In this document: positions 1 to 64,000 of the stretch, one piece after another | Layout of the letters: each line of letters opens with the position of its first letter | How positions within the stretch are numbered: the first letter of the stretch is position 1 | NCBI RefSeq assembly: GCF_056746865.1 | Contig: NZ_CM163382.1 | Strand: one strand, 5' to 3' | DNA length: 64,000 nucleotides | Position numbers and translations under genes: made by a program | The notes under the pieces: model-generated | The model's database searches: none | The model's input: the letters and a program-made list of their open reading frames with translations, nothing else | What the model was told of the DNA's origin: nothing

Positions 1-398
1 GATGAATACGCGTTTACACCGTCCTCTTCAACAGTAATAAATTGCGGACGTAAATATCCTTCTTCAAATGCCAGAAAGCGGATCCCTTTAGACTTCGCCC
101 AACGTTTTGCTTCTTTGTGCAATGGACGGCAGTCACCAAAACAGAGAATGGTATCAAAGTCAAATTGCCGGTGGATATCTCGTAACCAACCAGGAAATTC
201 TTTCGGCGTTTGGTAATAAGCCAGATAGTGTCGATGACGGCAGTAAAAACGATCTCCTCCATTGAATACAACATTCACAGCGTTACGACCTAATGACTCT
301 AACCACTCGGCAACATCATTGAAGAAAGGTCCCATCGGTCCCTGCAATAGCAGATATTTTTTACCAGATAATAAAATGCTCAGAGCATTATTTTTCAT
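1..398 (-). CDS. kpsS: KpsS-like capsule polysaccharide export / beta-Kdo transferase, N-terminal ~132 codons only (ORF runs off the window start)
   Basis: Manual minus-strand translation from the ATG at 396-398 gives MKNNALSILLSGKKYLLLQGPMGPFF... and, at the window edge, ...GYLRPQFITVEEDGVNAYS with no stop before position 1. This matches the KpsS N-terminus as I recall it. The 86-aa track ORF at 14..274 is in a different frame. Confidence 0.75.
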   Translation of the reverse strand, partial: MKNNALSILLSGKKYLLLQGPMGPFFNDVAEWLESLGRNAVNVVFNGGDRFYCRHRHYLAYYQTPKEFPGWLRDIHRQFDFDTILCFGDCRPLHKEAKRWAKSKGIRFLAFEEGYLRPQFITVEEDGVNAYS

Positions 399-1560
399 AA
401 TAATCAAGTAATAGTTGACAATAAAATTTATCAGTTCAGTAAAATTATAAGAATATAATTAATTTCCGTTAACAGCGTATAACTCGTTTCTTTTTTCTGA
501 TAAAAAATCGAATTTGATTGATGTTTGAAGTAAATATTTCAAAGATTATCCAACCGCAATAGGCTCCAGCCGTATTGGGAGCATAAAATATTGGATAAGC
601 ACAGATCGCATCTGCGAATCTTAATCTACGCCCGTGACGTGGGGAAAATGGTATACACCAACATTATATCTGTATTAAATTCTAGATTTTCAAGTGTCTG
701 TCATTTCCTTTAAAAAAGAAAGCGTCGCCATAAACACTCTCTAAACAAAAAACCTATAAGAATAGAATTTATTATAGAACCAAGACGGTTTAGAAACACA
801 TCTATTACCAAACACTGAACATAACTCTAAACAACATTGAATAAAAATTAATGACTTTTAATATATTTCATATAGTGTATCCTCTGGAGAGCAATATATT
901 AATCGCTACAGAACGGTTATTAAAAAATATAGAACCAGTGATTGAATCAAAATGACCGATAAACAGTTCAGCAAAGTATAGCAACAGTGACATTTGTTAT
1001 AACAATGATTTTTACTACACGCAAAATATTAACATCACTAAAGTAATGAAAAAACATATTTATCTAAGCACAAAAATACAATATATAGCACATTATAAAA
1101 TAGAATTAAAACAAACCGTAACAACCATGATGCTATATTAATAGTTAAAATATTTTTAGTAAAAGATAAATTACCCCCATTAAAAATTCAAAACTGATGT
1201 TAGTTAACTCATAAGATCCTGCTAATTGATATAACTACGCCCCATGGGATAATGTTTTAATAACAGAACATTATCAGAAAACTGATCCCTCCAAATTTAA
1301 TTATTTTCTTGCTTATTTTATCAATAAAATAGAGTTCTGAAAAGTTATCTTATCTGAAAATATATTAGTGCCATATAGTAACAAAAAATATCAACCTTGC
1401 ATAATGATTTTAACTGTTCAAATAGTGCTCTACCCACATATCACGGGTGACATTTAATATATTTCCTTTGATACTCTACCAATAATAATTTATTGCTGAT
1501 TGTTTAATCACATAATCCCAAACTGCCCTGCAATAATATATTAACTCACAAAAAAAATCA

Positions 1561-3708
1561 TCAGGGTAAAAGTGAACGAAAAAGTCTCAAAGTTTGAGCA
1601 AAAGAAACTAACTTAATTCGCCAACGCTGCCACCACTTAACACCTGCCGTCGTAGCTTTTTTTTGAGTAGATAATAGATGAATTAATTGTTCAGGGCTGC
1701 ACCAAAGCCCTGACTTCCAATCTATATAACGCGGATATTTTACTAATGTAATATATGCTAATGCACTCAACGTTAATGTACGATGGCGTCTTTCTGATGG
1801 ATGCTTATCTTGTGTTAATCCCCAACCACTATAAAACGGCTGTCCCCATGTCGTAACCTTCACTCCTTGAACTAGTGCCTCAAATCCACTAAGCGAAGTC
1901 ATGGTATGTAACTCATTTATGTGTGGATATAGCGATTCCAGTCTAATATCAGATACTTGGCTATCAACACAGTGTGCTAAACAACGCGCCGAAATAGTAC
2001 CTTTTCGATTGCCAGATACCACATCCGGATGAGGTTTGAACAGAATATGTGCATTCGGTTTAGCTTCACGCACAGCCCACAACAACTGTTCATTGCTGCG
2101 GATAATCGGGCTACCACACAAAATGGATGCATCACCATCAACCTGACCAACCACTAGAATCAACTCACGTCCGTCGTTAGGGGGCTCATATTCTTGTGTA
2201 CTCCCCACATTGTATTTACTGACTCGTGATGATTGTAATTGCGCTAATAATGACTCTGCGCGTGCTTCTTCTTTCGCATCTAAAACGTACGTAGTGAGTA
2301 ACTGCTCAAGCTTACTCGGACGGCGGCTATCAAAATAGATTCCAACGGGGTCAATCGAGAGTGATGAAGGTCGACATAAATTAGACCCCAATCCGTTGGA
2401 GCGGATAAAACCATCTTCAATCCGGATCACTGATTGCAGTTCAGGATAACGGTTTCCCCACACCAACACCTGTTCATCATCTTTTAACTGTGAGGGCACA
2501 GTACGAACAAAACAAAGTTCATCTGCCAAATACGCACAAAATGTGCGTATAAAAGCACGCTTCCACAGAGAAAAACCAACGAGATAAAGACGACGCCAAG
2601 GTTTGGGCTCTACCTGCTGCTGAGCCAAAATCGCTACAACATCTTCTACCTCACAACGTTTTCCCAATATAGGATCTAAATAACGCGGATAACGGATCAA
2701 CGCCGCCGCAACTAAGCGGGGCAATGAAATAGATGAAACGCCTTCGGCTGACATTGCTTCTTCACGGCGTATACAACGTTTACTGTCATGCGTTAACCCC
2801 CACCCAGCATAAAATGGCATACCGAAGCAATATACAGGTTTGCCCAACAGCAACGCTTCAAAGCCAACCTGCGATGAAACTGTGTACACCGCATCCACCA
2901 TACGAATTATTCTATGCGGATGGCAAGGTTCACTCACCACCTCAACATCAGCCAGTCGAGGATCACGCCCCACTAAACGTGCTAACACGCCGCTTTTTTT
3001 GCTAAAGCGTGTATCTGGGTGTGTTCGCAACAATAGACGCGCATTAGGGTGATTACGGCGAGCCTCGACCACCATAGAAACAAAATCAGCTTCGCAAGCA
3101 AGAGCCCCAGAAATTGACAAGTCTCCCGCTACTTGATCCACAAGCAAAATACGCGGTCTTGGATCATCCAGTAAACGTGCTAAGTTTGAATGAGCCGTGA
3201 GGGTGAATAACTCAGGTTGTATATGTGTCGGTAAATCTAAAGAAGGCCCGTCAGTAGCACGGACAGAGCCATTAAATGTATGCTCAGTGCTATTGGTATA
3301 GCAGTTATACTTGGTGATTCCTAAACGCAAAATATCAGAGATCAGATGCTCAGCGCGCGCAAGTAAAGCCGTATCAACAGGTTCAATAATAAGCTGTTCT
3401 AATTGACTCGTCTGATGTGCATCATAATATATCCCCAGAGGGTCAGCAATAAGAGAAACCGCCTTTCCTCCTTTTGCTGGGTGCCCGATATAGCCAATAA
3501 AACCATCTTCAAGTTGCCAATAAGATATTCCTAACTCTTGAGCTTTCTGTTTAATCTGCTTAGTATTAGATTTTTTTCCCCAGCCAACTAAAACGTCATT
3601 TTTAGAAAAAGCCTCGTCTCCTTTCATATAAAGCAATGGGTGACCAAGCATAGGCTCAATATTATTTTTTCTGGCAAGAATCCCTTTCGATCCCGTATAT
3701 AAATACAT
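1561..3708 (-). CDS. kpsC: KpsC-like capsule biosynthesis protein (tandem beta-Kdo transferase domains)
   Basis: 715-aa ORF with an internally duplicated module (LEDGFIGYIG...DPLGIYYDAHQTSQLEQLI and IEDGFIRSNGLG...DPVGIYFDSRRPSKLEQLL), typical of KpsC. It lies next to kpsS. The true start codon is uncertain. Confidence 0.8.
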   Translation of the reverse strand: MYLYTGSKGILARKNNIEPMLGHPLLYMKGDEAFSKNDVLVGWGKKSNTKQIKQKAQELGISYWQLEDGFIGYIGHPAKGGKAVSLIADPLGIYYDAHQTSQLEQLIIEPVDTALLARAEHLISDILRLGITKYNCYTNSTEHTFNGSVRATDGPSLDLPTHIQPELFTLTAHSNLARLLDDPRPRILLVDQVAGDLSISGALACEADFVSMVVEARRNHPNARLLLRTHPDTRFSKKSGVLARLVGRDPRLADVEVVSEPCHPHRIIRMVDAVYTVSSQVGFEALLLGKPVYCFGMPFYAGWGLTHDSKRCIRREEAMSAEGVSSISLPRLVAAALIRYPRYLDPILGKRCEVEDVVAILAQQQVEPKPWRRLYLVGFSLWKRAFIRTFCAYLADELCFVRTVPSQLKDDEQVLVWGNRYPELQSVIRIEDGFIRSNGLGSNLCRPSSLSIDPVGIYFDSRRPSKLEQLLTTYVLDAKEEARAESLLAQLQSSRVSKYNVGSTQEYEPPNDGRELILVVGQVDGDASILCGSPIIRSNEQLLWAVREAKPNAHILFKPHPDVVSGNRKGTISARCLAHCVDSQVSDIRLESLYPHINELHTMTSLSGFEALVQGVKVTTWGQPFYSGWGLTQDKHPSERRHRTLTLSALAYITLVKYPRYIDWKSGLWCSPEQLIHLLSTQKKATTAGVKWWQRWRIKLVSFAQTLRLFRSLLP

Positions 3709-3757
3709 GTTGTCTCTGTGAACTGAAGATTCTCTACAATGGTGTATAAAGTGTGAT

Positions 3758-4309
3758 TTAGATGAACAGCTCTGCGCTCTCTAATGACTTTGCAATACTA
3801 TCTTTTGCTGAAGTGAGAATGTCCGCCTTTAACTCGGGCCACCTAATACCAATTGTAGGATCATTCCATGCAATGCCTCTATCACTGGCAGGGGCATAAT
3901 AATTAGTTGTTTTATACAAAAATTCGGCCGATTCAGTCAGTGTTACAAAACCATGGGCAAATCCTTCCGGAATCCATAACTGTCGTTTGTTTTCCCCTGA
4001 AAGATGAACGCCAACCCATTGTCCGAAGCTCGGTGAGCTTTTGCGAATATCTACCGCAACATCAAACACTTCACCGGCTACACAACGCACTAACTTGCCC
4101 TGGGCATGGGGAGGTAACTGATAGTGCAAGCCACGCAGTACCCCTTTAGAAGATTTTGAGTGATTATCCTGCACAAAGGTAACTGGATATCCTACAGCCT
4201 CTTCAAACAACTTGTGATTAAAACTCTCAAAGAAAAAACCACGCTCATCTCCAAATACTTTTGGCTCAAAAATAAGCACACCAGGAATTGCTGTCTTGAT
4301 TACATTCAT
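3758..4309 (-). CDS. rmlC: dTDP-4-dehydrorhamnose 3,5-epimerase
   Basis: 183 aa, N-terminus MNVIKTAIPGVLIFEPKVFGDERGFF is characteristic of RmlC/RfbC. Last gene of an rmlB-D-A-C run. Confidence 0.9.
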   Translation of the reverse strand: MNVIKTAIPGVLIFEPKVFGDERGFFFESFNHKLFEEAVGYPVTFVQDNHSKSSKGVLRGLHYQLPPHAQGKLVRCVAGEVFDVAVDIRKSSPSFGQWVGVHLSGENKRQLWIPEGFAHGFVTLTESAEFLYKTTNYYAPASDRGIAWNDPTIGIRWPELKADILTSAKDSIAKSLESAELFI

Positions 4310-4374
4310 CTATATGCCCACATTTAATTAAATATTTTTAGGGGAAGCATATTCCCTCCCCCTTCTCAATTACA

Positions 4375-5253
4375 TCACGCCTTATCAATCATTTTTAATA
4401 AATATTGCCCATAGGCGTTTTTTGCCAACGGAGCAGCAAGCTCACGAACCTGGTCGGCACTAATAAACTTCTGGCGATAAGCAATCTCTTCCGGACAAGC
4501 CACTTTCAATCCCTGACGCGTCTCGATGGTCTGAATAAAGTTACTCGCTTCAATTAGGCTTTCGTGGGTACCGGTATCAAGCCAGGCATAACCACGCCCC
4601 ATCATTGCCACCGATAGATTGCCTTGCTCCAGGTAAATACGGTTCACATCGGTGATTTCCAACTCACCACGCGGCGATGGCTTGAGACCCTTGGCAACGT
4701 CCACAACGCTGTTGTCGTAGAAATAGAGGCCGGTGACTGCGTAGCTACTCTTAGGCTCCAGTGGTTTTTCTTCCAGTGAAATAGCGGTACCTTGATTATC
4801 AAATTCGACCACTCCATAACGTTCCGGGTCGTGCACATGATAGGCAAATACAGTAGCACCGGTCTCTTTGGCCGCGGCTGCCTCCAACTGTTTCTGTAGG
4901 TCATGACCGTAGAAGATGTTATCCCCCAGCACCAGTGCACACGGGGCTGAACCAATGAATTCTTCACCCAGAATAAAAGCTTGTGCCAACCCGTCTGGGC
5001 TTGGCTGAACCTCATATTGTAAATTCAGTCCCCAGTGGCTGCCATCACCCAGCAATCGCTGAAAGCGAGGAGTATCTTGTGGAGTGCTAATGATCAAAAT
5101 ATCGCGAATTCCAGCCAGCATCAGGGTGCTCAGCGGGTAGTAGATCATCGGCTTGTCATAGATGGGCAACAACTGCTTGCTCACCGCCATAGTAACCGGA
5201 TAGAGACGTGTACCAGATCCACCGGCCAGAATAATACCTTTACGTTTAGTCAT
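4375..5253 (-). CDS. rmlA: glucose-1-phosphate thymidylyltransferase
   Basis: 292 aa, [21 protein letters not shown]...[16 protein letters not shown] nucleotidyltransferase signature. Confidence 0.92.
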
Positions 5254-5333
5254 GATGCTTGTTTCTTATTTTTAAATTACATAAGAATAAAGTGGCTTGA
5301 GCCGCGCCTTTCTGTTTTATCCTCACCTGTGGT

Positions 5334-6221
5334 TTACTTCCCCATGATCTCAGTCAACATCCGCTCAACACCGACTGACCAGTCCGGCAAAACCAGATCA
5401 AATGTACGCTGGAATTTTTTAGTATCAAGTCGGGAATTATGAGGGCGTTTCGCCGGGGTCGGAAAGGCGCCTGTCGGCACTGCATTAAGCTGTGTGACTG
5501 CCAGTTCAACTCCTGCGTCTCTGGCTTTGTCAAACACCAACCGGGCGTAGTCAAACCAAGTGGTAGTACCGGAGGCAGCCAAATGGTACAGCCCGGCAAC
5601 GTCGGGTTTGCTCTGTGCAACTCGGATTGCATGGGCGGTACAATCGGCCAGCAACTCAGCTCCAGTTGGAGCGCCAAACTGATCATTAATGACCGATATC
5701 TCGCGACGCTCTTTGCCAAGACGCAGCATAGTTTTGGCGAAGTTGGCACCGCGCGCAGCATAAACCCAACTGGTACGAAAGATAAGGTGACGTGAGCAGA
5801 GTGCCGCACCGTGTTCCCCTGCCAGCTTGGTTTCGCCATAGACGTTGAGCGGGGAAATCACATCGGTTTCCACCCAAGGACGTTCACCACTTCCATCGAA
5901 AACATAGTCGGTGGAATAATGTACTAGCCACGCACCTAATGCTTCAGCTTCTTTGGCAATAACCGCCACACTAGTTGCATTGAGTAACTCGGCAAATTCC
6001 CGCTCACTCTCCGCTTTGTCGACTGCAGTATGGGCCGCTGCGTTAACAATCACATCCGGCTTGACGAGACGTACCGTTTCAGCCACCCCTGCAGAATTGC
6101 TAAAATCACCGCAATAGTCGGTGGAGTCAAAATCAACGGCAGTGATGTGCCCCAGAGGCGCCAATGCACGCTGCAGCTCCCATCCTACCTGACCATTTTT
6201 GCCAAACAACAGAATATGCAT
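5334..6221 (-). CDS. rmlD: dTDP-4-dehydrorhamnose reductase
   Basis: 295 aa, [24 protein letters not shown] RmlD-type N-terminus. Start overlaps the rmlB stop by 1 nt. Confidence 0.9.
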   Translation of the reverse strand: MHILLFGKNGQVGWELQRALAPLGHITAVDFDSTDYCGDFSNSAGVAETVRLVKPDVIVNAAAHTAVDKAESEREFAELLNATSVAVIAKEAEALGAWLVHYSTDYVFDGSGERPWVETDVISPLNVYGETKLAGEHGAALCSRHLIFRTSWVYAARGANFAKTMLRLGKERREISVINDQFGAPTGAELLADCTAHAIRVAQSKPDVAGLYHLAASGTTTWFDYARLVFDKARDAGVELAVTQLNAVPTGAFPTPAKRPHNSRLDTKKFQRTFDLVLPDWSVGVERMLTEIMGK

Positions 6222-7306
6222 CAGGTACGCTCCCTATAGTTTTGTTCAATCCAGGATTGGTAGGCACCACTCTTGACGTTGTTAATCCATTGTTGATTAT
6301 CCAGATACCACTGCACGGTCTTGCGAATACCAGACTCAAAAGTCTCCTCTGGCTGCCAATCCAACGCAGCGCTCATCTTGCAAGCATCAATCGCATATCG
6401 GCGATCGTGTCCGGGGCGATCCGCCACATAAGTAATTTGATCGCGATAAGAGCCAGCTTTCGGTACCATCTCGTCAAGCAGATCACAAATAGTATGTACT
6501 ACATCCAGGTTCTGCTTCTCGTTGTGACCGCCTATGTTATAAGTCTCCCCGACCAAGCCAGTGGTCACTACCTTGTAGAGTGCTCGTGCATGATCTTCCA
6601 CATACAACCAGTCACGAATTTGGTCACCTTTACCATAAACCGGCAGCGGCTTGCCATCCAGCGCATTGAGGATCACTAGCGGGATCAGCTTCTCGGGAAA
6701 GTGGTAAGGGCCATAGTTGTTGGAGCAGTTAGTGACAATGGTTGGCAGGCCGTACGTACGGTACCAAGCACGCACCAGATGATCGCTGGAAGCCTTGGAG
6801 GCAGAATAGGGACTGCTAGGAGCGTAGGAGGTAGTTTCGGTAAAGAGCGGCAATGCCTCACCGGAGGCTACTTCATCCGGATGGGGCAGATCGCCATATA
6901 CTTCATCGGTAGAAATATGGTGGAAGCGAAAGGCCGCCTTGCTCAACTCGCCCAGACTGCTCCAATAGGCGCGAGCCGCTTCCAGCAATGTATAGGTGCC
7001 TACGATATTGGTTTCGATAAAGTCGGCTGGCCCTGTGATAGAACGATCAACATGGCTTTCAGCAGCCAGATGCATCACGGCATCTGGCTGGTGCAGAGCA
7101 AACACCCGATCCAACTCAGCACGATTACAGATATCAACTTGTTCAAACGAATAACGCTCACTTGACGATACACTGGCCAAAGATTCCAAATTGCCAGCAT
7201 AGGTGAGTTTATCCAGATTGATAACGGAGTCTCCAGTATCACTAATGATATGACGCACCACGGCAGAGCCGATAAAACCAGCACCGCCAGTAACGAGAAT
7301 CTTCAT
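6221..7306 (-). CDS. rmlB: dTDP-glucose 4,6-dehydratase
   Basis: 361 aa, [21 protein letters not shown]ossmann motif plus extended-SDR body. First gene of the rml run. Confidence 0.92.
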
Positions 7307-8030
7307 ATATTTCGCTCTCTTATTTTACAATTAATAGCTATTAAAAATAAACTTGTTGACTCCGATATATTAGAAATATCGGGATACCGAACTAAATATT
7401 TTTATATGCTTTTGCCAAGCAGACTCTATATCCACCCTGTATCACTATGCTTTCTGGCATACAATATCCCATCATTGACACAATGATAAACATATAAATA
7501 AAGAAAATTTTAAATCATATAACCAAATTACTTTCACTTTATTATCAATAAGTATTTTGATAAGAATACCTATACCACAGGGAGCCCCCTGAAACATAAT
7601 ATTAGCGAAGAATGATAACTGATAGTTACCATCTTAGAGATAAAAACTTATTTGTGTGGCGGGCATGACATGCCAGAGAATAAAATAGACTCAAAAAAAA
7701 TCACTAAGGGAGTTATTTGCAGCAAGAGAATTTCTTAGTCACTTGATTCAAAACAATCAAATTAAAAAGCGTTTTGATTATTAGCCTTATTTTATATATT
7801 GTGTCGTTACAGATAAAGTAAAAAACACATAATGGCATTTTCGGTTGACATATGTATTAACATATATTGCTTTATCATATAACCATATTTCAATTCAACT
7901 TACACTCTCAAGTTAATTGAAGCAGGCAATGCCTAATATATTTTTGCATCATAACCTATGATTAATATTAAAACACCAATCAGTTCGATTTTTAAACATT
8001 CAATAGCACCAATTAAATAAAAATATCTTT

Positions 8031-9062
8031 TTACTCGACACCTACAATTTTACAAGCATATTTTTTAGCATTGAACGCCAACTCGCTACGTTTATGATCT
8101 GCACTAACAAGTAATGAAAGAGCTTTTATCCATATATGTGGGTCATTCTCCAGCAAGATTCCATTTACATTTTGTTCAATGAAGTCACTATATGGTACAC
8201 AATTACTATATAAACCTACAGCCCCCATTCTGACAAAATCATAAAATTTTACGGGGCCGCGAGCCGAATTAAAGTCAGAGTCAAGTAATGGTGCTAACCC
8301 GATATCCAGATGATGAGTCTTGGTATACGCAAGATAATTTTGCCAACTCATCGGATGCAGTACTGAAACTCTTGGTAGGTCACGATAATATTTATAAATA
8401 TCATGCTCGCCAAAAATTTCAAAGCTGGCACGGGGACATTCTCCCAATACCCCCTCTACGATTTGTCTCAACCAATATTTTTCTTCCCGATGAGAACTTG
8501 AGCCATGATAAGCGATTTTTACTGATCGATGTGTTTCAATGAGTGCCAGTGACGGTTTAGCAGAAACAATCTCCGGGTTAAGATGTGCATATTTATTAGC
8601 CAAATAGGCAGTTGAAACCCAAATGTTATCACAATATTGCGTAATCCATCGATGCTGAGCCGCCGACCTCCTTATTATCTTGGTACGATACTCTTTTGGT
8701 AACGTAGATAGTGCAGTCGGGTCAAACAGGTCGTCATCCATAAAATAAACAATTCGAGAAAACCTGTCGTTATATCTTTCTATGTGCTGTTGCCATTTTG
8801 GGGAGATGAATCTAATGACGACAAGGGCAGATCCTCTAGGAATAAATATATCAGTGGATGCTAATGTGTCGATAAAATGACATTCTGCATCAGGAAACCG
8901 ACTTATAATAGCCGATTCAAAATAGGCTAATGTAGGTGATTTTCCCTCATGTAATATAAACAATCGTTCAAAGTTAATCTCAGAGCTTTGCTGACTTCTA
9001 TAACTCTGTTTATTTAATTTACGATAAGGCTTAAATAGTTTCCTGCGAATTAATTCATCCAT
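8031..9062 (-). CDS. hypothetical capsule region-2 protein, possible glycosyltransferase
   Basis: 343-aa ORF inside the serotype region, overlapping the upstream gene by 13 nt. No motif I can name with confidence. Confidence 0.4.
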   Translation of the reverse strand: MDELIRRKLFKPYRKLNKQSYRSQQSSEINFERLFILHEGKSPTLAYFESAIISRFPDAECHFIDTLASTDIFIPRGSALVVIRFISPKWQQHIERYNDRFSRIVYFMDDDLFDPTALSTLPKEYRTKIIRRSAAQHRWITQYCDNIWVSTAYLANKYAHLNPEIVSAKPSLALIETHRSVKIAYHGSSSHREEKYWLRQIVEGVLGECPRASFEIFGEHDIYKYYRDLPRVSVLHPMSWQNYLAYTKTHHLDIGLAPLLDSDFNSARGPVKFYDFVRMGAVGLYSNCVPYSDFIEQNVNGILLENDPHIWIKALSLLVSADHKRSELAFNAKKYACKIVGVE

Positions 9063-11071
9063 GGCAATACTATATTAGGAGCTCTACTTAAAGAGAAATC
9101 AGGACGTTCATAACTCAAATTTTGGTTGTAGGCTGGATCGTGTTTAAGTGCACATGCCCATCGTTTTTTCATATAGCGCAACTCAGATTTCGCTCGTATC
9201 TGCTGTTGTTTTGATACATCTTTACCACGGGAAATAGACTCATGATGATACAATTCAGCGAAGGGAGTCCAGATTACTCTCCAGCCAGCATCTCGAACTC
9301 TGAGACAATAATCTACGTCATTAAAAGCTATCGGCAAATTCGTTTCATCAAGTCCTCCGAGCGCCAGATATAACTCTTTATGAGTCAATAAACAAGCTGC
9401 AGTCACAGCTGACAGCTCTTGGGCACTAACAGCCCTACGCTGATATCCAGGATCGTTAGCTGACAAACCATTATGAAAATGATCTGCACAACCGCCAGGG
9501 CCGACAGCATCGCCTGCATGCTGAATCAAGCCATTTCCGTAATACAGCTTTGCTCCTACCACACCCACGCCGGGGCGTAATAAATGAGAAACCATTTCAT
9601 CCAGCCAGTCAATACTGATTACCTGAGTATCATTATTCAGCAAACATATCATATCTCCATGTGCGTTTCTCACTGCCAGATTGTTGATGGCTGAATAGTT
9701 AAACGGTTGATCATAAGAAATCACCCTAACGCCATAAACCTGTTCGATATGAGCAAGATAAGCAAGCGTCTCCTCCTCATCGCTCTGATTATCCATCACT
9801 ATGACTTCCATATTGGCATATTGCGTCTTTTGTATCAGGCTTTCGATACAAGGGCGTAAATGAGCAATACCATTTCTAGTAGGGATAATCACTGAAACCA
9901 ATGGCAATTGCGCTGGCAACGGCCAGCGCCAACGACATACACCATGAGGTGCTGCCTCAATGCTCACTCCTGATGGCAGTAAATCTTCTTTATCTTTCAG
10001 CGACTCAAAATCATCCGAAATCAACGCTCTTGCAGGCAAATGCATCATCAATGATGGAATATGGACTATCTGTTTCGGTTCACACATCTTTGCCAACTGT
10101 AGCCACCACTGATGACATGCCGCCGAATCAAAGGGAACACGGCCAGCACCATGTTCACGCCACAAACCACACCAACTAATATAGTTTTGGCTCTGTAGCA
10201 GCGTTTCATTCCAATCAGGTTTAAAGTTGGGAGAGTGACGTTCGCCTCTCTCGTCAAGCAGATCGTGATCACCGTATATCCATAAACAATCAGGATTCTG
10301 GCGTAACTGGTGGGCAACCCAAAATAAGGCGCCGGGCGAAACCACTGCCCCTACAGGCAACACCCACTGCCATTCGCCGCCTGACTGACTGGAGATTTCT
10401 GGATATGCACTATGCTCCTGCAGACTTATATTGCTTGCCGGATAACAGAGTGCCTGAATACTCTCCAGGGTCTTGTTGCGGCTCTGTTCATCCCCAACGC
10501 CAACAAGATGCAAACAGAAACGTGGTAATGTGCCCCAGCGAGCCAGCTGGCGCTTAATCAGCTTGTATTCGGCGGGTTCAAGGGTGTCGAAGTCTGCTAG
10601 CCACTCATCATAGCTATTGAGTGGCTTATCATCGCGAACTCTGCTGACAAGTTGGTAAGCCTGCTGCAAGTCCGTGAGCCACAAATGCCATGAAAGGCCT
10701 AACCTTTTGCGTCTGGACTTCGTTAAGCGTCGGTAAAAAGGCAAAACCCGGCGCAATCGACGCCAGAGACTCTCGGCGCGTGATACACAACAAAGCTGAG
10801 CAATCTCAACATTACACTCAGCGCCCTTAGTACTTGCCAGCAAAGACAAATGACTAGCTCCCGTGGGTAGATAAACCAGCTCCAGCAACGTGCCTCGACG
10901 AGTGACCGGCAACATCTGTTCATGCCATATTCCTTGTCCGCATTGCCAGCGCAGAAGAGTTTCACCTCGAGTTTGAGTCGTCGACACGCGCCCCCGAATC
11001 AGAAGCCAACCAGCATGAAGAGAAAACGAGTCTGGCAATGTCAGAGGCTGCCAATCGCGATAGCTACACAT
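9050..11071 (-). CDS. two-domain GT2-family glycosyltransferase; N-terminal GT domain looks degenerate
   Basis: 673 aa. C-terminal half has VSVIIPTRNG...VMDNQSDEEE...NYSAINN...LLNNDTQV GT2 motifs. Paralogous along its length to the 805-aa protein at 16457..18874 (for example YGDHDLLDERGERHSPNFKPDWN vs YSDEDKINARGERFDPHFKSDWN). Confidence 0.65.
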   Translation of the reverse strand: MCSYRDWQPLTLPDSFSLHAGWLLIRGRVSTTQTRGETLLRWQCGQGIWHEQMLPVTRRGTLLELVYLPTGASHLSLLASTKGAECNVEIAQLCCVSRAESLWRRLRRVLPFYRRLTKSRRKRLGLSWHLWLTDLQQAYQLVSRVRDDKPLNSYDEWLADFDTLEPAEYKLIKRQLARWGTLPRFCLHLVGVGDEQSRNKTLESIQALCYPASNISLQEHSAYPEISSQSGGEWQWVLPVGAVVSPGALFWVAHQLRQNPDCLWIYGDHDLLDERGERHSPNFKPDWNETLLQSQNYISWCGLWREHGAGRVPFDSAACHQWWLQLAKMCEPKQIVHIPSLMMHLPARALISDDFESLKDKEDLLPSGVSIEAAPHGVCRWRWPLPAQLPLVSVIIPTRNGIAHLRPCIESLIQKTQYANMEVIVMDNQSDEEETLAYLAHIEQVYGVRVISYDQPFNYSAINNLAVRNAHGDMICLLNNDTQVISIDWLDEMVSHLLRPGVGVVGAKLYYGNGLIQHAGDAVGPGGCADHFHNGLSANDPGYQRRAVSAQELSAVTAACLLTHKELYLALGGLDETNLPIAFNDVDYCLRVRDAGWRVIWTPFAELYHHESISRGKDVSKQQQIRAKSELRYMKKRWACALKHDPAYNQNLSYERPDFSLSRAPNIVLPWMN

Positions 11072-11174
11072 AATATAACTTACAGTCCAAAGTAACAGAT
11101 GGGGGATACAGATCCTTATTAGCAGGCCTGTAGATAAGAGCAGAAATAAACACCAAAGCGCTTGCTCAATATAT

Positions 11175-12143
11175 TCAAACCATCCATTTCTTCATTTTTT
11201 TTTTGAACCAAGAACCAGTAGGAATAGGTTCAACTGCTGATAACTCAGTCAACTTCACACTTAATCGTTCCATTTCAGCTTTTACTTGTCCTGAGAATGC
11301 GGCAGCGAGAAGGCACTCTTCATCATTACGATCATGTGCCTTGAAATAATCTTTATGCTTCACTCGATTAGCAGTAGCAGCACTACCACGCAGATGCTTG
11401 CCCAACAAGAATTCCTCAAGTGATTTAACTGCATAGTGATTTACCCTGACACCGCTCCAAATCACTTCAGCACTAACTCCTTTACCATGCCTCGGGTGCA
11501 GAATCAAATCACGACCTAACACATCAATATATCGACCATAACGCAAATCAGCATAATGCGGATTATGAAAGCGGTTAACTCGTTCTGGTTTGACCACACT
11601 TTTGAAGTTATGATGAACGTTAAAGGGTTGCGGGGCACGATAGGTAAAACGTTCAATAACCAACCCCTCTTCAGCAAACAGTTCACCACTAGAACCAAAA
11701 TTTGCCCAATTCAATGCAATAGCGCTGACACTCTCATCCTGAAACTTTTCAGAAAAAAAATCTGACAATTTGGTATCCGATTCAAGTGGCAATAAAAATT
11801 CATCAGCATCTATAAATGCAAGCAGGTCTATGTCTCTGGGACAGCTACGTAAAATATGTTCATATGCAGGTAATTGTGGCTTTTGATTCACCAAAATCGG
11901 TTGATCGAACATCTTCACAATACCTAAGCGAGCGAGGGACAATAGCAACTCTCGACTACCATCACGACTACCATTATCTGCAATAATAAACCCATCAACA
12001 CCTAATACTCGATGGTAAGCAATCCATTCAAGTAAACTTGAATACTCATCCTTGATAATAGCGGCTATATAGAGTTTCAAATTATCATCCAGCAAAAATG
12101 TATCAATGCCGATACTATCGGCATTGATACTCAATTTTATCAT
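11175..12143 (-). CDS. glycosyltransferase (GT2/GT92-like fold)
   Basis: 322 aa with LLEWIAYHRVLGVDGFIIADNGSRDGS. Paralog of the N-terminal domain of the 409-aa protein at 15216..16445. Confidence 0.55.
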   Translation of the reverse strand: MIKLSINADSIGIDTFLLDDNLKLYIAAIIKDEYSSLLEWIAYHRVLGVDGFIIADNGSRDGSRELLLSLARLGIVKMFDQPILVNQKPQLPAYEHILRSCPRDIDLLAFIDADEFLLPLESDTKLSDFFSEKFQDESVSAIALNWANFGSSGELFAEEGLVIERFTYRAPQPFNVHHNFKSVVKPERVNRFHNPHYADLRYGRYIDVLGRDLILHPRHGKGVSAEVIWSGVRVNHYAVKSLEEFLLGKHLRGSAATANRVKHKDYFKAHDRNDEECLLAAAFSGQVKAEMERLSVKLTELSAVEPIPTGSWFKKKMKKWMV

Positions 12144-12586
12144 CAGGCAGGAGAAAAAAATAACCCGTCCAACCAGGTGATCACCCCATCTGATTCCAGC
12201 CCAATAATTATTTTGGTAGAAAATGGAATACTGATATCAAATCCGCACCGAAGTTTTTGATGTTTTTCAGGTGGTTGTTTTAGTATAGCTGAAATAACAT
12301 CAGGCCGCTTTGTATTGAAAGGAAAACTGTATGTCATATGATCAATTTTAACAGCAACATGGGAATCTGCTTCCCCTTCAGCCACTAACCACCCCCGAAG
12401 TACAATCCGGCCATTGACGATCTTTAGTGGTTGTTGTTCTGATGGCGAATCAATATTCCAATATAATTGACCGCCAGACTTGACGAGTGGCGATTTTGTG
12501 AGGGTATAAATAACAGCCATACGATTCCTTCTATTTGAAATATTGCTCAAATAACTCAGACTATCTCCAGATTGCCTTTCAAGCAA
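12143..12586 (-). CDS. hypothetical protein; stand-alone ~90-aa module shared with two neighbouring proteins
   Basis: 147-aa ORF. Shares IVLRGW...RPDV...CGF motifs with the C-terminus of the 409-aa protein and the N-terminus of the 426-aa protein. Confidence 0.4.
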   Translation of the reverse strand: MLERQSGDSLSYLSNISNRRNRMAVIYTLTKSPLVKSGGQLYWNIDSPSEQQPLKIVNGRIVLRGWLVAEGEADSHVAVKIDHMTYSFPFNTKRPDVISAILKQPPEKHQKLRCGFDISIPFSTKIIIGLESDGVITWLDGLFFSPA

Positions 12587-12713
12587 GATAATCCCAAGTT
12601 TTTATGGGATATACATAACTATGGATACAACCAAGAAAAATGATTTTGCCTCAATGGAAGAAATTACGGTAATAGAATTCCATTATCCCATTTACAATCC
12701 ACTGCTACGTTAT

Positions 12714-13880
12714 TTAATCAGCCCCAAAAAGATCTCTGGTATAAACCTTTTCGGCTACATCGACTAATTCAGCAGCCATGCGATTACAGAGAATAACATC
12801 GCTCAGCGCTTTAAACTCAGCCAGTTCCCGAATCACTCGGGAATTGAAGAATGTATCTTCATGAATAGTCGGTTCAAAGACCACTACCTCAATACCCTTG
12901 GCCTTAATACGCTTCATGACTCCCTGTATCGCAGAAGAGCGGAAATTATCTGAGCCAGCCTTCATCACCAAACGATGGATGCCCACCACCTTAGGTTTAC
13001 GACGCAATACGCTATCAGCAATAAAGTCTTTGCGAGTGCAATTAGCATCGACAATGGCGCGGATCAGATTGTTGGGTACCTTGTTGTAGTTGGCCAGCAA
13101 CTGCTTGGTGTCTTTGGGCAGGCAATAGCCACCATAACCAAATGAGGGGTTGTTATAATGGCTACCGATACGCGGATCCAAGCCAACCCCTTCGATAATC
13201 TGACGACTGTCCAAGTCATGCGACTGAGCATAGGTGTCCAACTCATTGAAATAGGCCACCCGCATTGCCAGATACGTATTAGCAAACAACTTGATGGCCT
13301 CCGCCTCGGTGCTGCCCGTTAGCAGTACCGGAATGTTCTGCTTGATCGCCCCTTCTTGCAACAATTCAGCAAATCGTTTGGCCCGCTCACTACGCTCACC
13401 CACCACAATACGGGAAGGGTATAGGTTGTCATACAGCGCCTTGCCCTCACGCAAGAACTCGGGAGAGAAGATCAGATTATCGGTGCCTAACTCACTACGC
13501 AGCCGCTCGGTAAAGCCTACCGGAATGGTAGACTTGATCACCATCACTGCATTAGGGTTGATACTGATCACATCGCGAATCACCCACTCGACTGAGTCGG
13601 TGTTAAAGTAGTTGGTCTCGGGATCATAATCGGTGGGGGTAGCAATAATCACAAATTCGGCCGCCTCATACGCCTCGAATTTATTCAGCGTCGCCTTAAG
13701 GTTCAGATGATTGTTGGCCAGATAGGCCTCCAGCTCTTTATCTGCAATGGGGGATTGACGGCGATTAATCAGTTCGACTTTCTCTGGTAATATATCCAGT
13801 GCAATTACCTGATGATGTTGAGCTAATAGCACTGCAATAGAAAGACCTACATAACCAGTTCCAGCTATAGCTATTTTCAT
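12714..13880 (-). CDS. ugd: UDP-glucose 6-dehydrogenase
   Basis: [24 protein letters not shown]-binding N-terminus and overall UDP-glucose/GDP-mannose dehydrogenase family features. Start placed at the internal Met (ATG at 13878-13880); the track start is at 13910. Confidence 0.85.
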
Positions 13881-13928
13881 GTTATAAAATACCTGCTCAA
13901 TTAAGTTCACATATATTTTTTACAAGTA

Positions 13929-15209
13929 TTATGAGGGTGCAGATTCAGTATTATATAATTTACTCATTTTTTCATGATAAAATAAAAGCGAAGGGCAAGA
14001 ATTATACTCAAAATTATTAATCTTTTTCTTGTATATTTTTCTAACAATTTCAGAAGTAAAACAGAAATTGTTTTTAGGTGGCTTCACAATAAATCTAGAA
14101 GCGACCTGAATAATTATTTTTGATGGCTTTTCATGAGCCACCACATCAAGATCCACACTCGCACCAGAAAATACATGGATTACTCTTTTATATTTATTTA
14201 CAAAATATGGAAGCATATTTATAGAATAAGAATCACCAAAAAAAACCACGACACTATCATCTATTTTGCGATTATTTTCAAATACTCTCACCCATCCTCT
14301 ATTATTAACCCCGTTATCATAAACAATATAATTATCAATACCAGAGAAATCAGCCTTCAATATATCCTGCGAAATCGGAGGGGTTGTCTTAATTCCTAAA
14401 TCGCCATAACTCCTTTTAATGTAAAAAGGGAAAATAGAATTATCGAGGACCGTGTTGTTTTTATTTAAGATATTATCTATATATTTAGCCACCTGCAATG
14501 CAGCAAAATCAGACCAGTGCGTATCAACTTTAGAATATGAGCTATCACCGATATCTCTTAATATATCTAAAGGATAAACTATATCAGTACAAATGGAGAG
14601 TAACTGTTCAACTGGTGTCTCTGGCGATTTTTTAAACGGATAGTATGATGACAATACATTCTCTTTGGCTGGAGCCAAACAAAAAACATATTCAATCCGT
14701 TGATCATTCATATATTTCCGAATAAAATCTAGATAGTTCTTCCAAACAGAAATATCATCATTTGTAATTTTTTTAATTCCAATAAACTGCTCTTTACTCT
14801 GATTGGTATCATGATCCAAGAATAAATACCCATTGTGTCCAAAAAGCACTTTTTGAGGAGGAGTTATATCTACTCTCGCTATTACATAATCAACATTATT
14901 AATAGTTGTTCCAATACTAAACGACTCCAAACTAGTAATAGCATAACTAAAACCACACATAGTATCACTAACATTTCCATTGAAATGTCTTACTACGTCT
15001 AATCTGGGTGTATTATAGTCAAGAATTAATTTCTCTCCATTCTTAACTATATATATATTATTCTGACAACCTTTATAGAGTAGCCATCCCGATAAATGAA
15101 TCGCAGAGCAATTTGACTTAAAATAACTACATGTCCGAGGACTATCAATTGAAAACTTGAGCCCGGTAATATCTGGTCTTATAACAGATAGTTTGATATC
15201 ATATTTCAT
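13929..15209 (-). CDS. putative SGNH/AlgJ-like polysaccharide-modifying acyltransferase with N-terminal shared module
   Basis: 426 aa. N-terminus carries the HLSGW...RLDV...CGF module. The body has DTHW and FFGDSYS motifs reminiscent of SGNH/AlgJ-type O-acyltransferases. Assignment by motif only. Confidence 0.45.
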   Translation of the reverse strand: MKYDIKLSVIRPDITGLKFSIDSPRTCSYFKSNCSAIHLSGWLLYKGCQNNIYIVKNGEKLILDYNTPRLDVVRHFNGNVSDTMCGFSYAITSLESFSIGTTINNVDYVIARVDITPPQKVLFGHNGYLFLDHDTNQSKEQFIGIKKITNDDISVWKNYLDFIRKYMNDQRIEYVFCLAPAKENVLSSYYPFKKSPETPVEQLLSICTDIVYPLDILRDIGDSSYSKVDTHWSDFAALQVAKYIDNILNKNNTVLDNSIFPFYIKRSYGDLGIKTTPPISQDILKADFSGIDNYIVYDNGVNNRGWVRVFENNRKIDDSVVVFFGDSYSINMLPYFVNKYKRVIHVFSGASVDLDVVAHEKPSKIIIQVASRFIVKPPKNNFCFTSEIVRKIYKKKINNFEYNSCPSLLFYHEKMSKLYNTESAPS

Positions 15210-15215
15210 TAAATT

Positions 15216-16445
15216 TTAAACCAATTTTGAAACTAATTCTTCATTGAGTGGAAATTCTAAACTAACTAATCCAGCCTGATTTAAAGTATATATCTGAACG
15301 CTTGAGATAAGTTGTGTAGGAAGCGACAACGAACATATAAACCCGCACCCAATTCCATTACCAATCCCAGCTTTTTCTACATCAGGCCGATCATAAAATG
15401 ATAGTGAGTCTGGGCGTATTAAAAAAGAGTTATTTATAACCATTACAATACTACTACATGGTTTTTTATCATTATCTACTGCCCAACCTTTTAGAACTAT
15501 AGCACGTCCATCTTTTTTAATTGTATCAATAAATCCAACCCCCATACTTTTAGTAGTCTTATAAAGTGGTTCACTTCTGCTTTCTATGAGCGGCTGATAT
15601 CCACAATCAAGCAATTTCTCATTAATGGTTGCGATTTGACATTTTACTTTTCTCAGAAACCATAATGGAATATGTTGCTCAATATTATTCAAATCATGAT
15701 TTTTAAAAAATTGCAGATTTCTACCGAGACTATTTTTTAGTGTTGTAGCTCTACCTCGAGCGACCTTTTTATTCAAGAATTCAGCCTTTGACTTAATTAC
15801 ATAATGATTAAGTCTGATAACTGACCAGTCAATCACCTCACTTATTCCATCATAACTATGATGTTCTTCTCCACTTGGCATAACAAATTTCTTATCTGAA
15901 TTAATAATAAAAGCATGGGGTGTTGGTCCTGCTTTGATAACATCAGAAACACGAACTATTGACTTATAATGCCTATTAACAGGATGCAGATCAGCAGCTC
16001 TCTTAACGAATCGTTCTATAACAAGACCGTCATCAGGTAAAATTGAATGAGATGAGCCATATACAGCCCAGTTGAGTGATATTGCACCAATCGCCTGATC
16101 ATTTAATAGCGGCATCAGTTTGTTTAAACCATCTTCATAGTCATTTGGTGAAATAAATTCATCTGCATCAATAAATGCAACCCATCTATCTTTATCAAGC
16201 ATTGACAATATTTTATTGTACGCCCCCAATTGTGGGGGAATACCATCTTGTGTCGGATAGTCAATCCTTTTGATAATATTCGCTTTATCTAGAAAATATA
16301 AAAGCTCACTACTTCCATCACTACTAATATTGTCGGCAATATATATATCATTAATGCCAAGAGCCATATGGTAAGCAATCCACTCAACAATGAATGGGTA
16401 TTCATTTTTTAAAATTGCACCTATTGAAAGCATCGCTGTTATCAC
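15216..16445 (-). CDS. glycosyltransferase (GT2/GT92-like) fused to C-terminal shared module
   Basis: 409 aa with VEWIAYHMALGINDIYIADNISSDGS at the N-terminus and IVLKGW...RPDV...CGF at the C-terminus. Confidence 0.55.
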   Translation of the reverse strand: MITAMLSIGAILKNEYPFIVEWIAYHMALGINDIYIADNISSDGSSELLYFLDKANIIKRIDYPTQDGIPPQLGAYNKILSMLDKDRWVAFIDADEFISPNDYEDGLNKLMPLLNDQAIGAISLNWAVYGSSHSILPDDGLVIERFVKRAADLHPVNRHYKSIVRVSDVIKAGPTPHAFIINSDKKFVMPSGEEHHSYDGISEVIDWSVIRLNHYVIKSKAEFLNKKVARGRATTLKNSLGRNLQFFKNHDLNNIEQHIPLWFLRKVKCQIATINEKLLDCGYQPLIESRSEPLYKTTKSMGVGFIDTIKKDGRAIVLKGWAVDNDKKPCSSIVMVINNSFLIRPDSLSFYDRPDVEKAGIGNGIGCGFICSLSLPTQLISSVQIYTLNQAGLVSLEFPLNEELVSKLV

Positions 16446-16456
16446 TCTACTTAAAA

Positions 16457-18874
16457 TTAAATGGAGAAGTCTTCTCTATCTTTAGATAGGTTTGGACTGT
16501 AGAAGGGATCGAGTTCGAGATGTTTACCCCATTTGCTTTTCATAAAGTTCACTTCCCTGGCAAATCTGGCTATTTTCTCCGGGGAATCTTCGGCACCTCG
16601 ACTAATTGATTCATAGTGGTAAAGCTCGGCATAAGGCGTCCAGAGATTACGGTACCCCGCTTCGCGTACTTTCAGACAGAAGTCCACATCATTAAAAGCA
16701 ACATGCAAATTCTCTTCATCCAACCCGGCAACTTCCTCATAAATATTTTTGCGAATAAGCAGGCAAGCAGCCGTGACGGCCGAGAGAGTTTGTGTCAACA
16801 ACAAACGGCTGAAATAACCCGGATGATGGCGAGGGTACTGTTTATGAGAGTGTCCCGCTACACCACCAATACCGAGAATAACTCCGCCATGTTGTAAAGT
16901 ATCATTACTGTAATAGAGCTTGGCCCCGACACAACCAATCTCTGGTCGCATGCAGTGACTCACCATCTCGGTCAGCCAATCCGGGTTGATTACCTCGACA
17001 TCATTATTGACCAAGCCGATAATGGCCCCCTTGGCGTGACGAACGCCAAAGTTGTTGATGGCCGAGTAGTTAAAGGGGTGGTCATAGCGCAATACTCTGA
17101 CCCGGCTGTCTTCCTGCTGGATCTGGGCAAAGAAATCGAGAGTCTCCTGCTCCACGCTGCCATTATCGAGAATCAGGATCTCGAAATGGGTATAGGTACT
17201 GCGATCGATGATGCTACGCACCGCAGTTTCGGTTAGAGCACGACGATCCCGAGTAGGAATAAGCAAACTAACCAGTGGGGCTGGTTCTGAAATAGGGTAA
17301 CGTACCCGATAGGTGTTGGGAACCAACCCCGCCTCAACCGTAACCTCAGGTTGCTGCTTAGAAAAATAGTCGCGTAGCGCTTTGATGCCAGCCTCCGTGG
17401 TGTAGCTCTTCTCGCCAGAAGCCAAAGCTGTAGAGCCCTCAATGGTACGCCAGTGGTAAAGCACACGGGGAATGTGAACTATCTGCTCTGCAGCTACATG
17501 AGGCAGACAACGCAGCAGCAGATCCTGATCCTGACTTCCTTCTACTCCCAAACGGAATCCCCCAATCTGTTGCAGCAGAGAGCGACGATAGACCCCGAGA
17601 TGCGAGACATAGTTTTGCGAAAAGAATAAATCTGGATTCCAATCGCTCTTGAAATGAGGATCAAAACGCTCACCGCGGGCATTAATTTTATCTTCGTCAC
17701 TGTAAAGGATCTGGGTATGAGGCTGCTCACAAATAGCCTGAGCCATAAATAGCATAGCATGCTCTGGCAACACATCATCATGATCCAACAGAGCTACGAA
17801 ATCCCCTTTTGCAATTTCGAGAGCACTGTTGGAAGCAGCCGAAATATGACCATTGTGCTTTCGGTAGACAACTTTGATTCGGCTATCCTTGGCCTCGTAT
17901 TCGCGCAGTACGCGTTGCACATGTTCTTTTGGCGAACGATCATCGGCAATACAGAGTTCCCAATGGGGATAGCTTTGAGCCAGGACAGAATCCAGACAGG
18001 CACGCAAGTAGATCTCCGCTGGATTATAAACAGGAATCACAATAGATATAACTGGAGGGTGAGTCATACTGGCAAGCATCAGACTCACCTCTTTGTTGCC
18101 AGGCAACGAAGGTAATTCCACCGTTTCTATCCATTCCTCATAACCGACAGAAAACGGGGTAACGCTGAACGTTTCGTTATAGAATGCCTGCAGGCGCTCT
18201 ATTGACATATCGCCATTGTCCATCAATATGGATTTTTTGATTTTTTCTAGCGGCATGTCACGATAGCTTTGGTGTTCTTTTTGAATGCGAGCCAATAGTG
18301 CAGACTCAACTACTTTCACATCAACAGCTGCTATTTCAAACTGATTAATTGCAAATGTTGCTGCCTGTTCTAATGGATCAAATCGTAATGCAACAAGAGG
18401 CGATTCCAGATAGAACAAACGACTGACGCTGACCGCTCGTTTATATGGCAACGTTACTGTTTCAAACTCATTGAACCCTTTACCTGTATCCAAATATAAC
18501 TTAGCTAATCCTTGCTTTGGTTGGCAATTAATAGAGATATTAAATTGATACCATCCCTTGCTAATATTTGAGAGCTGCTCCAAATCAATAATGAAAAATG
18601 GATCATTTCCCTCTGCAACCCAACTTTGTGAATTATCTATATCTATCGAGAGCTGATTTGTTGCCAGATAGGGCAGCACAACTGTATTTTGCATTTTACT
18701 CACTGCAGGAGAAACGTCCCATGCTTCGCATGGTTTCCTACCGAGTAACATCCCATAACGCTTAAAATGTTCTCTTGCTGACAACCCGGTCTGTTTCACA
18801 TCCAAATAGTTATGCAGATACCAATGTTCATCAAAGTGAGCTAGCAACTCGTCTTGGTGATTTTTAACCATCAC
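16457..18874 (-). CDS. dual-domain GT2 glycosyltransferase, candidate capsule polymerase
   Basis: 805 aa with two GT2 cores (ISIVIPVYNP...LLDHDDVL and VSLLIPTRDR...ILDNGSVEQE...NYSAINN...LVNNDVEV). N-terminal HWYLHNYLDVKQTGLSAREHFKRYG motif. Strong RBS (AGGGAG) before the start. Confidence 0.7.
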   Translation of the reverse strand: MMVKNHQDELLAHFDEHWYLHNYLDVKQTGLSAREHFKRYGMLLGRKPCEAWDVSPAVSKMQNTVVLPYLATNQLSIDIDNSQSWVAEGNDPFFIIDLEQLSNISKGWYQFNISINCQPKQGLAKLYLDTGKGFNEFETVTLPYKRAVSVSRLFYLESPLVALRFDPLEQAATFAINQFEIAAVDVKVVESALLARIQKEHQSYRDMPLEKIKKSILMDNGDMSIERLQAFYNETFSVTPFSVGYEEWIETVELPSLPGNKEVSLMLASMTHPPVISIVIPVYNPAEIYLRACLDSVLAQSYPHWELCIADDRSPKEHVQRVLREYEAKDSRIKVVYRKHNGHISAASNSALEIAKGDFVALLDHDDVLPEHAMLFMAQAICEQPHTQILYSDEDKINARGERFDPHFKSDWNPDLFFSQNYVSHLGVYRRSLLQQIGGFRLGVEGSQDQDLLLRCLPHVAAEQIVHIPRVLYHWRTIEGSTALASGEKSYTTEAGIKALRDYFSKQQPEVTVEAGLVPNTYRVRYPISEPAPLVSLLIPTRDRRALTETAVRSIIDRSTYTHFEILILDNGSVEQETLDFFAQIQQEDSRVRVLRYDHPFNYSAINNFGVRHAKGAIIGLVNNDVEVINPDWLTEMVSHCMRPEIGCVGAKLYYSNDTLQHGGVILGIGGVAGHSHKQYPRHHPGYFSRLLLTQTLSAVTAACLLIRKNIYEEVAGLDEENLHVAFNDVDFCLKVREAGYRNLWTPYAELYHYESISRGAEDSPEKIARFAREVNFMKSKWGKHLELDPFYSPNLSKDREDFSI

Positions 18875-18876
18875 TT

Positions 18877-21606
18877 TTATTCTCCCTTATTGACAGGCAG
18901 GCAACTGCGCTGCTCAAACTTCCCATACATAATGTAATGAAGCAGCGGATTAATGCCTCCTTGGGCCACATCCGGATAGGCTTGCAAATACCAGCGAGTA
19001 TCAAACTGCTCACTAGGGCTATAACCTTTATCCGCCCCCACGCTAATAAAATGCTCAAGAGCTGAGAGCCCAGTGTCTGCAACCTCTGGGTAGCGATGTT
19101 GATACCAGAGTTCATCAAACAATCCTGAAGCGGCAATACGCTCCGCGGCACTCTCTGTAGCTGTTGTTCTGGATGGAGTCTCCTTAAATGTTCTGCCAAG
19201 AGCACGAACTGGGGCTGTAATCTTCCAAGAGACGGTTCTCTTCAAATTCTGAGCGCGTTCTTTTGCTCTATTCAATTGCCGCTCTTTTTGTTTTAACTCA
19301 CAGCTAAGCTGCTCCATATGCCGCGTCATGACTGCCAACTCCTGGAAACGCTCTGCAATATTAGCTTCCAACCTTCCGTTGAGTGTGGTTAGTTCTCTTA
19401 CCTGGTCTTGCAGTACAGACTGCTGGCTCTGCAGCAAGGTTTGTTCCCGGATTAAGGCCTCCTTCTCTTCTTTCCAGGCTTGCTGCTGAGCTCTATATGT
19501 TTCATTGGTCTGTTGTTGTTCACTTGCTGCGCTAAGGAGTGCCTGATCACGTTCTTCCAGCCAACGGGTTAAGGTTGCAATCTCGCTGTACCGCTCATTG
19601 AGCACCGATTCCAACTCATCAAGTTGATGTTGCTTTTCTTTTGCTGCTGAGAGCAATGCAGACTGGGCCTGCTGAAGCGACTCTTGCTCAGCCCTTAACT
19701 GCTGCTCTACGCCAGACAACTTGGTGGTAATCAATTGTTTTTCAATCTCTAGTTCAGTGATAATCTGCTTGTGCTCTTCTAATAGACGTGTTAGAGCTAC
19801 CGTTTCACTAAAACGCTCGGCTAATGCCAAGTCCCGTTCGCTAATCTGTTGCTGATGTGTGGTCTGTTCAACTGCCAGTTGTTGTTGTAATGCTGATAGC
19901 GCCTCTGTGAGTTGCTTATACTCTGCTTGTTGAGCAGCCATTACGTCGCTTTGTGACGCAATATTAGACTCGCGCACTGCTATTAGTTGAGTCAGTTCAT
20001 CACATTGTTTAGAAGCCGCAGCCAAAGCAAGAGTTTGCTCATCTATGCTTTGCTGCAATGTTTGTTGCACAAGTTGCCCTTCTTCCAACTGTTGCTGTAG
20101 ATTTGCACTTACCTTTTTCAGTGCATCATATTCCAAGCCTAACGTATCGTGCTGTGCTTCCAGTAATCCATAAGCATGCTGCAACTGGTTTTTAGTTTGC
20201 TGCTCACCGTCAAGCTGCTGCTGCAATGCATTAGCCTGCTGTTGCAACAAGTTCACCATATTGTCTCGCTCGGCCAGTGTACGAACCTGTGTATCCTGGA
20301 CATGTAGCGCTTGTTCCAACTGAAGCTGTAATTCGGTAATTTGCCGCGAATGTTCGCTCAATGCTCTGTTACTCTTGCTGAGCGCGAGAGTAAGGTGAGA
20401 TGCACGCTGTGTTTCTTCACTCAATTGTAACGTCAGGGTATTGACCTGTTGCTCCAGTTGATGGCGAGCTTGCTCCTGGCTCGTGATGCGACTCTGTTGC
20501 TGCTCTAGTTGATGCAGAGCTGTATGCAACTCATCGTTGGCTTGTATTCGCTCCTGCGACCATACACTCAAGTTTGTTTGGGCCTCATTGAGCTGTTCTT
20601 GCAATAATGCCACCTCAGATGTCAGCGAATTGATATGTTGCTGGGCAAAAGATAGCTCATCAGATTGCACTTGAGCATGTGCAAGCTGCTTTTCCATTTC
20701 TAATATGCTGTTATGTTGTGCAGTAATGCGCTCGGCAAGACGCCCTCTTTCCAATGCCTGCTGTTCTACCAATAGCTGCCGTTCAGCCTGAATGTCATCT
20801 TGTTGTGTAGACAACTGACGTTTTAACAGGGAATTCTCCCAACTCTCGCTACAAGATTTCCCCAAACGACAAAAGATGTCTTGGACTTGTTTGGTTACAC
20901 GAGCATTTTCTGAGATTTTATACAAATTATTAAGTTCTGGAGATTGTTCACACCCCACACCAACTATCCCTAGTCCATGCCCATGAGCGAACTCAAAGTG
21001 TGGATATTGTCGTTTTAATTCATCCAAAAGCTGAAATACGCCAAAACCACGTTCCCTAACATTGGTATCATGCATAATGACCACAGCCCTTTCAGAAAGC
21101 TTTGGCAACCAGCTTTCAAAATCATGGCGTACCGCTTCGAACGTATGCAAACCATCAATATGAAGCAGATCAATGCTACCTTGTGAAAAATGCTCTAACG
21201 CTTGGTCAAATGTACTGCGAATGAGAGTAGAAAAACCTGAATAGTGCTGTTGATTATATTCTGATACTTGCCTGTAAACTTCTTCGCCATACAGCCCCGC
21301 ATGTTCATCTCCCCCCCAGGTATCAACGGCAAAGCAGCATGTTTCTAAATCTAGTTTAGAGACTGCCTGGCAGAATGAGAAATAAGAACTTCCATAATGA
21401 GTTCCCAGCTCAACAATATTTCTTGGCCGCAGTGTGTCAACTAACCAGAAAGCAAAAGGAATATGTTCTAGCCAAGCAGATTGTGCAAGATATGTAGGAC
21501 GCCAAAAAAGAGATGATTTGAAAATGAAATTCAATTCCCCGCCAATATCAGTGATGGGATATAACTCACGATTTTCTACTAACTGACTAATTTTTTGACT
21601 ATCCAT
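18877..21606 (-). CDS. class I SAM-dependent methyltransferase-like domain fused to a ~550-aa coiled coil and C-terminal WY repeats
   Basis: 909 aa. N-terminus has NIVELGTHYGSS...LLHIDGLHTFEAV...VIMHDT (Methyltransf_24-like). Residues ~255-810 are Q/E/L-rich heptad-like sequence with three ER[FY]xE[IL]A..TR..EE repeats. C-terminus has two W-Y-x3-Y-P-[ED]-V-A...G...H[FY] repeats. Confidence 0.65.
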   Translation of the reverse strand: MDSQKISQLVENRELYPITDIGGELNFIFKSSLFWRPTYLAQSAWLEHIPFAFWLVDTLRPRNIVELGTHYGSSYFSFCQAVSKLDLETCCFAVDTWGGDEHAGLYGEEVYRQVSEYNQQHYSGFSTLIRSTFDQALEHFSQGSIDLLHIDGLHTFEAVRHDFESWLPKLSERAVVIMHDTNVRERGFGVFQLLDELKRQYPHFEFAHGHGLGIVGVGCEQSPELNNLYKISENARVTKQVQDIFCRLGKSCSESWENSLLKRQLSTQQDDIQAERQLLVEQQALERGRLAERITAQHNSILEMEKQLAHAQVQSDELSFAQQHINSLTSEVALLQEQLNEAQTNLSVWSQERIQANDELHTALHQLEQQQSRITSQEQARHQLEQQVNTLTLQLSEETQRASHLTLALSKSNRALSEHSRQITELQLQLEQALHVQDTQVRTLAERDNMVNLLQQQANALQQQLDGEQQTKNQLQHAYGLLEAQHDTLGLEYDALKKVSANLQQQLEEGQLVQQTLQQSIDEQTLALAAASKQCDELTQLIAVRESNIASQSDVMAAQQAEYKQLTEALSALQQQLAVEQTTHQQQISERDLALAERFSETVALTRLLEEHKQIITELEIEKQLITTKLSGVEQQLRAEQESLQQAQSALLSAAKEKQHQLDELESVLNERYSEIATLTRWLEERDQALLSAASEQQQTNETYRAQQQAWKEEKEALIREQTLLQSQQSVLQDQVRELTTLNGRLEANIAERFQELAVMTRHMEQLSCELKQKERQLNRAKERAQNLKRTVSWKITAPVRALGRTFKETPSRTTATESAAERIAASGLFDELWYQHRYPEVADTGLSALEHFISVGADKGYSPSEQFDTRWYLQAYPDVAQGGINPLLHYIMYGKFEQRSCLPVNKGE

Positions 21607-21746
21607 TGAGGAAAACTCACATGTATTTATAGAATTAAATCAAGAAACCTGAAAATACCTATAGTGCGGTAACTTATTAACTAACATTAAAATATTAACA
21701 ATACACTTGGAAATATTAGTTAAAAATAAATCATTATGATTTCTCA

Positions 21747-23006
21747 TCAATCCTGGTGCTCACGCAAAGTTGCCAGCCCCATAATAATAAGACCATAGAA
21801 CAAGCAAAGTAATACACCCACAGTCGCAAGATTATAGAATCGCCGTGGATATTCGGCATCTTCCGCTAAAGTTGGTTGGGTAATAACCAATAGGTGCTTA
21901 AGTTTACGATATGCCTCAACCCGCGTCTGCTCTAAGCTGATAAGGCCAGTTTTGTAGAGATCCGCTGCCAAGGTTGCCTGCGTTTGCACATCCATGTAAC
22001 CGGCGGTGATTTCATTCATGGCATCGTTATCTTGACCAGTCAGCTTAGCACGCTCCTGTTCAAGCTGCTTGGTTAGGGCGTCAACTCGGCTCTGTAATGA
22101 GACTACGGCCGGTGCGGTTTCCTTCATATAGCTGCGCAGTTGTTTTAGCTCCGCCTGTTGACGCACCAGCTCTCCTTCAATCTGGCTGACCACTCCTAAG
22201 CGTGCGCTGCTGGTAGATTCAGGGCTGAGAAGTTGGTGGCTATTCTGAAATGCTAATACTTTAGCTTTTTCATCCTGTAAGCGTTGATATGCTCTATTTA
22301 CTTCTTTTTCAACAAAGGCCAATTGTTCGAGCGCAACCTGATGACCTAATTTGTTAATAAAACGCTCCGATTCTTTGAGCATTAACTCAACAACTCGCTG
22401 ACCGTATTGGGGATCAAATGTCTGCAACTCAACGGTAAGTACTCCTGATAATTCATCAAGATGTAACGTCAAATGTTTGCGGTAATAATCAAGAAAATCC
22501 TCCCTACTGACTCCCTTATGCAACCGCGAGAAATAATCTGCACTATCACTCTGGAAATGTGCTTTAAGTGCAAGTTCTTTGTCCAACTTGGCCAGCATAT
22601 CCCATGACTTCATATAATCCTGAACGAGTAATATATCCTGATGATTACTACCACCGATCCCTAACATTGATAACGCATCAGGCAACATTTTAACTTGATC
22701 GGCTTGTTTAATCATTAATTCAGCCCGGCTCACATAACGATCGGAAGCAATGAAGCCAAAATAGAGCACTGCGATAGAAAAGCAGATAACTACCCAAAGA
22801 AAACTGCCTAGCTGTAAACTTTTCTTCCACGAGCGGTGTACAATTTGATATCCTCTCGAATCAATCAAAAATAGTTTTGGATTATTGCTCAGTTTTCTTA
22901 ACTTTCGCGCAAGGCGAGATATTGAGGATGAAGAATTCGGAGATGTCATAATCAGTTGCTGCTCAAAGTGACTGGTAAATTTTGATGGCATCATCAATAT
23001 TATCAA
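21747..23006 (-). CDS. kpsE: KpsE-like capsule export inner-membrane protein (Wzz/PCP-3 type)
   Basis: 419-aa track ORF with one N-terminal transmembrane segment, a long periplasmic coiled region and a C-terminal TM (GVLLCLFYGLIIMGLATL). Track start overlaps kpsT by 44 nt; a start at the internal Met (22949) is more likely. Confidence 0.7.
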   Translation of the reverse strand: MIILMMPSKFTSHFEQQLIMTSPNSSSSISRLARKLRKLSNNPKLFLIDSRGYQIVHRSWKKSLQLGSFLWVVICFSIAVLYFGFIASDRYVSRAELMIKQADQVKMLPDALSMLGIGGSNHQDILLVQDYMKSWDMLAKLDKELALKAHFQSDSADYFSRLHKGVSREDFLDYYRKHLTLHLDELSGVLTVELQTFDPQYGQRVVELMLKESERFINKLGHQVALEQLAFVEKEVNRAYQRLQDEKAKVLAFQNSHQLLSPESTSSARLGVVSQIEGELVRQQAELKQLRSYMKETAPAVVSLQSRVDALTKQLEQERAKLTGQDNDAMNEITAGYMDVQTQATLAADLYKTGLISLEQTRVEAYRKLKHLLVITQPTLAEDAEYPRRFYNLATVGVLLCLFYGLIIMGLATLREHQD

Positions 23007-23613
23007 AAACTTCTAATTTACCATCACGTAACAAGATGCCCATATCGCATTGTTGTCGTAGATTTTTCATATCATGTGAAACCATAATCAAACTAGCTGT
23101 TTCTCGCTTTTTGTTAAATACATCAATACATTTTTGTTTAAAACGTGCATCACCTACTGAGGTAATTTCATCGGTAAGATATATATCAAAATCAAAAGCC
23201 ATACTAACAGCAAAAGAAAATTTTGATTTCATGCCGCTAGAGTATGTTTTAATAGGCAACTCATAATGTTGTCCAATTTCAGAAAACTCTTTAACCCACT
23301 CTTCTACGGTGCTTGTATCGCGTACACCATGAATGCGGCAAACAAATCGCGTGTTTTCACGACCAGTCATACTACCTTGAAATCCCCCACCTAGTGCTAG
23401 AGGCCAAGATACTCGGCAGAGACGAGTTACTTTCCCCCTGTTAGGCGTATCCATCCCTCCTAACAAACGTAACAAAGTAGATTTTCCTGCTCCATTGATA
23501 CCTAGAATACCTATATTACGGTCCCTTGGTAGCTCAATATTTACATTCCTCAGGACATAATTTCGTCCAAATTTAGTCGGATAATATTTTGATACATTAT
23601 CAAGAATAATCAT
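22963..23613 (-). CDS. kpsT: capsule ABC transporter ATP-binding protein
   Basis: 216 aa, Walker A GINGAGKSTLL, ABC signature region. Adjacent to the ABC-2 permease. Confidence 0.85.
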   Translation of the reverse strand: MIILDNVSKYYPTKFGRNYVLRNVNIELPRDRNIGILGINGAGKSTLLRLLGGMDTPNRGKVTRLCRVSWPLALGGGFQGSMTGRENTRFVCRIHGVRDTSTVEEWVKEFSEIGQHYELPIKTYSSGMKSKFSFAVSMAFDFDIYLTDEITSVGDARFKQKCIDVFNKKRETASLIMVSHDMKNLRQQCDMGILLRDGKLEVFDNIDDAIKIYQSL

Positions 23614-23624
23614 TTTTCTTAACG

Positions 23625-24425
23625 CTAACTAGCAATCAATTGGCGATGCCGTAATCGGTAACAACTCATAGCAAAAGTGAGCAATAATAAGGTGACAACC
23701 GACAGATACGCCCAACTTACATCAGGACTACGATAACCAGATATCCATGCCCTTCGGATTAGTTCTACAGCATGCACAAGTGGATTCCATAAAAACCAAT
23801 GCTGATATTGAGGGGGAATAGTAGCAAGAGGAAACATAACACAAGAGATAAACATCAAAGGCATCATTAACAAGCTAAGAAATTTATCTGCCTCTTTCGC
23901 TAAGTTACAAATAACACAAAATACAATACCAAGAGAAAAAGAAAACAGCATCAGAAGAGAATAACCAAGGATCACTTGCAATGGATCCGCAGGTATTGCA
24001 TCAAAGCCAAACCACAATAATCCTAGTACTAGGATGATACCGACAATCATGCCCACCATTGTTTCTAGCATAAAACGTGCTATAAAAGTTGCAAAAGGAG
24101 TCACTTGTCTATAACAAAAAAGTCCCATATTAGCATTGACAGCAGATTTCAACTGAGTCACAACTTTATTGAAAAACATGAAAGGTAAATAACCAGCAGT
24201 AATAAAAACCTGGGCTGGGACACCACCAAAGCCACTTTGGCTTCTCATCCCAAATACTACACTGAACAGGCTAATCATTAATAATGGGTCAAGTAATGCC
24301 CAAGCATAACCTAGTCGGTAATTACCAAATCTTGTTTTTAGCTCACGAATTAATAAGCCAAATACTACATCACGTAATACTTGCAAAGAAGTGCGTGGAG
24401 TTTGACTAATAATGGGTTTGTCCAT
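23625..24425 (-). CDS. kpsM: capsule ABC transporter permease (ABC-2 family)
   Basis: 266 aa, six predicted TM helices, ABC-2 type. Immediately upstream of kpsT. Confidence 0.8.
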   Translation of the reverse strand: MDKPIISQTPRTSLQVLRDVVFGLLIRELKTRFGNYRLGYAWALLDPLLMISLFSVVFGMRSQSGFGGVPAQVFITAGYLPFMFFNKVVTQLKSAVNANMGLFCYRQVTPFATFIARFMLETMVGMIVGIILVLGLLWFGFDAIPADPLQVILGYSLLMLFSFSLGIVFCVICNLAKEADKFLSLLMMPLMFISCVMFPLATIPPQYQHWFLWNPLVHAVELIRRAWISGYRSPDVSWAYLSVVTLLLLTFAMSCYRLRHRQLIAS

Positions 24426-24491
24426 TAATACTTACCCAAATAATCGGCTCATTATAGCAACGAGCCTCCGATTAAAATTTAAAACACTCAA

Positions 24492-26237
24492 TCATTTAAT
24501 AGCAACGTTAGCAGCTACAGCGATTTGATAAATAATTTGTGTGATATCTTTAAATGATTGCATGGTTTTGCTATCAACCTGAGGTAGAACCAATATCTGA
24601 TCCCCCGGTTGTACTTTACCTTGCCCTTTAAATTCTACAAGACCATTTGCATGTACAATAGCAATTCGCTTGTCGTTAGCTCGCTCAGTAAAACCTCCGG
24701 CCCATGCAACATAATCATCCAAATTAGCATCGGCATTATATACTACTGCTTGTGGCATCAACACTTCACCACCCACTTGAATAAGATCAGTCTTATTTGG
24801 AATAACTATTTGATCGCCTTGTTCTAATTGGATATTGGCAATAACACCTTTATCTGCAACTACTACTTTACCAAGCGGTTGAACTTTACGAGCCTTTTCA
24901 ACAAACTGCATCACTAACTCTGCTTCTTTAGCACGTATATTCGCCTCACCATCAGATCGCGCGGGTGTGGTAAATACACTACGTTCCAAGCGGTTTAGAG
25001 ATTCATCCAGCATCTCTTTTTGTCTTGCAGCCACACTCTTTCGTATCAGATAAATTGATTGATAATCCGCAAGCTCTGGGTCAATAGGGATATAGTTCAA
25101 TAAATCATGCAATTTAGTTTGCTTACGAACCGTGAAATATGACGGTCCCATATAACTGCCTGATACTTGTATATCATATACTTGTGCATGCATGTCATCA
25201 TTAAAAAGTACTTTGTCACCGTCTTTAAGTTGAAGACGTGTAAAATCTTTATACGGCAAGTAGACGGAAAACGGGCCGCTTTCCCTGTCGCCAATCACAC
25301 CGACATGACTGACTTTTGCGAGAGGAAGTGCATAATTCACCAATTCAGAGCCTAATGCATTGCGCTGGGTAAGCTCAAATCGGAATGGGTTTCGAACCTT
25401 TCCCGCAACATTGATCATTGGACCTTGTTGCTCAACTAAAATCACATCTTGATCTTTTAATGCCAGCTTCGGGAGTTTCCCATACCGTATGAAATCATAA
25501 AGATCAATTTGCTGTATTACTCTATTTTGTCGTAACACCTTAATTTTTCGATAACTTCCACGGTCAGAATCTATTCCACCGGCACGTTTTAAAAAATACA
25601 ATATACTATCAGAAGATTGTCCTGCATACTGCCCAGGACGAATTACAGGCCCCGTAACGAATACACTTACAGGGGTTGCAGTCAAAAGATTTACGTAAGT
25701 ATTTACATTATTGGTAAATACATCACCGATCTTACTTGCCACCAACTGATTAACTTGGCTTGCAGGAACATTTTTTACATTTATTGGACCTACATCAGGT
25801 ATGAAAATATTTCCTTGATTATCTACCGTAACCACATTAGAGAAATTGACCGCTCCCCAAATCCAGATATTTAACTTATCCCCAGGAGCAATCAAATAAT
25901 TATCGCTTAAGCCGTCACTCCTTTCTGTTTCATAGCCTCCGGCAAATAAATTAGCACCATACGGAGGAGGTAAGCCTGCTTCAGATTGCGGCAGTAATTT
26001 TCGTACATCTGACTCTCCTGGAAGCAACATCCCATTACGATTCTGTTGTGTGAAGCTTCCTGTTGTGGAGGTTGTATTAGGCTGTCCAGTGATGTCTGCT
26101 AGCATTTTCCGAGACTCTCCTGTCGAGGCAGCAAGATCATAATCTAAATGTGAACCATTAGATTGATTTTGCTCTATTGCGGCGAATGCTGATGCAGAAA
26201 TAAGAAAGAGAAGAGTGCTAAGTTGCGAAATTTTCAT
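24492..26237 (-). CDS. kpsD: KpsD-like periplasmic/outer-membrane capsule export protein
   Basis: 581 aa with signal peptide (MKISQLSTLLFLISASAFA). Central region resembles KpsD (GDKLNIWIWGA...GNIFIPDVGPINV...VFVTGPVIRPGQY...RGSY). Confidence 0.75.
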   Translation of the reverse strand: MKISQLSTLLFLISASAFAAIEQNQSNGSHLDYDLAASTGESRKMLADITGQPNTTSTTGSFTQQNRNGMLLPGESDVRKLLPQSEAGLPPPYGANLFAGGYETERSDGLSDNYLIAPGDKLNIWIWGAVNFSNVVTVDNQGNIFIPDVGPINVKNVPASQVNQLVASKIGDVFTNNVNTYVNLLTATPVSVFVTGPVIRPGQYAGQSSDSILYFLKRAGGIDSDRGSYRKIKVLRQNRVIQQIDLYDFIRYGKLPKLALKDQDVILVEQQGPMINVAGKVRNPFRFELTQRNALGSELVNYALPLAKVSHVGVIGDRESGPFSVYLPYKDFTRLQLKDGDKVLFNDDMHAQVYDIQVSGSYMGPSYFTVRKQTKLHDLLNYIPIDPELADYQSIYLIRKSVAARQKEMLDESLNRLERSVFTTPARSDGEANIRAKEAELVMQFVEKARKVQPLGKVVVADKGVIANIQLEQGDQIVIPNKTDLIQVGGEVLMPQAVVYNADANLDDYVAWAGGFTERANDKRIAIVHANGLVEFKGQGKVQPGDQILVLPQVDSKTMQSFKDITQIIYQIAVAANVAIK

Positions 26238-26263
26238 TATTTTCTAACCGTCTACCTTCAACT

Positions 26264-26635
26264 TTATTCTTCAATAAGCAAAGTGCTAACTGATGTTTGT
26301 TCCAACTGAGGTACTTGATACCACTTGTTATTCTCTTTACATACAACACTTCGCTTTGAATAATTTTTATTCATCGCATAACTTAACTTTATGCATTGAG
26401 AACCTAAAGCCGATATATACCTTTCCTCAATAGTATAAATTACGCCATTTTTGTTGAATGTCGTGCCTTGATCTTGGTTATTTAATGGTGCCTGCAAATC
26501 TTCAGGAATAAGAGAATAAGAAGAATTAATCGCTGTTACCAATGGACGAGAGGCTTCAACTTGTTTTGGATCATGTGCGCAGGCCGTTATAAAAAAGATT
26601 AGTGAAAATAATAAAATACGATGTGCAAGGTGCAT
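26264..26635 (-). CDS. putative small lipoprotein
   Basis: 123 aa, signal peptide plus lipobox (FFITAC). Sits between the JUMPstart element and kpsD. No assignable family. Confidence 0.4.
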   Translation of the reverse strand: MHLAHRILLFSLIFFITACAHDPKQVEASRPLVTAINSSYSLIPEDLQAPLNNQDQGTTFNKNGVIYTIEERYISALGSQCIKLSYAMNKNYSKRSVVCKENNKWYQVPQLEQTSVSTLLIEE

Positions 26636-27564
26636 TTTAAAACGTTATCCAAAAGTTGATAGTATGTAAAACAATTACCTTCTATTATTGATACTCTGAC
26701 AGATATCAATAATAGCCCATAAATATAAGATATTTAAAATTATAACCACACAAATTAATCATAGATGTTGCTAGTATAAGATTGACTTTAGTCAACTGGT
26801 GTTTACATCATCTGTTTATAACTAATTACGAATATATCCTTTATCTTTTGGATATGTACTACATATGCAACACACATCCCTAAAAATATTATTTTTATGG
26901 CCCCGTATATTGCTATCTTTTTTTTATAAAATTTAATAATAACAACCATATGGAAGAGAAAATCCCTCTTATACATAAAGAGGGATCAATTAAATAAATT
27001 TGTTTTGTAATGACTCAGTAAGGCATAGACGTTTTCATAAATTCTTAAATTACTATCCCCAAAAATCTAAGTCCTGAAAAACTTTAACACTCTAATATTT
27101 TCATGAGCCGTTCAGCACACCCTCAACTTCGATAAAAAATGCTAACTAGTAAATAATTGTCGCAATAATAATAGTCGTACTTTATCAATAACAGATAAAC
27201 AAAAATAATAAAAAAGAGGGGAGATACACTTGCGATAGAATGGCGGCTTCTTGCCCCCCTTTGCCCGGTCCTGACTAGCATGGCTGGAGTCAGTGTCAGG
27301 CCACGACCATGCTCATCATGGAAGCAGCTTTTGTAGTACACTTCGCAGCTTATTTTCCTGGAACGAAATGTCTGGCATCGTGGTGCATAACATAACCCCC
27401 AATGCCCAGCAGATGCACAGAAGGTTCTAGAATCGCCCACTGATATCCCATACAAAATTTACCAAAACGTGTTCGTATTTCTCGTATAAATAATGTCTCT
27501 ATGGTGACGTTCTAGACTTCAAACCCACTTTTTGAATTTGATGATGTGCTCCTAATCTCTTCAG

Positions 27565-27604
27565 GAATGCTACCGCCCCTGGCTTTACAGCTACCAATAC
27601 ACTG
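27565..27604 (-). promoter_or_regulatory. JUMPstart element containing an ops (GGCGGTAG) site, RfaH-dependent antitermination signal for the kps transcript
   Basis: Minus-strand sequence cagtgtattggtagctgtaaagccaggggcggtagcattc closely matches the 39-bp JUMPstart consensus (CAGTG..TGGTAGCTGT.AAGCCAGGGGCGGTAGC). Correct orientation, ~1.3 kb upstream of kpsD. Confidence 0.75.
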
Positions 27605-28062
27605 GAGGTATACTTATCTGCAACTGGATGAACTAGATATACTTGAGCAAACATTTCATAAGCTCGACGAACAGTTTTCGTAGAAATTATTTTCCTTATT
27701 TAAAATTCACTTATTGATTATCTCTAGGAATTTTACTAATTTCCAAGTCACATAAAATACAGATCACACAAGAATTATCCTATATGCTTTAACCTATCAA
27801 TTATTACTCAATGATTCATTACAACTATTAATAATCATAATGCGTCAAAACACTTAAGCAACTTTACAGTCTGAGAAAGGTGTCGATTCACAAGGACTGC
27901 ATAGTGAAAAACGAATTCCTACAGTATTATCGAACATTCCGTGGTGGTCTGGAGGGAGATAACCCTTGCTACATCGGAACTCAGCCCGGTGAGCGGGTTT
28001 GACAGTTCCGCACTCACCTTTGGGCTAAGGTTATCAGGTGGGGTTTAAGGGGATGGCAATAC

Positions 28063-28599
28063 TTACCCCCGTCCAAACTCCAGCCGCTGCACGTTCACCA
28101 TTCCAGCCTTTTCATCTGCACTGACATCAATTTGTGTCACCCGCAGCGCATACTTTTCATCCAGCGCGTTTAACCAGTTCAGCAGATCATTAAATACCAC
28201 AGGATCTATCCAGACCTGGATATTCTCCCCGCGCTCGGCTATCCGCTTAATGACCACTGAATGCGCCGAAGCACTGTCACTGATGACCCGCGATACCTGC
28301 GCAGGCGTTGTTGTGGCAGATTTTCGCGCTGCAATAATATCCGGCGCGGCGTTCTTCAGTCGGGTGTTCATCGCCACCAGCTGCTGCAATATTGTCTCCT
28401 GTTGCTCAATCCGTTCGCTCAACGGCTGCCAGATGAGGACGTAATATCCGACGCTAAACAGGAACACCACCGCTGCCAGTAACATGCCCTTTTCACGCGG
28501 AGAACGCCCCGCCAGGTGTTGTGCCAGCCAGTGTTCGCCACGGCTTAACTGGCGTTCACGCCATTGCTGAAAATAGTGAATAAATTTATCGCGTAACAT
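28063..28599 (-). CDS. gspM: type II secretion system protein M
   Basis: 178 aa, single N-terminal TM. Last gene of a colinear gspC-M run. Confidence 0.8.
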   Translation of the reverse strand: MLRDKFIHYFQQWRERQLSRGEHWLAQHLAGRSPREKGMLLAAVVFLFSVGYYVLIWQPLSERIEQQETILQQLVAMNTRLKNAAPDIIAARKSATTTPAQVSRVISDSASAHSVVIKRIAERGENIQVWIDPVVFNDLLNWLNALDEKYALRVTQIDVSADEKAGMVNVQRLEFGRG

Positions 28600-28600
28600 G

Positions 28601-29779
28601 TTATTTCCTCCGCAACGTTACGCCGCCGGAAACCGCATCACCCTCTTTCTGTAACGCGTCCTGTTGCACAACATAATCTGCCGCCAGTGCGCTACGCAGT
28701 TTGTCGAAGCTGGCAAAGTTCGCAGCCCGTAGCTGAAGGTGAAGCGTCTGGCGTTTTTGATCAAAGTTGAAACCACGCATTTCGATGTCGGAAAGTGACG
28801 CTGATTTCAGGGCACTGGCGATCGCTGACAATTCTGCGAGCAGCCGGGTATCGTCGGCCTGTGGGCGATATTTTTTCAGCGCCATCGTCACCTGAGAGCG
28901 TAAATTCACAATCCGCTTCTGCTCCGGGAATAGCGTTAAGAACTGTTTCTCCGCCTGGGTGCGGCTTTGCGCCACCTGTTCGCTGACGCTCCATAACGTC
29001 ACGCCCCGTTCCACTACCAGCGCAACCAGAATCAGCAATACCGGCAGAATCATCACCCGCCAGCGCGCCCACTGTTTTCGGTAGCTGACACGAGGCTGCC
29101 ACGGCCCTGTTAGCAGGTTCCCTTTCGGTTCGCCATAAGTGGTAATGGCGGGCAGAGCCGTAACGGTCAGGCGTTCGGCGTCCGCACCAGCCCATGCAGA
29201 CAGTTCTTCCGGTGCAATGCCGACCACAGTTAGTGAAATCGGTAAATCCTGCTCATTGAGCTGTGCGCGGAACATGGCCGGAGCCAGCGCCCGCCCGGCG
29301 CTCCATCCCCGGCATTCATCGATGCGGCAGATAACCCGTTGCGCATCGCCAGCCATAAACCCACAAGGAATAGACATCCAGTCCGGCGCGACGGTAGCGC
29401 GGGTGATGCCGTTTGCCTGCAACCATTGCGCAATGTTGCGCATATGCTGCTGGTGAATCACAGCTACGGTTGCCAGTTGCTGGTCGATTTTCAACGGGGC
29501 GAAATGCAGTTCATCGATATCCTGGTTCAGCTCTTCTTCCAGCAAGGCGGGCAGAATCGTCGGTATCTGCTTGCGGGGCACATCAGGCAGTTCAACCTGC
29601 CAGACGCTGATCCATTCGCCGGGAATGTAGAGTCGAATCGCATCAGTTTGCAGCCATTGCTGGAGACGTTCGTCAGCAACGTCAGGCCAGATACCGTGCT
29701 CCACGTCGGGTGTATGGCGCTGCCAACGGATGGGATCAGCGGCGCAAAGCGGGAAAAAAATCTCAAGCATGGAACTCAC
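28601..29779 (-). CDS. gspL: type II secretion system protein L
   Basis: 392 aa, cytoplasmic domain plus one TM (VMILPVLLILVALVV). Position between gspK and gspM. Confidence 0.78.
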   Translation of the reverse strand: MSSMLEIFFPLCAADPIRWQRHTPDVEHGIWPDVADERLQQWLQTDAIRLYIPGEWISVWQVELPDVPRKQIPTILPALLEEELNQDIDELHFAPLKIDQQLATVAVIHQQHMRNIAQWLQANGITRATVAPDWMSIPCGFMAGDAQRVICRIDECRGWSAGRALAPAMFRAQLNEQDLPISLTVVGIAPEELSAWAGADAERLTVTALPAITTYGEPKGNLLTGPWQPRVSYRKQWARWRVMILPVLLILVALVVERGVTLWSVSEQVAQSRTQAEKQFLTLFPEQKRIVNLRSQVTMALKKYRPQADDTRLLAELSAIASALKSASLSDIEMRGFNFDQKRQTLHLQLRAANFASFDKLRSALAADYVVQQDALQKEGDAVSGGVTLRRK

Positions 29780-29784
29780 TCACT

Positions 29785-30753
29785 TTATCCTGTCTGATGC
29801 CAGAGAACAGAAAAGTGTTGTGGGCCCATGCGGACAATTAACGAATTCATCGTCAGTTCAATCTCATTCACGGTGATATCTGAACGCAGCCAGAAGTAAT
29901 TGCTGTCCACGCTCAGGACGGTTTTTAGCTGTTTTTTAGTACGCTCATCGACGTCTGCAAGTAGCGGCTGAGCAAGAAATTGATCGACATCTTCCCAGCC
30001 CTTCGCCGGACGTTGTTGTAATAACGCCCGCGCCTGAACAGGGCTTAACCACGGGTCAAACAGCGCCTCAAGAATCACACTTTGCGTGACATCTAATGTA
30101 TTGATGTTGATTTGCTGGCGGGCCATCGGCAGCGCACAGACCAACGGTTTCAGTTTTTGATAAAGCCCGGCGTCCATTCCCTGTACCACGCGCATTTCGC
30201 TGATATCCGCCAGCGGTTGATTAGTGGCGTAGAACGGCACCGAGCGGGCGAGATACTCGCTGTCTTCACGACCCAGTCGCGTCTGCACGCTGCGGTCTTC
30301 GTCAATAAACTCCCACAGGCTTTCGGCTATCAGTTCGGCCCGATAAGCAGGCACATCAAGGCGCGAGATCAGGGCAATCAGTTGTTGTACCGCGAGCGGA
30401 CGCGACGCCGTCGTCGGCTGAGCGAGGGCATTCAGGTTAAAGCAGGCCTGTGCGTCACGCAGAGTGACGGCAATTTGCCCCTGCGGCAGTGGGAAAAAAC
30501 GCGGGCCAGAAGCCCACGGTTGTGCCAGATGCACACGCTTTTCATTTTTCAGGCTCAGACTGAGCGCGCTCAGCGCCAGGCTTTCTGCACTGGCGCTGTA
30601 CCACAGCGCCTGCTGGTACTCCTGCTGGCTGCGCGTTCGCCCAAGTTGCTGCTGCATCCGACTGGAAAGCGTGATGGTCACCAGCATCATAACCGCCAGC
30701 AATACCAGCACCACGACCAGTGCCATTCCGCGTTTTGGTGGTGAGGTGATCAT
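29785..30753 (-). CDS. gspK: type II secretion minor pseudopilin K
   Basis: 322 aa, N-terminal GMALVVVLVLLAVMML hydrophobic segment. Synteny. Confidence 0.82.
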   Translation of the reverse strand: MITSPPKRGMALVVVLVLLAVMMLVTITLSSRMQQQLGRTRSQQEYQQALWYSASAESLALSALSLSLKNEKRVHLAQPWASGPRFFPLPQGQIAVTLRDAQACFNLNALAQPTTASRPLAVQQLIALISRLDVPAYRAELIAESLWEFIDEDRSVQTRLGREDSEYLARSVPFYATNQPLADISEMRVVQGMDAGLYQKLKPLVCALPMARQQININTLDVTQSVILEALFDPWLSPVQARALLQQRPAKGWEDVDQFLAQPLLADVDERTKKQLKTVLSVDSNYFWLRSDITVNEIELTMNSLIVRMGPQHFSVLWHQTG

Positions 30754-31355
30754 GATAATTGCGGCCCACGTAACAACCAGATGCGTTCAATCTCGCCCCA
30801 TTGCGGCGAATGCAGAGTCATGCGCACCGCCACAGGGATCGCCTGCCCTGACGACCAACTCGCCTGCCAGCGCGTGCCGTCGTAGAACTGCAAACGGAGC
30901 GAATCCGCCGGAATTAATTTTTGCGTTGTTGGCTTCACGCTGCCCGCTGCATCGGTCAGCGGCCAGGCTAACCGTTCAAGGTAACCGTCATGAATGCGGT
31001 AACCGACAGTGAGCAGATTACTGCGCGGCAGGCGCATCAACGGATTAACCACGCCGCCACGCACAAAGCGCATCCCTTCACTCTCAGACGCCAGCACGCC
31101 AGCGCCCGCCAGTAACGCTGGTTCACGCTGGCCCTGATCGCCTCTTACCGGACGCGGCATCATTTGTGTCAGATCGTGGTTCAAAAAACTCATCGTTTGC
31201 TGCATGAGGTTTAGTTTTTGATCGTGTCCGGCGACGGCGCTATTCACGCGTGTAACGCCGTTTGTCACCTGCTGCGCCATCAGTGCCAGTGAGGCAAAAA
31301 TGGCTATCGCCACCAGCATTTCCAGTAACGTGAAACCAGTGCGAGCCCTTCTCAC
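30750..31355 (-). CDS. gspJ: type II secretion minor pseudopilin J
   Basis: 201 aa, prepilin-type N-terminus GFTLLEMLVAIAIF. Confidence 0.85.
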   Translation of the reverse strand: MRRARTGFTLLEMLVAIAIFASLALMAQQVTNGVTRVNSAVAGHDQKLNLMQQTMSFLNHDLTQMMPRPVRGDQGQREPALLAGAGVLASESEGMRFVRGGVVNPLMRLPRSNLLTVGYRIHDGYLERLAWPLTDAAGSVKPTTQKLIPADSLRLQFYDGTRWQASWSSGQAIPVAVRMTLHSPQWGEIERIWLLRGPQLS

Positions 31356-31723
31356 TGTTGGCCTCCCACGGCGCTAAACCAGGCGCGTCGTGACTGAATC
31401 ACTGGCGAAAAGTCGTCATGAAGACTGACTTCAATATCCACCGCCTGGAGCAGCACGTTACCGGTATTCAGAGGGATCGTTCGCCAGTACCAGCGGCTTC
31501 CTGCCATATCACTCTCGCCCTGGTGCCTGACCGCTCGTTGTTCACGGGTCATCAGGTAAAGCAGCGCAGTCTGGTTTTCAGCTACCCAGCCCGCTACCGT
31601 TTTCTCCTCAAGAACCTGCTGATTGTTTAGCGCGCCGCTGGCGATCTGTAATACCGCCGTGGCAGCCAGCGCAAAAATCGCCAGTGCGATCATCACTTCC
31701 AGCAAGGTAAATCCGCGCTTCAT
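31352..31723 (-). CDS. gspI: type II secretion minor pseudopilin I
   Basis: 123 aa, MKRGFTLLEVMIALAIF prepilin leader. Confidence 0.85.
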   Translation of the reverse strand: MKRGFTLLEVMIALAIFALAATAVLQIASGALNNQQVLEEKTVAGWVAENQTALLYLMTREQRAVRHQGESDMAGSRWYWRTIPLNTGNVLLQAVDIEVSLHDDFSPVIQSRRAWFSAVGGQQ

Positions 31724-32283
31724 GGCACCCTCTCATCACATTGATTGAGGGATAACGCGCCATCGTGCGCCAGTTTTACCGCCCAACATGCGTTTTGCGC
31801 CGCCGAATAAAATCGCAGCGTAAACGGCGTGGCGGGTTCAAAAGGCGAAAAACGGATCTGCGGTGTCTTCTTTTTCGCCTCTTTTTGCAGCTCCAGTTCA
31901 ATATCATGCAGCGTCAGGCGACGACGTTGCATCTCCAGCGCATACTCCTTCTGCCAGATATCACTGCCGGGTTGTAACAGCATCTGCACCTGTTTCGGCA
32001 CCGTAACCTGTGCCGATAACCGGGTCGCAGAAACGGGCAACCATTGCCCGTGACGACGCTGCATAAACTGGTAACCTGGCGGGTCGATTAGCACACCGAG
32101 TGTTTGCCCTTCGATCACTGCCCTGTCCTTAAACTGCGCAAAGCGAGTCAGAAAATCCTGCGCCGCTTTTTTCGCAGGCGGCTCTGAAGCGGTCGCAAAC
32201 GTCTGTACCACGCCCGCACTGGCAAGGCCGATAAGGAAAATCACCAGCATGATTTCCAGAAGTGTGAATCCGCGTTCAGGCAC
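31720..32283 (-). CDS. gspH: type II secretion minor pseudopilin H
   Basis: 187 aa, RGFTLLEIMLVIFLIG prepilin leader. Confidence 0.85.
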   Translation of the reverse strand: MPERGFTLLEIMLVIFLIGLASAGVVQTFATASEPPAKKAAQDFLTRFAQFKDRAVIEGQTLGVLIDPPGYQFMQRRHGQWLPVSATRLSAQVTVPKQVQMLLQPGSDIWQKEYALEMQRRRLTLHDIELELQKEAKKKTPQIRFSPFEPATPFTLRFYSAAQNACWAVKLAHDGALSLNQCDERVP

Positions 32284-32286
32284 TGA

Positions 32287-32742
32287 TTACTGAAACTCCT
32301 GCAAATTCCAGTTACCGATATCTGCGCCAGCGCCCTCCCCGTTTTCCTGACCATCTGCTCCCAGGGTATAAACATCAAACAGCCCTTTTTCACCTGGGCT
32401 GAGATACTGATAATCATTGCCCCACGGATCCTTTGGCAGTCGTTTGATGTATCCACCGGTACGGTAGTTGCGGGCGTCCGCCATATTGGCTGGCTGCTGG
32501 ATCAGCGCCTCCAGTCCCTGTTCGGTGGTCGGATAACGCCCGTTATCCAGTCGGTACATATCCAGCGCATTCTCCAGCGCCACGATATCGCTGATGGCTT
32601 TTTGCCGATCGGCTTTCTCTTTGTTGCCCAGCAGGTTAGGCACCACCAGACTTGCCAGGACGCCAAGAATAACAATCACCACCATCACTTCCAGCAGGGT
32701 AAAACCTGCCCGTGGTTTTTGTGTGCGGGATAACGAATTCAT
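32287..32742 (-). CDS. gspG: type II secretion major pseudopilin G
   Basis: AGFTLLEVMVVIVILGVLASLVVPN prepilin N-terminus. Start set at the internal ATG (32740-32742), which has a GGAG RBS and avoids overlap with gspF. Confidence 0.85.
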   Translation of the reverse strand: MNSLSRTQKPRAGFTLLEVMVVIVILGVLASLVVPNLLGNKEKADRQKAISDIVALENALDMYRLDNGRYPTTEQGLEALIQQPANMADARNYRTGGYIKRLPKDPWGNDYQYLSPGEKGLFDVYTLGADGQENGEGAGADIGNWNLQEFQ

Positions 32743-32758
32743 GTGATAACTCCGTAAA

Positions 32759-33982
32759 TTACATTCCAACCATATTGTTCAGTTGCAGCATCGGTTCGAG
32801 GATGGCGATGACGATAAACAGCACCACACCCGCCATCATCACCACCAGCGCCGGCTCAAACAGCCCTAACGCCAGCCCCACCTGGGTATCAAATTCCCGT
32901 TCCTGGTTGACCGCGGCCTGTTCAAGCATGGTTTCCAGCTCGCCGCTCTGTTCGCCGGAGGCGATCATGTACAGCATCATCGGTGGAAACAGGTGCAACT
33001 CCGCCAGCGCGGCGCGCAGGCTGCTTCCTTCGCGGACGCGATCTGCCGCCAGCAGCAGTTGTTGTTCGACATAGCGATTTGCCGACACGGCGGCGGCGGT
33101 CTGAATGCCTTCCAGCAGCGGAACACTGCTGGCGGTGAGGATGCTTAATGTGCGGGAAAAACGCGCCGTATTCAGTCCGCGCGCAACACGCCCCGTCACG
33201 GGCAGGCGCAGCAAGGTTTTATCCCAGCGCAGGCGCATCGCAGGATTTTTGAGTAGCCGTTGCCCCAGCACCAGAAGCCCCAGCAAACCCGCCAGCCAGT
33301 ACACGCCGCTGGCCTGTAACGCGTCGCTCATAGCGATGAGCATTCGGGTGGAGGCGGGTAGCGCGTGTCCGAGATGATCAAACTGTTCGATAATTTTCGG
33401 CACCACTGCCGTCAGCAAAATAGTGACTACGCCCGTTGCCACCACCAGCAGAACCAGCGGATAGAGCATGGCCTGCAGCAGGCGTGATTTCAGACGCTGC
33501 CGCTGTTCGGTGTAATCCGCCAGGCGATTGAGCACCACGTCGAGATGTCCGGATTTTTCTCCGGCAGCGACCATCGAACAAAACAGGGAGTCAAAGACGC
33601 GGGGATGTTCGCGCAGGCTGTCCGACAGGGTATAACCTTCCTGAATCCGGCTGCGCAGCGCCATTCCGAGGCTTTTTACATGCAGTTTTTCGCTTTGCTC
33701 ACTGACCGCCTGTAAGCAGGTTTCCAGCGGCATTGCTGCCTGCACCAGCGTTGCCAGTTGACGAGTGAACAGCGCCAGATCTGCTGCCGCCACGCGACGA
33801 TGTGCGTGCCGCCGACGCTGCAACATTCCCCCTGCCGATGCATTCATCCGGGCTTCAATGTGCACGGGAATGAGGTCTTTACCGCGCAACAATTGACGGG
33901 CATGACGCGCGGAATCCGCCTCAATCATGCCTTTGGTTTTGCGACCATTACGCTCCAGCGCCTGATAGTAAAACAGTGCCAT
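32759..33982 (-). CDS. gspF: type II secretion inner-membrane platform protein F
   Basis: 407 aa, GspF/PilC-type polytopic protein. Synteny. Confidence 0.88.
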   Translation of the reverse strand: MALFYYQALERNGRKTKGMIEADSARHARQLLRGKDLIPVHIEARMNASAGGMLQRRRHAHRRVAAADLALFTRQLATLVQAAMPLETCLQAVSEQSEKLHVKSLGMALRSRIQEGYTLSDSLREHPRVFDSLFCSMVAAGEKSGHLDVVLNRLADYTEQRQRLKSRLLQAMLYPLVLLVVATGVVTILLTAVVPKIIEQFDHLGHALPASTRMLIAMSDALQASGVYWLAGLLGLLVLGQRLLKNPAMRLRWDKTLLRLPVTGRVARGLNTARFSRTLSILTASSVPLLEGIQTAAAVSANRYVEQQLLLAADRVREGSSLRAALAELHLFPPMMLYMIASGEQSGELETMLEQAAVNQEREFDTQVGLALGLFEPALVVMMAGVVLFIVIAILEPMLQLNNMVGM

Positions 33983-35475
33983 TACGCCTCCATGGTTACC
34001 CGCAGAACTTCATCGAGAGAGGTTTCTCCGGCGAGCACTTTCTCAATGCCGTTACTGCGGATACCCGCAGAGTGTTGCCGGACATAACGTTCCAGCTCCA
34101 GTTCCCCGGCCTGACGGTGGATCAAATCACGCAATGTGGCGTCTACCACGATCAGCTCATGGATGGCAGTACGTCCGCGAAAACCTTTGTGATTACAGGC
34201 GGGGCAGCCCTGCGGATGGTACAGCGTGACGGTTCGCGCATCGGTAATTCCCAGCAGGCGTTTTTCTTCGTCGGTGGCAGGCGCGGACTGGCGGCAATCG
34301 GGACACAGCGTGCGAACCAGTCGCTGCGCCATCACGCCCGTCAGACTGGAAGAGAGCAGGAAAGGCTCCACGCCCATATCCTGCAAACGCGTGATCGCCC
34401 CCACCGCTGTGTTGGTATGCAGCGTGGAAAGTACCAGGTGTCCGGTCAGTGAAGCCTGAACAGCGATTTCTGCGGTTTCGGTATCGCGGATTTCACCGAC
34501 CATCACCACATCCGGGTCCTGACGCAAAATTGCGCGCAGGCCACGGGCGAATGTCATGCCGACGCGGGTGTTAACCTGCGTCTGACCGATCCCGTCAATC
34601 ATGTATTCGATAGGGTCTTCAACCGTGAGAATGTTACGCGAGTGGTTGTTCAGCTCCTGCAATCCAGCGTACAGCGTGGTGCTTTTGCCGGAACCGGTCG
34701 GCCCCGTCACCAGAAAAATGCCGTGCGGTTTGTGTAACAGCTGGCGCAACTGCGCAGTCAGTTCGTGACTCAAACCAAGACGCTCCAGCGTCAGGCGAGC
34801 CTGGTTTTTGTCCAGCAGTCGCAGCACCACGCGTTCCCCCCAGGCAGAAGGCATGGTAGATACACGGACGTCAATCGCCCGACCGCCCAGCAGCAGCGCA
34901 ATACGGCCATCCTGCGGTACGCGCTTTTCGGCGATATCCAGTCGCGCCATCACCTTGATACGCGAGACCAGCAGCGAGGCCAGTTTACGACCGGGGCGCA
35001 ACATTTCATGTAATGTGCCGTCAACACGAAAACGGATCACCAGACTCTTTTCAAACGTCTCAATGTGGATATCCGAAGCGCCTTCTTTGATTGCCTCTGC
35101 CAGCATGGCGTTGATCAGTTTGATGATCGGCGCATCGTCGTCACTTTCCAGCAGATCTTCCGTTTCCGGCAGTTCTTCAGCGAGGGTAAAAAAGTCCTCG
35201 GCGGAACCGAGATCTTCCATCAGCTGGCGAGCTTCGGAAGAGTCCCGCTGCCAGACCGCATTCAGCCGCTGTTCAAATTCAGCCTCGTCGATTTGCCGCA
35301 GTGTAAAGGGCGCATTCAGCCCCCGCTGTAGCTCCTGTAAAACAGAGAGCGACAACGGATGAACATGGAGGATCTCCAGCGACGCTTCGCACCATGCCAC
35401 CAGGCTAAACCGACGGCTGAAACTGTAGGGCAGACGCACGGTGTTAGCGGTGGTTTCCTGTGCTACAGGCACCAT
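33982..35475 (-). CDS. gspE: type II secretion ATPase E
   Basis: 497 aa, Walker [11 protein letters not shown]-terminal CxxC...CxxC zinc motif (CPDC...CPAC). Confidence 0.92.
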
Positions 35476-37535
35476 TAACGCGTTCTCCCGGCATTAAGAA
35501 ACGCACGAACTTCCGGCGGTAAGGCCTGATTTTGCGCTGGCAATATCGGCTGCGCGGTGTGCGGCATCAGGCTTAAGCCTTGCTCATCGCGGTAGATTTG
35601 CTCGGCGCGCATGTAGTTATATTTGCGCTGCGACACGCCGTCTGCCGCCATACCGTCACGCAGAATGGTCGGACGGATAAACACCATCAGGTTACGTTTT
35701 TCTTTTTTATCCGCCGTCGATTTAAACAGGTTACCAATCAATGGGATATCGCCCAGCAGCGGCACTTTCGCCACGCTTTCTCCCGCCTGGTCGTCCATCA
35801 GACCGCCAAGCACGATCAGCTCACCATCGTTAGCCAGCACGGTGGTTTTCAGTTTGCGCTCGCCAAACACGACATCGAGACTGGTCTGCCCTTCCACTTT
35901 CGAGACTTCCTGCTCAATCACCATCTGTACCGCGTTACCTTCGTTAATCTGCGGCGTGACTTTCAGCATGATGCCGACTTTTTTCCTCTCTACCGTATTG
36001 AAAGGATTGCTGTTATTGGAACCAACGGTAGAGCCGGTTAATACCGGAACGTCCTGGCCCACCATGAAGAAGGCTTCCTGGTTGTCCAGCGTGGTGATAC
36101 TCGGCGTGGAGAGCACGTTCGAGCTGGAGTCGTTTTTGACCGCCTGTACCAGCGCCATCCAGTCGCCTTTCACCACGCCAACCGCCGTACCGCTAAAGCC
36201 AGAAAGAAGCTGAGCGAGCGTGGAGAGATCGCCGTTAGTATCCGGATTTATGGTGGTAGCACCGTTTTCGCTGATCACCGTGGAACCTTTCTGCGGCTTG
36301 GCTGCAGAAATTGCTGCCCCCAGCGTACCAATAGGGATTTGCGTACCGTTGGCAAACTGCATTAATCCGGCATCTTTTGACCCCCACTGCACGCCGAAGT
36401 TGATATTGCTGCCTTCGGCAACTTCCACGATTAACGCCTCGACATGCACCTGAGCACGGCGAATATCCAGTTGTTCAATCACGCTTTGCAGCGACTGCAT
36501 GATGTCCTGCGGCGCGGTAACAATCAGGGCATTACTGTGTTTGCTGGCGGCGATGGAGACAACCTCACGCCCGCTACCAACCGTGCCTTCCGCCTCTTCT
36601 TTAGCCGCCGTGAGCGTACCGCTGACCTGCTTCAGCACATCGACCAGATCTTCGGCTTTGCTGTATTTGAGATAGAACACCTGGCTGTTGCCGCTGCGCT
36701 CCATTTCTGAATCCAGCCGACGGATCAGACGGCGCATTTTGTCTCGCGTGGCGGGGTCACCACTGACAATCACGCTGTTGGTGCGTTCATCGGCGACAAT
36801 TTGAGATTTCAGCGTTGCTGGCTGGTTCTCGCCGCTGTTTTTGGTCAGGCTTTCCAGCACGCGGGCAATTTCCGAGGCTGAGGCGTTATCCAGCGGGATC
36901 ACCTCTTCGGTGCGATTACCCGCGTGATCCACGCGCTGGATCACTTCCGTCAGGCGCTCCACAACTGAGGCGCGTCCGGTAAGCATAATCACGTTGGAGG
37001 GATCGTAATTAACAACGTTGCCTGAGCCTGCGCTGTCAATCATCTGGCGCAGAATCGGTGCCAGCTCGCGTACTGACACATTACGTACCGGCACTACTTT
37101 GGTGACCATTTCATCGCCCGCGTAGTTGTCGCTGCCTTCACCGACCAGCGGCAGCGGCTCGACTTTCGCAGCGCTGGATTTCACCACCTTCAGCACGTCG
37201 TTTTCCATCGGTACGACGGCATACCCCTGTGCTTCCAGCAGGTTAAGGAATAGCTGGTAATACTGGCGTTCATTGAGCGGGGTCATGGTGCGAATACTCA
37301 CTTTCCCCTGTACGCCCGGCCCCATAATGATGGTTTTATTAAGGTTAGCGCCGACGGTTTCGATGAACGATTTCAGGTCGGTATCTTTAAAATTAGCGGT
37401 GAAAGTGGCTTCTTCCGCCCAGACCGGTGAACTGCATAATGCCGCTGCCAGCACCAGCGGCAGTAAACGCTTTTTTGTTTTGAGGCCAGTTGTCTTCTTA
37501 CGCCAGACCGACAACGTAATATCACGCCAAAACAC
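35475..37535 (-). CDS. gspD: type II secretion secretin D
   Basis: 686 aa, signal peptide, secretin-family C-terminal domain ([15 protein letters not shown]). Confidence 0.9.
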
Positions 37536-37564
37536 GATGAATGATTCTCCTGGATTAAATGCGG

Positions 37565-38524
37565 TTAGCGCAGCGCGATGGAAATGTCGTGGCGCGCACC
37601 CTTGCGTAAAACCGTAAGTTGAATGGAATCCATTGAAGGTAACTGCCGCATCAGAGCAATCATTGCTCGTGGATCAGTGAAATCCTGCTGATTTAGCGCA
37701 ATGGCGATATCGCCTTCCTTGAAACCGCTGGCATCGAACAGAGAACGATCTGCCCCCGGCTTCACTGCATAACCGACAATCCCCTCCTTACGCACAGGCG
37801 TAAGCTGGATATAGTTAAAAATTTTCTGCGGATCTTTCGTCAGTGCCTGACGCACGGCAGTCGGGATCTCAACTGGCGCACTGGCAGCAGGCTCAGCAAC
37901 AGCTTGCTTTGCTTCGTCACTGACGGCTTTTTTGTTGGTCACGGCTACGGTGGAATGCCCCTCTTCTGCCAGGCTCAGGCGCTCTATTTTTCCCTGATAG
38001 CGCAGCATCACATGGTCGCGGTTGATTTCCTCAATCACCGCGTTGTGAGAACCAAGCCGTTCCCCCTGCAAATAGACCTGCTGTTTGCCACCTTCTTCAA
38101 TAACCGCGCCGGGTCTGGCACCAAAGGCGATCCCACGCAACACCACATTAAGACGCGTTTCTGCCACAGGCACAGGTTCGGGTTGTTTTACCGGCGTGGC
38201 GACGGGCTGATATTTGCCAAACCAGTTTTGCTGGCTGATTAATTGCACGTCATTTTTATCGAACGTTTTTGCATCCGCACGGGGCGGTTTATTCGCCGAT
38301 GGGGAAACAGCCGTATATTCCGCAGAAAAGGAGAAATAGCGCCAGAGTGAATACGCCATTTTTGCAGAAATAATAAGCAGCATCAGCCAGAACATCCCGC
38401 GTGCAATTTTGCGCAGATGCTCTTTGTCTGTATTAAGAGATTGTCTCTGGTTAAGAGTGTGACGAATTTTTGTCAGCCATTGAATGAGATAAATTCGTGC
38501 GTCACGAAAAACAACCCGCGCCAA
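37565..38524 (-). CDS. gspC: type II secretion protein C
   Basis: 319 aa, one TM (FWLMLLIISAKMAY) and a PDZ-like C-terminus. Synteny upstream of gspD. Confidence 0.72.
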   Translation of the reverse strand: MARVVFRDARIYLIQWLTKIRHTLNQRQSLNTDKEHLRKIARGMFWLMLLIISAKMAYSLWRYFSFSAEYTAVSPSANKPPRADAKTFDKNDVQLISQQNWFGKYQPVATPVKQPEPVPVAETRLNVVLRGIAFGARPGAVIEEGGKQQVYLQGERLGSHNAVIEEINRDHVMLRYQGKIERLSLAEEGHSTVAVTNKKAVSDEAKQAVAEPAASAPVEIPTAVRQALTKDPQKIFNYIQLTPVRKEGIVGYAVKPGADRSLFDASGFKEGDIAIALNQQDFTDPRAMIALMRQLPSMDSIQLTVLRKGARHDISIALR

Positions 38525-38541
38525 TTTATATCTACCCGACG

Positions 38542-38952
38542 TTATGCTTTGACTATTCCACAGGTGGTACGATCCAGTTTCCGCTGATACTGGTTACCTG
38601 TACGTGTATCATTAATCGTTATGCTGTAATTAATTCCCTCAGTGAGCATTAATTTCACCGTTGGGTCATTGCACATTTGTCGTTGATAGCTGGTTAAAAA
38701 GGCGTCAGGCGTCTGCGTGGTCTGAGTCCCCGCTTCGCTGATAATGGTCATTTTTACCGTCGTGCCGCTACTTTGTGCCAGCACTAAGGTATATCCCGCA
38801 GATTTAATCGGCAGGTTTTGGCTGATATTTTGCGCCTGTTTTTTCGCCAGTAAACTGGCATTTTCATTATGGCTGGCACAGCCACTTAATAATCCTGTAA
38901 CGCTCAACAATAGCGATATTAATACCCTCCCTGGCATTTGTTTTATCGACAT
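38542..38952 (-). CDS. yghG: YghG-type small lipoprotein (putative T2SS pilotin)
   Basis: 136 aa, lipobox LLSGC. Conserved position between pppA and gspC. Confidence 0.7.
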   Translation of the reverse strand: MSIKQMPGRVLISLLLSVTGLLSGCASHNENASLLAKKQAQNISQNLPIKSAGYTLVLAQSSGTTVKMTIISEAGTQTTQTPDAFLTSYQRQMCNDPTVKLMLTEGINYSITINDTRTGNQYQRKLDRTTCGIVKA

Positions 38953-39017
38953 GGTAAATAATCTCTAAGGTTATTAATAAGAGTTAAAATGTCACTTTGA
39001 TAATGACGTTGTTATCA

Positions 39018-39827
39018 TTAAAACAATGCCTGTAGATAAATTGTTGCTATACCGCCCAGACTTAAACACGGTCCAAAAGGCAGTGTGGTTGATCCTCTTT
39101 TTGTAATAACGGCATATATCAGGCCGCAGCATGATGCGATTAAAGCAACATTGGGTAGCGACAACGGCCCCACCCAACTACCTAACGCAGCGAACAATAA
39201 TACATCGCCCATGCCTAATGCTTCTTTACGCAGAACTATTCCGGCTATCCAGCGCAGGGAGTAAAAAGCGATAAACCCCACCAGGACGCCGGTAACTGCA
39301 TCTTGTAGCGTGAGCGGGCTCTGCTGCGCCCATGCCGCACTCAGTCCCGTCCACAATACGCCCTGAGTAAAAACATCGGGCAGCCATTGGTGATCGAGGT
39401 CAATGACGCTCGCGGCAATCAGCCAGGCGGATAATATCATCACCGCCAGCGCCCATCCACTTTCCGGCCAGACCAGACTCGCCAGCAAAAAAGCGAGTGC
39501 CGTCAATAACTCCACCAGCGGATAACGCTTGCTGATTTTCGCCTGACAGTCGCGGCAGCGCCCTTTGAGCATCAGCCAGGAGAACAGCGGAATATTGTCA
39601 CGAACGCGGATGGTCTGCTGACAATGTGGACAGTGCGAACGTGGCAGCGCCAGGCTTATTTTTGACTGCGCACTCGGCATTTCACCGTGAAACTCCGCCA
39701 TTTGTTGGCGCAGCATGATGGGGTAACGCCAAATCACCACATTCAAAAAACTACCTATAATCAATCCTCCGACGGTTGCCAGGACGGGCATCGCCGCAGG
39801 GTATTGCTGAAAAACATCAAAAAGCAT
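39018..39827 (-). CDS. pppA: prepilin peptidase (type 4 prepilin-like leader peptidase/N-methyltransferase)
   Basis: 269 aa, polytopic, paired-Cys zinc motif (CPHC...CRDC) typical of PulO/PilD-type peptidases. Confidence 0.85.
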
Positions 39828-39853
39828 GGCTAAAGGTTATTTGTTGTAACTTG

Positions 39854-40022
39854 CTGGATGCGGCGTAAAACGCCTTATCCGTCCTACGGGTGTCTGCCAG
39901 CGCAAATAATCGCGGCTTTCCCCGTCTGTAGGCCCGATAAGCAGGCGCATCGGGCAAATGTGTTAACCCGGTGCGCCTTATTTCATGCCGGATGCGGCGC
40001 GAGCGCCTTATCCGGCCTACGG
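39854..40022. repeat. BIME: three REP (repetitive extragenic palindrome) units
   Basis: ctggatgcggcgtaaaacgccttatccgtcctac (39854-39887), an inverted copy gtaggcccgataagcaggcgcatcgggca (39928-39956) and tgccggatgcggcgcgagcgccttatccggcctac (39986-40020) match the E. coli REP consensus. Confidence 0.75.
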
Positions 40023-40024
40023 GC

Positions 40025-50950: not shown

Positions 50951-52003
50951 TCAAAGTTCCGCGTACATGCGACCGGGGTTAAACACGCCGCAAGGGTCGA
51001 GCTGCTGTTTAAGCTGCTGGTGATAGCGGAATAAAGGAGCCGATAGCGGGGCAAAGCCACCATCTCCGGCACTAAAGCGGGTCGCATGACCGCCAGCGTT
51101 GCGGGCGATGCGATGGATTTGATTGTCCTCGGCTGTCGATTTCAGCCAGCGTAACGCACCGCCCCAGTCGATCAGTTGCTCGCCGGGTAAATCCATCATC
51201 GGCGCATCGCTGGGTAATGAAATGCGCCATAAGGTACCTGGTAACGAGAAGAACGGCAGTTGTTGTTCACGCAATTGCTGCCAGAACTGACCCGCAACCT
51301 CTTCGCCCCCCAGCAGTTCACGCGCCGCTTTTACCGATCCTTCGCCGCCCTCAAGGCGGATCCACAACGCATTGTCGAAGTAACATAAGCCACTAATGGG
51401 TAGCGGCTGGAGTTGCCACTGGGCGATTTCGTTCATGGCTTCTTGCAGGCTGATTTCCCGACGCAGGCTCAGGGAGGCGCGCGGTCGCGGTAACACTTTC
51501 ATCGAGATTTCAGTGAGCACGCCAAGACAACCGTAGCTTCCGGCCATTAACCGTGAGAGATCGTATCCGGCAACGTTTTTCATCACTTCACCACCAAAAC
51601 GCAGATGTTTTCCAGCGCCGGTAATGATGCGCGTGCCGAGGACAAAATCGCGGACCGAACCGCTCCACGGGCGACGCGGCCCCGCCAGCCCGCAGGCGAC
51701 CATCCCGCCCCAGGTGGCTTCTTCACCATAATGCGGCGGCTCACAGGGGAGCATTTGCCCGGCGCTCTCCAGCGCCGCTTCAATCGCCACCAGCGGCGTT
51801 CCGGCACGCGCGGTTATCACCAGCTCGGTCGGGTCGTAATTAACAATGCCGCGATGACAACGCACATCCAGCGTTTGCCCGGTGACAGGGCGACCTAAAA
51901 AGGCTTTGCTATTGCTGCCCTGAATCACCAGCGGCGTTTTATCGCTAATTGCCTGATTCACCTGCTCCAGCAGCGCCTGGCTGTAATCACACTCGCGTAG
52001 CAT
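50951..52003 (-). CDS. glcE: glycolate oxidase FAD-binding subunit
   Basis: 350 aa, FAD-binding PCMH-type domain. Confidence 0.9.
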   Translation of the reverse strand: MLRECDYSQALLEQVNQAISDKTPLVIQGSNSKAFLGRPVTGQTLDVRCHRGIVNYDPTELVITARAGTPLVAIEAALESAGQMLPCEPPHYGEEATWGGMVACGLAGPRRPWSGSVRDFVLGTRIITGAGKHLRFGGEVMKNVAGYDLSRLMAGSYGCLGVLTEISMKVLPRPRASLSLRREISLQEAMNEIAQWQLQPLPISGLCYFDNALWIRLEGGEGSVKAARELLGGEEVAGQFWQQLREQQLPFFSLPGTLWRISLPSDAPMMDLPGEQLIDWGGALRWLKSTAEDNQIHRIARNAGGHATRFSAGDGGFAPLSAPLFRYHQQLKQQLDPCGVFNPGRMYAEL

Positions 52004-53502
52004 CAGAAACGCTCCAGTTCAGGGAAAGGTAAATGACCGTGATGCACATGCATGGCACCAAATTCAGCACAGCGGTGTAGCGTGGGAATGTTTTTCCCAG
52101 GGTTCAGCAAACCATCGGGGTCAAACGCCGCCTTGACCGCATGGAAGGTCGTGATTTCATCGCTGTTGAACTGGGCGCACATTTGATTGATTTTTTCTCG
52201 CCCGATGCCATGTTCCCCACTGATGCTGCCGCCAACTTCAACGCAGAGTTCGAGGATCTTCCCACCCAGCTCTTCCGCGCGGGCAAATTCACCGGGTTCG
52301 TTGGCATCGAAAAGGATTAACGGGTGCATGTTGCCATCTCCGGCATGAAAGACGTTGGCAACGCGTAAATCATATTGCTGCGATAAACGGGCAATGCCTT
52401 CCAGTACGCCAGGCAGTGCGCGACGCGGGATGGTGCCATCCATGCAGTAGTAATCCGGGGAGATACGTCCTACCGCCGGGAACGCATTTTTGCGACCGGC
52501 CCAGAAACGTACGCGCTCTGCTTCGTCCTGTGCCAGACGGACGTCAGTCGCACCCGCTTTCAACAAGATGTCGTTAACCCGCTCGCAGTCTTCCTGTACG
52601 TCAGACTCCACGCCGTCCAGTTCGCATAACAAAATCGCTTCGGCGTCGACGGGATAACCGGCATGAATAAAATCTTCCGCCGCGCGGATCGACAGGTTAT
52701 CCATCATCTCCAGCCCGCCGGGGATAATGCCATTAGCGATGATGTCACCAACCGCAAGTCCGGCTTTTTCTACCGAGTCAAAGCTTGCTAACAGAACCCG
52801 CGCCACGGGCGGCTTCGGCAACAGCTTCACCGTCACTTCGGTGGTCACGCCGAGCATACCTTCCGATCCGGTGAACAACGCCAGCAGGTCAAAACCAGGC
52901 GAATCCAGCGCATCCGATCCTAGCGTCAGCGCCTCGCCATCCAGCGTTTGCACTTCAATTTTCAGCAGGTTATGTACGGTCAGACCATATTTCAGGCAGT
53001 GGACGCCGCCGGCATTTTCCGCCACATTGCCGCCAATCGAGCAGGCGATTTGTGAGGAAGGATCCGGCGCGTAATAGAGATTATGCGGCGCAACGGCCTG
53101 GGAGATCGCCAGGTTACGCACGCCCGGCTGCACGCGCGCGCGGCGACCAACGGGGTTAATGTCGAGGATCTCTTTAAAGCGCGCCATCACCAACAACACA
53201 CCTTTTTCCAGCGGCAGCGCGCCACCAGAAAGCCCGGTGCCTGCACCACGGGTCACCACCGGCACACGCAGGCGGTGGCAGACAGCCAGAATCGCCGTCA
53301 CCTGTTCCATCTGCTTAGGCAGAACAACCAGTAATGGACGCGTGCGATACGCGCTCAACCCGTCACACTCGTAAGGAATGATCTCCTCATCGGTATGCAG
53401 GATCTCAAGTCCAGGGACATGCTCACGCAGTGCCATCAGTACCGATGTGCGGTCGACATCGGGTAAAGCGCCATCAAGACGCTCTTCGTACAAGATGCTC
53501 AT
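52003..53502 (-). CDS. glcD: glycolate oxidase subunit GlcD (FAD-linked oxidase)
   Basis: 499 aa. MSILYEERLDGALPDVDRTSVLMALREHVPGLEILHTDEEIIPYECDG matches E. coli GlcD. Confidence 0.93.
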   Translation of the reverse strand: MSILYEERLDGALPDVDRTSVLMALREHVPGLEILHTDEEIIPYECDGLSAYRTRPLLVVLPKQMEQVTAILAVCHRLRVPVVTRGAGTGLSGGALPLEKGVLLVMARFKEILDINPVGRRARVQPGVRNLAISQAVAPHNLYYAPDPSSQIACSIGGNVAENAGGVHCLKYGLTVHNLLKIEVQTLDGEALTLGSDALDSPGFDLLALFTGSEGMLGVTTEVTVKLLPKPPVARVLLASFDSVEKAGLAVGDIIANGIIPGGLEMMDNLSIRAAEDFIHAGYPVDAEAILLCELDGVESDVQEDCERVNDILLKAGATDVRLAQDEAERVRFWAGRKNAFPAVGRISPDYYCMDGTIPRRALPGVLEGIARLSQQYDLRVANVFHAGDGNMHPLILFDANEPGEFARAEELGGKILELCVEVGGSISGEHGIGREKINQMCAQFNSDEITTFHAVKAAFDPDGLLNPGKNIPTLHRCAEFGAMHVHHGHLPFPELERF

Positions 53503-53752
53503 GAGTAGGCTTCGCTTTGTTGTGTTGTGTGGCAGCTGATTTTTGCGCGCTGCTTCTGTGAACAGTTATTAAGCGGGCTTTTCGTTTTCGTCTATCTCTT
53601 TAGCTACCGGTCAGACCATTTTTTTTCCAGCTCTGTGACCTTGTCTTGGTTAACTCAATGTTAAATTGATGTAACATAATCACTTACGTGATGTGCGTGT
53701 TTTGCGAGTTAAGAACAGAAAAATTGGTCCTACCTGTGCACGAGGTCCGGGA
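53503..53752. promoter_or_regulatory. divergent glcC / glcD promoter-operator region
   Basis: 250-bp intergenic region between divergent glcD (minus) and glcC (plus). Position only; no individual sites mapped. Confidence 0.5.
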
Positions 53753-54517
53753 ATGAAAGATGAACGTCGCCCTATTTGCGAAGTGGTTGCAGAGAGTATC
53801 GAACGGTTAATTATCGACGGCGTACTGAAGGTCGGTCAGCCGCTTCCCTCGGAACGTCGACTGTGTGAAAAGCTCGGCTTCTCACGCTCCGCACTGCGTG
53901 AAGGGCTGACCGTGCTGCGCGGGCGCGGGATTATTGAAACGGCGCAGGGTCGCGATTCTCGTGTCGCACGGCTTAATCGGGTGCAGGACACCAGCCCGCT
54001 AATTCATCTGTTCAGCACGCAGCCGCGAACGCTGTACGATCTGCTCGACGTTCGCGCATTACTGGAGGGCGAATCGGCAAGGCTGGCGGCAACGCTGGGA
54101 ACGCAGGCTGATTTTGTTGTGATAACTCGCTGTTATGAAAAAATGCTCGCCGCCAGTGAGAATAACAAAGAGATTTCGCTGATCGAACATGCGCAGTTGG
54201 ATCACGCTTTCCATCTCGCCATTTGTCAGGCTTCTCACAATCAGGTGCTGGTGTTTACGCTGCAATCATTGACCGATCTGATGTTTAATTCAGTGTTTGC
54301 CAGCGTAAATAATCTCTACCATCGACCACAGCAAAAAAAGCAGATCGATCGCCAGCATGCGCGGATCTACAACGCGGTGTTGCAGCGGCTGCCGCACGTC
54401 GCCCAGCGCGCAGCACGCGATCATGTGCGGACCGTGAAAAAGAATCTCCACGATATCGAGCTGGAAGGCCACCATTTGATTCGCTCGGCGGTGCCGCTGG
54501 AGATGAACCTGAGTTAG
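53753..54517 (+). CDS. glcC: GntR/FadR-family transcriptional activator of the glc operon
   Basis: 254 aa from the internal Met (MKDERRPICEVVAESIERLIIDG...), HTH GntR N-terminus and FCD domain. Divergent from glcD. Confidence 0.9.
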   Translation: MKDERRPICEVVAESIERLIIDGVLKVGQPLPSERRLCEKLGFSRSALREGLTVLRGRGIIETAQGRDSRVARLNRVQDTSPLIHLFSTQPRTLYDLLDVRALLEGESARLAATLGTQADFVVITRCYEKMLAASENNKEISLIEHAQLDHAFHLAICQASHNQVLVFTLQSLTDLMFNSVFASVNNLYHRPQQKKQIDRQHARIYNAVLQRLPHVAQRAARDHVRTVKKNLHDIELEGHHLIRSAVPLEMNLS

Positions 54518-54523
54518 CTGGTA

Positions 54524-55744
54524 TTAAATTTGCTTTTCATACAATCGGTAACGCTTGTACGGCTCCGCCCCAATGCGTTCCAGCATGTTATTCATGCCTG
54601 TATTGGTTTCGAGGATCCATGACATCTCCAGCGCATCGATCTTCCGGCGGGCAAACGGATCGCGTAAGGCTTCAATCAATAACAGCGCAATCACCGGGCC
54701 GATGCGGCTGAACTGATACTCGTCGCGCACGCCCATCAGCGGTACTCGCGCAGTTCGCACACCGCTGACTTTCAAACGCCACAGCAATTTTGCCCAGCCG
54801 AAGGGAAAGAGCGATCCGTTCAGATCGGCAATCGCCTCGTTGATGTTCGGCAAGCCGACAATAAACGCGCAGGGTGCAGAATCAATCTCAGCGATATAGA
54901 TCATATCGTCCGGCACCAGATATTTAAGTTGATCGCCCATGGTCGCGAATTCATGTTCGGTAAACGGCACAAATCCCCAGTTGTGCTGCCAGCCAGAGTT
55001 GAAAATCTCACGCAGGATCTGCATCTCTTCGGCAAACCGCTGACGATTGATGCAGCGAATGGTCACCTTTTTGCGCACCTGATCCATCAGTTTTTTTAGC
55101 GCCGGAGAGAAAGTGAGATCGGTTCGCTGCATCCACCACGCCAGTAAATCAATGCCTTTGTGATAACCCAGTTGTTCAATATGCGCGGCATACCACGGTT
55201 TGCCGTGTGGCATCATCGCACAGGGTGGTGTGTCAAAACCTTCAATCAGTAATCCGCTTTCCTGATTGATATTCAGGCTGAAAGGACCGCTGATCTTACT
55301 TGCACCTTGTGACTTCAACCACGCTTCCGCTGCGCCAAACAACGCGGCAAAAACCTGCGGATCATCAATGGCGTCAATCATGCCGAAATGACCGGTATCT
55401 TTGCCGTAACGCTCGCGGTGCAAGGTATCTATTTGCGCGGTAATACGCCCAACTATCTGCCCCGCTTTTTTTGCCACCCACGCCTGCCAGATGATATGGT
55501 CCGTCCCCGGATTTTTCGCAGACAAATGCTCGTTGCGTTCAATGAATAAAGGGGGTATCCAGTTTGGATCGTCGGGATAAAGTGATGACGGAAAAGCGAT
55601 AAATGCCTTAAGGTCATTTTTATTAATTACTTTTTCAATTTTAATCATCAGCAGATCGCATTCCATAGTTCTGTTCTGTGGGTAACAAATAATTAACGGT
55701 GACAAACAGGTTGCAACAGCAACGAACGGCACCTTAATAATCAA
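54524..55744 (-). CDS. yghO: YghO-like protein, possible acyl-CoA N-acyltransferase fold (uncertain)
   Basis: 406-aa track ORF; the true start is probably an internal Met (MECDLL... or MIKIEKV...). Position next to glcC matches E. coli yghO. The fold assignment is an inference. Confidence 0.5.
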   Translation of the reverse strand: MIIKVPFVAVATCLSPLIICYPQNRTMECDLLMIKIEKVINKNDLKAFIAFPSSLYPDDPNWIPPLFIERNEHLSAKNPGTDHIIWQAWVAKKAGQIVGRITAQIDTLHRERYGKDTGHFGMIDAIDDPQVFAALFGAAEAWLKSQGASKISGPFSLNINQESGLLIEGFDTPPCAMMPHGKPWYAAHIEQLGYHKGIDLLAWWMQRTDLTFSPALKKLMDQVRKKVTIRCINRQRFAEEMQILREIFNSGWQHNWGFVPFTEHEFATMGDQLKYLVPDDMIYIAEIDSAPCAFIVGLPNINEAIADLNGSLFPFGWAKLLWRLKVSGVRTARVPLMGVRDEYQFSRIGPVIALLLIEALRDPFARRKIDALEMSWILETNTGMNNMLERIGAEPYKRYRLYEKQI

Positions 55745-56033
55745 CCCAATGAATACAAACGACGAATAAATAGTATTTATTAATGATTACGATAAGGTCA
55801 GAGACTACACAGAAGCGCCACAATGCCTTTTGTCGATTTAAGGCGACCGGACAAGGCTTCTTCTTAATATATTCATAAATTAAATATCATTCACAATAAA
55901 AACAAAAAAACTCAAACTCATTATTTAAATCAATGTTCATTTTCACACTGATGAAAATACTATCTCATTTATCTTTTATGCCTATATAATCCACCGCATT
56001 ATTGTCATTTTATTTTGGATATCCAATTTTTTC
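55745..56033. promoter_or_regulatory. AT-rich divergent promoter region between yghO-like gene and the lipid operon
   Basis: 289-bp AT-rich intergenic region between divergently oriented genes. No individual promoter elements mapped. Confidence 0.3.
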
Positions 56034-57764
56034 GTGGTGTATATGTCTAATAAAATCTTTACGCATTCCCTACCTATGCGCTATGCCGATTTTCCAACGC
56101 TTGTTGATGCTTTGGACTACGCCGCTCTGAGTAGCGCCGGAATGAATTTTTATGACAGACGTTGCCAACTTGAAGATCAACTGGAATATCAGACGTTAAA
56201 AGCACGTGCCGAAGCTGGTGCGAAGCGGTTGTTATCGCTGAACCTGAAAAAAGGCGATCGCGTGGCACTGATTGCCGAAACAAGTAGCGAGTTCGTAGAG
56301 GCTTTTTTTGCCTGCCAGTATGCCGGCTTAGTCGCCGTCCCGTTGGCGATTCCAATGGGCGTTGGTCAGCGGGATTCCTGGAGCGCCAAATTGCAGGGTT
56401 TACTGGCAAGTTGCCAGCCCGCAGCCATTATCACTGGTGATGAGTGGTTGCCACTGGTCAATGCCGCGACGCATGACAACCCCGAATTACATGTTTTAAG
56501 CCACGCCTGGTTTAAGGCATTACCGGAAGCCGATGTTGCGCTCCAGCGTCCAGTTCCGAACGATATCGCCTACCTCCAGTACACCTCCGGCAGCACCCGT
56601 TTTCCCCGTGGCGTCATTATCACCCATCGCGAAGTGATGGCTAATCTACGTGCTATAAGCCACGACGGCATTAAATTACGCCCTGGCGACCGCTGCGTCT
56701 CCTGGCTGCCTTTCTACCATGATATGGGACTGGTCGGCTTTCTCCTGACCCCCGTCGCCACGCAGCTTTCAGTAGATTATTTGCGCACTCAGGATTTTGC
56801 CATGCGTCCTCTGCAATGGCTTAAATTGATCAGTAAAAATCGCGGCACCGTTTCCGTTGCGCCGCCGTTTGGCTATGAATTGTGCCAGCGCCGCGTGAAT
56901 GAAAAAGATCTCGCTGAACTGGATCTTTCCTGCTGGCGCGTCGCTGGTATTGGTGCAGAACCCATCTCCGCAGAACAACTCCATCAATTCGCTGAATGTT
57001 TCCGTCAGGTTAACTTTGACAATAAAACTTTCATGCCGTGCTACGGACTGGCAGAAAATGCGCTGGCTGTCAGCTTCTCTGATGAAGCCTCCGGGGTTGT
57101 GGTTAACGAAGTGGATCGCGACATCCTCGAATATCAGGGTAAAGCCGTCGCGCCGGGTGCAGAGACACGCGCCGTATCGACTTTCGTCAACTGCGGCAAA
57201 GCGTTGCCGGAACATGGTATTGAAATCCGCAATGAAGCAGGTATGCCGGTCGCGGAACGTGTGGTAGGCCATATTTGCATCTCCGGTCCCAGTCTGATGA
57301 GCGGTTACTTTGGCGACCAGGTTTCGCAAGACGAGATTGCCGCGACGGGCTGGTTAGACACCGGCGACCTCGGTTATCTGCTGGACGGTTATCTGTATGT
57401 CACCGGACGCATTAAAGATCTGATTATTATTCGTGGCCGTAATATCTGGCCGCAGGATATTGAATATATAGCGGAACAGGAACCGGAAATTCATTCTGGC
57501 GATGCGATTGCTTTTGTTACCGCCCAGGAAAAAATCATTTTGCAGATCCAGTGTCGGATCAGCGACGAAGAACGTCGCGGGCAGCTTATCCACGCGCTGG
57601 CGGCACGGATCCAAAGCGAATTTGGCGTGACCGCGGCTATCGATCTGTTGCCGCCCCACAGTATTCCCCGAACGTCCTCCGGCAAGCCTGCCCGTGCGGA
57701 AGCGAAAAAACGTTATCAGAAGGCTTATGCTGCCAGTCTTAATGTGCAGGAATCCCTGGCATGA
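56034..57764 (+). CDS. fatty acyl-AMP ligase / acyl-ACP synthetase (ANL superfamily)
   Basis: 576 aa, AMP-binding motif YLQYTSGSTRFPRGV, then YGLAEN and C-terminal GRIKDLIIIRGRNIWPQDIE typical of FAAL-type adenylating enzymes. Confidence 0.8.
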   Translation: MVYMSNKIFTHSLPMRYADFPTLVDALDYAALSSAGMNFYDRRCQLEDQLEYQTLKARAEAGAKRLLSLNLKKGDRVALIAETSSEFVEAFFACQYAGLVAVPLAIPMGVGQRDSWSAKLQGLLASCQPAAIITGDEWLPLVNAATHDNPELHVLSHAWFKALPEADVALQRPVPNDIAYLQYTSGSTRFPRGVIITHREVMANLRAISHDGIKLRPGDRCVSWLPFYHDMGLVGFLLTPVATQLSVDYLRTQDFAMRPLQWLKLISKNRGTVSVAPPFGYELCQRRVNEKDLAELDLSCWRVAGIGAEPISAEQLHQFAECFRQVNFDNKTFMPCYGLAENALAVSFSDEASGVVVNEVDRDILEYQGKAVAPGAETRAVSTFVNCGKALPEHGIEIRNEAGMPVAERVVGHICISGPSLMSGYFGDQVSQDEIAATGWLDTGDLGYLLDGYLYVTGRIKDLIIIRGRNIWPQDIEYIAEQEPEIHSGDAIAFVTAQEKIILQIQCRISDEERRGQLIHALAARIQSEFGVTAAIDLLPPHSIPRTSSGKPARAEAKKRYQKAYAASLNVQESLA

Positions 57765-58675
57765 ATCAAACTGTCGCGGTGACGGGCGCTACCGGGTTTA
57801 TCGGTAAATATATTATCGATAACCTGCTCGCCCGCGGCTTTCACGTTCGCGCATTGACGCGTACTGCCCGCGCTCACGTCAATGATAATCTCACCTGGGT
57901 GCGCGGTTCGCTGGAAGATACTCATTCACTTAGCGAGCTGGTTGCCGGAGCCAGCGTAGTGGTCCATTGCGCCGGGCAAGTGCGCGGGCACAAAGAAGAG
58001 ATTTTCACCCGCTGTAACGTTGACGGCAGCCTGCGCCTGATGCAAGCAGCAAAAGAGAGCGGCTTTTGCCAACGTTTTCTGTTTATCTCTTCGCTGGCGG
58101 CGCGCCATCCCGAGCTCTCCTGGTATGCAAAATCCAAATACGTCGCCGAGCAACGACTGGCAGCAATGGCGGACGAAATTACGCTGGGCGTTTTTCGCCC
58201 GACAGCCGTGTATGGTCCCGGCGATAAAGAGTTAAAACCGCTGTTTGACTGGATGCTGCGCGGCCTGCTGCCACGACTTGGTGCGCCAGATACACAGCTC
58301 TCTTTTCTGCACGTCACCGATTTCGCGCAAGCAGTGGGTCAGTGGTTAAGCGCCGAAACTATACAGACGCAAACCTATGAATTATGCGATGGCGTCGTCG
58401 GCGGCTATGACTGGCAACGCGTACAGCAACTTGCCGCCGACGCCCGTTGCGGTTCCGTGCGAATGGTTGGCATTCCTCTGCCGGTACTCACCGGCCTTGC
58501 GGATATCAGTACCGCGTTGAGTCGCCTGGCAGGTAAAGAACCTATGCTGACCCGCTCGAAAATTCGTGAATTAACCCACGCCGACTGGTCGGCAAGTAAT
58601 AACCGTATTTCTGAAGATATTAATTGGTTTCCCGGGATTAGCCTGGAACACGCATTACGCAACGGGCTATTTTGA
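57761..58675 (+). CDS. NAD(P)-dependent epimerase/dehydratase-family (extended SDR) reductase
   Basis: 304 aa, VAVTGATGFIGKYI Rossmann motif and YAKSK catalytic YxxxK. Start overlaps the upstream stop (ATGA). Confidence 0.75.
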   Translation: MNQTVAVTGATGFIGKYIIDNLLARGFHVRALTRTARAHVNDNLTWVRGSLEDTHSLSELVAGASVVVHCAGQVRGHKEEIFTRCNVDGSLRLMQAAKESGFCQRFLFISSLAARHPELSWYAKSKYVAEQRLAAMADEITLGVFRPTAVYGPGDKELKPLFDWMLRGLLPRLGAPDTQLSFLHVTDFAQAVGQWLSAETIQTQTYELCDGVVGGYDWQRVQQLAADARCGSVRMVGIPLPVLTGLADISTALSRLAGKEPMLTRSKIRELTHADWSASNNRISEDINWFPGISLEHALRNGLF

Positions 58676-58706
58676 TTGTCTTGTTTAAAGGTGTGTTAAC
58701 GTTTCT

Positions 58707-58955
58707 ATGGTAAATCGTGAAATAGTAATGGATTACATCCTTTCCTGTTTACAGGATTTGGTCGAAAACGGTGTGGAAATTAAGCCCGACAGCGATCTCG
58801 TCAACGATCTTGGCCTGGAGTCGATCAAAGTGATGGATCTCTTAATGATGCTGGAAGACAGATTCGATATTTCCATTCCTATTAATATTCTGCTGGATGT
58901 CAAAACCCCTGCGCAATTAATGGAAACTCTACTTCCATGGCTGGAGAATAAATAA
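58707..58955 (+). CDS. acyl carrier protein
   Basis: 82 aa (true start perhaps an internal Met), DLGLESIKVMDL helix-II motif with a candidate phosphopantetheine serine. Confidence 0.65.
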   Translation: MVNREIVMDYILSCLQDLVENGVEIKPDSDLVNDLGLESIKVMDLLMMLEDRFDISIPINILLDVKTPAQLMETLLPWLENK

Positions 58956-60127
58956 TGGGGCTATACGATAAATATGCGCGCCTTGCTGGCGAGCGACTGC
59001 AATTTAGTGACAACGGGTTAACACCGTTTGGCACCTGTATTGATGAAGTGTATTCCGCCACCGAAGGCCGGATCGGCAATAAAAAAGTGATTCTGGCCGG
59101 GACCAATAATTATCTCGGTTTAACCTTTAATCATGATGCCATCAGCGAAGGTCAGGCCGCGTTAGCGGCCCAAGGTACCGGCACCACCGGTTCTCGTATG
59201 GCAAACGGCAGTTATGCGCCGCACCTGGCGTTAGAGAAAGAGATTGCCGAGTTTTTCAATCGCCCTACCGCTATCGTTTTTTCAACCGGTTATACCGCTA
59301 ATTTAGGCGTCATCAGCGCACTTGCCGACCATAACGCCGTGGTGTTACTGGATGCCGACAGCCACGCCAGTATTTATGACGCCTGTTCTCTCGGTGGCGC
59401 GGAAATTATTCGTTTCCGCCATAACGATGCTAAAGATCTGGAACGGCGCATGGTTCGCCTCGGTGAACGGGCGAAAGAGGCGATTATCATCGTTGAGGGT
59501 ATCTACAGCATGCTCGGTGACGTTGCGCCGTTAGCGGAAATTGTTGATATCAAACGTCGTCTCGGTGGTTATTTGATTGTCGATGAAGCGCATTCGTTTG
59601 GCGTGTTAGGCGCAACGGGGCGCGGACTGGCTGAAGCTGTCGGCGTTGAAGATGATGTGGATATTATCGTTGGCACCTTCAGTAAAAGTCTGGCCTCGAT
59701 TGGCGGTTTTGCTGTCGGTTCGGAAGCGATGGAAGTGCTGCGCTACGGCAGCCGCCCGTATATTTTTACCGCCTCTCCTTCTCCGTCCTGCATTGCGACC
59801 GTGCGCTCGTCGTTAAGAACTATTGCCACACAACCAGAGCTGCGGCAAAAGCTGATGGATAATGCCAACCATCTGTATGACGGTCTGCAAAAACTGGGTT
59901 ATGAGTTAAGTTCACATATTAGCCCGGTAGTGCCGGTAATAATCGGTTCGAAAGAGGACGGTTTACGCATCTGGCGCGAGCTTATTTCGCTGGGCGTTTA
60001 TGTGAATCTTATCCTGCCACCTGCCGCGCCTGCAGGCATCACGCTGCTGCGCTGTAGCGTAAACGCTGCTCACAGTCGTGAGCAAATCGATGCCATCATT
60101 CAGGCATTTGCTACTCTGAAGCAGTAA
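58955..60127 (+). CDS. alpha-oxoamine synthase family PLP enzyme (BioF/Kbl/serine palmitoyltransferase-like)
   Basis: 390 aa, GTTGSRMANG, DEAHSFG and the PLP-lysine motif GTFSKSL. Start overlaps the ACP stop (TAATG). Confidence 0.85.
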   Translation: MGLYDKYARLAGERLQFSDNGLTPFGTCIDEVYSATEGRIGNKKVILAGTNNYLGLTFNHDAISEGQAALAAQGTGTTGSRMANGSYAPHLALEKEIAEFFNRPTAIVFSTGYTANLGVISALADHNAVVLLDADSHASIYDACSLGGAEIIRFRHNDAKDLERRMVRLGERAKEAIIIVEGIYSMLGDVAPLAEIVDIKRRLGGYLIVDEAHSFGVLGATGRGLAEAVGVEDDVDIIVGTFSKSLASIGGFAVGSEAMEVLRYGSRPYIFTASPSPSCIATVRSSLRTIATQPELRQKLMDNANHLYDGLQKLGYELSSHISPVVPVIIGSKEDGLRIWRELISLGVYVNLILPPAAPAGITLLRCSVNAAHSREQIDAIIQAFATLKQ

Positions 60128-60133
60128 TGTGAG

Positions 60134-60163
60134 CCCGCCGTGGTGTTGCGCCACGGCGGGTTT
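60134..60163. terminator. hairpin terminator between convergent operons
   Basis: Perfect inverted repeat cccgccgtgg / ccacggcggg with a 7-nt loop, 6 nt after the AOS stop and abutting the stop of the convergent permease gene, followed by TTT. Confidence 0.55.

Positions 60164-64000: not shown

Follow-up and report, generated by a model that had tools for sequence, protein, structure and literature searches.

The 64,000-nucleotide stretch of DNA analysed here (the window) carries a gene for a 909-aa methyltransferase, coiled-coil and repeat protein, which begins with ATG and occupies 18877..21606. The preliminary description had the open reading frame and its length right, and the strand is corrected here to minus. 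The surrounding genes follow the layout of group 3A kps capsule loci, with region 1 (kpsD-M-T-E), the serotype genes and kpsC, and with the gsp/yghD operon adjoining. Region 1 lies on the minus strand at 21747..26237 and consists of kpsD (24492-26237), kpsM (23625-24425), kpsT (22963-23613) and kpsE (21747-22949), all read in the same direction, and kpsC is found at 1561-3708. The methyltransferase/coiled-coil gene is the first serotype-specific gene of the locus, in which rmlBDAC are also present. The kpsS gene, which with kpsC would make up region 3, is not among the open reading frames listed for the window and may be cut by its left edge or lie outside it. The locus is probably that of K145, and 909 aa is also the length of K145_5 in the kTYPr catalogue.

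A copy that is 99.7% identical at the DNA level is held in RefSeq (WP_023154147, strain 50579417), where it is named 'class I SAM-dependent methyltransferase'. Across 33 complete genomes the gene remains intact, with an identity of 99% or more, and its position is always between kpsE and the polymerase gene. According to the kTYPr tables, homologs occur in K3, K98, K114, K121, K142, K145, K149 and K158, all of them group 3 loci. The idea that such a gene is not standard in E. coli kps loci therefore holds for group 2, from which it is absent, but not for group 3, in which it recurs. Papers from 2023 and 2026, Hong et al. among them, already note the same gene in the group 3 kps loci of E. coli as a putative methyltransferase, assign it no function and treat the variation in its length as unimportant.

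The N-terminal O-methyltransferase domain spans aa 21-255 (20842..21546, minus strand; Pfam core aa 64-180). Methyltransf_24 matches aa 64-180 with an E value of 5e-25 and is the only domain found in a Pfam scan of the full-length protein. An AlphaFold2 model, built with a 149-sequence alignment, confidently shows a class I O-methyltransferase fold in which VELGTHYG is intact, as expected for the SAM-methyltransferase that had been proposed from the motifs ELGTHYGSS, IDGLHTFEAV and MHDT, all of which are found in the translation. The glycine-rich VELGTHYG and the acidic residues show little or no variation among 149 homologs. D150 does not vary at all, and D179 and N181 are conserved in 90% or more; the HIDGLH and HDTN motifs that contain these three residues resemble the CCoAOMT triad in sequence, and they are candidates for a metal-binding Asp/Asp/Asn triad. 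The structures nearest to the modelled head are the sugar O-methyltransferases MeT1, SpnH and CalS11, and InterProScan (kTYPr tables) assigns the protein to the PANTHER entry 'rhamnosyl O-methyltransferase'. With 3,626 clusters at E <= 1e-30, this methyltransferase family is very large. When the PDB was searched by sequence, neither the full-length protein nor its C-terminal domain nor a profile of the family matched a methyltransferase, WbdD or a repeat-domain structure, and a family without a sequence-detectable solved structure merits description by itself.

The head is followed by a coiled-coil spacer of ~540 aa (aa 256-790; 19237..20841, minus strand). The very long Q/E/L-rich coiled coil seen earlier is borne out: aa 224-798 are free of proline, and Q accounts for 17.8%, L for 15.6%, E for 12% and A for 10%. 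When the heptad register was checked, hydrophobic occupancy of the a and d positions was 10.2 z units above shuffles. AlphaFold2 places helices at 234-343, 358-507 and 553-777, with breaks at aa 344-357 and 508-552. The spacer ranges from 376 to 828 aa among homologs, with both ends conserved (75-97% identity in the N-domain and 50-98% in the C-domain). Natural alleles include proteins of 816, 857, 909 and 1197 aa. Spacer indels (n = 143) are enriched in lengths of 0 and 4 mod 7, with 43 multiples of 7 and 38 of 4 mod 7. The length of the spacer changes freely among homologs, mostly by steps that preserve the heptad register. If it formed an extended parallel coiled coil, the spacer could reach up to ~70-80 nm; an antiparallel coiled coil would put the head beside the polymerase and abolish any ruler.

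Three copies of an ER[FY]xE motif had been described within the coiled coil. All three are present on the minus strand, at aa 597-611 (19774..19818), aa 671-685 (ERYSEIATLTRWLEE; 19552..19596) and aa 752-766 (ERFQELAVMTRHMEQ; 19309..19353), the last being the conserved copy. An exact fit to the pattern as originally given is confined to the middle copy, since copy 1 reads ERFSETVALTRLLEE and copy 3 ends in EQ. Close homologs have one to six copies with heptad-quantised spacing, and in nearly all of them, including the protein studied here, exactly 41 aa separate the last copy from the motif SW[RK]xTxPxR. The quantised spacing and this fixed distance show that the copies did not arise by chance. 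A self-BLAST of the protein found no long internal repeats, and the ERF units repeat only at the level of the motif. DNA identity to the K114-type allele stops at copy 3.

In the protein studied here the junction motif is the basic and aromatic SWKITAPVR (aa 793-801; 19204..19230, minus strand), which is modelled with a pLDDT below 50 and is kept in fused relatives as SWRxTxPLR. The short C-terminal repeat domain noticed earlier proves to be two 38-aa repeats, modelled at a pLDDT of ~92, at aa 829-864 (19015..19122; HMM i-E 1.4e-16) and aa 868-902 (18901..19005; HMM i-E 9.4e-21), both on the minus strand. A single copy stands at the N-terminus of the neighbouring dual-GT2 protein (aa 13-48; 18731..18838, minus strand; HMM i-E 3e-12), and BLASTP aligns the repeats of the two proteins with 51% identity over 41 aa (E 4e-10). 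The repeat HMM found nothing beyond the copies in these two proteins in a six-frame translation of the window, and a full-length scan matched the repeat to no Pfam-A family; this candidate docking repeat also merits description by itself. A word-indexed homolog search with the 114-aa C-terminal domain brought up just 9 short fragments.

The dual-GT2 protein (805 aa; 16457..18874, minus strand) has GT2 modules at ~aa 270-460 and 527-765 according to NCBIfam. Its suggested role as a polymerase is plausible, the best PDB match being the K4 chondroitin polymerase (2z86, E 1.2e-24). The reported 2-nt spacing between the genes is that to a GTG start, and it becomes 5 nt to the adjacent ATG. The GGGAG ribosome-binding site of the polymerase gene lies inside the last codons of the methyltransferase gene, and on this layout the polymerase gene is considered translationally coupled to it. 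The pairing of a repeat tail with a repeat at the N-terminal end of the next enzyme occurs in three K-types of E. coli whose downstream enzymes are unrelated: the dual GT2 of K96 is only 23% identical, and the enzyme in the K114-type locus is GH99-like/WbsX-type. The pairing is also found in 8 of 8 complete distant loci, and is conserved with or without the methyltransferase domain. This recurrence suggests that the C-terminal repeats may be a docking site for the repeat near the start of the polymerase.

Relatives extend this picture. Fused proteins of 1000-1866 aa combine the same methyltransferase, a short coiled coil and SWRxTxPLR (some with repeats) with glycosyltransferase domains of the GT2x2, GT1/4, RgpF, WsaF or WbsX kinds. 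In thousands of relatives the methyltransferase is placed strictly at the distal end. An ABC nucleotide-binding protein is encoded within 3.5 kb of 34 of 80 relatives, and 25 of those 34 ABC proteins are at least 380 aa long; 18 of the 20 tested carry Wzt_C, which is the cap-recognising domain of Wzt transporters. At the other extreme, K96 and K54, which published surveys place among the commonest types of group 3, have a 337-aa version that lacks the methyltransferase domain, and the K96 homolog has nothing but the coiled coil, the junction and the two repeats. In the literature on the gene we found no description of the repeat pairing, the methyltransferase-less version in K96, the fused relatives or the Wzt_C association, and the family may already figure among the predicted terminators of Wzt_C-linked systems.

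We suspect that the protein is a cytoplasmic terminator, ruler and adaptor for the group 3 (KpsMT/KpsCS-dependent) capsule, and give this reading a probability of roughly 0.5. In this scenario, the C-terminal repeats would dock on the N-terminal repeat of the dual-GT2 polymerase and keep it at the foot of an oligomeric coiled coil, close to the membrane and to the lipid-linked acceptor. The methyltransferase head would be up to 70-80 nm distant, and a growing chain could get to it only once it had become about that long. [quoted passage not shown] In its favour, Whitfield and colleagues regard a coiled coil as a characteristic marker of terminators. Against it stands the stated view of the field, by which capsules exported by ABC transporters lack a chain-terminating residue.

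A terminator and ruler role of this kind had been put forward in the preliminary description, and it is plausible. The head, the coiled coil and the polymerase-proximal tail are arranged as in WbdD, and the context of the family agrees. Several observations weigh on the other side, namely that PDB sequence and profile searches detected no sequence homology to WbdD or WbbB, that the K96 form has no methyltransferase, and that KpsT (216 aa) comprises only the nucleotide-binding domain, with no Wzt_C. Without Wzt_C the cap-recognition step of the transporter is missing, and capping would thus control length rather than signal export. We found no report of a terminal methyl sugar in the literature on K3, K98 and other group 3 capsules, and O-methyl sugars are absent from the abbreviations listed for known structures of group 3, an absence that fits a methyl group that is terminal and sub-stoichiometric.

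The coiled coil and repeat tail could instead act first of all as a scaffold that recruits or activates the polymerase at the membrane or the export machinery, as WbdD does for WbdA, with the head as an optional decorator of the polymer that does not set its length. The K96 homolog, being without a methyltransferase, implies that coiled coil and tail have a methylation-independent role, and that termination by methylation is not essential to the pathway. In a TnSeq study the gene for this homolog scored as required for capsule production, although the requirement may be a polar effect on the downstream polymerase gene. A scaffold would also be in keeping with a repeat pairing that is indifferent to the methyltransferase domain and with a KpsT that has no cap reader. 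It leaves unexplained, however, why a 540-aa spacer is kept in heptad register while varying from 376 to 828 aa, why the methyltransferase is so strictly distal, and why the family is frequently associated with Wzt_C transporters; we regard it as unlikely, if well short of negligible.

Even less probable, in our judgement, is that the methyltransferase acts away from the non-reducing terminus, either on internal sugars of the repeat unit (partial O-methylation) or on a linker near the lipid anchor, the coiled coil merely keeping the enzyme in the assembly complex. Its structural neighbours MeT1, SpnH and CalS11 do methylate sugars in non-terminal contexts, and the conserved three-glycosyltransferase block and rml genes of group 3A loci have been proposed to build a rhamnose-containing linker. 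Yet K10 and K96 have that block and the rml genes with no methyltransferase, which indicates that the methyltransferase tracks the polymerase gene and not the linker genes, and a linker-modifying enzyme would need just the opposite of a place at the tip of a long stalk. The abbreviation list of known group 3 repeat units likewise argues against internal sugars. The idea that the gene is decaying, or that it encodes an SMC-like or cytoskeletal coiled-coil protein with no part in the capsule, is effectively refuted by context and conservation, because the weak NCBIfam matches to SMC, at 33.6 bits where the cutoff is 567, stem only from the composition of a coiled coil, the catalytic motifs are conserved, and the gene is intact across genomes and fixed in its place in the capsule locus.

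Capsule length affects serum resistance, susceptibility to phages and depolymerases, and the quality of glycoconjugate vaccines. For the question of how chain length is set in ABC-transporter capsules (E. coli groups 2 and 3, Neisseria, Haemophilus and others), the gene is a concrete and genetically tractable candidate. Natural controls exist in coiled coils that differ by hundreds of residues, in the K96 allele without a methyltransferase domain and in alleles with unrelated polymerases. More tentatively, and at somewhat less than even odds, group 3 and other KpsMT/KpsCS-type capsules (e.g., metagenomic locus L009) may measure their chains with a coiled-coil ruler of up to ~80 nm tipped with a capping O-methyltransferase, with the 38-aa repeat as a portable docking code for unrelated polymerases and the K96 form as a natural ruler without a cap. 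If true, such a ruler would be the first determinant of chain length for capsules that depend on ABC transporters, and two dual-GT2 lineages and a WbsX/GH99-like enzyme would plug into the same ruler. Such a portable code would explain recombination that swaps the tail together with the polymerase.

Among known systems, WbdD (E. coli O8/O9a, Klebsiella O3/O5), an O-antigen chain terminator with a coiled-coil ruler, likewise has an N-terminal SAM methyltransferase head and an extended coiled coil, and is encoded in an ABC-transporter-dependent glycan locus. Its non-catalytic C-terminal region recruits the separate polymerase WbdA, a role that is predicted for the tail described here. In contrast to WbdD, the methyltransferase here belongs to the Methyltransf_24/family-3 OMT-like subfamily and there is no kinase domain; the coiled coil has ~540 aa, whereas the whole C-terminal region of WbdD has ~250 aa; 38-aa repeats, mirrored on the polymerase, form the tail; KpsT has no Wzt_C cap reader; and the product is a Kdo-lipid-anchored capsule rather than an undecaprenyl-linked O-antigen. 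PA5457/PA5459 of P. aeruginosa were considered as close analogues and set aside, as they have neither the coiled coil nor the interaction domains.

The S-layer glycan protein WsaE of Geobacillus stearothermophilus is similar by description. Its N-terminal O-methyltransferase, fused to two rhamnosyltransferase modules, caps the rhamnan with 2-O-methyl-rhamnose, and it is encoded in an ABC-transporter locus with rml genes; relatives of the protein in the window carry WsaF and RgpF domains. No long coiled coil has been described for WsaE, unlike the protein studied here. [quoted passage not shown] The GT99 beta-Kdo transferase, kinase and carbohydrate-binding module of that group are absent here. 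The fused form of WbbB and ORF6 is matched exactly by relatives of the window protein, whereas in the locus described here the modules are split over two genes, with the break falling within the repeat array.

The key new observation is a 38-aa repeat common to the C-terminal tail of the 909-aa methyltransferase/coiled-coil (MT/coiled-coil) protein and the start of the 805-aa dual-GT2 protein encoded directly after it (16457-18874, minus strand). This putative docking repeat (HMM consensus LFDTKWYLQRYPDVAAAGINPLEHYLLHGAAEGRSP) was previously undescribed. Two copies lie in the tail (aa 829-864 and 868-902; AlphaFold2 pLDDT about 92) and one opens the dual-GT2 protein (aa 13-48; 51% identity over 41 aa, E 4e-10); there are none elsewhere in a six-frame translation of the window. 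The top match of the dual-GT2 protein is K4 chondroitin polymerase (E 1.2e-24), which supports its proposed role as a candidate polymerase. No family is assigned to its aa 50-260, the stretch of ~210 aa that separates the repeat from the first GT2 module.

The MT/coiled-coil gene (18877-21606) starts with ATG; the preliminary description had its coordinates, length and quoted peptide motifs right, and left unstated the strand, which is minus. After its stop codon come AA and then GTG ATG of the dual-GT2 gene, so the 2-nt gap noted earlier holds for a GTG start and becomes 5 nt for an ATG start. Given that a GGGAG ribosome-binding site lies within the final codons of the MT/coiled-coil gene, the dual-GT2 gene appears to be translationally coupled to it.

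Hong et al. 2023 include the gene under the label of SAM-dependent methyltransferase. Pfam assigns the protein a single domain, Methyltransf_24 (aa 64-180, E 5e-25), with only coiled-coil noise in the remainder, and InterProScan (kTYPr tables) places aa 43-211 in the PANTHER family 'rhamnosyl O-methyltransferase'. No solved structure for the domain was detectable by sequence search. The AlphaFold2 model, run on a 149-sequence alignment (pLDDT >90 for aa 21-260), scores 16.7 against family-3 cation-dependent O-methyltransferases, 16.6 against MeT1, 16.3 against CCoAOMT, 15.0 against SpnH (spinosyn rhamnosyl 4'-O-methyltransferase) and 14.3 against CalS11. In the glycine-rich loop VELGTHYG, E65, G67 and G71 are invariant among the 149 homologs, as are D145, H148, D150 and H178; D94, D179 and N181 are kept in at least 90%. 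Together, the Pfam match, the model and the conserved loop support the predicted N-terminal methyltransferase fold. Judged by sequence, this strongly conserved domain has a very wide distribution: of the representatives of clusters formed at 50% identity, 9,247 match it at E <= 1e-3 and 3,626 even at E <= 1e-30. It is N-terminal in nearly all of the best 150 matches, which, closest relatives aside, are 54-68% identical.

The long coiled coil proposed earlier is confirmed by the absence of proline from residues 224-798 (with only 7 glycines), by heptad a/d hydrophobic occupancy (z = 10.2 above shuffles, with the register holding across long stretches) and by AlphaFold2 helices at 234-343, 358-507 and 553-777. 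The composition is 17.8% Q, 15.6% L, 12% E and 10% A. If extended, the 485-544 helical residues would span ~70-80 nm (taking 0.148 nm for each residue). In a set of 120 close homologs, identity is 75-97% over the N-domain and 50-98% over the final 115 aa, and the middle section ranges from 376 to 828 aa. Of 143 middle-region indels, which are not phylogenetically independent events, 43 have lengths divisible by 7 (binomial p = 1e-6) and a further 38 are of the 4 mod 7 class; because indels favor these classes, coiled-coil length seems to evolve freely with the register preserved. The three ER[FY]xE motifs described previously are present at aa 597, 671 and 752. Homologs have 1-6 copies, the last of which lies exactly 41 aa before the junction motif SW[RK]xTxPxR (aa 793 here) in nearly all of them.

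The repeat pairing recurs in other loci. K96 gene 5 of strain M12 (k96-05, L007:6505-7518), annotated as hypothetical, encodes 337 aa comprising a coiled coil, an ERF-like motif, AWKAVAPVRAL and two 38-aa repeats (38% identity to aa 714-900 of the 909-aa protein, E 4e-40), and the K96 dual GT2 'wcaA' encoded downstream is just 23% identical to that of the window, yet carries the repeat from residue 1. A K114-type locus (L091:9001-13778) encodes an 857-aa homolog and, directly after it, a 721-aa GH99-like/WbsX-type protein with two repeats at its start. In distant genomes (among them Silvania, a Deltaproteobacterium, Rhizobium, Luteimonas, Agrobacterium, Hyphomicrobium, Neorhizobium and a Bacteroidales genome), the adjacent large glycosyltransferase opens with repeats in all 8 complete loci where a standalone methyltransferase/coiled-coil protein ends in them. 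The window (K145-type) and K114-type alleles share DNA identity only up to nt 2261 (aa ~754), where the last ERF motif lies (19309-19353), and this suggests that the junction and repeat tail are inherited with the polymerase, and the head and stalk with kpsDMTE. In this gene, Hong et al. 2023 saw substitutions clustered at the 3' end.

In all 20 long relatives scanned for domains (819-1866 aa), the N-terminal methyltransferase recurs and leads through a short coiled coil into glycosyltransferase modules: GT2 in 13, GT1/GT4 in about 10, RgpF in 7, WsaF in 3 and WbsX in 2. Most have the SWRxTxPLR motif, and some place 38-aa repeats between coiled coil and glycosyltransferases. The two-gene layout of the window thus looks like a single terminator/coiled-coil/polymerase protein split within the repeat array. 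At least 556 relatives, spread over many phyla, turned up when 100,044 species genomes were scanned; in 34 of their best 80 loci an ABC nucleotide-binding protein lies within 3.5 kb, 25 of these 34 being at least 380 aa. Of 20 nucleotide-binding proteins tested with Pfam, 18 carry Wzt_C, which in E. coli O8/O9a is the module responsible for reading the terminal cap. Among the best 80 loci, four resemble kps loci and have short nucleotide-binding proteins; a kps-like metagenomic locus, which contains two Capsule_synth genes, encodes a 926-aa homolog.

The window gene belongs to an E. coli group 3 capsule locus, with the gsp/yghD operon upstream. In minus-strand order, kpsD (24492-26237), kpsM, kpsT (216 aa) and kpsE precede it; after the dual-GT2 gene come two unassigned proteins, ugd, rmlBDAC and kpsC (1561-3708). 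The 909-aa length and gene content fit the kTYPr catalogue (2026) entry for K145, a group 3A type, and we infer that K-type. The region 2 proteins at 13929-16445 (409 and 426 aa) had no NCBIfam match. Strain 50579417 has a near-identical MT allele in a locus lacking the 426-aa gene, so the same putative ruler allele would serve at least two region 2 variants. Upstream of rmlBDAC, a conserved group 3A block of three glycosyltransferases (8031-12143; 322-aa GT92-like, 673-aa 'wsaE' GT2 and 343-aa proteins) is also found in K10 and K96, both without the methyltransferase; others proposed that it synthesizes a rhamnose-containing linker. The long leader of kpsD holds a 123-aa ORF (26264-26635) and, ~1.3 kb upstream of kpsD, an ops element (GGCGGTAG, 27570-27577, minus strand), an 8-mer by itself not statistically unusual (2 matches vs 1.1 expected); near-identical genomes also have a kpsM' pseudogene fragment there. 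The leader matches the RfaH-dependent ops leader described for K96 in a recent paper.

By megablast, 51 of 5426 complete E. coli genomes have the MT/coiled-coil gene (33 with copies at least 99% identical); sensitive blastn finds it in 66, with 14 matches on plasmids, and group 3A kpsE is present in 101. Cassettes of kpsDMTE, MT/coiled-coil and dual-GT2 genes, plasmid-borne or between IS elements (L002, L003, L005), occur in E. coli and the Enterobacter cloacae complex, with coiled coils of different length (816 and 869 aa). In strain 98232 (NZ_CP173446.1 2274320-2277877) IS26 interrupts the gene, a natural knockout that could be phenotyped.

The best-supported model is that the 909-aa protein is a terminator, ruler and adaptor. 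In this scenario, the tail would dock on the dual-GT2 polymerase, the stalk would keep a sugar O-methyltransferase at a distance of up to 70-80 nm, and chains reaching the head would be capped and stop growing, such that the stalk may control length. Against this, no methyl group has been reported in group 3 capsule structures, the window locus has no cap reader, and k96-05 lacks the methyltransferase domain. In the main rival model, stalk and tail would chiefly serve as a scaffold for the polymerase, and methylation would be an optional addition. An SMC identity was rejected, as NCBIfam scores are far under the cutoff (33.6 vs 567 bits).

According to Whitfield's group, a coiled coil characteristically marks the terminators of O-antigen systems, and ABC capsules lack a chain-terminating residue; the literature covered here contained no proposal of a terminator or ruler function in capsules. 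The preliminary description likened the protein to WbdD and WbbB, O-antigen coiled-coil terminators and rulers. The likeness in design stands, along with the repeat pairing and the Wzt_C of relatives, but it does not extend to sequence membership of either family, a cap reader or a reported methyl group. The terminator-ruler-adaptor model, which is partly supported, would place an O-antigen-style terminator/ruler module within a KpsMT/KpsCS capsule pathway.

Follow-up and report, generated by a model that had tools for sequence, protein, structure and literature searches.

This locus raises the question of what the two GC-richer patches on either side of a JUMPstart element are, and how they came to lie between the T2SS gene yghD (gspM) and the capsule gene kpsD. 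The original prediction had taken them for possible eroded genes or insertion-sequence remnants, perhaps left by the event that inserted the capsule island next to gspM. The window, by which we mean the whole 64-kb stretch of DNA analysed, is E. coli chromosome, and the capsule cluster that it carries at the yghD/gspM end of kps is of group 3 (3A-type). The gene yghD/gspM occupies 28063-28599 on the minus strand, with the remaining T2SS-beta gsp operon to its right, and the block of kpsD, kpsM, kpsT and kpsE in group 3 order, also on the minus strand, starts at 26237 and extends to the left, preceded by a 123-aa ORF. The gsp and kps genes are co-directional, as read from the ORF list and the PGAP annotation of a relative, and the yghD-kpsD intergenic region measures 1,825 nt.

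Measured in 100-nt windows, GC content was 0.48-0.57 at 27200-27449 (patch 1) and 0.49-0.55 at 27900-28099 (the patch 2 area), against 0.24-0.35 at 26600-27199 and 0.25-0.27 at 27650-27849, which bears out the description of two GC-richer patches (0.48-0.57) in an AT-rich leader (0.24-0.35). The JUMPstart (Rfam RF01707) was recovered between both patches, as described, at 27566-27604 on the minus strand over the full model length, with 54.4 bits against a gathering score of 35 (E 4.6e-11). Weak Rfam matches to STnc230 and SNORA84 scored well under the respective gathering thresholds and were put down to chance.

Capsule-negative, group 2 and group 3 relatives of the locus

The comparison with capsule-negative E. 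coli had been proposed. In K-12 and similar capsule-negative strains, homology to the window begins only at 28059, four bases beyond the yghD stop, and both patches are absent; in K-12 a different 148-bp spacer followed by pheV is found in their place. When an island end or direct repeat was sought, neither the K-12 pheV nor its 148-bp spacer was present in the 64-kb window, and no tRNA gene lies within it.

E. coli FDAARGOS_1250 matches the segment 26640-28100 at 99.9% identity, and at least 80% of the segment is covered in 88 of the 5426 complete E. coli genomes. Between kpsE and kpsC, the genes of FDAARGOS_1250 and the window differ in number and length (window 11175-21606 against L012 5248-11585 in FDAARGOS_1250), which implies that a serotype-specific region has probably been exchanged between conserved flanks.

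In the group 2 strains K5 MZ1211, ECOD1, 30859_5#21 and Dog168, yghD is followed by ~1.06-1.16 kb of intergenic DNA and then by kpsM-kpsT (region 3). Over the 467 bp next to yghD, the K5 yghD-kpsM intergenic region shares 88.7% identity with the window at 27634-28100. The stretch 27357-27632 is collinear with, and 83% identical to, the K5 JUMPstart and the first 193 nt of kpsM (blastn). Between these two stretches, at the 27632-27634 junction, 531 bp of the K5 leader (L002 3470-4000) are absent. Set against group 2 (K5/K1) PR3, the window is 83-89% identical over the yghD spacer, promoter region, JUMPstart and kpsM 5' end, and its ops lies ~30 nt before the kpsM start position as in K5, but it lacks the 531 leader bp, its kpsM is truncated after ~60 codons and kpsT is absent. 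The claim that the patches are relics of the insertion of the capsule island beside gspM did not survive this comparison, as ~1500 group 2 genomes have a kps locus with this yghD-side flank. Rather, the relics would record that within an existing kps locus a group 3 cluster later took the place of a group 2 cluster.

Decayed kpsM and transposase sequences in patch 1

The right half of patch 1 is a decayed 5' end of group 2 kpsM of ~60 codons (kpsM'), located at 27357-27538 on the minus strand and recognised by tblastn, blastn and the PGAP pseudogene of a relative. It lies just downstream of JUMPstart/ops, the position of kpsM in K5 strains, and residues 2-55 of K5 KpsM align to the minus strand of 27383-27535 with 70% identity (E 3e-22, tblastn). 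The reading frame contains an in-frame stop and a three-residue (9-nt) deletion, the start codon is no longer ATG in the alignment with K5, and the peptide TMPDISF follows in a shifted frame, reaching 27361. Nucleotide homology to kpsM ends at 27357, at about codon 60-63. KpsM homology downstream of ops is present as in K5, an intact frame of ~258 aa is not, and at the positions equivalent to 27361-27502 the PGAP annotation of the 99.9%-identical strain has a pseudogene for an ABC transporter permease, marked as frameshifted and incomplete. kpsM' is a gene relic and not a gene.

The left half of patch 1 is assigned to an internal fragment of an IS110-family transposase on the plus strand, at 27208-27318 and probably to ~27353, corresponding to residues 254-287 of ISEc20 and, with the extension, to ~254-310; the assignment to this family rests on 75-80% nucleotide identity over 72-111 nt. 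By blastn, 27190-27360 matched the interior of IS110-family transposase genes (ISEc20, ISSfl4 and Salmonella relatives) at 75-80% identity, with transposase-gene matches in >1200 E. coli records and 229 plasmid records at E ~1e-5 to 3e-10, and E values down to 5e-8 in 28 Gb. The matches are to the plus strand of the window and fall inside CDS in E. coli, Shigella, Salmonella and prophage records. In local alignment, 27213-27318 is 75% identical to nt 770-880 of the ISEc20 CDS with three small indels (E 4e-17), and the translation is 59% identical over 34 aa to ISEc20 residues 254-287, including PVLTSM(P/A)GV (tblastn). After a one-base frameshift, AFVVHFAAY aligns collinearly with ASVAHLAAY of residues 301-310, a match that 184 of 5000 shuffles scored equally well. 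This weakly suggests that the fragment reaches ~27353, in which case it would meet kpsM' within about three bases.

The fragment carries indels and a frameshift, lies antisense to kps transcription, and is flanked by kpsM' on one side and by AT-rich group 3 DNA on the other. In a phage search of the whole segment, the matches listed were all in this fragment, nearly all of them to ISEc20 copies inside prophages. It gave no Pfam match at E <= 1, and its repaired translation, searched against the plasmid set by tblastn at E <= 1e-3, found only its own copy in a mis-filed chromosome. Other parts of such a transposase were found nowhere else in the 64-kb window, and no convincing IS ends or target duplications came out of a search for repeats near patch 1 and near the 531-bp difference. 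Homology to transposase CDS was found, and a complete IS110 transposase (~398 aa, with N-terminal catalytic domain) together with both element ends was not. The fragment resembles ISEc20 and ISSfl4 at 75-80% nucleotide and ~59% amino-acid identity around the PVLTSMPGVGV motif, but the window keeps just ~110-150 bp of the ~1.2-kb gene, interrupted by frameshifts and without the N-terminal catalytic domain and the element ends. It is not an element and cannot move.

Insertion sequences were also noted at other kps loci. In the group 3 strain 2020N21-110-24, an IS5 lies inside the IS110-family fragment (L007 5090-6300, at ~27278 of the window), between promoter/ops and kpsD, where it could have a polar effect on capsule expression. 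In the K5 strain MZ1211, a C-terminal remnant of an IS110-family transposase is located ~800 bp upstream of kpsF (L011 17000-17182), at the other end of the cluster, with 32% identity to ISEc20 at residues ~351-388 and without overlap with the window fragment. As it is apparently of a different subfamily and does not overlap, it neither supports nor refutes a link to the window fragment. IS110-family debris thus flanks kps loci at both ends, in different lineages.

The same stretch hosts the 110-aa Cys-rich ORF to which attention had been drawn (27123-27455, minus strand), which is present with a TTG start and 6 Cys and is the longest open frame in the segment, but is not a gene. Its length and its location on the transcribed strand downstream of the promoter would speak for a genuine small protein. 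However, it is read in a frame other than the two of kpsM', its central portion is the transposase fragment in antisense and its last part extends into AT-rich DNA, so that its sequence is wholly accounted for. It starts with TTG, has no Pfam match at E <= 1 and no PGAP annotation in the 99.9%-identical strain, and is interrupted by the IS5 in one capsule locus; the segment corresponding to it by position in the K96 strain M12 is dispensable for capsule (PMC13410964). We consider a genuine product very improbable and judged the ORF spurious; annotators should leave it uncalled.

The Pfam scan covered six translations, namely the transposase fragment, the 110-aa ORF, the repaired kpsM', two patch 2 frames and the 123-aa ORF. 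At E <= 1 it returned nothing for five of them and weak matches for the 123-aa ORF only, in agreement with the earlier description of a leader with no intact ORF of recognisable product. The 123-aa ORF (26264-26635, minus strand) lies directly upstream of kpsD, has a lipoprotein-like signal (…FFITAC) and is listed as hypothetical protein WP_071589989.1; its best Pfam result (DUF5061, 17-kDa common-antigen outer membrane protein, E 0.003) is weak and sub-threshold. In M12, a hypothetical ORF in the same position is dispensable for capsule (PMC13410964).

Between its T2SS gene and kpsD, the K96 group 3 strain M12 has a hypothetical ORF as well as a kpsM' pseudogene fragment (PMC13410964, mSphere 2026), and deletion of -1450 to -50 relative to kpsD, which takes out kpsM' and the small ORF, leaves capsule production intact (PMC13410964). 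The kpsM' fragment and its dispensability are therefore already published (PMC13410964). By position, the deletion starts ~23 nt after ops and would therefore remove the equivalent of all of patch 1. The patch 1 relics appear to be without function, being in decay and corresponding by position to a dispensable segment of M12.

The variable spacer next to yghD

Patch 2 (27870-28062) is a variable non-coding spacer between the yghD/gspM stop and the kps promoter, as delineated from its distribution and from allele alignment. Within the upstream region of group 2 region 3 (PR3) it occupies the end next to yghD, and it lies upstream of every mapped promoter element. Of 5426 E. coli genomes, 1545 have a single copy of the stretch 27870-28058, whereas K-12 has none, and the matches listed all adjoin yghD, nearly all of them without an annotated feature. 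Among plasmids there was no match except to one 4.9-Mb, chromosome-sized record filed as a plasmid, and no phage or IS similarity was found. For the suggestion of eroded gene or IS remnants, and in the mobile-element search proposed along with it, the two sides of the JUMPstart thus give different answers: patch 1 holds kpsM' and an IS110-family fragment that matches transposase genes, and patch 2, with no mobile-element, plasmid-gene or phage similarity, gives the result that the original prediction had named as speaking against it.

Patch 2 is also the least conserved part of the spacer among five kps-positive alleles. Allele L005 shares 38-58% identity with the window there and Dog168 52-92%, as compared with 78-92% in every allele for the promoter region at 27684-27833, and the alleles differ by indels of 17, 1, 2, 6 and 14 nt. 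A 40-aa ORF on the plus strand differs from the K5 allele at 10 of its 40 residues and is broken by indels in other alleles. Patch 2 reads as weakly constrained spacer DNA of the kps locus, and its GC content is simply near the E. coli average.

In Dog168 and CUWW10, yghD is annotated 42 nt (14 codons) longer (L009 2663-3241 and L010 2557-3135, about 28021-28062 of the window), and in the alignment the longer yghD of Dog168 goes with 14 nt inserted in the region of the stop codon. CUWW10 also has ISVsa5 in place of most of the spacer.

Folding and the five-allele alignment identified a stem-loop on the minus strand at 27983-28029, shortly after the yghD stop. The 137-nt stretch containing it has a minimum free energy of -37.9 kcal/mol (z = -2.1), and the 8-bp core of the stem, GGUGAGUG/CRCUCACC, is kept in all five aligned alleles; at one position, U pairs with G in the window and with A in L005. 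No U-tract or T-run follows the stem and the site went uncalled in the terminator scan, so that a canonical intrinsic terminator can be ruled out. The stem-loop may form the 3' end of the gsp transcript, ending or stabilising it.

These observations bear on whether patch 2 is functional non-coding DNA, either a terminator or insulator against gsp read-through into the kps promoter or a distal regulatory region. The preservation of the hairpin in all five alleles, very divergent ones included, with the exchange of U.G for U-A between the window and L005, speaks for such a role, as does the shared direction of gsp and kps transcription. However, the hairpin lacks a U-tract and went uncalled, its stability is only z = -2.1, the remainder of the patch is poorly conserved, and the K5 H-NS footprint at -135 to -21 (PMC8960920) would reach no further than roughly the inner edge of patch 2. 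We therefore regard a function as possible but doubtful.

A remnant eroded beyond recognition, for instance the tail of a longer gspM or of a following gene, is a less probable origin still. The GC content near the E. coli coding average, the longer yghD annotated into patch 2 in some strains and the 40-aa ORF, which is open in both the window and the K5 allele, can be cited for it, but the longer yghD goes with the 14-nt insertion at its stop-codon region, the ORF has diverged at a quarter of its residues (10 of 40) from K5, the indels are not multiples of three in the least conserved part of the spacer, neither open frame has a Pfam match, and plasmid (bar the 4.9-Mb record), phage and IS similarity is lacking; altogether we find such a remnant improbable. 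As patch 2 directly adjoins yghD and its copies are almost all unannotated, both patches might even be taken for ordinary core-chromosome intergenic DNA downstream of gspM. This is refuted by K-12, where the match starts only at 28059 and the other 148-bp spacer and pheV follow, and by the clear gene homologies in patch 1, which leave it practically no credence. We retain the reading of patch 2 as a variable spacer that belongs to the kps locus.

Control elements and proposed origin of the junction

The control elements of the locus all lie between the two patches. A consensus scan predicted a sigma-70 promoter on the minus strand (27717-27746) with the -35 box TTGGAA at 27746-27741 and the -10 box GATAAT at 27722-27717, and the RfaH loading site ops, GGCGGTAG, lies within the JUMPstart at 27577-27570 on the same strand. 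Primers listed in Table S4 of the M12 study match the window with 0-1 mismatch and map to 27683-27798 (PMC13410964). They place the putative OxyR site of the group 3 kps promoter, mutated in pRDP3, at 27781-27798 (minus strand), exactly flanked by the M12 mutagenesis primers, and the start of the inactive promoterless fragment pTS3 at 27683 (minus strand). As a scan with the OxyR consensus matched 9 of 16 positions at several places, the site was placed from these published primers instead.

In M12, the predicted -35 and -10 boxes lie 1,641 and 1,617 nt and ops 1,473 nt from the kpsD start, a putative OxyR site is located 5' of the -35 box, and the requirements for the promoter, RfaH and OxyR have been shown experimentally (PMC13410964). 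The spacing of -35, -10 and ops in the window agrees with M12 to within 1 nt, and the equivalence of the two loci is based on the primer matches and these matching distances. The upstream region of kpsD in M12 shares with the window the kpsM' fragment, the hypothetical ORF, the distant promoter, ops and the OxyR site; its intergenic region measures 1,956 nt against 1,825 nt in the window, so that M12 has ~131-133 nt extra between ops and kpsD. In the text searched, the M12 study makes no mention of the IS110 fragment found in the window (PMC13410964).

The promoter derives from that of group 2 region 3 (PR3), and its surroundings are 84-92% identical to the K5 PR3 region. Since the mapped control elements all lie between the patches, transcription would start at this retained promoter near 27710-27750, RfaH would be recruited by ops, and the polymerase would read through both relics and the AT-rich leader into kpsD. 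The segment's only terminator-like site (26961-26987, minus strand), a 10-bp stem followed by TTCTCTT, is located in the AT-rich leader on the downstream side of ops, before kpsD, and an RfaH-modified polymerase would need to traverse it.

The leader between promoter and ops has been shortened with respect to group 2. The long leader was found in all four group 2 alleles examined, divergent ones included, which makes a deletion in the group 3 lineage the parsimonious reading of the 531-bp difference. Of the three 20-nt TAATTTC-N5-GAAATTA repeats in the K5 leader, two fall in the missing sequence. In K5, the PR3 start site lies 741 nt upstream of kpsM (PMC8960920, summarising Stevens 1997 and Xue 2009) and H-NS footprints cover -135 to -21 and +141 to +219, the downstream site (+141 to +219) being essential for repression at 20 degrees C (PMC8960920). 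By coordinate mapping, the downstream site corresponds to ~L002 3896-3974, inside the missing 531 bp. Group 3 capsule expression is temperature-independent (PMC13410964), in contrast to that of group 2 capsules, and we tentatively suggest that loss of this H-NS site could explain such expression from a PR3-derived promoter, an idea that we rate as conceivable and not as probable. If true, it would be a simple explanation for temperature-independent group 3 capsules.

As an explanation of the whole junction, we consider it highly probable that a group 3 cluster replaced a group 2 cluster and kept the region 3 control region, with patch 1 as relics and patch 2 as spacer. Retained from group 2 would be the patch 2 spacer, the PR3-derived promoter with its OxyR site, the shortened leader, JUMPstart/ops and ~60 codons of kpsM. 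The breakpoint in kpsM would abut the internal scrap of an IS110-family transposase, and beyond this scrap lie the AT-rich group 3-specific DNA, the small ORF and kpsD-M-T-E. The homologies, boundaries and decay were established in this analysis, and the order of events is inferred from them; the sequence of IS insertion, deletion and group 3 arrival is beyond reconstruction from one junction. As the junction is 99.9% identical beside different serotype-specific genes, it is consistent with one old event followed by exchange of region 2.

A similar junction is said to have been described before. Russo et al. in 1998 reportedly found in E. coli CP9 (K54), at the boundary of its group III cluster, a truncated kpsM with 5' regulatory sequence and an adjacent IS110-like sequence, and reportedly read this junction as group 3 genes replacing group 2 genes. 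K54 CP9 reportedly has the same architecture as the window, i.e. a group 2-like kpsM fragment and regulatory region with IS110-related sequence close by, and an IS110-like sequence at the K54 junction would on this account have been in print since 1998. The IS110 likeness reported there is said to lie in the 39-bp inverted repeats of Streptomyces IS110, whereas the window holds internal transposase CDS (ISEc20 residues ~254-310) and not an element end.

The significance of these relics beyond annotation is small. They would serve as a marker of a single ancestral replacement of group 2 by group 3, as the junction is >99% identical beside different sets of serotype-specific genes. The analysis also indicates that the promoter and the RfaH/ops system used by chromosomal group 3 capsule loci are recycled from region 3 of a group 2 cluster.

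Follow-up and report, generated by a model that had tools for sequence, protein, structure and literature searches.

The 64-kb window (the whole stretch of 64,000 nucleotides that was analysed) carries a full-length JUMPstart element with an ops core ahead of an E. coli group 3 capsule cluster. We put the probability at roughly 90% that this is a working JUMPstart/ops element of the group 3 kps operon, which loads RfaH for one long transcript. For a near-identical locus, that of M12 (K96) (PMC13410964; preprint 10.1101/2025.09.19.677278), the element, the long leader and the RfaH dependence are already in print, and the reading is thus correct but not new.

Rfam RF01707 matched the element along the entire model (positions 1-38 of 38) at minus-strand 27604..27566, with a score of 54.4 bits against a gathering score of 35 and an E value of 1.1e-9 for the 64-kb window. 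The minus-strand sequence of these 39 nt was CAGTGTATTGGTAGCTGTAAAGCCAGGGGCGGTAGCATT, and the ops core GGCGGTAG was located at 27577..27570. The initial annotation had placed a JUMPstart with an ops core on the kps coding strand, about 1.3 kb 5' of kpsD, and this was borne out in each respect. The kps coding strand is the minus strand of the window, and the 3' end of the JUMPstart was 1,328 nt from the kpsD ATG at 26237 (1,328-1,333 nt, or about 1.33 kb). The element lies on the non-template strand, the same strand as kpsD to kpsS, and it is non-coding, since the adjoining kpsM' is a pseudogene. In six related loci, the JUMPstart scored 53.6-58.5 bits with the same model.

The 8-mer GGCGGTAG was within chance when taken alone, with 2 matches in the 64-kb window against 1.12 expected, and it was dropped as stand-alone evidence. 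The second exact match, at 52477..52470 on the minus strand, is on the coding strand of glcD, inside the gene, with no JUMPstart around it; it was taken as a chance occurrence and not as an ops element. Unlike the 8-mer, the 39-nt element is far beyond chance, and the significance is carried by it. In CFT073, 34 of the 42 potential ops sites fell inside coding sequences, and RfaH ChIP signal was obtained at only the 8 leader sites (PMC9765446).

The ops 12-mer GGCGGTAGCATT was identical in all group 3 loci compared. Judged against the published analysis of ops (PMC5995543), the bases contacted by RfaH (C3-G8) and the pause base T11 were intact. In that study, substitutions at G4, G5, A7 and G8 abolished the recruitment of RfaH, those at C3 and T6 reduced it about three-fold, and G5 and T6 were the bases read specifically by RfaH (PMC5995543). 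The 12-mer departed from the consensus GGCGGTAGCGTG at position 10 (A) and position 12 (T). G12 contributes to the ops pause, and the G12C substitution removed the pause but not the recruitment (PMC5995543). A functional group 2 kps ops element, GGCGGTAGCGTA, and a second group 2 one, GGCGGTAGCATA, were also off-consensus at position 12, and among the loci compared, positions 10 and 12 were the sole differences between the group 2 and group 3 ops 12-mers.

Next to yghD lies an E. coli group 3 capsule cluster, with kpsD-M-T-E, a serotype-specific region and kpsC-S on one strand (Table 1). Region 1 had the order kpsD-kpsM-kpsT-kpsE on one strand, and kpsC-kpsS came last, distal to the serotype-specific genes and also on that strand, as is the rule for group 3. 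All genes from 26635 to base 1 share the strand of the element. In addition, kpsF and kpsU were absent from the scanned ORFs of 1..27600 (the rmlBDAC ORFs and the small ORF at 18864..19205 excepted) and from the PGAP annotation of two homologous loci. On the 5' side, the end of yghD was 458 nt from the JUMPstart, on the same strand. The assignment of kpsC/kpsS to 11071..8031 was rejected; the ORFs in this stretch encode a family 2 glycosyltransferase and an unassigned protein, and kpsC was placed by Pfam at 3708..1561.

Table 1. Features of the capsule locus and its leader, from the 5' neighbour to the window edge
Feature	Coordinates	Strand	Evidence
yghD (gspM), last gene of the type II secretion operon, 5' neighbour	28063..28599	-	ORF; annotated yghD in homologous loci
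PR3-homologous intergenic block: candidate promoter and first ~75-110 nt of the leader	27634..28062	-	blastn
Candidate sigma-70 promoter, TTGGAA-N18-GATAAT	27717..27746	-	9/12 consensus matches; same site as proposed in M12
JUMPstart element	27566..27604	-	Rfam RF01707, 54.4 bits
ops 12-mer GGCGGTAGCATT	27566..27577	-	RNA polymerase pause and RfaH recruitment site by sequence
kpsM', decayed group 2 kpsM fragment, ~residues 2-64	27357..27540	-	tblastn vs EV36 KpsM
IS110-family (ISEc20-like) transposase fragment, 32 codons, antisense to the operon	27211..27300	+	blastn, tblastn
AT-rich group 3-specific spacer, GC 0.27	26636..27210	-	Composition
Terminator-like hairpin, 10-bp stem then U-rich tail	26961..26987	-	Scan; RNA fold -13.8 kcal/mol, z -2.4
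123-aa ORF, putative lipoprotein, orphan	26264..26635	-	Signal peptide MHLAHRILLFSLIFFITA|C, lipobox ITAC, Cys19
kpsD (group 3), polysaccharide export protein	24492..26237	-	Pfam Poly_export and SLBB; NCBIfam export-protein families
kpsM	24425..23625	-	NCBIfam KpsM family, 1.3e-46
kpsT	23613..22963	-	NCBIfam ABC ATPase
kpsE, start codon uncertain	23006..21747	-	NCBIfam BexC/CtrB/KpsE family, 496.9 bits vs cut-off 437.5
Serotype-specific region 2: glycosyltransferases, ugd, rmlBDAC	3758..21606	-	
kpsC	3708..1561	-	Pfam Capsule_synth, two stretches, 3.7e-75
kpsS start, cut by the window edge	398..1	-	Collinear with M12 kpsC-gap-kpsS

The centre of region 2 (21745..11056) was unlike the K96 cluster of M12, with only ugd alike (81%), and the flanks of region 2 were 98.8-99.6% identical to M12. 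The centre thus differs while the flanks are nearly identical, which indicates that the window encodes another K type on the same scaffold. Among the products encoded in the centre are a protein of 909 aa that has a methyltransferase domain and a glycosyltransferase of 805 aa in which two stretches were matched. Moreover, a perfect palindrome with a 14-bp stem, GTATCAATGCCGAT...ATCGGCATTGATAC, was observed at 12100-12130; it is terminator-like on both strands and lies within the ORF 11175..12143, just 3' of the junction (12143) of two region 2 ORFs. Two non-coding gaps were also seen within the presumed single operon, both AT-rich with a GC of 0.28: one of 1,163 bp between kpsC and kpsS (398-1560), which is also found in M12, and one of 724 bp before rmlB (7307..8030). 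Elsewhere in the window, a full-length match to the C0719 small RNA was found at 46839-47060 on the plus strand (Rfam RF00117, 299 bits).

The leader stretch of 930 nt from the JUMPstart to the small ORF is a composite of relics and AT-rich spacer. It consists of 209 nt holding a group 2 kpsM relic (GC 0.42), 146 nt holding an IS110-family transposase fragment (GC 0.51) and 575 nt that are truly AT-rich (GC 0.27). About 900 bp of AT-rich leader had been described in the initial annotation; the length was right, but the uniform AT-richness was not, as only the 575-nt part has this composition. The relic kpsM' showed 72% identity to EV36 KpsM over 54 residues (tblastn) and is dead: its ATG is lost, there is an in-frame TAG at codon 9, and deletions of 9 nt and 2 nt have occurred. 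At the same position in related genomes, PGAP calls a frameshifted partial "ABC transporter permease". The transposase fragment showed 75-80% identity to IS110-family elements (blastn), the match being within the ISEc20 transposase coding sequence, and 63% identity over residues 256-287 at the protein level (tblastn, E 4e-6). It sits where the group 2 relic meets the group 3-specific DNA.

The terminator-like hairpin in the AT-rich part is a candidate only, since terminator-like sites were no commoner than in shuffled sequences, in the leader and in the whole operon. The small lipoprotein ORF that had been expected between the element and kpsD was present, with its lipobox ITAC and Cys19. No Pfam or NCBIfam match was found for this 123-aa ORF, and among 5.8 billion proteins its homologues were near-identical ones only. 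It falls within the interval whose deletion left M12 capsulated. For comparison, the haemolysin (hly) operon is likewise RfaH-dependent with its ops far from the gene start; in CFT073 some 600 nt separate ops from the initial start codon (PMC9765446). The spacing is larger in our locus (930 nt to the small ORF and 1,333 nt to kpsD), and the leader here is a mosaic of relics, whereas that of hly is a dedicated leader.

The ancestry of the element was clear from alignments with group 2 loci. In blastn, the window from 28100 to 27634 was 88.2-88.7% identical to the DNA that follows yghD in two group 2 strains, EV36 (K1) and an ST131 strain. At the breakpoint at 27633, the group 2 leader has a further 532 bp (EV36, K1 type) or 648 bp (ST131 type) not found here. 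Homology to group 2 then resumed at 27632 and stopped at 27357, with 83% identity (blastn). On the group 2 side, this segment takes in the final ~96 nt of the leader, JUMPstart included, together with roughly 64 codons from the start of kpsM. The alignments thus indicate that the JUMPstart was inherited from group 2, together with the PR3-derived promoter block.

The region has in common with group 2 (K1/K5) PR3 the promoter block (88%) and the JUMPstart with about 64 kpsM codons (83%), but it differs in several ways. The ops of group 2 PR3 is about 700 nt from the start, while here it is about 105-140 nt from the likely start; ops is nearer to the likely start in group 3 because the 532 or 648 bp of the untranslated region (UTR) are absent. 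The first real gene follows ops by 28 nt in group 2 PR3 and by 0.93-1.33 kb here, where kpsM is dead. The group 2 PR3 transcript covers regions 3 and 2 only, whereas the group 3 transcript would span the whole cluster. Neither the PR3-type 5' UTR of ~700-820 nt with a downstream H-NS site nor an intact kpsM ~28 nt 3' of ops was found. With this UTR segment missing, the region is of PR3 descent but does not qualify as a PR3 region as understood for group 2. In group 2, RfaH-dependent read-through into the serotype-specific genes from an ops 28 bp 5' of kpsM is established (group 2 literature).

On the operon strand 5' of the JUMPstart, a consensus scan found TTGGAA-N18-GATAAT as the only promoter-like site. 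This site at 27746..27717 is a candidate only, since sigma-70-like sites were no commoner than in shuffles of the leader and of the whole operon. Promoter-like hexamers also occurred nearer to kpsD in the same scan, for example at 26738..26709. In K5, the PR3 start was mapped 741 nt 5' of kpsM (group 2 literature). If K5 has a K1-type leader, this start would correspond to about 27746, with TATTTT at 27759..27754; given the two length classes of group 2 leaders, it would otherwise lie just beyond the deletion point. The likeliest start of transcription is some 105-140 nt 5' of the JUMPstart. An OxyR site has been proposed in M12; in the window, a search with the Toledano-type consensus gave at best 12/20 matching positions, at 27797..27761, which is no better than in shuffled sequence. 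It was also observed that OxyR control has been proposed to set group 3 apart from group 2, yet the block is 88% identical to group 2 PR3.

M12 has the same arrangement of yghD, distal promoter, ops, kpsM', hypothetical ORF and kpsD. Over 28100..26200, the window and the M12-derived genome shared 98.6% identity, with no difference in the ops 12-mer or the promoter hexamers; the M12 JUMPstart differs in one base, with G instead of A just 5' of ops. A kpsD::lacZ fusion of 1,950 nt was active in M12 and became inactive when the distal -35/-10 region was removed (PMC13410964); this region maps to 27746..27717 of the window. Furthermore, transposon insertions across the yghD-kpsD interval were enriched among capsule-negative cells, and deletion from just after ops to near kpsD left the capsule intact (PMC13410964). 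The rfaH deletion mutant had no capsule and was serum-sensitive, and it could be complemented (PMC13410964). Taken together, the M12 data indicate that the distal promoter and rfaH are needed and that most of the leader is dispensable, which supports the RfaH reading for this locus. The long RfaH-dependent leader and the single antiterminated transcript predicted by the initial annotation are therefore in line with the M12 work, with the one-transcript part suggested by gene order and phenotype.

The M12 paper places the -35 at 1641, the -10 at 1617 and ops at 1473, which correspond to 27746, 27722 and 27577 in the window. The distances to the annotated kpsD ATG in the M12-derived genome were 1508, 1484 and 1339, respectively. 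The offset of 132-134 nt equals the position of Met45 of the kpsD ORF, which indicates that the kpsD start used in the M12 paper is Met45. A start at Met45 skips the signal-peptide-like N-terminus MKISQLSTLLFLISASAFA (window 26105-26237). In addition, the M12 leader deletion (-1450..-50), when counted from Met45, would remove the annotated kpsD ATG, yet the mutant was reported to be capsulated.

From the observed element, its strand, its ancestry and the gene order, we infer the exact start of transcription, the pause and RfaH loading at this ops and the single transcript as follows. Transcription would start about 105-140 nt 5' of the JUMPstart, within the promoter block inherited from group 2 PR3. 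At ops, GGCGGTAG of the non-template strand would fold into a small hairpin recognised by RfaH, while the polymerase pauses at U11. RfaH would bind there and stay bound to the polymerase, which, so modified, would resist pausing, Rho and H-NS/StpA roadblocks. The polymerase could then cross the untranslated leader of ~1.33 kb with kpsM', the IS110 scrap, the AT-rich DNA with its terminator-like hairpin and the small lipoprotein ORF. Finally, it would transcribe the co-directional, AT-rich capsule genes over at least 26 kb, including the non-coding gaps of 0.7 kb and 1.2 kb. In previous studies, RfaH was found to suppress pausing and to exclude NusG and thereby Rho, and in CFT073 it carries RNA polymerase through H-NS/StpA filaments on the AT-rich kps DNA (PMC9765446). 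These known actions would fit a GC-poor, horizontally acquired operon of 27 kb with large untranslated stretches.

Three other explanations were weighed against a working element. The element lies in an obvious relic, beside the decayed kpsM', and its conservation alone is no proof of function. The JUMPstart might accordingly be only a fossil, brought along with the dead kpsM' when group 3 genes replaced the group 2 cluster, with promoters nearer to kpsD doing the work. The loss of the kpsM' start codon, its stop and frameshifts, the hexamers such as those at 26738..26709 and the IS element between ops and kpsD in about one-third of group 3 genomes would all agree with this. It is nevertheless very unlikely, because the M12 fusion was inactive without the distal promoter, insertions in the interval and deletion of rfaH abolished the capsule (PMC13410964), and the ops 12-mer was identical in all group 3 loci compared while the leader around it suffered insertions and deletions.

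The distal promoter itself may be questioned, as read-through from the type II secretion operon (yghJ...gspC-M/yghD) could supply much of the transcription at ops, the local promoter not being the main source. The short distance of 458 nt from yghD on the same strand is compatible with this, and no terminator-like site was detected by the scan in this interval. Read-through may contribute, but as the main source it was considered unlikely: the M12 reporter plasmid, which held the intergenic region only, was active unless the -35/-10 was removed (PMC13410964), the block has a homologue in group 2, PR3, that was mapped as a promoter independently, and in some genomes an IS3 lies between yghD and the promoter. 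As for RfaH, the loss of capsule in the rfaH deletion mutant could in principle be indirect, for instance through an altered LPS core that affects capsule retention, with this ops not loading RfaH. For group 3 strains, the literature consulted yielded neither a mapped transcription start nor measurements of transcript levels, and no ops point mutant that would speak against such an effect. An indirect effect is very unlikely: the bases contacted by RfaH are preserved, on the non-template strand of a leader, and the homologous ops of group 2 shows, in CFT073, a direct ChIP signal for RfaH that extends across kps (PMC9765446). A working element that loads RfaH is thus the preferred explanation.

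The distribution of the leader was studied in complete genomes. Of 5,426 complete E. coli genomes, 99 had the group 3-specific leader, in each case chromosomal. No plasmid-borne leader was found in the plasmid collection, in which the single full match was a 4.9-Mb chromosome record. The leader was split in two places in 36 of the 99 genomes (BLAST), and every split locus inspected had an IS element; in group 3 genomes other than this one, the stretch from ops to kpsD is a hot-spot for IS insertion. IS5 was inserted at CTAG 27278..27275 in many human isolates, IS3 at 27225..27222 in one leader variant, and IS5 in place of 27512..27096 in another. In the variants inspected, the IS insertions between ops and kpsD were all on the strand opposite to the operon. 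On the 5' side of ops, IS3 at ~27960 and IS1B at ~27840 were found in some genomes, and an ISKpn13 parts the -35 from the -10 (27728-27721). These IS variants, at positions corresponding to 27096-27278 and 27721-27960 of the window, came from five loci, and the ops 12-mer was unchanged in every IS-variant locus inspected. Natural variants with a deletion in the leader body had an intact ops as well. This mirrors the deletion result in M12, with an apparently expendable leader body and a promoter-ops module that is kept.

The general architecture has been known since 1998-1999, and the ops, the distal promoter and the need for rfaH were shown experimentally in 2025-2026. Russo et al. reportedly described in 1998 that, at its boundary, the K54 cluster carries a group II kpsM that is truncated but has its 5' regulatory sequence, and that an IS110-like sequence comes next. 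Clarke et al. reportedly found in 1999 that an rfaH mutation abolishes the K10 capsule and that an IS3 element flanks the cluster. The truncated kpsM, the IS110-like sequence and the flanking IS3, as reported for K54 and K10, were seen in the window or in related genomes. What is added here is modest: the exact map of the mosaic leader, the recognition of the promoter block as group 2 PR3 with a UTR deletion, and the frequent IS insertions in the leader with ops kept.

The UTR deletion may also bear on thermoregulation. A downstream H-NS site at +141 to +219 of K5 PR3 is essential for shut-off at 20 °C (group 2 literature), and group 3 capsules, unlike those of group 2, are not temperature-regulated (literature). 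Judging from the alignment, the segment missing at 27633 should include the +141..+219 site, with either leader class and any candidate start. Loss of this UTR segment with its H-NS site could possibly explain why group 3 capsules are made at all temperatures, and IS elements in the leader may be tolerated owing to the RfaH that is loaded at ops. Both ideas are tentative and rather doubtful at this stage, the former because it comes from an alignment and a review. Neither was found in the accessible literature, although older papers may discuss the former.

Group 3 capsules (K96, K54, K10 and relatives) shield extraintestinal pathogenic E. coli from complement. The JUMPstart/ops element is a useful marker when group 3 loci are annotated. 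Moreover, the ops element and RfaH form the gate for expressing the whole operon of ~27 kb, which makes them a plausible anti-virulence target.

Follow-up and report, generated by a model that had tools for sequence, protein, structure and literature searches.

The window, by which we mean the whole 64,000-nucleotide stretch of contig NZ_CM163382.1 (assembly GCF_056746865.1) that was analysed, is E. coli chromosome and contains an ordered group of genes beginning with glcD and glcC. Next come minus-strand yghO, an AT-rich gap, four plus-strand genes, and paralogues of LptG and LptF on the minus strand; beyond the LptF paralogue lie a YtfJ-family gene, a gene for a 274-aa protein, and yghQ. The four plus-strand genes had been predicted to form an operon of ligase, SDR, ACP, and AOS genes, and Pfam and NCBIfam models confirmed that description. 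The features are as follows.

54524..55648, minus strand: yghO, 374 aa, tandem-GNAT fold; predicted ceramide synthase of the bCerS type
55649..56033, no strand assigned: AT-rich divergent intergenic region, 385 bp, 32.5% GC
56034..57764, plus strand: aasR, fatty acyl-AMP ligase (specialised acyl-ACP synthetase); NF006624, 878 bits; PF00501
57761..58675, plus strand: NAD-dependent epimerase/dehydratase-family (SDR-type) reductase, epi/CerR homologue; PF01370, 5e-23; ECD_02852 in BL21(DE3), orthologue of epi
58707..58955, plus strand: acpR, specialised acyl carrier protein; PF00550, 1e-13; WP_000248097.1, an accession common to BL21
58955..60127, plus strand: spt, serine palmitoyltransferase (alpha-oxoamine synthase); NF047599, 599 bits against a cut-off of 500
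60162..61241, minus strand: LptG paralogue (lptG2-like), candidate sphingolipid exporter subunit; TIGR04408, 309 bits
61238..62308, minus strand: LptF paralogue (lptF2-like); TIGR04407, 318 bits
62339-62902, minus strand: YtfJ_HI0045-family protein; PF09695, 200 bits; signal-peptide-like N-terminus
63735-64000, minus strand, continued in L086 at 23494-27258: yghQ, MOP-type flippase (Polysacc_synt), and beyond it yghR, yghS, and yghT

The longest ORF at yghO occupies positions 54524-55744 of the minus strand and has 406 codons beginning with TTG, exactly the coordinates and length first proposed for it. The probable biological start is the conserved ATG at 55648. The protein read from it begins MIKIEKV and has 374 aa, the length of nearly all homologues, which align with it from residue 1 and cover 100% of it; RefSeq places the start at the ATG at 55666, which yields 380 aa. 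Database searches returned 7346 proteins homologous to YghO at E <= 1e-3, and a full scan of 1.84 billion representatives returned 6480 clusters (50% identity) at the same threshold. Judged by these numbers of homologues, yghO is far from a chance ORF. The start of aasR also has two candidates, 56076 in RefSeq and, for a longer form, the GTG at 56034. The longer form is more likely because its GTG aligns with an ATG in other genera (Pseudocitrobacter, Hafnia); the NCBIfam ligase model begins at residue 9 of this form. At their other ends, yghO and glcC are convergent, with 6 bp between the stop codons and no terminator between them (54517-54524), and the pair has been listed as an “excludon”, that is, overlapping convergent transcription (PMC12288877).

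The intergenic region at 55649..56033 presumably holds the putative promoters of both yghO and the operon. A shared AT-rich gap of 289 bp had been claimed for the divergent pair, and the corresponding interval, 55745-56033, is indeed 29.4% GC, compared with ~50% in yghO and 52% in the operon. In 17 Enterobacterales loci the corresponding gap has 27-42% GC, and in other genera it is AT-rich, 320-990 bp long, and not conserved in sequence. A promoter scan of the shared region found one sigma-70-like match against 3.2 expected from shuffled sequence, an Rfam search of the region gave no match, and comparison of the intergenic regions of six genera revealed no common motif beyond the aasR start; none of the three results points to common control of yghO and the operon.

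A second LptG/LptF-type permease pair (60162-62308, minus strand) directly follows spt; RefSeq names the two genes plainly “lptG” and “lptF”. The pair corresponds to LptF2/LptG2 of Caulobacter, which are needed there for sphingolipid transport, according to a 2026 preprint. The YtfJ_HI0045-family gene sits between the LptF paralogue and a CHAD-like gene, and accompanies the cluster in 14 loci. The MOP-type flippase encoded by yghQ resembles CC_1166 of the Caulobacter sphingolipid locus. The products of yghR, yghS, and yghT are weakly thymidylate-kinase-like P-loop proteins, and may modify the lipid head group.

We reasoned from the predicted structure of YghO, which was computed for the 374-aa form from an alignment of 120 homologues. 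The model has a mean pLDDT of 97.2 and a pTM of 0.93, with 373 of the 374 residues above 90. The original prediction had suspected, from a two-lobed sequence, an acyl-CoA N-acyltransferase fold; structure prediction and a fold search found the GNAT alpha/beta fold, and the two lobes appear in the predicted structure as two GNAT domains in tandem that cover the whole chain. The top structural matches of the model are all acyltransferases, and Foldseek agrees. At the sequence level the resemblance is faint for the E. coli protein itself, which matches no Pfam or NCBIfam model above threshold and no Pfam model even at E <= 1; a phmmer search of YghO against PDB sequences likewise returned chance matches only. 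Within the family the signal is stronger: PF00583 is matched at E <= 1 by 101 of the 120 members (best 4.8e-12), and several of these relatives exceed the 20.7-bit cut-off of that model.

Alignment of the family profile with known structures placed its C-terminal segment “lGVrkeYrksrlgaglaall” on GNAT motif A, the beta4-alpha3 cofactor-binding loop, of 3tt2. The alignment (3tt2, 3f8k, 2pdo) has a weak E-value of 0.0012 and includes a four-residue insertion relative to classical GNATs. The C-terminal GNAT lobe, with its putative thioester-cofactor motif, is probably the catalytic lobe. Of the 58 alignment columns conserved at >=80% in the family, E. coli YghO matches 56, including the invariant P122 and N349, and it therefore looks like an intact protein and not a decayed copy.

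The closest solved tandem GNATs are MAB_4324 (7q3a), GlmA (5kf1), clavulanate ORF14 (2wpw), and mycothiol synthase MshD (1ozp). These enzymes acetylate sugars or small amines from acetyl-CoA, share only 13-14% identity with YghO, and are ~50 residues shorter, lacking also its four-residue insertion in motif A. N-myristoyltransferase (2p6e) offers another likeness, at 11% identity, but is eukaryotic and acts on the N-terminal glycine of proteins. Bacterial and eukaryotic ceramide synthases are reportedly described as convergent in the title of a 2022 study by Stankeviciute and colleagues. The eukaryotic CerS/Lag1 enzymes (TLC-domain) would share with YghO the same overall reaction, the N-acylation of a sphingoid base, whereas their architecture is unrelated: they are integral membrane proteins (PMC11087976), and YghO, as modelled, is a soluble protein of alpha/beta fold.

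We compared gene neighbourhoods across species to assess the company that yghO keeps. A scan of one genome per species, seeded with a 14-sequence alignment, yielded 80 loci with homologues at 47-96% identity, and the 10-kb flanks of these loci were searched with the proteins of the window. Genes for spt, aasR, the reductase, or the LptF/G paralogues lay within 10 kb of the yghO homologue in 76 of the 80 species loci, and three of the four exceptions are on contigs of 2-9 kb. Taken singly, an LptF- or LptG-type paralogue was present at this distance in 50/80 loci. The divergent yghO/aasR pair was kept in 46/80, and occurs in Enterobacterales, Pseudomonas, Azotobacter, Salinicola, Nitrococcus, and assorted metagenome-assembled genomes; in Nitrosomonas, the yghO homologue adjoins the lptF2/lptG2 paralogues instead. 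Linkage to the sphingoid-base operon thus extends across Gamma- and Betaproteobacteria and beyond, among proteins such as the single homologues in Pseudomonas, Azotobacter, Nitrosomonas, and others, which are 47-84% identical to YghO over residues 2-374. Full-length homologues include that of N. eutropha, a species listed in PMC9386255. This conserved linkage is strong independent evidence that YghO works with the sphingoid-base genes.

Shimwellia pseudoproteus has two yghO homologues, one (L005, 84% identity) with the full cluster and a second (L018, 75% identity) that has no cluster genes within 10 kb. This second copy, away from the spt cluster, indicates that not every member of the family need be a ceramide synthase. 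For three distant representatives the gene context was uninformative, as their contigs are 2-3 kb long. One of them, P0128, has an NTP_transf_3 gene behind it, just as CC_1153 comes after CC_1154. Searches seeded with distant homologues of GC-rich-type amino-acid composition reached Rhodobacterales-type and metagenome proteins, with no Caulobacter match.

The connection to Caulobacter is made in the literature. Padilla-Gómez et al. 2022 (PMC9386255) described this cluster in E. coli BL21(DE3), naming ECD_02851 aasR, ECD_02852 epi, ECD_02853 acpR, and ECD_02854 spt. Their Fig. 9 and Table S2 list “aca: CC_1154, yghO ECD_02850” as acyl-CoA N-acyltransferase, and their BLAST comparison of ECD_02850 with CC_1154 gave an E-value of 1e-107 with 44% identity at 98% coverage (PMC9386255). 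It is through the label “yghO ECD_02850” in that paper that we tied ECD_02850 to the gene in the window. YghO bears one accession, WP_001300526.1, both in BL21(DE3) and in strain 7/2, a strain that matches the DNA of the window at 100% identity; the spt product, WP_000524970.1, also has its accession in common with BL21.

CC_1154 of Caulobacter crescentus is CCNA_01212, or bCerS/Aca (UniProt A0A0H3C8X0). It N-acylates 3-oxo-sphinganine or sphinganine, accepting both the keto and the reduced base, and is genetically required for ceramide synthesis. It is cytoplasmic and peripheral to the membrane (PMC11087976), without a transmembrane segment. The two proteins also share a gene set, namely aasR, cerR, acpR, spt, lptF2/G2, and a MOP-type flippase. 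The arrangement differs, in that E. coli yghO is directly divergent from aasR whereas the Caulobacter gene lies ~eight genes away, beside lptG2. The 2026 preprint on LptF2/G2, from the Klein laboratory, draws the sphingolipid operons of E. coli UTI89 beside those of Caulobacter. The original prediction had called YghO analogous to bacterial ceramide synthases; the relation is closer than that, as YghO is the published orthologue of bCerS/CC_1154 (PMC9386255).

Biochemical data exist for the neighbouring E. coli proteins. AasR loads E. coli AcpR, and only that carrier, and E. coli Spt has been assayed and prefers acyl-AcpR (PMC9386255). When BL21(DE3) was made to produce 3-oxo-sphinganine, sphinganine-like and ceramide-like spots appeared on TLC, “possibly by intrinsic enzymes”, and the authors suggested ECD_02850 as the N-acyltransferase (PMC9386255). 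In BL21 with empty vectors no sphingolipid spots were visible (PMC9386255); expression of the native locus may thus be weak or absent under laboratory conditions. The papers that we consulted describe neither an assay of E. coli YghO nor a knockout of its gene.

The fold, the linkage in 76/80 loci, and the intactness at 56/58 conserved columns support the role first predicted for YghO, that of the N-acylation partner that turns a base into a ceramide-like lipid. Together with the published orthology, these data make it very probable that YghO is the E. coli orthologue of bCerS and a ceramide synthase. In the pathway that we propose, AasR would load a fatty acid onto its dedicated carrier, AcpR, and Spt would join acyl-AcpR and serine to give 3-ketosphinganine. 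YghO, as a soluble or peripheral cytoplasmic tandem-GNAT protein, would then move a long-chain acyl group from a thioester, by analogy with bCerS that of acyl-CoA, to the amino group of the base. The acceptor would be 3-ketosphinganine, although the reduced base is also possible; in the Caulobacter model 3-ketosphinganine is acylated before reduction (PMC11087976), and the substrate of YghO may therefore be the keto base and not the reduced one. The epimerase-family reductase would next reduce the 3-keto group; its homologue, epi/CerR, is a keto-sphinganine or oxidised-ceramide reductase. Outward transport of the lipid would presumably fall to the LptF/G paralogues and the YghQ flippase. Three elements of this picture are inferred: which molecule donates the acyl group, whether acylation precedes reduction, and that yghO is co-regulated with the operon.

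There is some chance, which we consider small, that YghO acts in this same pathway by other chemistry, taking its acyl group from acyl-AcpR or a housekeeping acyl-ACP, or accepting the reduced base only, in a eukaryote-like order. In favour of this are the dedicated carrier of the operon, with a ligase that loads nothing else, the dispute between two laboratories over whether reduction or acylation comes first, and the acceptance of both bases by bCerS. CoA thioesters are the ligands of GNAT motif A and of the related tandem GNATs, which weighs against such a variant.

Alternatively, YghO could be a GNAT acetyltransferase for something unrelated to the pathway, for instance an amino sugar, an aminoglycoside, or protein lysines; its position beside a lipid operon would then be incidental. 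We judge this improbable. The structures closest to the model are indeed of acetyl-CoA-using enzymes, of the amino-sugar (GlmA) and aminoglycoside (Eis) kinds, and K-12 yghO was among the candidate acetyltransferases in a lysine-acetylation screen (PMC6199490); however, identity to those structures is only 11-17%, an incidental position is difficult to reconcile with linkage that persists down to 47% identity, and the Caulobacter orthologue is genetically required for making ceramide. We rejected as highly implausible the reading of YghO as a DNA-binding transcriptional regulator of the adjacent operon, which is how K-12 b2981 and some homologue database entries (“DNA-binding protein”) are annotated and which a divergent position beside an operon would typify, because it is contradicted by the predicted acyltransferase fold: two GNAT lobes at pLDDT above 90 account for all 374 residues, and neither the model nor the Pfam search nor the structural matches show a helix-turn-helix or any other DNA-binding domain.

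In K-12, which carries the regulator label, the gene is damaged. K-12 YghO (b2981) is 99% identical to the protein of the window over 371 residues, with its N-terminus replaced. In MG1655 (L084, 3129043-3132408), an IS5 element takes the place of the first ~eight codons of yghO and of its promoter side, and at the IS5 site K-12 has lost aasR and all that follows it, up to and including the 5’ part of yghQ. K-12 yghO is thus an orphaned remnant, and the K-12 reference strain is without the pathway. The MG1655 record reads “putative DNA-binding transcriptional regulator YghO”; this label, together with the loss to IS5 in K-12, is probably why the locus is little known. The K-12 annotation as a DNA-binding regulator could now be corrected.

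Outside K-12, the locus is widespread. The 6.6-kb stretch at 53600-60200 is 100% identical in many E. coli strains, and at least 80% of it was found in 4070 of 5426 complete E. coli genomes (~75%). The carriers include BL21 and UTI89; K-12 does not have the locus. The ceramide-forming role of E. coli yghO has already been published as a prediction, in 2022, by the Geiger laboratory (PMC9386255), and the value of the present analysis lies in confirmation by fold and by gene linkage across species, not in discovery.

The usual description of E. coli membranes names three main lipids and no sphingolipid (PMC10191378). We tentatively suggest, as something possible rather than probable, that most E. 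coli strains can make a never-detected outer-membrane sphingolipid. Its ceramide would be formed by YghO, a new head group might come from the CHAD-like and YtfJ-family proteins and YghR/YghS/YghT, and the locus would be silenced in laboratory culture by its AT-rich control region. Three quarters of complete E. coli genomes carry an intact-looking set of genes for sphingolipid synthesis and export, in which YghO would be responsible for converting the long-chain base to ceramide.

Follow-up and report, generated by a model that had tools for sequence, protein, structure and literature searches.

Four closely packed genes for a fatty acyl-AMP ligase, an extended-SDR reductase, an acyl carrier protein and an alpha-oxoamine synthase in a 64,000-nucleotide stretch of Escherichia coli DNA (the window) raise the question of which lipid, if any, they serve to make. 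A sequence-only reading had proposed a pathway like that of Caulobacter, in which a fatty acid is activated as acyl-AMP, loaded on a private acyl carrier protein, condensed with an amino acid and reduced. This enzyme logic is supported by profile comparisons and by published experiments. The operon is the already published E. coli sphingolipid (ceramide) gene cluster and not a new discovery. With a probability of about 90%, aasR, epi (cerR), acpR and spt, together with the divergent yghO, represent the bacterial pathway to (dihydro)ceramide, a set of five genes originally defined in Caulobacter.

Gene order and published counterparts

All four plus-strand ORFs were confirmed by an ORF check. 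The ligase gene aasR (EcFAAL; 56043..57764) is followed by the cerR homologue epi (57761..58675), encoding a predicted NAD(P)-dependent ketoreductase of the extended-SDR type, by acpR (58707..58955) for a specialised acyl carrier protein of 82 aa, and by spt (58955..60127) for serine palmitoyltransferase, a PLP-dependent alpha-oxoamine synthase. Coupling of the genes by overlapping stop and start codons had been described. The ATGA at 57761-57764 is exact, and the TAATG occupies 58953-57, hence the synthase ATG lies at 58955, as described; the SDR and ACP genes, however, are separated by a 31-nt spacer, and overlap is therefore found at only two of the three junctions. The ligase ORF opens with a GTG at 56034 and ends at 57764. 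Comparison of N-termini makes ATG 56043 rather than this GTG the likely start, because the 3PBK protein and some RefSeq records begin MSNKIF; other RefSeq records use an ATG at 56076.

In the interior of the operon no promoter-like or terminator-like signal exceeded shuffle expectation. Just 3' of the last stop codon, between the convergent spt and lptG2, a G+C-rich hairpin (60130..60164; 16-bp stem with 10 G-C pairs, weak T-tract) is a candidate terminator. yghO and the operon diverge from a stretch of intergenic DNA (55667..56042) that is presumed to be regulatory. It is AT-rich (GC 0.35 versus about 0.52 in the flanks) and strongly conserved between strains 96% identical overall. A consensus scan upstream of the operon revealed no convincing sigma-70 promoter on the plus strand; a perfect TATAAT can be read on that strand at 55985-55990, with a -35 match of only 3/6.

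The same locus, with the same gene order and flanks, is ECD_02850-ECD_02854 of BL21(DE3), where the genes were named aca, aasR, epi, acpR and spt (PMC9386255). The window derives from another strain, yet the differences are allelic only: the two strains share identical AcpR, Spt and YghO proteins under the same WP accessions, with three amino-acid differences in AasR and one in Epi. Co-expression of AasR_Ec, AcpR_Ec and SPT_Ec in BL21(DE3) gave 3-oxo-sphinganine in vivo (Padilla-Gomez et al. 2022, Front Microbiol 13:961041, PMC9386255); in the available text of that paper, the product of the E. coli proteins was identified by TLC co-migration and not by mass spectrometry. Caulobacter crescentus CC_1162-CC_1165 and CC_1154 (spt, acpR, epi/cerR, aasR, aca/bcerS) share the five protein families and the chemistry, with identities to the E. 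coli proteins of 53% for Spt, 42% for AasR, 41% for AcpR, 34% for Epi (CC_1164) and 44% for Aca (CC_1154) (PMC9386255). LptF2/LptG2 paralogues are present at both loci. In contrast to Caulobacter, the E. coli locus is without LptC2 and without cpgABC-type head-group genes (Caulobacter CpgB is a GGDG/LCB5-type kinase) and has YtfJ-like and CHAD-like proteins, YghQ, the P-loop proteins YghR/S/T and PitB instead. The native lipid is established for Caulobacter; for E. coli, the literature searched contained no report of native sphingolipid production.

From fatty acid to sphingoid base

As shown for these proteins, AasR adenylates free fatty acid and transfers it to the 4'-phosphopantetheine arm of AcpR, with neither CoA nor the housekeeping AcpP being used. 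The ligase reaches 878 bits on the FAAL model NF006624 (cut-off 600), and over residues 2-573 it matches PDB 3PBK, 'Fatty Acyl-Adenylate Ligase', exactly, making it the crystallised EcFAAL (Zhang et al. 2011). In vitro loading of the carrier, suggested earlier as a check, has already been published: EcFAAL acylates its cognate holo-ACP (PMC8460268, eLife 2021). Lauroyl- and myristoyl-AMP (C12, C14) are present in EcFAAL crystals (PMC11837247), and the natural long-chain base may therefore be shorter than C18. Sphingolipids are nowhere mentioned in these two FAAL papers. Mycobacterial FAALs (FadD32-Pks13 and others) likewise hand acyl-AMP to the phosphopantetheine of a carrier protein and not to CoA, whereas the E. 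coli acceptor is a stand-alone ACP feeding a PLP condensing enzyme rather than a PKS/NRPS. AcpR matches ACP models with E values of about 1e-8 to 1e-9 (6e-9), under the AcpP cut-offs, and E. coli AcpP structures with only 21.8 bits. Ser39 in the motif GLES is the predicted 4'-phosphopantetheine site; the protein is 100% identical to AcpR_Ec (ECD_02853), which carries this group as shown by beta-alanine labelling (PMC9386255).

Spt, with Lys244 as Schiff-base lysine, then condenses L-serine decarboxylatively with acyl-AcpR to 3-oxo-sphinganine, a reaction demonstrated by TLC and [14C]serine labelling for the identical protein. SPT_Ec, to which the synthase is 100% identical, incorporates [14C]serine, and acyl-AcpR is its preferred substrate as compared with acyl-CoA and acyl-AcpP (PMC9386255); RefSeq already names the gene product 'spt: serine palmitoyltransferase'. 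In a profile comparison with the Spt, BioF, Kbl, CqsA and ALAS clades, also suggested earlier, the synthase passes the cut-off of the Spt equivalog NF047599 (599 bits, cut-off 500) and fails on BioF (333, <426), Kbl (297, <460), CqsA (221, <428) and ALAS (219, <339). These four families share with Spt the fold-type I PLP family and a Claisen-type decarboxylative condensation, but use CoA or pimeloyl-ACP as acyl donor and lie in other gene contexts. The best PDB matches are the Sphingomonas SPTs 2jg2 and 2x8u (375 and 372 bits), as compared to at most 204 bits for Kbl and 183 for BioF structures. The PLP-lysine motif GTFSKSL, recognised previously, spans residues 240-246 with Lys244 as the PLP lysine, and H137, D210, H213, K244 and R366 line up with H159, D231, H234, K265 and R390 of SpSPT. 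The alignment with the soluble enzymes of Sphingomonas paucimobilis and S. wittichii (2JG2, 2X8U) is full-length and the PLP site is conserved. Unlike these enzymes, E. coli Spt scores best on the NCBI 'BetaP' Spt model (599 bits; 'AlphaP' 428 bits) and has Leu354 at the position of S. paucimobilis Arg378.

Reduction of the 3-keto group by the SDR and N-acylation of the base by YghO would follow in either order, as homology, fold and conserved linkage suggest for both. The SDR shows GATGFIG at residues 9-15 and S110/Y122xxxK126; it matches generic extended-SDR models alone, with E down to 3e-27 and all below cut-off. For all four operon proteins, membership of the family named is well above what chance would give. 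In our own comparison it is 35% identical to a Caulobacter sp. homologue. An Epi-like ORF is found within 10 kb of a yghO homologue at 32 of 59 loci; where the loci were inspected, its place is between aasR and acpR. Caulobacter CerR was reported to be periplasmic; the E. coli SDR has no visible signal peptide and its N-terminus starts straight at the Rossmann motif. Whether the substrate is the free keto base or an N-acylated keto-ceramide is disputed even for Caulobacter.

yghO and the surrounding island

The four operon genes of the proposed pathway stood, but the divergent fifth gene had been overlooked. yghO (54524..55666, minus strand), the aca/bCerS homologue, encodes a predicted N-acyltransferase, an assignment based on homology, linkage and fold. 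RefSeq labels the product 'protein YghO', and sequence searches against Pfam, NCBIfam and the PDB gave no match. It is 44% identical to a Caulobacter sp. homologue in our own comparison, and its AF2 model (pLDDT 95.1) resembles most closely the tandem GNAT acyltransferases in the PDB, e.g. 2wpw (E 1e-15). Judging from sequence and model, yghO would turn the sphingoid base into (dihydro)ceramide and complete the pathway. With this N-acyltransferase or bacterial ceramide synthase, the expected end product would therefore be dihydroceramide and not just an amino alcohol. The order spt-acpR-epi-aasR with divergent yghO is also found in Pseudomonas, Nitrococcus, Methyloversatilis, Nitrospira and others.

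The operon is part of a conserved island from yghO to pitB, which also encodes paralogues of LptF/G, a flippase of the MOP family, three proteins resembling P-loop kinases and a CHAD-like protein. Downstream, all on the minus strand, lptG2 (60162..61241; TIGR04408, 309 bits) and lptF2 (61238..62308; TIGR04407, 318 bits) encode paralogues of the LPS-export permeases, 28% and 29% identical to K-12 LptG and LptF, respectively. Of 59 loci with YghO homologues, drawn from diverse phyla, 39 have an LptG-like gene no more than 10 kb away, and LptF-like ORFs beside YghO homologues score higher against the lptF2 product than against K-12 LptF without exception (40/40). Sphingolipid transport in Caulobacter needs LptF2/G2, and the E. 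coli UTI89 locus appears in the same figure (bioRxiv 10.64898/2026.04.12.717747). By analogy, LptF2/LptG2 with LptB probably export ceramide in E. coli. Next lies a gene for a YtfJ-family protein (62339..62902; TIGR01626, 212 bits) with an N-terminal signal peptide (N-terminus MMSSRLIIALIIMLLAPGVQA), which is conserved at this place in both Hafnia and Citrobacter. It is followed by the gene for an unannotated protein of 274 aa (62911..63735; 'hypothetical protein') whose all-helical fold is CHAD-like, and by the 3' end of a full-length yghQ (63735..64000), a MOP-family flippase gene that extends past the window.

Selection, expression and alternative readings

The locus is real, intact and under selection. 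It is present in 4206/5426 complete E. coli genomes, and the copy in the window is 100% identical to that of strains such as 7/2, L73 and 222. Expression of the operon in laboratory culture appears to be weak or absent. The view of the pathway as cryptic is plausible, although its absence from the textbook lipidome also reflects an IS5-linked deletion by which K-12 lost the locus. This loss shows the locus to be dispensable. Together with the absence of the locus from 22% of complete genomes, an IS1 inside the matched 4.7-kb region of one strain, the lack of a reported native lipid, and empty-vector extracts of BL21(DE3) without SPT activity despite the chromosomal locus (PMC9386255), it could mark the locus as a relic of horizontal transfer that is decaying or has fallen silent for good, functionless in E. 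coli today. We regard such a relic as very unlikely. Between strains about 4% divergent all genes compared are intact, with dN/dS of 0.06-0.20 (yghO 0.06, spt 0.075, epi 0.09, aasR 0.12; acpR identical), values comparable to the 0.14 of the neighbouring glcC. Moreover, the GC content of the locus is like that of the host, Hafnia and Citrobacter amalonaticus retain the entire block of 14 genes, and close homologues of Spt or of the 274-aa protein occur in Pseudocitrobacter, Serratia, Sodalis and Pantoea.

Alternatively, the enzymes could act as described, their product being a short-chain (C14-C16) base, a 1-deoxy base from alanine or glycine, or a diffusible amino-ketone signal of the CAI-1 type instead of a structural membrane sphingolipid. 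The C12 and C14 adenylates of EcFAAL are in line with this, as is the kinship with CqsA, whose model score is nevertheless far under its cut-off. Leu354 in place of Arg378 might argue in the same direction, but leucine is common at this position (15/18 Spt homologues whose motif could be located). The tight and wide linkage of the ceramide-synthase homologue and the LptF/G paralogues to the locus points to a two-chain lipid bound for the outer membrane. We regard a product outside the membrane sphingolipids as improbable. Older database names of the same protein include '8-amino-7-oxononanoate synthase', as if the synthase were a spare BioF or Kbl for biotin or threonine metabolism. This is effectively refuted by the model scores and the concordant PDB ranking, by the published activity with serine and long-chain acyl thioesters (PMC9386255), and by a context of FAAL and private ACP that fits neither biotin nor threonine metabolism.

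Organization of the operon

The operon occupies 56043-60127 on the plus strand and consists of aasR, encoding a fatty acyl-AMP ligase (FAAL), epi (cerR), encoding an SDR, acpR, encoding an acyl carrier protein (ACP), and spt, encoding an alpha-oxoamine synthase. A fifth gene, yghO (aca), is transcribed divergently from it (54524-55666, minus strand). The order of genes on this part of the chromosome is glcDEFGBA, glcC, yghO (minus), the operon (plus), then lptG, lptF, a gene of the ytfJ family, a hypothetical gene, yghQ, yghR and yghS (all minus), followed by yghT and pitB. In RefSeq, the last operon gene already bears the label "spt: serine palmitoyltransferase".

The sequence-only reading had described four co-directional genes coupled by overlapping stop and start codons. 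The ORF listing and direct reading of the window confirm the four genes. Coupling is found between ligase and SDR (ATGA, 57761-57764) and between ACP and synthase (TAATG, 58953-58957), whereas 31 nt lie between the genes of SDR and ACP. Public annotations differ in the start of the ligase (56034-56078), giving versions of 562, 573, 576 and 577 aa. The listed ORF opens with GTG at 56034, the crystallised protein and some RefSeq records use ATG at 56043 (MSNKIF...), and other RefSeq records use ATG at 56076. ATG 56043 agrees best with the crystallised construct and with the profile alignment. A clear Shine-Dalgarno sequence was found at none of the candidate starts in 56034-56078.

The region between yghO and the operon (55667-56042, 376 bp) is AT-rich (GC 0.35) and near-invariant between strains that are 4% apart. 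It contains a perfect -10 element (TATAAT, 55985-55990) with a poor -35, and a simple sigma-70 consensus scan called no plus-strand promoter upstream of the operon. We infer that the operon promoter may be activator-dependent or silenced, with which the AT-rich region and the perfect -10 beside a poor -35 are compatible. Within the operon, neither promoter-like nor terminator-like sites exceeded shuffle expectation. Between the operon and the next gene, which is convergent, the sequence contains a G+C-rich hairpin of 16 bp (60130-60164).

Enzymes of the ceramide pathway

Concerning the synthase, the earlier reading had left its place among the Spt, BioF, Kbl, CqsA and ALAS clades to a profile comparison. 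Carried out here, this comparison assigns the protein to Spt, the only one of the five whose cut-off was passed (NCBIfam equivalog NF047599, 599 bits, cut-off 500). BioF (333 bits, cut-off 426), Kbl (297, cut-off 460), CqsA (221, cut-off 428) and ALAS (219, cut-off 339) were rejected. The nearest solved structures likewise are the SPTs of S. paucimobilis (375 bits) and S. wittichii (372 bits); Kbl (204 bits) and BioF (183 bits) rank lower in the PDB, and the matches to CqsA and ALAS lie far under those to SPT. The PLP-lysine motif GTFSKSL was read correctly from the sequence and spans residues 240-246. Residues H137, D210, H213, K244 and R366 are in register with H159, D231, H234, K265 and R390 of S. 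paucimobilis SPT. Leu354 (60014-60016) aligns with Arg378 of the S. paucimobilis enzyme, a residue presumably in contact with the serine carboxylate; the conserved Arg390 is R366 in E. coli. Leucine occupies the Arg378 position in 15 of the 18 yghO-linked Spt homologues in which the motif was found. The acpR stop overlaps the spt start, which places acpR directly 5' of spt as expected for Rhodobacteria, and the same adjacency is seen in other inspected yghO-linked loci. The identical protein, SPT_Ec, converts L-serine and a long-chain acyl thioester to 3-oxo-sphinganine, identified by TLC; it incorporates [14C]serine and strongly favours acyl-AcpR over acyl-CoA or acyl-AcpP (PMC9386255).

The ligase scores 878 bits against the FAAL subfamily model NF006624 (cut-off 600) and only 102 bits against FadD. 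Its residues 2-573 are identical to PDB entry 3PBK, the E. coli "Fatty Acyl-Adenylate Ligase" (EcFAAL), and the FAAL motifs TSGST, YGLAE, GDLG and SGK are intact. EcFAAL crystals contained lauroyl- and myristoyl-AMP (Zhang 2011, as cited in a passage of PMC11837247). In vitro loading of the ACP by the ligase, proposed as a check, has essentially been published: EcFAAL acylates its cognate holo-ACP and not CoA (PMC8460268), the EcACP used being UniProt A0A2X1NC35, which may be the ACP of the window. AasR_Ec pairs with AcpR_Ec and not with the Caulobacter ACP, AcpR_Cc (PMC9386255). The ACP itself matches generic PP-binding and ACP models (E 6e-9 to about 1e-8), under the AcpP cut-offs of NCBIfam. 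At just 21.8 bits against E. coli AcpP, it is distinct from the housekeeping protein. Its predicted phosphopantetheine site is Ser39 in GLES, and the identical AcpR_Ec is labelled by beta-alanine, indicating 4'-phosphopantetheine (PMC9386255).

The N-terminus of the SDR (57761-57810) reads MNQTVAVTGATGFIG and runs straight into the Rossmann motif, with no visible signal peptide. Both GATGFIG and S110/Y122xxxK126 are intact. Since no curated CerR/Epi model exists, the protein matches generic extended-SDR models only, all under cut-off; its identity to Caulobacter homologues is 34-35% (34% published, 35% in our comparison). By homology, it is predicted to reduce the 3-keto group of either 3-ketosphinganine or an oxidised ceramide. 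The order of the last two steps is disputed in Caulobacter, reduction before acylation having been proposed by Olea-Ozuna and acylation before reduction by Stankeviciute/Klein. Caulobacter CerR has been reported to be periplasmic.

YghO has no match by sequence in Pfam, NCBIfam or the PDB, and its family is large (1128 representative clusters at E<1e-30). Structure prediction was the sole informative method for this protein and for the 274-aa CHAD-like hypothetical protein (62911-63735, minus strand), which also lacks sequence matches in these three collections. An AlphaFold (AF2) model of YghO built from 50 diverse homologues reached a pLDDT of 95.1 and matches tandem-GNAT acyltransferases (E 1e-15, TM about 0.6). 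The published comparison with CC_1154 gives 44% identity at 98% coverage (PMC9386255). The model fits the published assignment of YghO as a predicted acyl-CoA N-acyltransferase, that is, a bacterial ceramide synthase. On this assignment, the pathway would be expected to end in a dihydroceramide.

The same locus is present in BL21(DE3), where ACP, Spt and YghO share WP accessions with the window; 3 aa are changed in the ligase and 1 aa in the SDR. There, ECD_02850-02854 have been named aca (yghO), aasR, epi, acpR and spt, with identities to the Caulobacter proteins of 53% (Spt), 42% (AasR), 41% (AcpR), 34% (Epi) and 44% (Aca/YghO) (PMC9386255). Against a Caulobacter sp. contig, we obtained 51% for Spt, 40% for AcpR, 35% for Epi and 44% for YghO. 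Heterologous expression, a further check named beforehand, has likewise been published and reconstituted 3-oxo-sphinganine (PMC9386255). The sphingoid-base pathway proposed from the sequence is thus supported and matches published work on these proteins. For these exact proteins, papers of 2011, 2021 and 2022 give the gene set, its biochemical logic and the first three steps of the pathway. The finding is already known, from the structure (2011), the transfer from FAAL to ACP (2021), the reconstitution of 3-oxo-sphinganine (2022) and the present annotation in RefSeq, and as stated it holds very little novelty. Of continuing interest are the native product, its regulation and the uncharacterised half of the island described below.

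Conservation in E. coli and loss from K-12

Of 5426 complete E. coli genomes, 4206 (about 78%) carry the locus, BL21, UPEC and ETEC strains among them, and in 4067 of the 4206 at least 80% of the query is covered at 96-100% identity. Between the window and one strain 96.4% identical to it, dN/dS is 0.06 for yghO, 0.12 for aasR, 0.09 for epi and 0.075 for spt; the values for lptG2, lptF2 and the ytfJ-like gene are 0.09, 0.06 and 0.20, and that for the neighbouring glcC is 0.14. Every reading frame is intact in the compared genes, and the GC content of the locus resembles that of the host. By these sequence measures, the genomes with the locus encode a complete pathway that is under selection. 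A plasmid-borne copy occurs in one genome. One human isolate (NZ_AP027902.1) carries IS1A inside the region matching window 55700-60400.

In K-12 MG1655 (6147-7341 of the comparison locus), IS5 (insH9) stands in place of the window from about 55600 to beyond 64000. Missing there are the 5' end of yghO, the operon, lptG2, lptF2, the ytfJ-like gene, the gene of the 274-aa protein and the 5' part of yghQ. Only truncated remnants of the two border genes are thus left under the K-12 names "yghO" and "yghQ", and this reference strain is unable to make the lipid; the pathway is missing from the "textbook" strain because IS5 took its place. The standard E. coli lipidome is mostly derived from K-12, where the locus is lost. 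Extracts of BL21(DE3) with empty vector formed no 3-oxo-sphinganine (PMC9386255), which is evidence for silence of the locus in the laboratory. In our literature searches, neither a natural sphingolipid of E. coli nor any work on the regulation of the locus or on the function of yghQ, yghR, yghS or yghT turned up.

Some 78% of the complete genomes of E. coli thus encode a ceramide pathway and a putative dedicated Lpt-like exporter, yet no reported E. coli sphingolipid was found. An inducing condition and a product, if found, would revise the inventory of the E. coli envelope and would bear on BL21 as a "sphingolipid-free" host for expression work. Since bacterial sphingolipids modulate immunity, such a finding would be relevant to host interaction as well.

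LptF2/LptG2 and the yghO-to-pitB island

Downstream of the operon, lptG2-lptF2 (60162-62308, minus strand) encode a pair scoring 318 bits against the LptF model and 309 bits against the LptG model. LptF2 and LptG2 are 29% and 28% identical to the housekeeping LptF and LptG of K-12. Scanning genomes with an alignment of YghO gave at least 80 loci, of which the best 80 were taken; these span alpha-, beta-, gamma- and deltaproteobacteria, Nitrospirota and Gemmatimonadota. Since Enterobacterales were absent from these 80, enterobacterial contexts were taken from Hafnia and Citrobacter loci. Neighbours up to 10 kb away from the YghO homologue were counted in the 59 listed loci of at least 15 kb, and LptF/G-like genes were linked to it more often (LptG-like 39/59, LptF-like 33/59) than Spt (29/59); Epi-like ORFs were present in 32 and AcpR in 27 of the 59. 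In the loci inspected, the Epi-like ORF lies between aasR and acpR. The usual order elsewhere is spt-acpR-epi-aasR, divergent yghO, one gene, and lptF2-lptG2. In the listed loci, all 40 LptF-like and 35 of the 45 LptG-like ORFs score higher against the paralogues of the window than against K-12 LptF/G.

LptC2/F2/G2 have been recorded in the Caulobacter locus (PMC11324152). According to a preprint of April 2026, Caulobacter cells that make sphingolipids require LptF2/G2, which are needed for the transport of these lipids and bind LptB; a figure of this preprint shows the E. coli UTI89 locus alongside that of Caulobacter (bioRxiv 10.64898/2026.04.12.717747). By family, paralogy and linkage, LptF2/G2 of the window would be sphingolipid-type permeases, the transport role being known in Caulobacter only.

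The loci differ in genes for the head group. A GGDG ceramide kinase is encoded in the Caulobacter and Pseudomonas marginalis loci and is missing from that of E. coli. Homology of YghR, YghS and YghT to CpgB, the ceramide kinase of Caulobacter, was considered and rejected; CpgB is a GGDG/LCB5-type kinase, whereas YghR/S/T give weak, sub-threshold matches to dTMP kinase. The P. marginalis locus (L008, 11079-16898) is the nearest relative among the best 80 loci listed (YghO 70%, Spt 75%). There, yghO is followed by a nucleotidyltransferase-like ORF, lptF2-lptG2, a 325-aa VVVGGDGT protein (a CpgB-like lipid kinase) and more ORFs, a head-group gene set that is absent from E. coli.

Close homologues of Spt (84-96%) are found in E. 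albertii, Pseudocitrobacter, Citrobacter amalonaticus and Hafnia. The surrounding genes form a block of 14, namely yghO, the operon aasR-epi-acpR-spt, lptG2-lptF2-ytfJ-like-274aa-yghQ-yghR-yghS, and yghT-pitB. Besides E. coli, the full block is kept in Hafnia (L005 and L006) and C. amalonaticus (L007) at about 5.5-20.5 kb, amid unrelated flanking genes and thus across three genera, and the island therefore behaves as one mobile unit. Homologues of the 274-aa protein are present in Serratia, Sodalis, Pantoea, Raoultella and others; in Luteibacter and Dyella they are located some 9 kb away from yghO homologues. A betaproteobacterial MAG (L029, 6793-10007) carries homologues of YghR (56%) and YghS (54%) together with a YghQ-like flippase between spt and yghO. 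This arrangement suggests that the K-12 y-genes YghQ/R/S belong to sphingolipid metabolism.

From conserved gene linkage and fold prediction, its entire basis, we speculate that, in natural E. coli and further Enterobacterales, the operon could be the biosynthetic core of a mobile 14-gene envelope-lipid island, making a ceramide with a head group unlike that of Caulobacter, flipped by the MOP flippase YghQ and brought to the outer membrane by LptB2-LptF2G2. We rate this reading as a whole as unlikely. This head group might contain phosphate, furnished by the P-loop kinase-like YghR/S/T, the CHAD-like 274-aa protein and PitB. If true, E. coli would possess an uncharacterised, conditionally expressed second outer-leaflet lipid. 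The Hafnia locus (L005) has an extra gene, encoding an Sfp-type phosphopantetheinyl transferase, directly beside yghO (4570-5226).

Follow-up and report, generated by a model that had tools for sequence, protein, structure and literature searches.

A conserved hairpin between the convergent spt and lptG2 genes of Escherichia coli, a probable terminator of the spt operon

The window, a stretch of 64,000 nucleotides from contig NZ_CM163382.1 (assembly GCF_056746865.1), carries two strings of genes that converge on a short gap. On the plus strand, aasR, epi and acpR (56034-58955; open reading frames, Pfam, RefSeq and literature) encode an acyl-AMP/ACP ligase, an NAD-dependent epimerase-family reductase and an 82-aa ACP, respectively. 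These genes overlap or lie at most 31 nt apart. The RefSeq labels are fatty acyl-AMP ligase for aasR and NAD-dependent epimerase-family protein for epi. The last gene of the string aasR-epi-acpR-spt is spt (58955-60127, plus strand), encoding a serine palmitoyltransferase (Pfam Aminotran_1_2, RefSeq) with the orthologue ECD_02854 in E. coli B. The minus strand carries a gene for a hypothetical protein of 274 aa, a YtfJ-family gene and lptF2 (61238-63735; open reading frames, Pfam, RefSeq). Here, the last gene is lptG2 (60162-61241, minus strand; RefSeq CDS of 1080 nt), which encodes an accessory LptG-family permease (Pfam LptF_LptG, 1.4e-69). Both spt and lptG2 close a string of overlapping or tightly spaced genes on the same strand. 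In complete related genomes, yghQ, yghR and yghS come next after the minus-strand genes. The 1.1 kb around the gap are 100% identical to E. coli ATCC 8739, strain C and others.

The sphingolipid cluster of E. coli B comprises aasR (ECD_02851), epi (ECD_02852), acpR (ECD_02853), spt (ECD_02854) and the N-acyltransferase gene yghO; Spt, AcpR and AasR have been assayed biochemically (PMC9386255). In Caulobacter, second copies of LptF and LptG encoded beside sphingolipid genes were named LptF2 and LptG2, and a role in sphingolipid transport was proposed (PMC11324152). The genes labeled "lptG" and "lptF" by RefSeq (60162-62308, minus strand) are accessory copies inside the sphingolipid cluster, parallel to the Caulobacter pair (PMC11324152). 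The permease is LptG2, a second copy distinct from the essential LptG, and the automatic name "LPS export permease" for these genes is probably misleading. The original prediction placed an "AOS" gene and a permease gene as convergent last genes. This arrangement holds, and the labels were refined by Pfam, RefSeq and literature to serine palmitoyltransferase Spt and an accessory LptG paralogue.

About 4,110 of the 5,426 complete E. coli genomes (~76%) carry the locus. E. coli K-12 MG1655 lacks aasR, epi, acpR, spt, lptG2, lptF2, the ytfJ-like gene and the gene for the 274-aa protein. The deletion is due to an IS5 element (insH9), which separates yghO from a shortened yghQ in this strain (3129043-3132408). 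The insertion of IS5 at yghO has been reported for K-12 (PMC11677980). A decayed cluster was observed in the chicken isolate E. coli BS-04 (3064909-3068068), with only frameshifted fragments left of the ligase, the reductase and the spt gene. In this strain lptG2 and lptF2 are absent and yghQ is truncated.

The stop codons of the two convergent genes are separated by 34 nt. The TAA of spt occupies 60125-60127, and the stop codon of lptG2 lies at 60162-60164 on the minus strand (TTA on the plus strand). The gap (60128-60161) reads TGTGAG-CCCGCCGTGG-TGTTGCG-CCACGGCGGG-T on the plus strand; direct reading of 60128-60170 gives TGTGAG CCCGCCGTGG TGTTGCG CCACGGCGGG TTTAATGTTG. The repeat search identified an inverted repeat with a left arm CCCGCCGTGG at 60134-60143 and a right arm CCACGGCGGG at 60151-60160. 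Both arms are 10 nt long and 100% complementary, and they enclose a spacer of 7 nt (TGTTGCG, 60144-60150). The perfect 10-bp GC-rich inverted repeat in the 34-bp gap, as first predicted, was thus confirmed by sequence and repeat search; the interval then given, 60134-60163, covers the two arms plus TTT. The distance from stem to stop codon is 1-6 nt for both genes, the end of lptG2 being 1 nt away from the hairpin.

The repeat pattern, with up to three mismatches allowed, has one occurrence in the window, compared to 0.00 expected from 100 shuffles. Perfect 10-bp inverted repeats with loops of 3-10 nt occur at five distinct places in the 64 kb, and dinucleotide shuffles yield a mean of 0.83 register-hits per shuffle. 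The repeat between spt and lptG2 has the highest GC content of the five (9/10). The other perfect inverted repeats of at least 10 bp with short loops are located at 7063-7090, 12101-12129, 26684-26713 and 45041-45069. The last of these includes GCCGGATG and may be REP-like. In a search of the whole window against Rfam at gathering score, the hairpin had no match, and a search of 60000-60300 at E <= 10 found only an unrelated chance match outside the hairpin. Elsewhere in the window, Rfam identified a JUMPstart element (27566-27604, minus strand, 54.4 bits) and the sRNA C0719 (46839-47060, plus strand, 299 bits).

RNA of both strands is predicted to fold at the junction. For segments of 43 nt, the folding z-scores are -5.48 (plus strand) and -5.05 (minus strand), and for segments of 61 nt -7.24 and -3.6, respectively. 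Terminator scan and folding place an extended stem-loop of 16 bp, G-U pairs included, at 60130-60164 in the plus-strand RNA only (dG -29.9 kcal/mol). Its core extends inwards by the pairs U60144-G60150 and G60145-C60149, leaving a 3-nt loop (UUG), and outwards by G-U and A-U pairs. The minus-strand RNA forms the 10-bp core alone with a 7-nt loop (-21.9 kcal/mol).

The sequences behind the stem also differ between the strands. The plus strand continues with the U-rich tail UUUAAUGUU (60161-60169, 6/9 U; direct sequence reading and terminator scan). It is complementary to the final two codons plus stop codon of lptG2 (CAA CAU UAA), so that terminator tail and lptG2 end are identical nucleotides. 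On the minus strand, the nine nucleotides after the hairpin, CUCACAUUA (60125-60133, 3/9 U), overlap the spt stop codon and contain no U-run. A scan of 54000-64000 for the consensus of hairpin plus U-tail ranked the plus-strand site strongest, with 16 pairs including 10 G-C pairs. All 14 other candidates had eight pairs or fewer. The plus-strand site satisfies the tail rule of the scan and is the only strong terminator-like site in this region; a minus-strand site was not called at the hairpin position. Of the features of a Rho-independent terminator, a stable GC-rich stem-loop is present on both strands, and the position after the last gene of a transcription unit applies to spt as well as to lptG2. 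The U-rich tract 3′ of the stem is found on the plus strand (spt) and is lacking on the minus strand (lptG2).

Conservation was studied with a 43-nt hairpin query in the 5,426 complete E. coli genomes. The hairpin was found in 4,112 of them, with a median of one place per genome, and always at the spt/lptG2 junction. It was identical in 1,388 genomes, differed at one position in 2,560 and at more positions in 166. Sampled variants of the loop, a T insertion and a T>C change, are tolerated. A sampled C>T variant of the left arm results in a U-G pair on the plus strand and an A-C mismatch on the minus strand. Compensatory double changes in the core have been identified in Escherichia strain SCPM-O-B-8794 (C-G to U-A) and in E. 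whittamii (G-C to A-U). Base pairs are thus maintained by compensatory changes in relatives, as expected of a structured RNA, in a small sample of eight distinct sequences. One further change in Escherichia creates a true mismatch, and a change in lineage E1V33 preserves pairing on the minus strand only. Of the one-sided changes in the 10-bp core, three are compatible with G-U pairing on the plus strand and one on the minus strand. Over the eight distinct Escherichia sequences, 95.3% of the pairs in the 16-pair helix are maintained on the plus strand versus 78.1% on the minus strand; controls in slid registers are 25-51% paired, those set against the 95.3% being 37-51% paired. The observed pairing values were matched by 10-14 of 500 shuffles, in what is a small sample of eight related sequences. 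The hairpin structure is under selection, and the evidence from these eight related sequences leans mildly to the plus-strand RNA.

Sequence divergence within E. coli has a border at the same place. In strains of the MLI108K1 and 1585m1 types, identity to the window is only 85-92% over the 3′ third of lptG2 (60162 to about 60750), compared with 96-100% for spt, the hairpin and the region past about 60750. An identity band of 90-95% contains about 400 E. coli genomes. The divergent recombination patch in these genomes starts exactly at the lptG2 stop codon beside the hairpin.

Other genera were compared in a scan for Spt with one genome per species, which retrieved about 34 close relatives with 53-99% identity. 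Escherichia, Pseudocitrobacter, Citrobacter amalonaticus, C. youngae and Hafnia retain spt and lptG2 as convergent neighbors, 34-90 nt apart. In Pluralibacter, an additional gene separates the two. A strong hairpin, unrelated in sequence, is present at every kept junction. The gene lptG2 is located elsewhere or on the same strand in Serratia, Sodalis, Mangrovibacter, Pantoea and Rosenbergiella, and a hairpin is still found within about 0-35 nt after spt in these genera. Where lptG2 is apart from spt, it usually has its own hairpin 30-40 nt past its stop codon. An energy-based search for the best single hairpin discriminated poorly, as -17 kcal/mol was also attained by 15 of the 45 random windows. 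Moreover, it counted A/U flanks as part of the stem, and this distorted the tail scores. The length of the longest perfect stem was used instead, and for the other genera this statistic alone is discriminating. Perfect stems of 9-15 bp follow spt in 18 of 32 loci; among 3,000 random control windows of 113 nt, 0.6% contained a stem of at least 10 bp.

The flanking U-runs vary among these genera. Pantoea, Pluralibacter and Mangrovibacter have canonical U-runs on either side of the hairpin, and Escherichia has one on a single side. Pseudocitrobacter, Serratia and Sodalis have an equivalent hairpin without a U-run on either strand. What these loci have in common is thus the stem rather than the complete signature of an intrinsic terminator, and the U-less hairpins suggest that the conserved function may depend on the hairpin rather than on classical intrinsic termination. 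Strong hairpins of unrelated sequence at the same place after spt indicate selection on structure, not on sequence. A conserved position with free sequence at operon ends fits a role in RNA or transcription and argues against a protein-recognition site. Serratia sp. M24T3 carries spt at two loci (81% and 79% identity to the query), and related 14-bp hairpins of the form CATGCTGCT.ATTG...CAAT.AGCAGCATG are located behind both copies. A 273-bp contig with 1.5x coverage in an assembly of Alkalicoccobacillus porphyridii (NZ_VLXZ01000209.1) shares 100% protein identity with the E. coli spt/lptG2 junction. This contig is almost certainly E. coli contamination.

The hairpin is best explained as an ordinary operon-end element, the Rho-independent terminator of aasR-epi-acpR-spt on the plus strand, with at most a non-canonical function on the lptG2 side. 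From the sequence evidence, a probability of roughly 0.65 is assigned to this reading. RNA polymerase would pass the spt stop codon, and the nascent RNA would fold into a GC-rich stem of 12-16 bp. The following UUUAAUGUU would give a weak RNA-DNA hybrid and so permit release about 7-9 nt past the stem. Subsequently, the hairpin could shield the 3′ end of the spt transcript from exonucleases. The lptG2 transcript would carry the 10-bp core too, purely through geometry. On the minus strand, the hairpin may at most act as a pause site for the polymerase, as a fixed meeting place of converging polymerases or as the point to which a transcript terminated downstream is trimmed back. With no U-run behind it, the hairpin cannot act as a canonical terminator for lptG2. 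Termination as such, its efficiency and any minus-strand effect are predictions from the structure, position, conservation and strand asymmetry observed. The original prediction of a terminator shared by both operons is supported for the plus strand, which has the top match of the scan and a conserved, compensated stem. It finds no such support on the lptG2 strand, where a U-run is lacking and the scan reported no site. With a terminator signature on one side only, "shared" describes a geometry rather than a demonstrated function, and for the minus strand a terminator appears doubtful. The insulation of the two transcription units, likewise part of the original prediction, is also doubtful for this strand on the sequence evidence.

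Intrinsic terminators of enterobacteria likewise have a GC-rich stem of 10-16 bp and a short loop a few nucleotides past the stop codon of the last gene, and the plus side resembles them in its U-rich tail. In contrast to them, the U-tract UUUAAUGUU is interrupted and codes for the opposing gene, and the minus strand has no U-tract. The interruption makes the efficiency of termination uncertain. The tail is dictated by the stop and last codons of lptG2 and may therefore not be selected for termination. With both stop codons at a distance of 1-6 nt from the stem, terminating ribosomes could interfere with folding. The change in lineage E1V33, which retains pairing on the minus strand only, would count against the plus-strand terminator.

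A terminator that serves both operons is a less probable reading. One hairpin would efficiently end the transcripts of spt and lptG2 alike; on the minus strand, this would work through pausing combined with head-on and co-directional polymerase collisions. In convergent gene pairs of E. coli, the stem-loop sets the meeting point of the polymerases, and release requires further collisions; published bidirectional terminators of this type reportedly do not look like intrinsic terminators, and the stem-loop alone is reported to fix the collision site (bioRxiv 10.1101/2022.10.23.513370). The bidirectional terminators detected by SEnd-seq likewise consist of one hairpin between convergent stop codons that is foldable on both strands (Ju et al., 2019, cited in bioRxiv 10.1101/2022.10.23.513370). 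This arrangement is found here, with a hairpin exactly between the convergent stops and stable on both strands (-29.9 and -21.9 kcal/mol). Compensatory changes preserve pairing on both strands, and Pseudocitrobacter carries a U-less hairpin at the same junction. On the other side, the minus strand has no U-run and was passed over by the terminator scan, and the conservation of pairing favors the plus strand. The collision mechanism also requires active transcription of both operons and reportedly works better for highly expressed pairs (bioRxiv 10.1101/2022.10.23.513370). As with the SEnd-seq terminators, the mRNA 3′ ends predicted for spt and lptG2 would overlap, here by about 40 nt. The flanks of the spt/lptG2 hairpin are asymmetric, unlike those of the neighboring yghT/pitB terminator, which is A-rich and U-rich on both sides. 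A further and rather improbable extension is that a collision terminator independent of a U-tract couples the operon for sphingolipid synthesis (spt) to the putative export operon (lptG2) by mutual stopping of polymerases at a fixed point. The complementary mRNA 3′ ends of roughly 40 nt could then pair, and each operon could tune the stability or the read-through of the other.

Protection of 3′ ends as the main function of the hairpin is considered unlikely. One or both operons would be terminated downstream, e.g. by Rho acting on untranslated antisense RNA, and exonucleases would trim the transcripts back to the stem, which would set mRNA stability. RNA past either stop codon is untranslated antisense and a normal substrate of Rho. 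Stem-loops that stabilize the 3′ ends of Rho-terminated or processed mRNAs are a known class. They are likewise stable hairpins located right after the coding region, and the version on the minus strand and those at the equivalent site in several genera are devoid of a U-tract, as this function would allow. A downstream Rho site, in contrast to that class, was sought here only by base composition, and none is obvious on the minus strand. The first 160 nt of minus-strand RNA past the hairpin are not C-rich and G-poor (C/G 1.06, 0.81, 0.84), so that no obvious rut-like stretch is present. The C/G values of the downstream RNA are 1.06, 0.81, 0.84 and 1.57 on the minus strand and 1.53, 1.41 and 0.95 on the plus strand, where the RNA is somewhat C-rich at first (about 1.5 and 1.4); composition alone cannot decide. 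The plus strand has a usable U-rich tail, and simple intrinsic termination would suffice there.

A function at the DNA level is very improbable. The hairpin would then be a palindromic site for a dimeric protein or a junction, left by recombination or a mobile element, that joined two separately acquired gene modules. The perfect palindrome with its spacer would suit such a site, as would the different arrangement of the spt and lptG2 modules in Serratia, Sodalis and Rosenbergiella and the divergent patch that begins at the lptG2 stop codon in about 400 genomes. Against it, the sequence varies between genera while the structure is kept. Tolerated changes in the loop and compensated changes in the stem are characteristic of a folded strand rather than of a recognition sequence. 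Moreover, the junction is bounded by two stop codons and distant from any promoter. Neither further genomic copies nor repeats or mobile genes in the flanks were found. Two further readings, a palindrome that arose by chance and an element of the dispersed REP/BIME repeats, are refuted. REP elements occur at the nearby convergent yghU/hybG junction, and a GC-rich palindrome in a short convergent gap is a feature that REP/BIME elements also have. These readings are contradicted by an expectation of 0.00, by the single copy per genome, always at spt/lptG2 and with no second copy in the window, and by a compensated conservation across Escherichia species.

Convergent junctions of the same genome provide a local comparison. 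The yghT/pitB junction has a textbook bidirectional terminator flanked by A and U residues, and the yghU/hybG junction has REP elements. Terminators or REP elements at convergent junctions are hence routine here. The glcC/yghO junction (54517-54524) has 6 nt between the stop codons and no hairpin, unlike spt/lptG2. The accessory sphingolipid cluster itself has already been published, and the hairpin is an undescribed instance of a well-known kind. In the literature on the locus (ECD_02851-02856) and on Term-seq in BL21, O157, Nissle and UPEC, no transcript-end data for the junction were found. K-12 lacks the locus, and the SEnd-seq study of K-12 thus cannot cover the junction (bioRxiv 10.1101/2022.10.23.513370). 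Literature on yghO and yghQ contained nothing beyond the IS5 context of K-12. To our knowledge, the other published 3′-end maps of E. coli are also from K-12.

As the probable terminator of aasR-epi-acpR-spt, the hairpin delimits the spt operon at its 3′ end, which matters little beyond annotation. Knowing this boundary is useful when the cluster is cloned or re-engineered in BL21-type strains, as one set of nucleotides serves both as terminator tail and as stop codon of lptG2. The junction also offers a compact natural test case for the question of whether a hairpin with a one-sided U-tail can stop convergent transcription from both sides.
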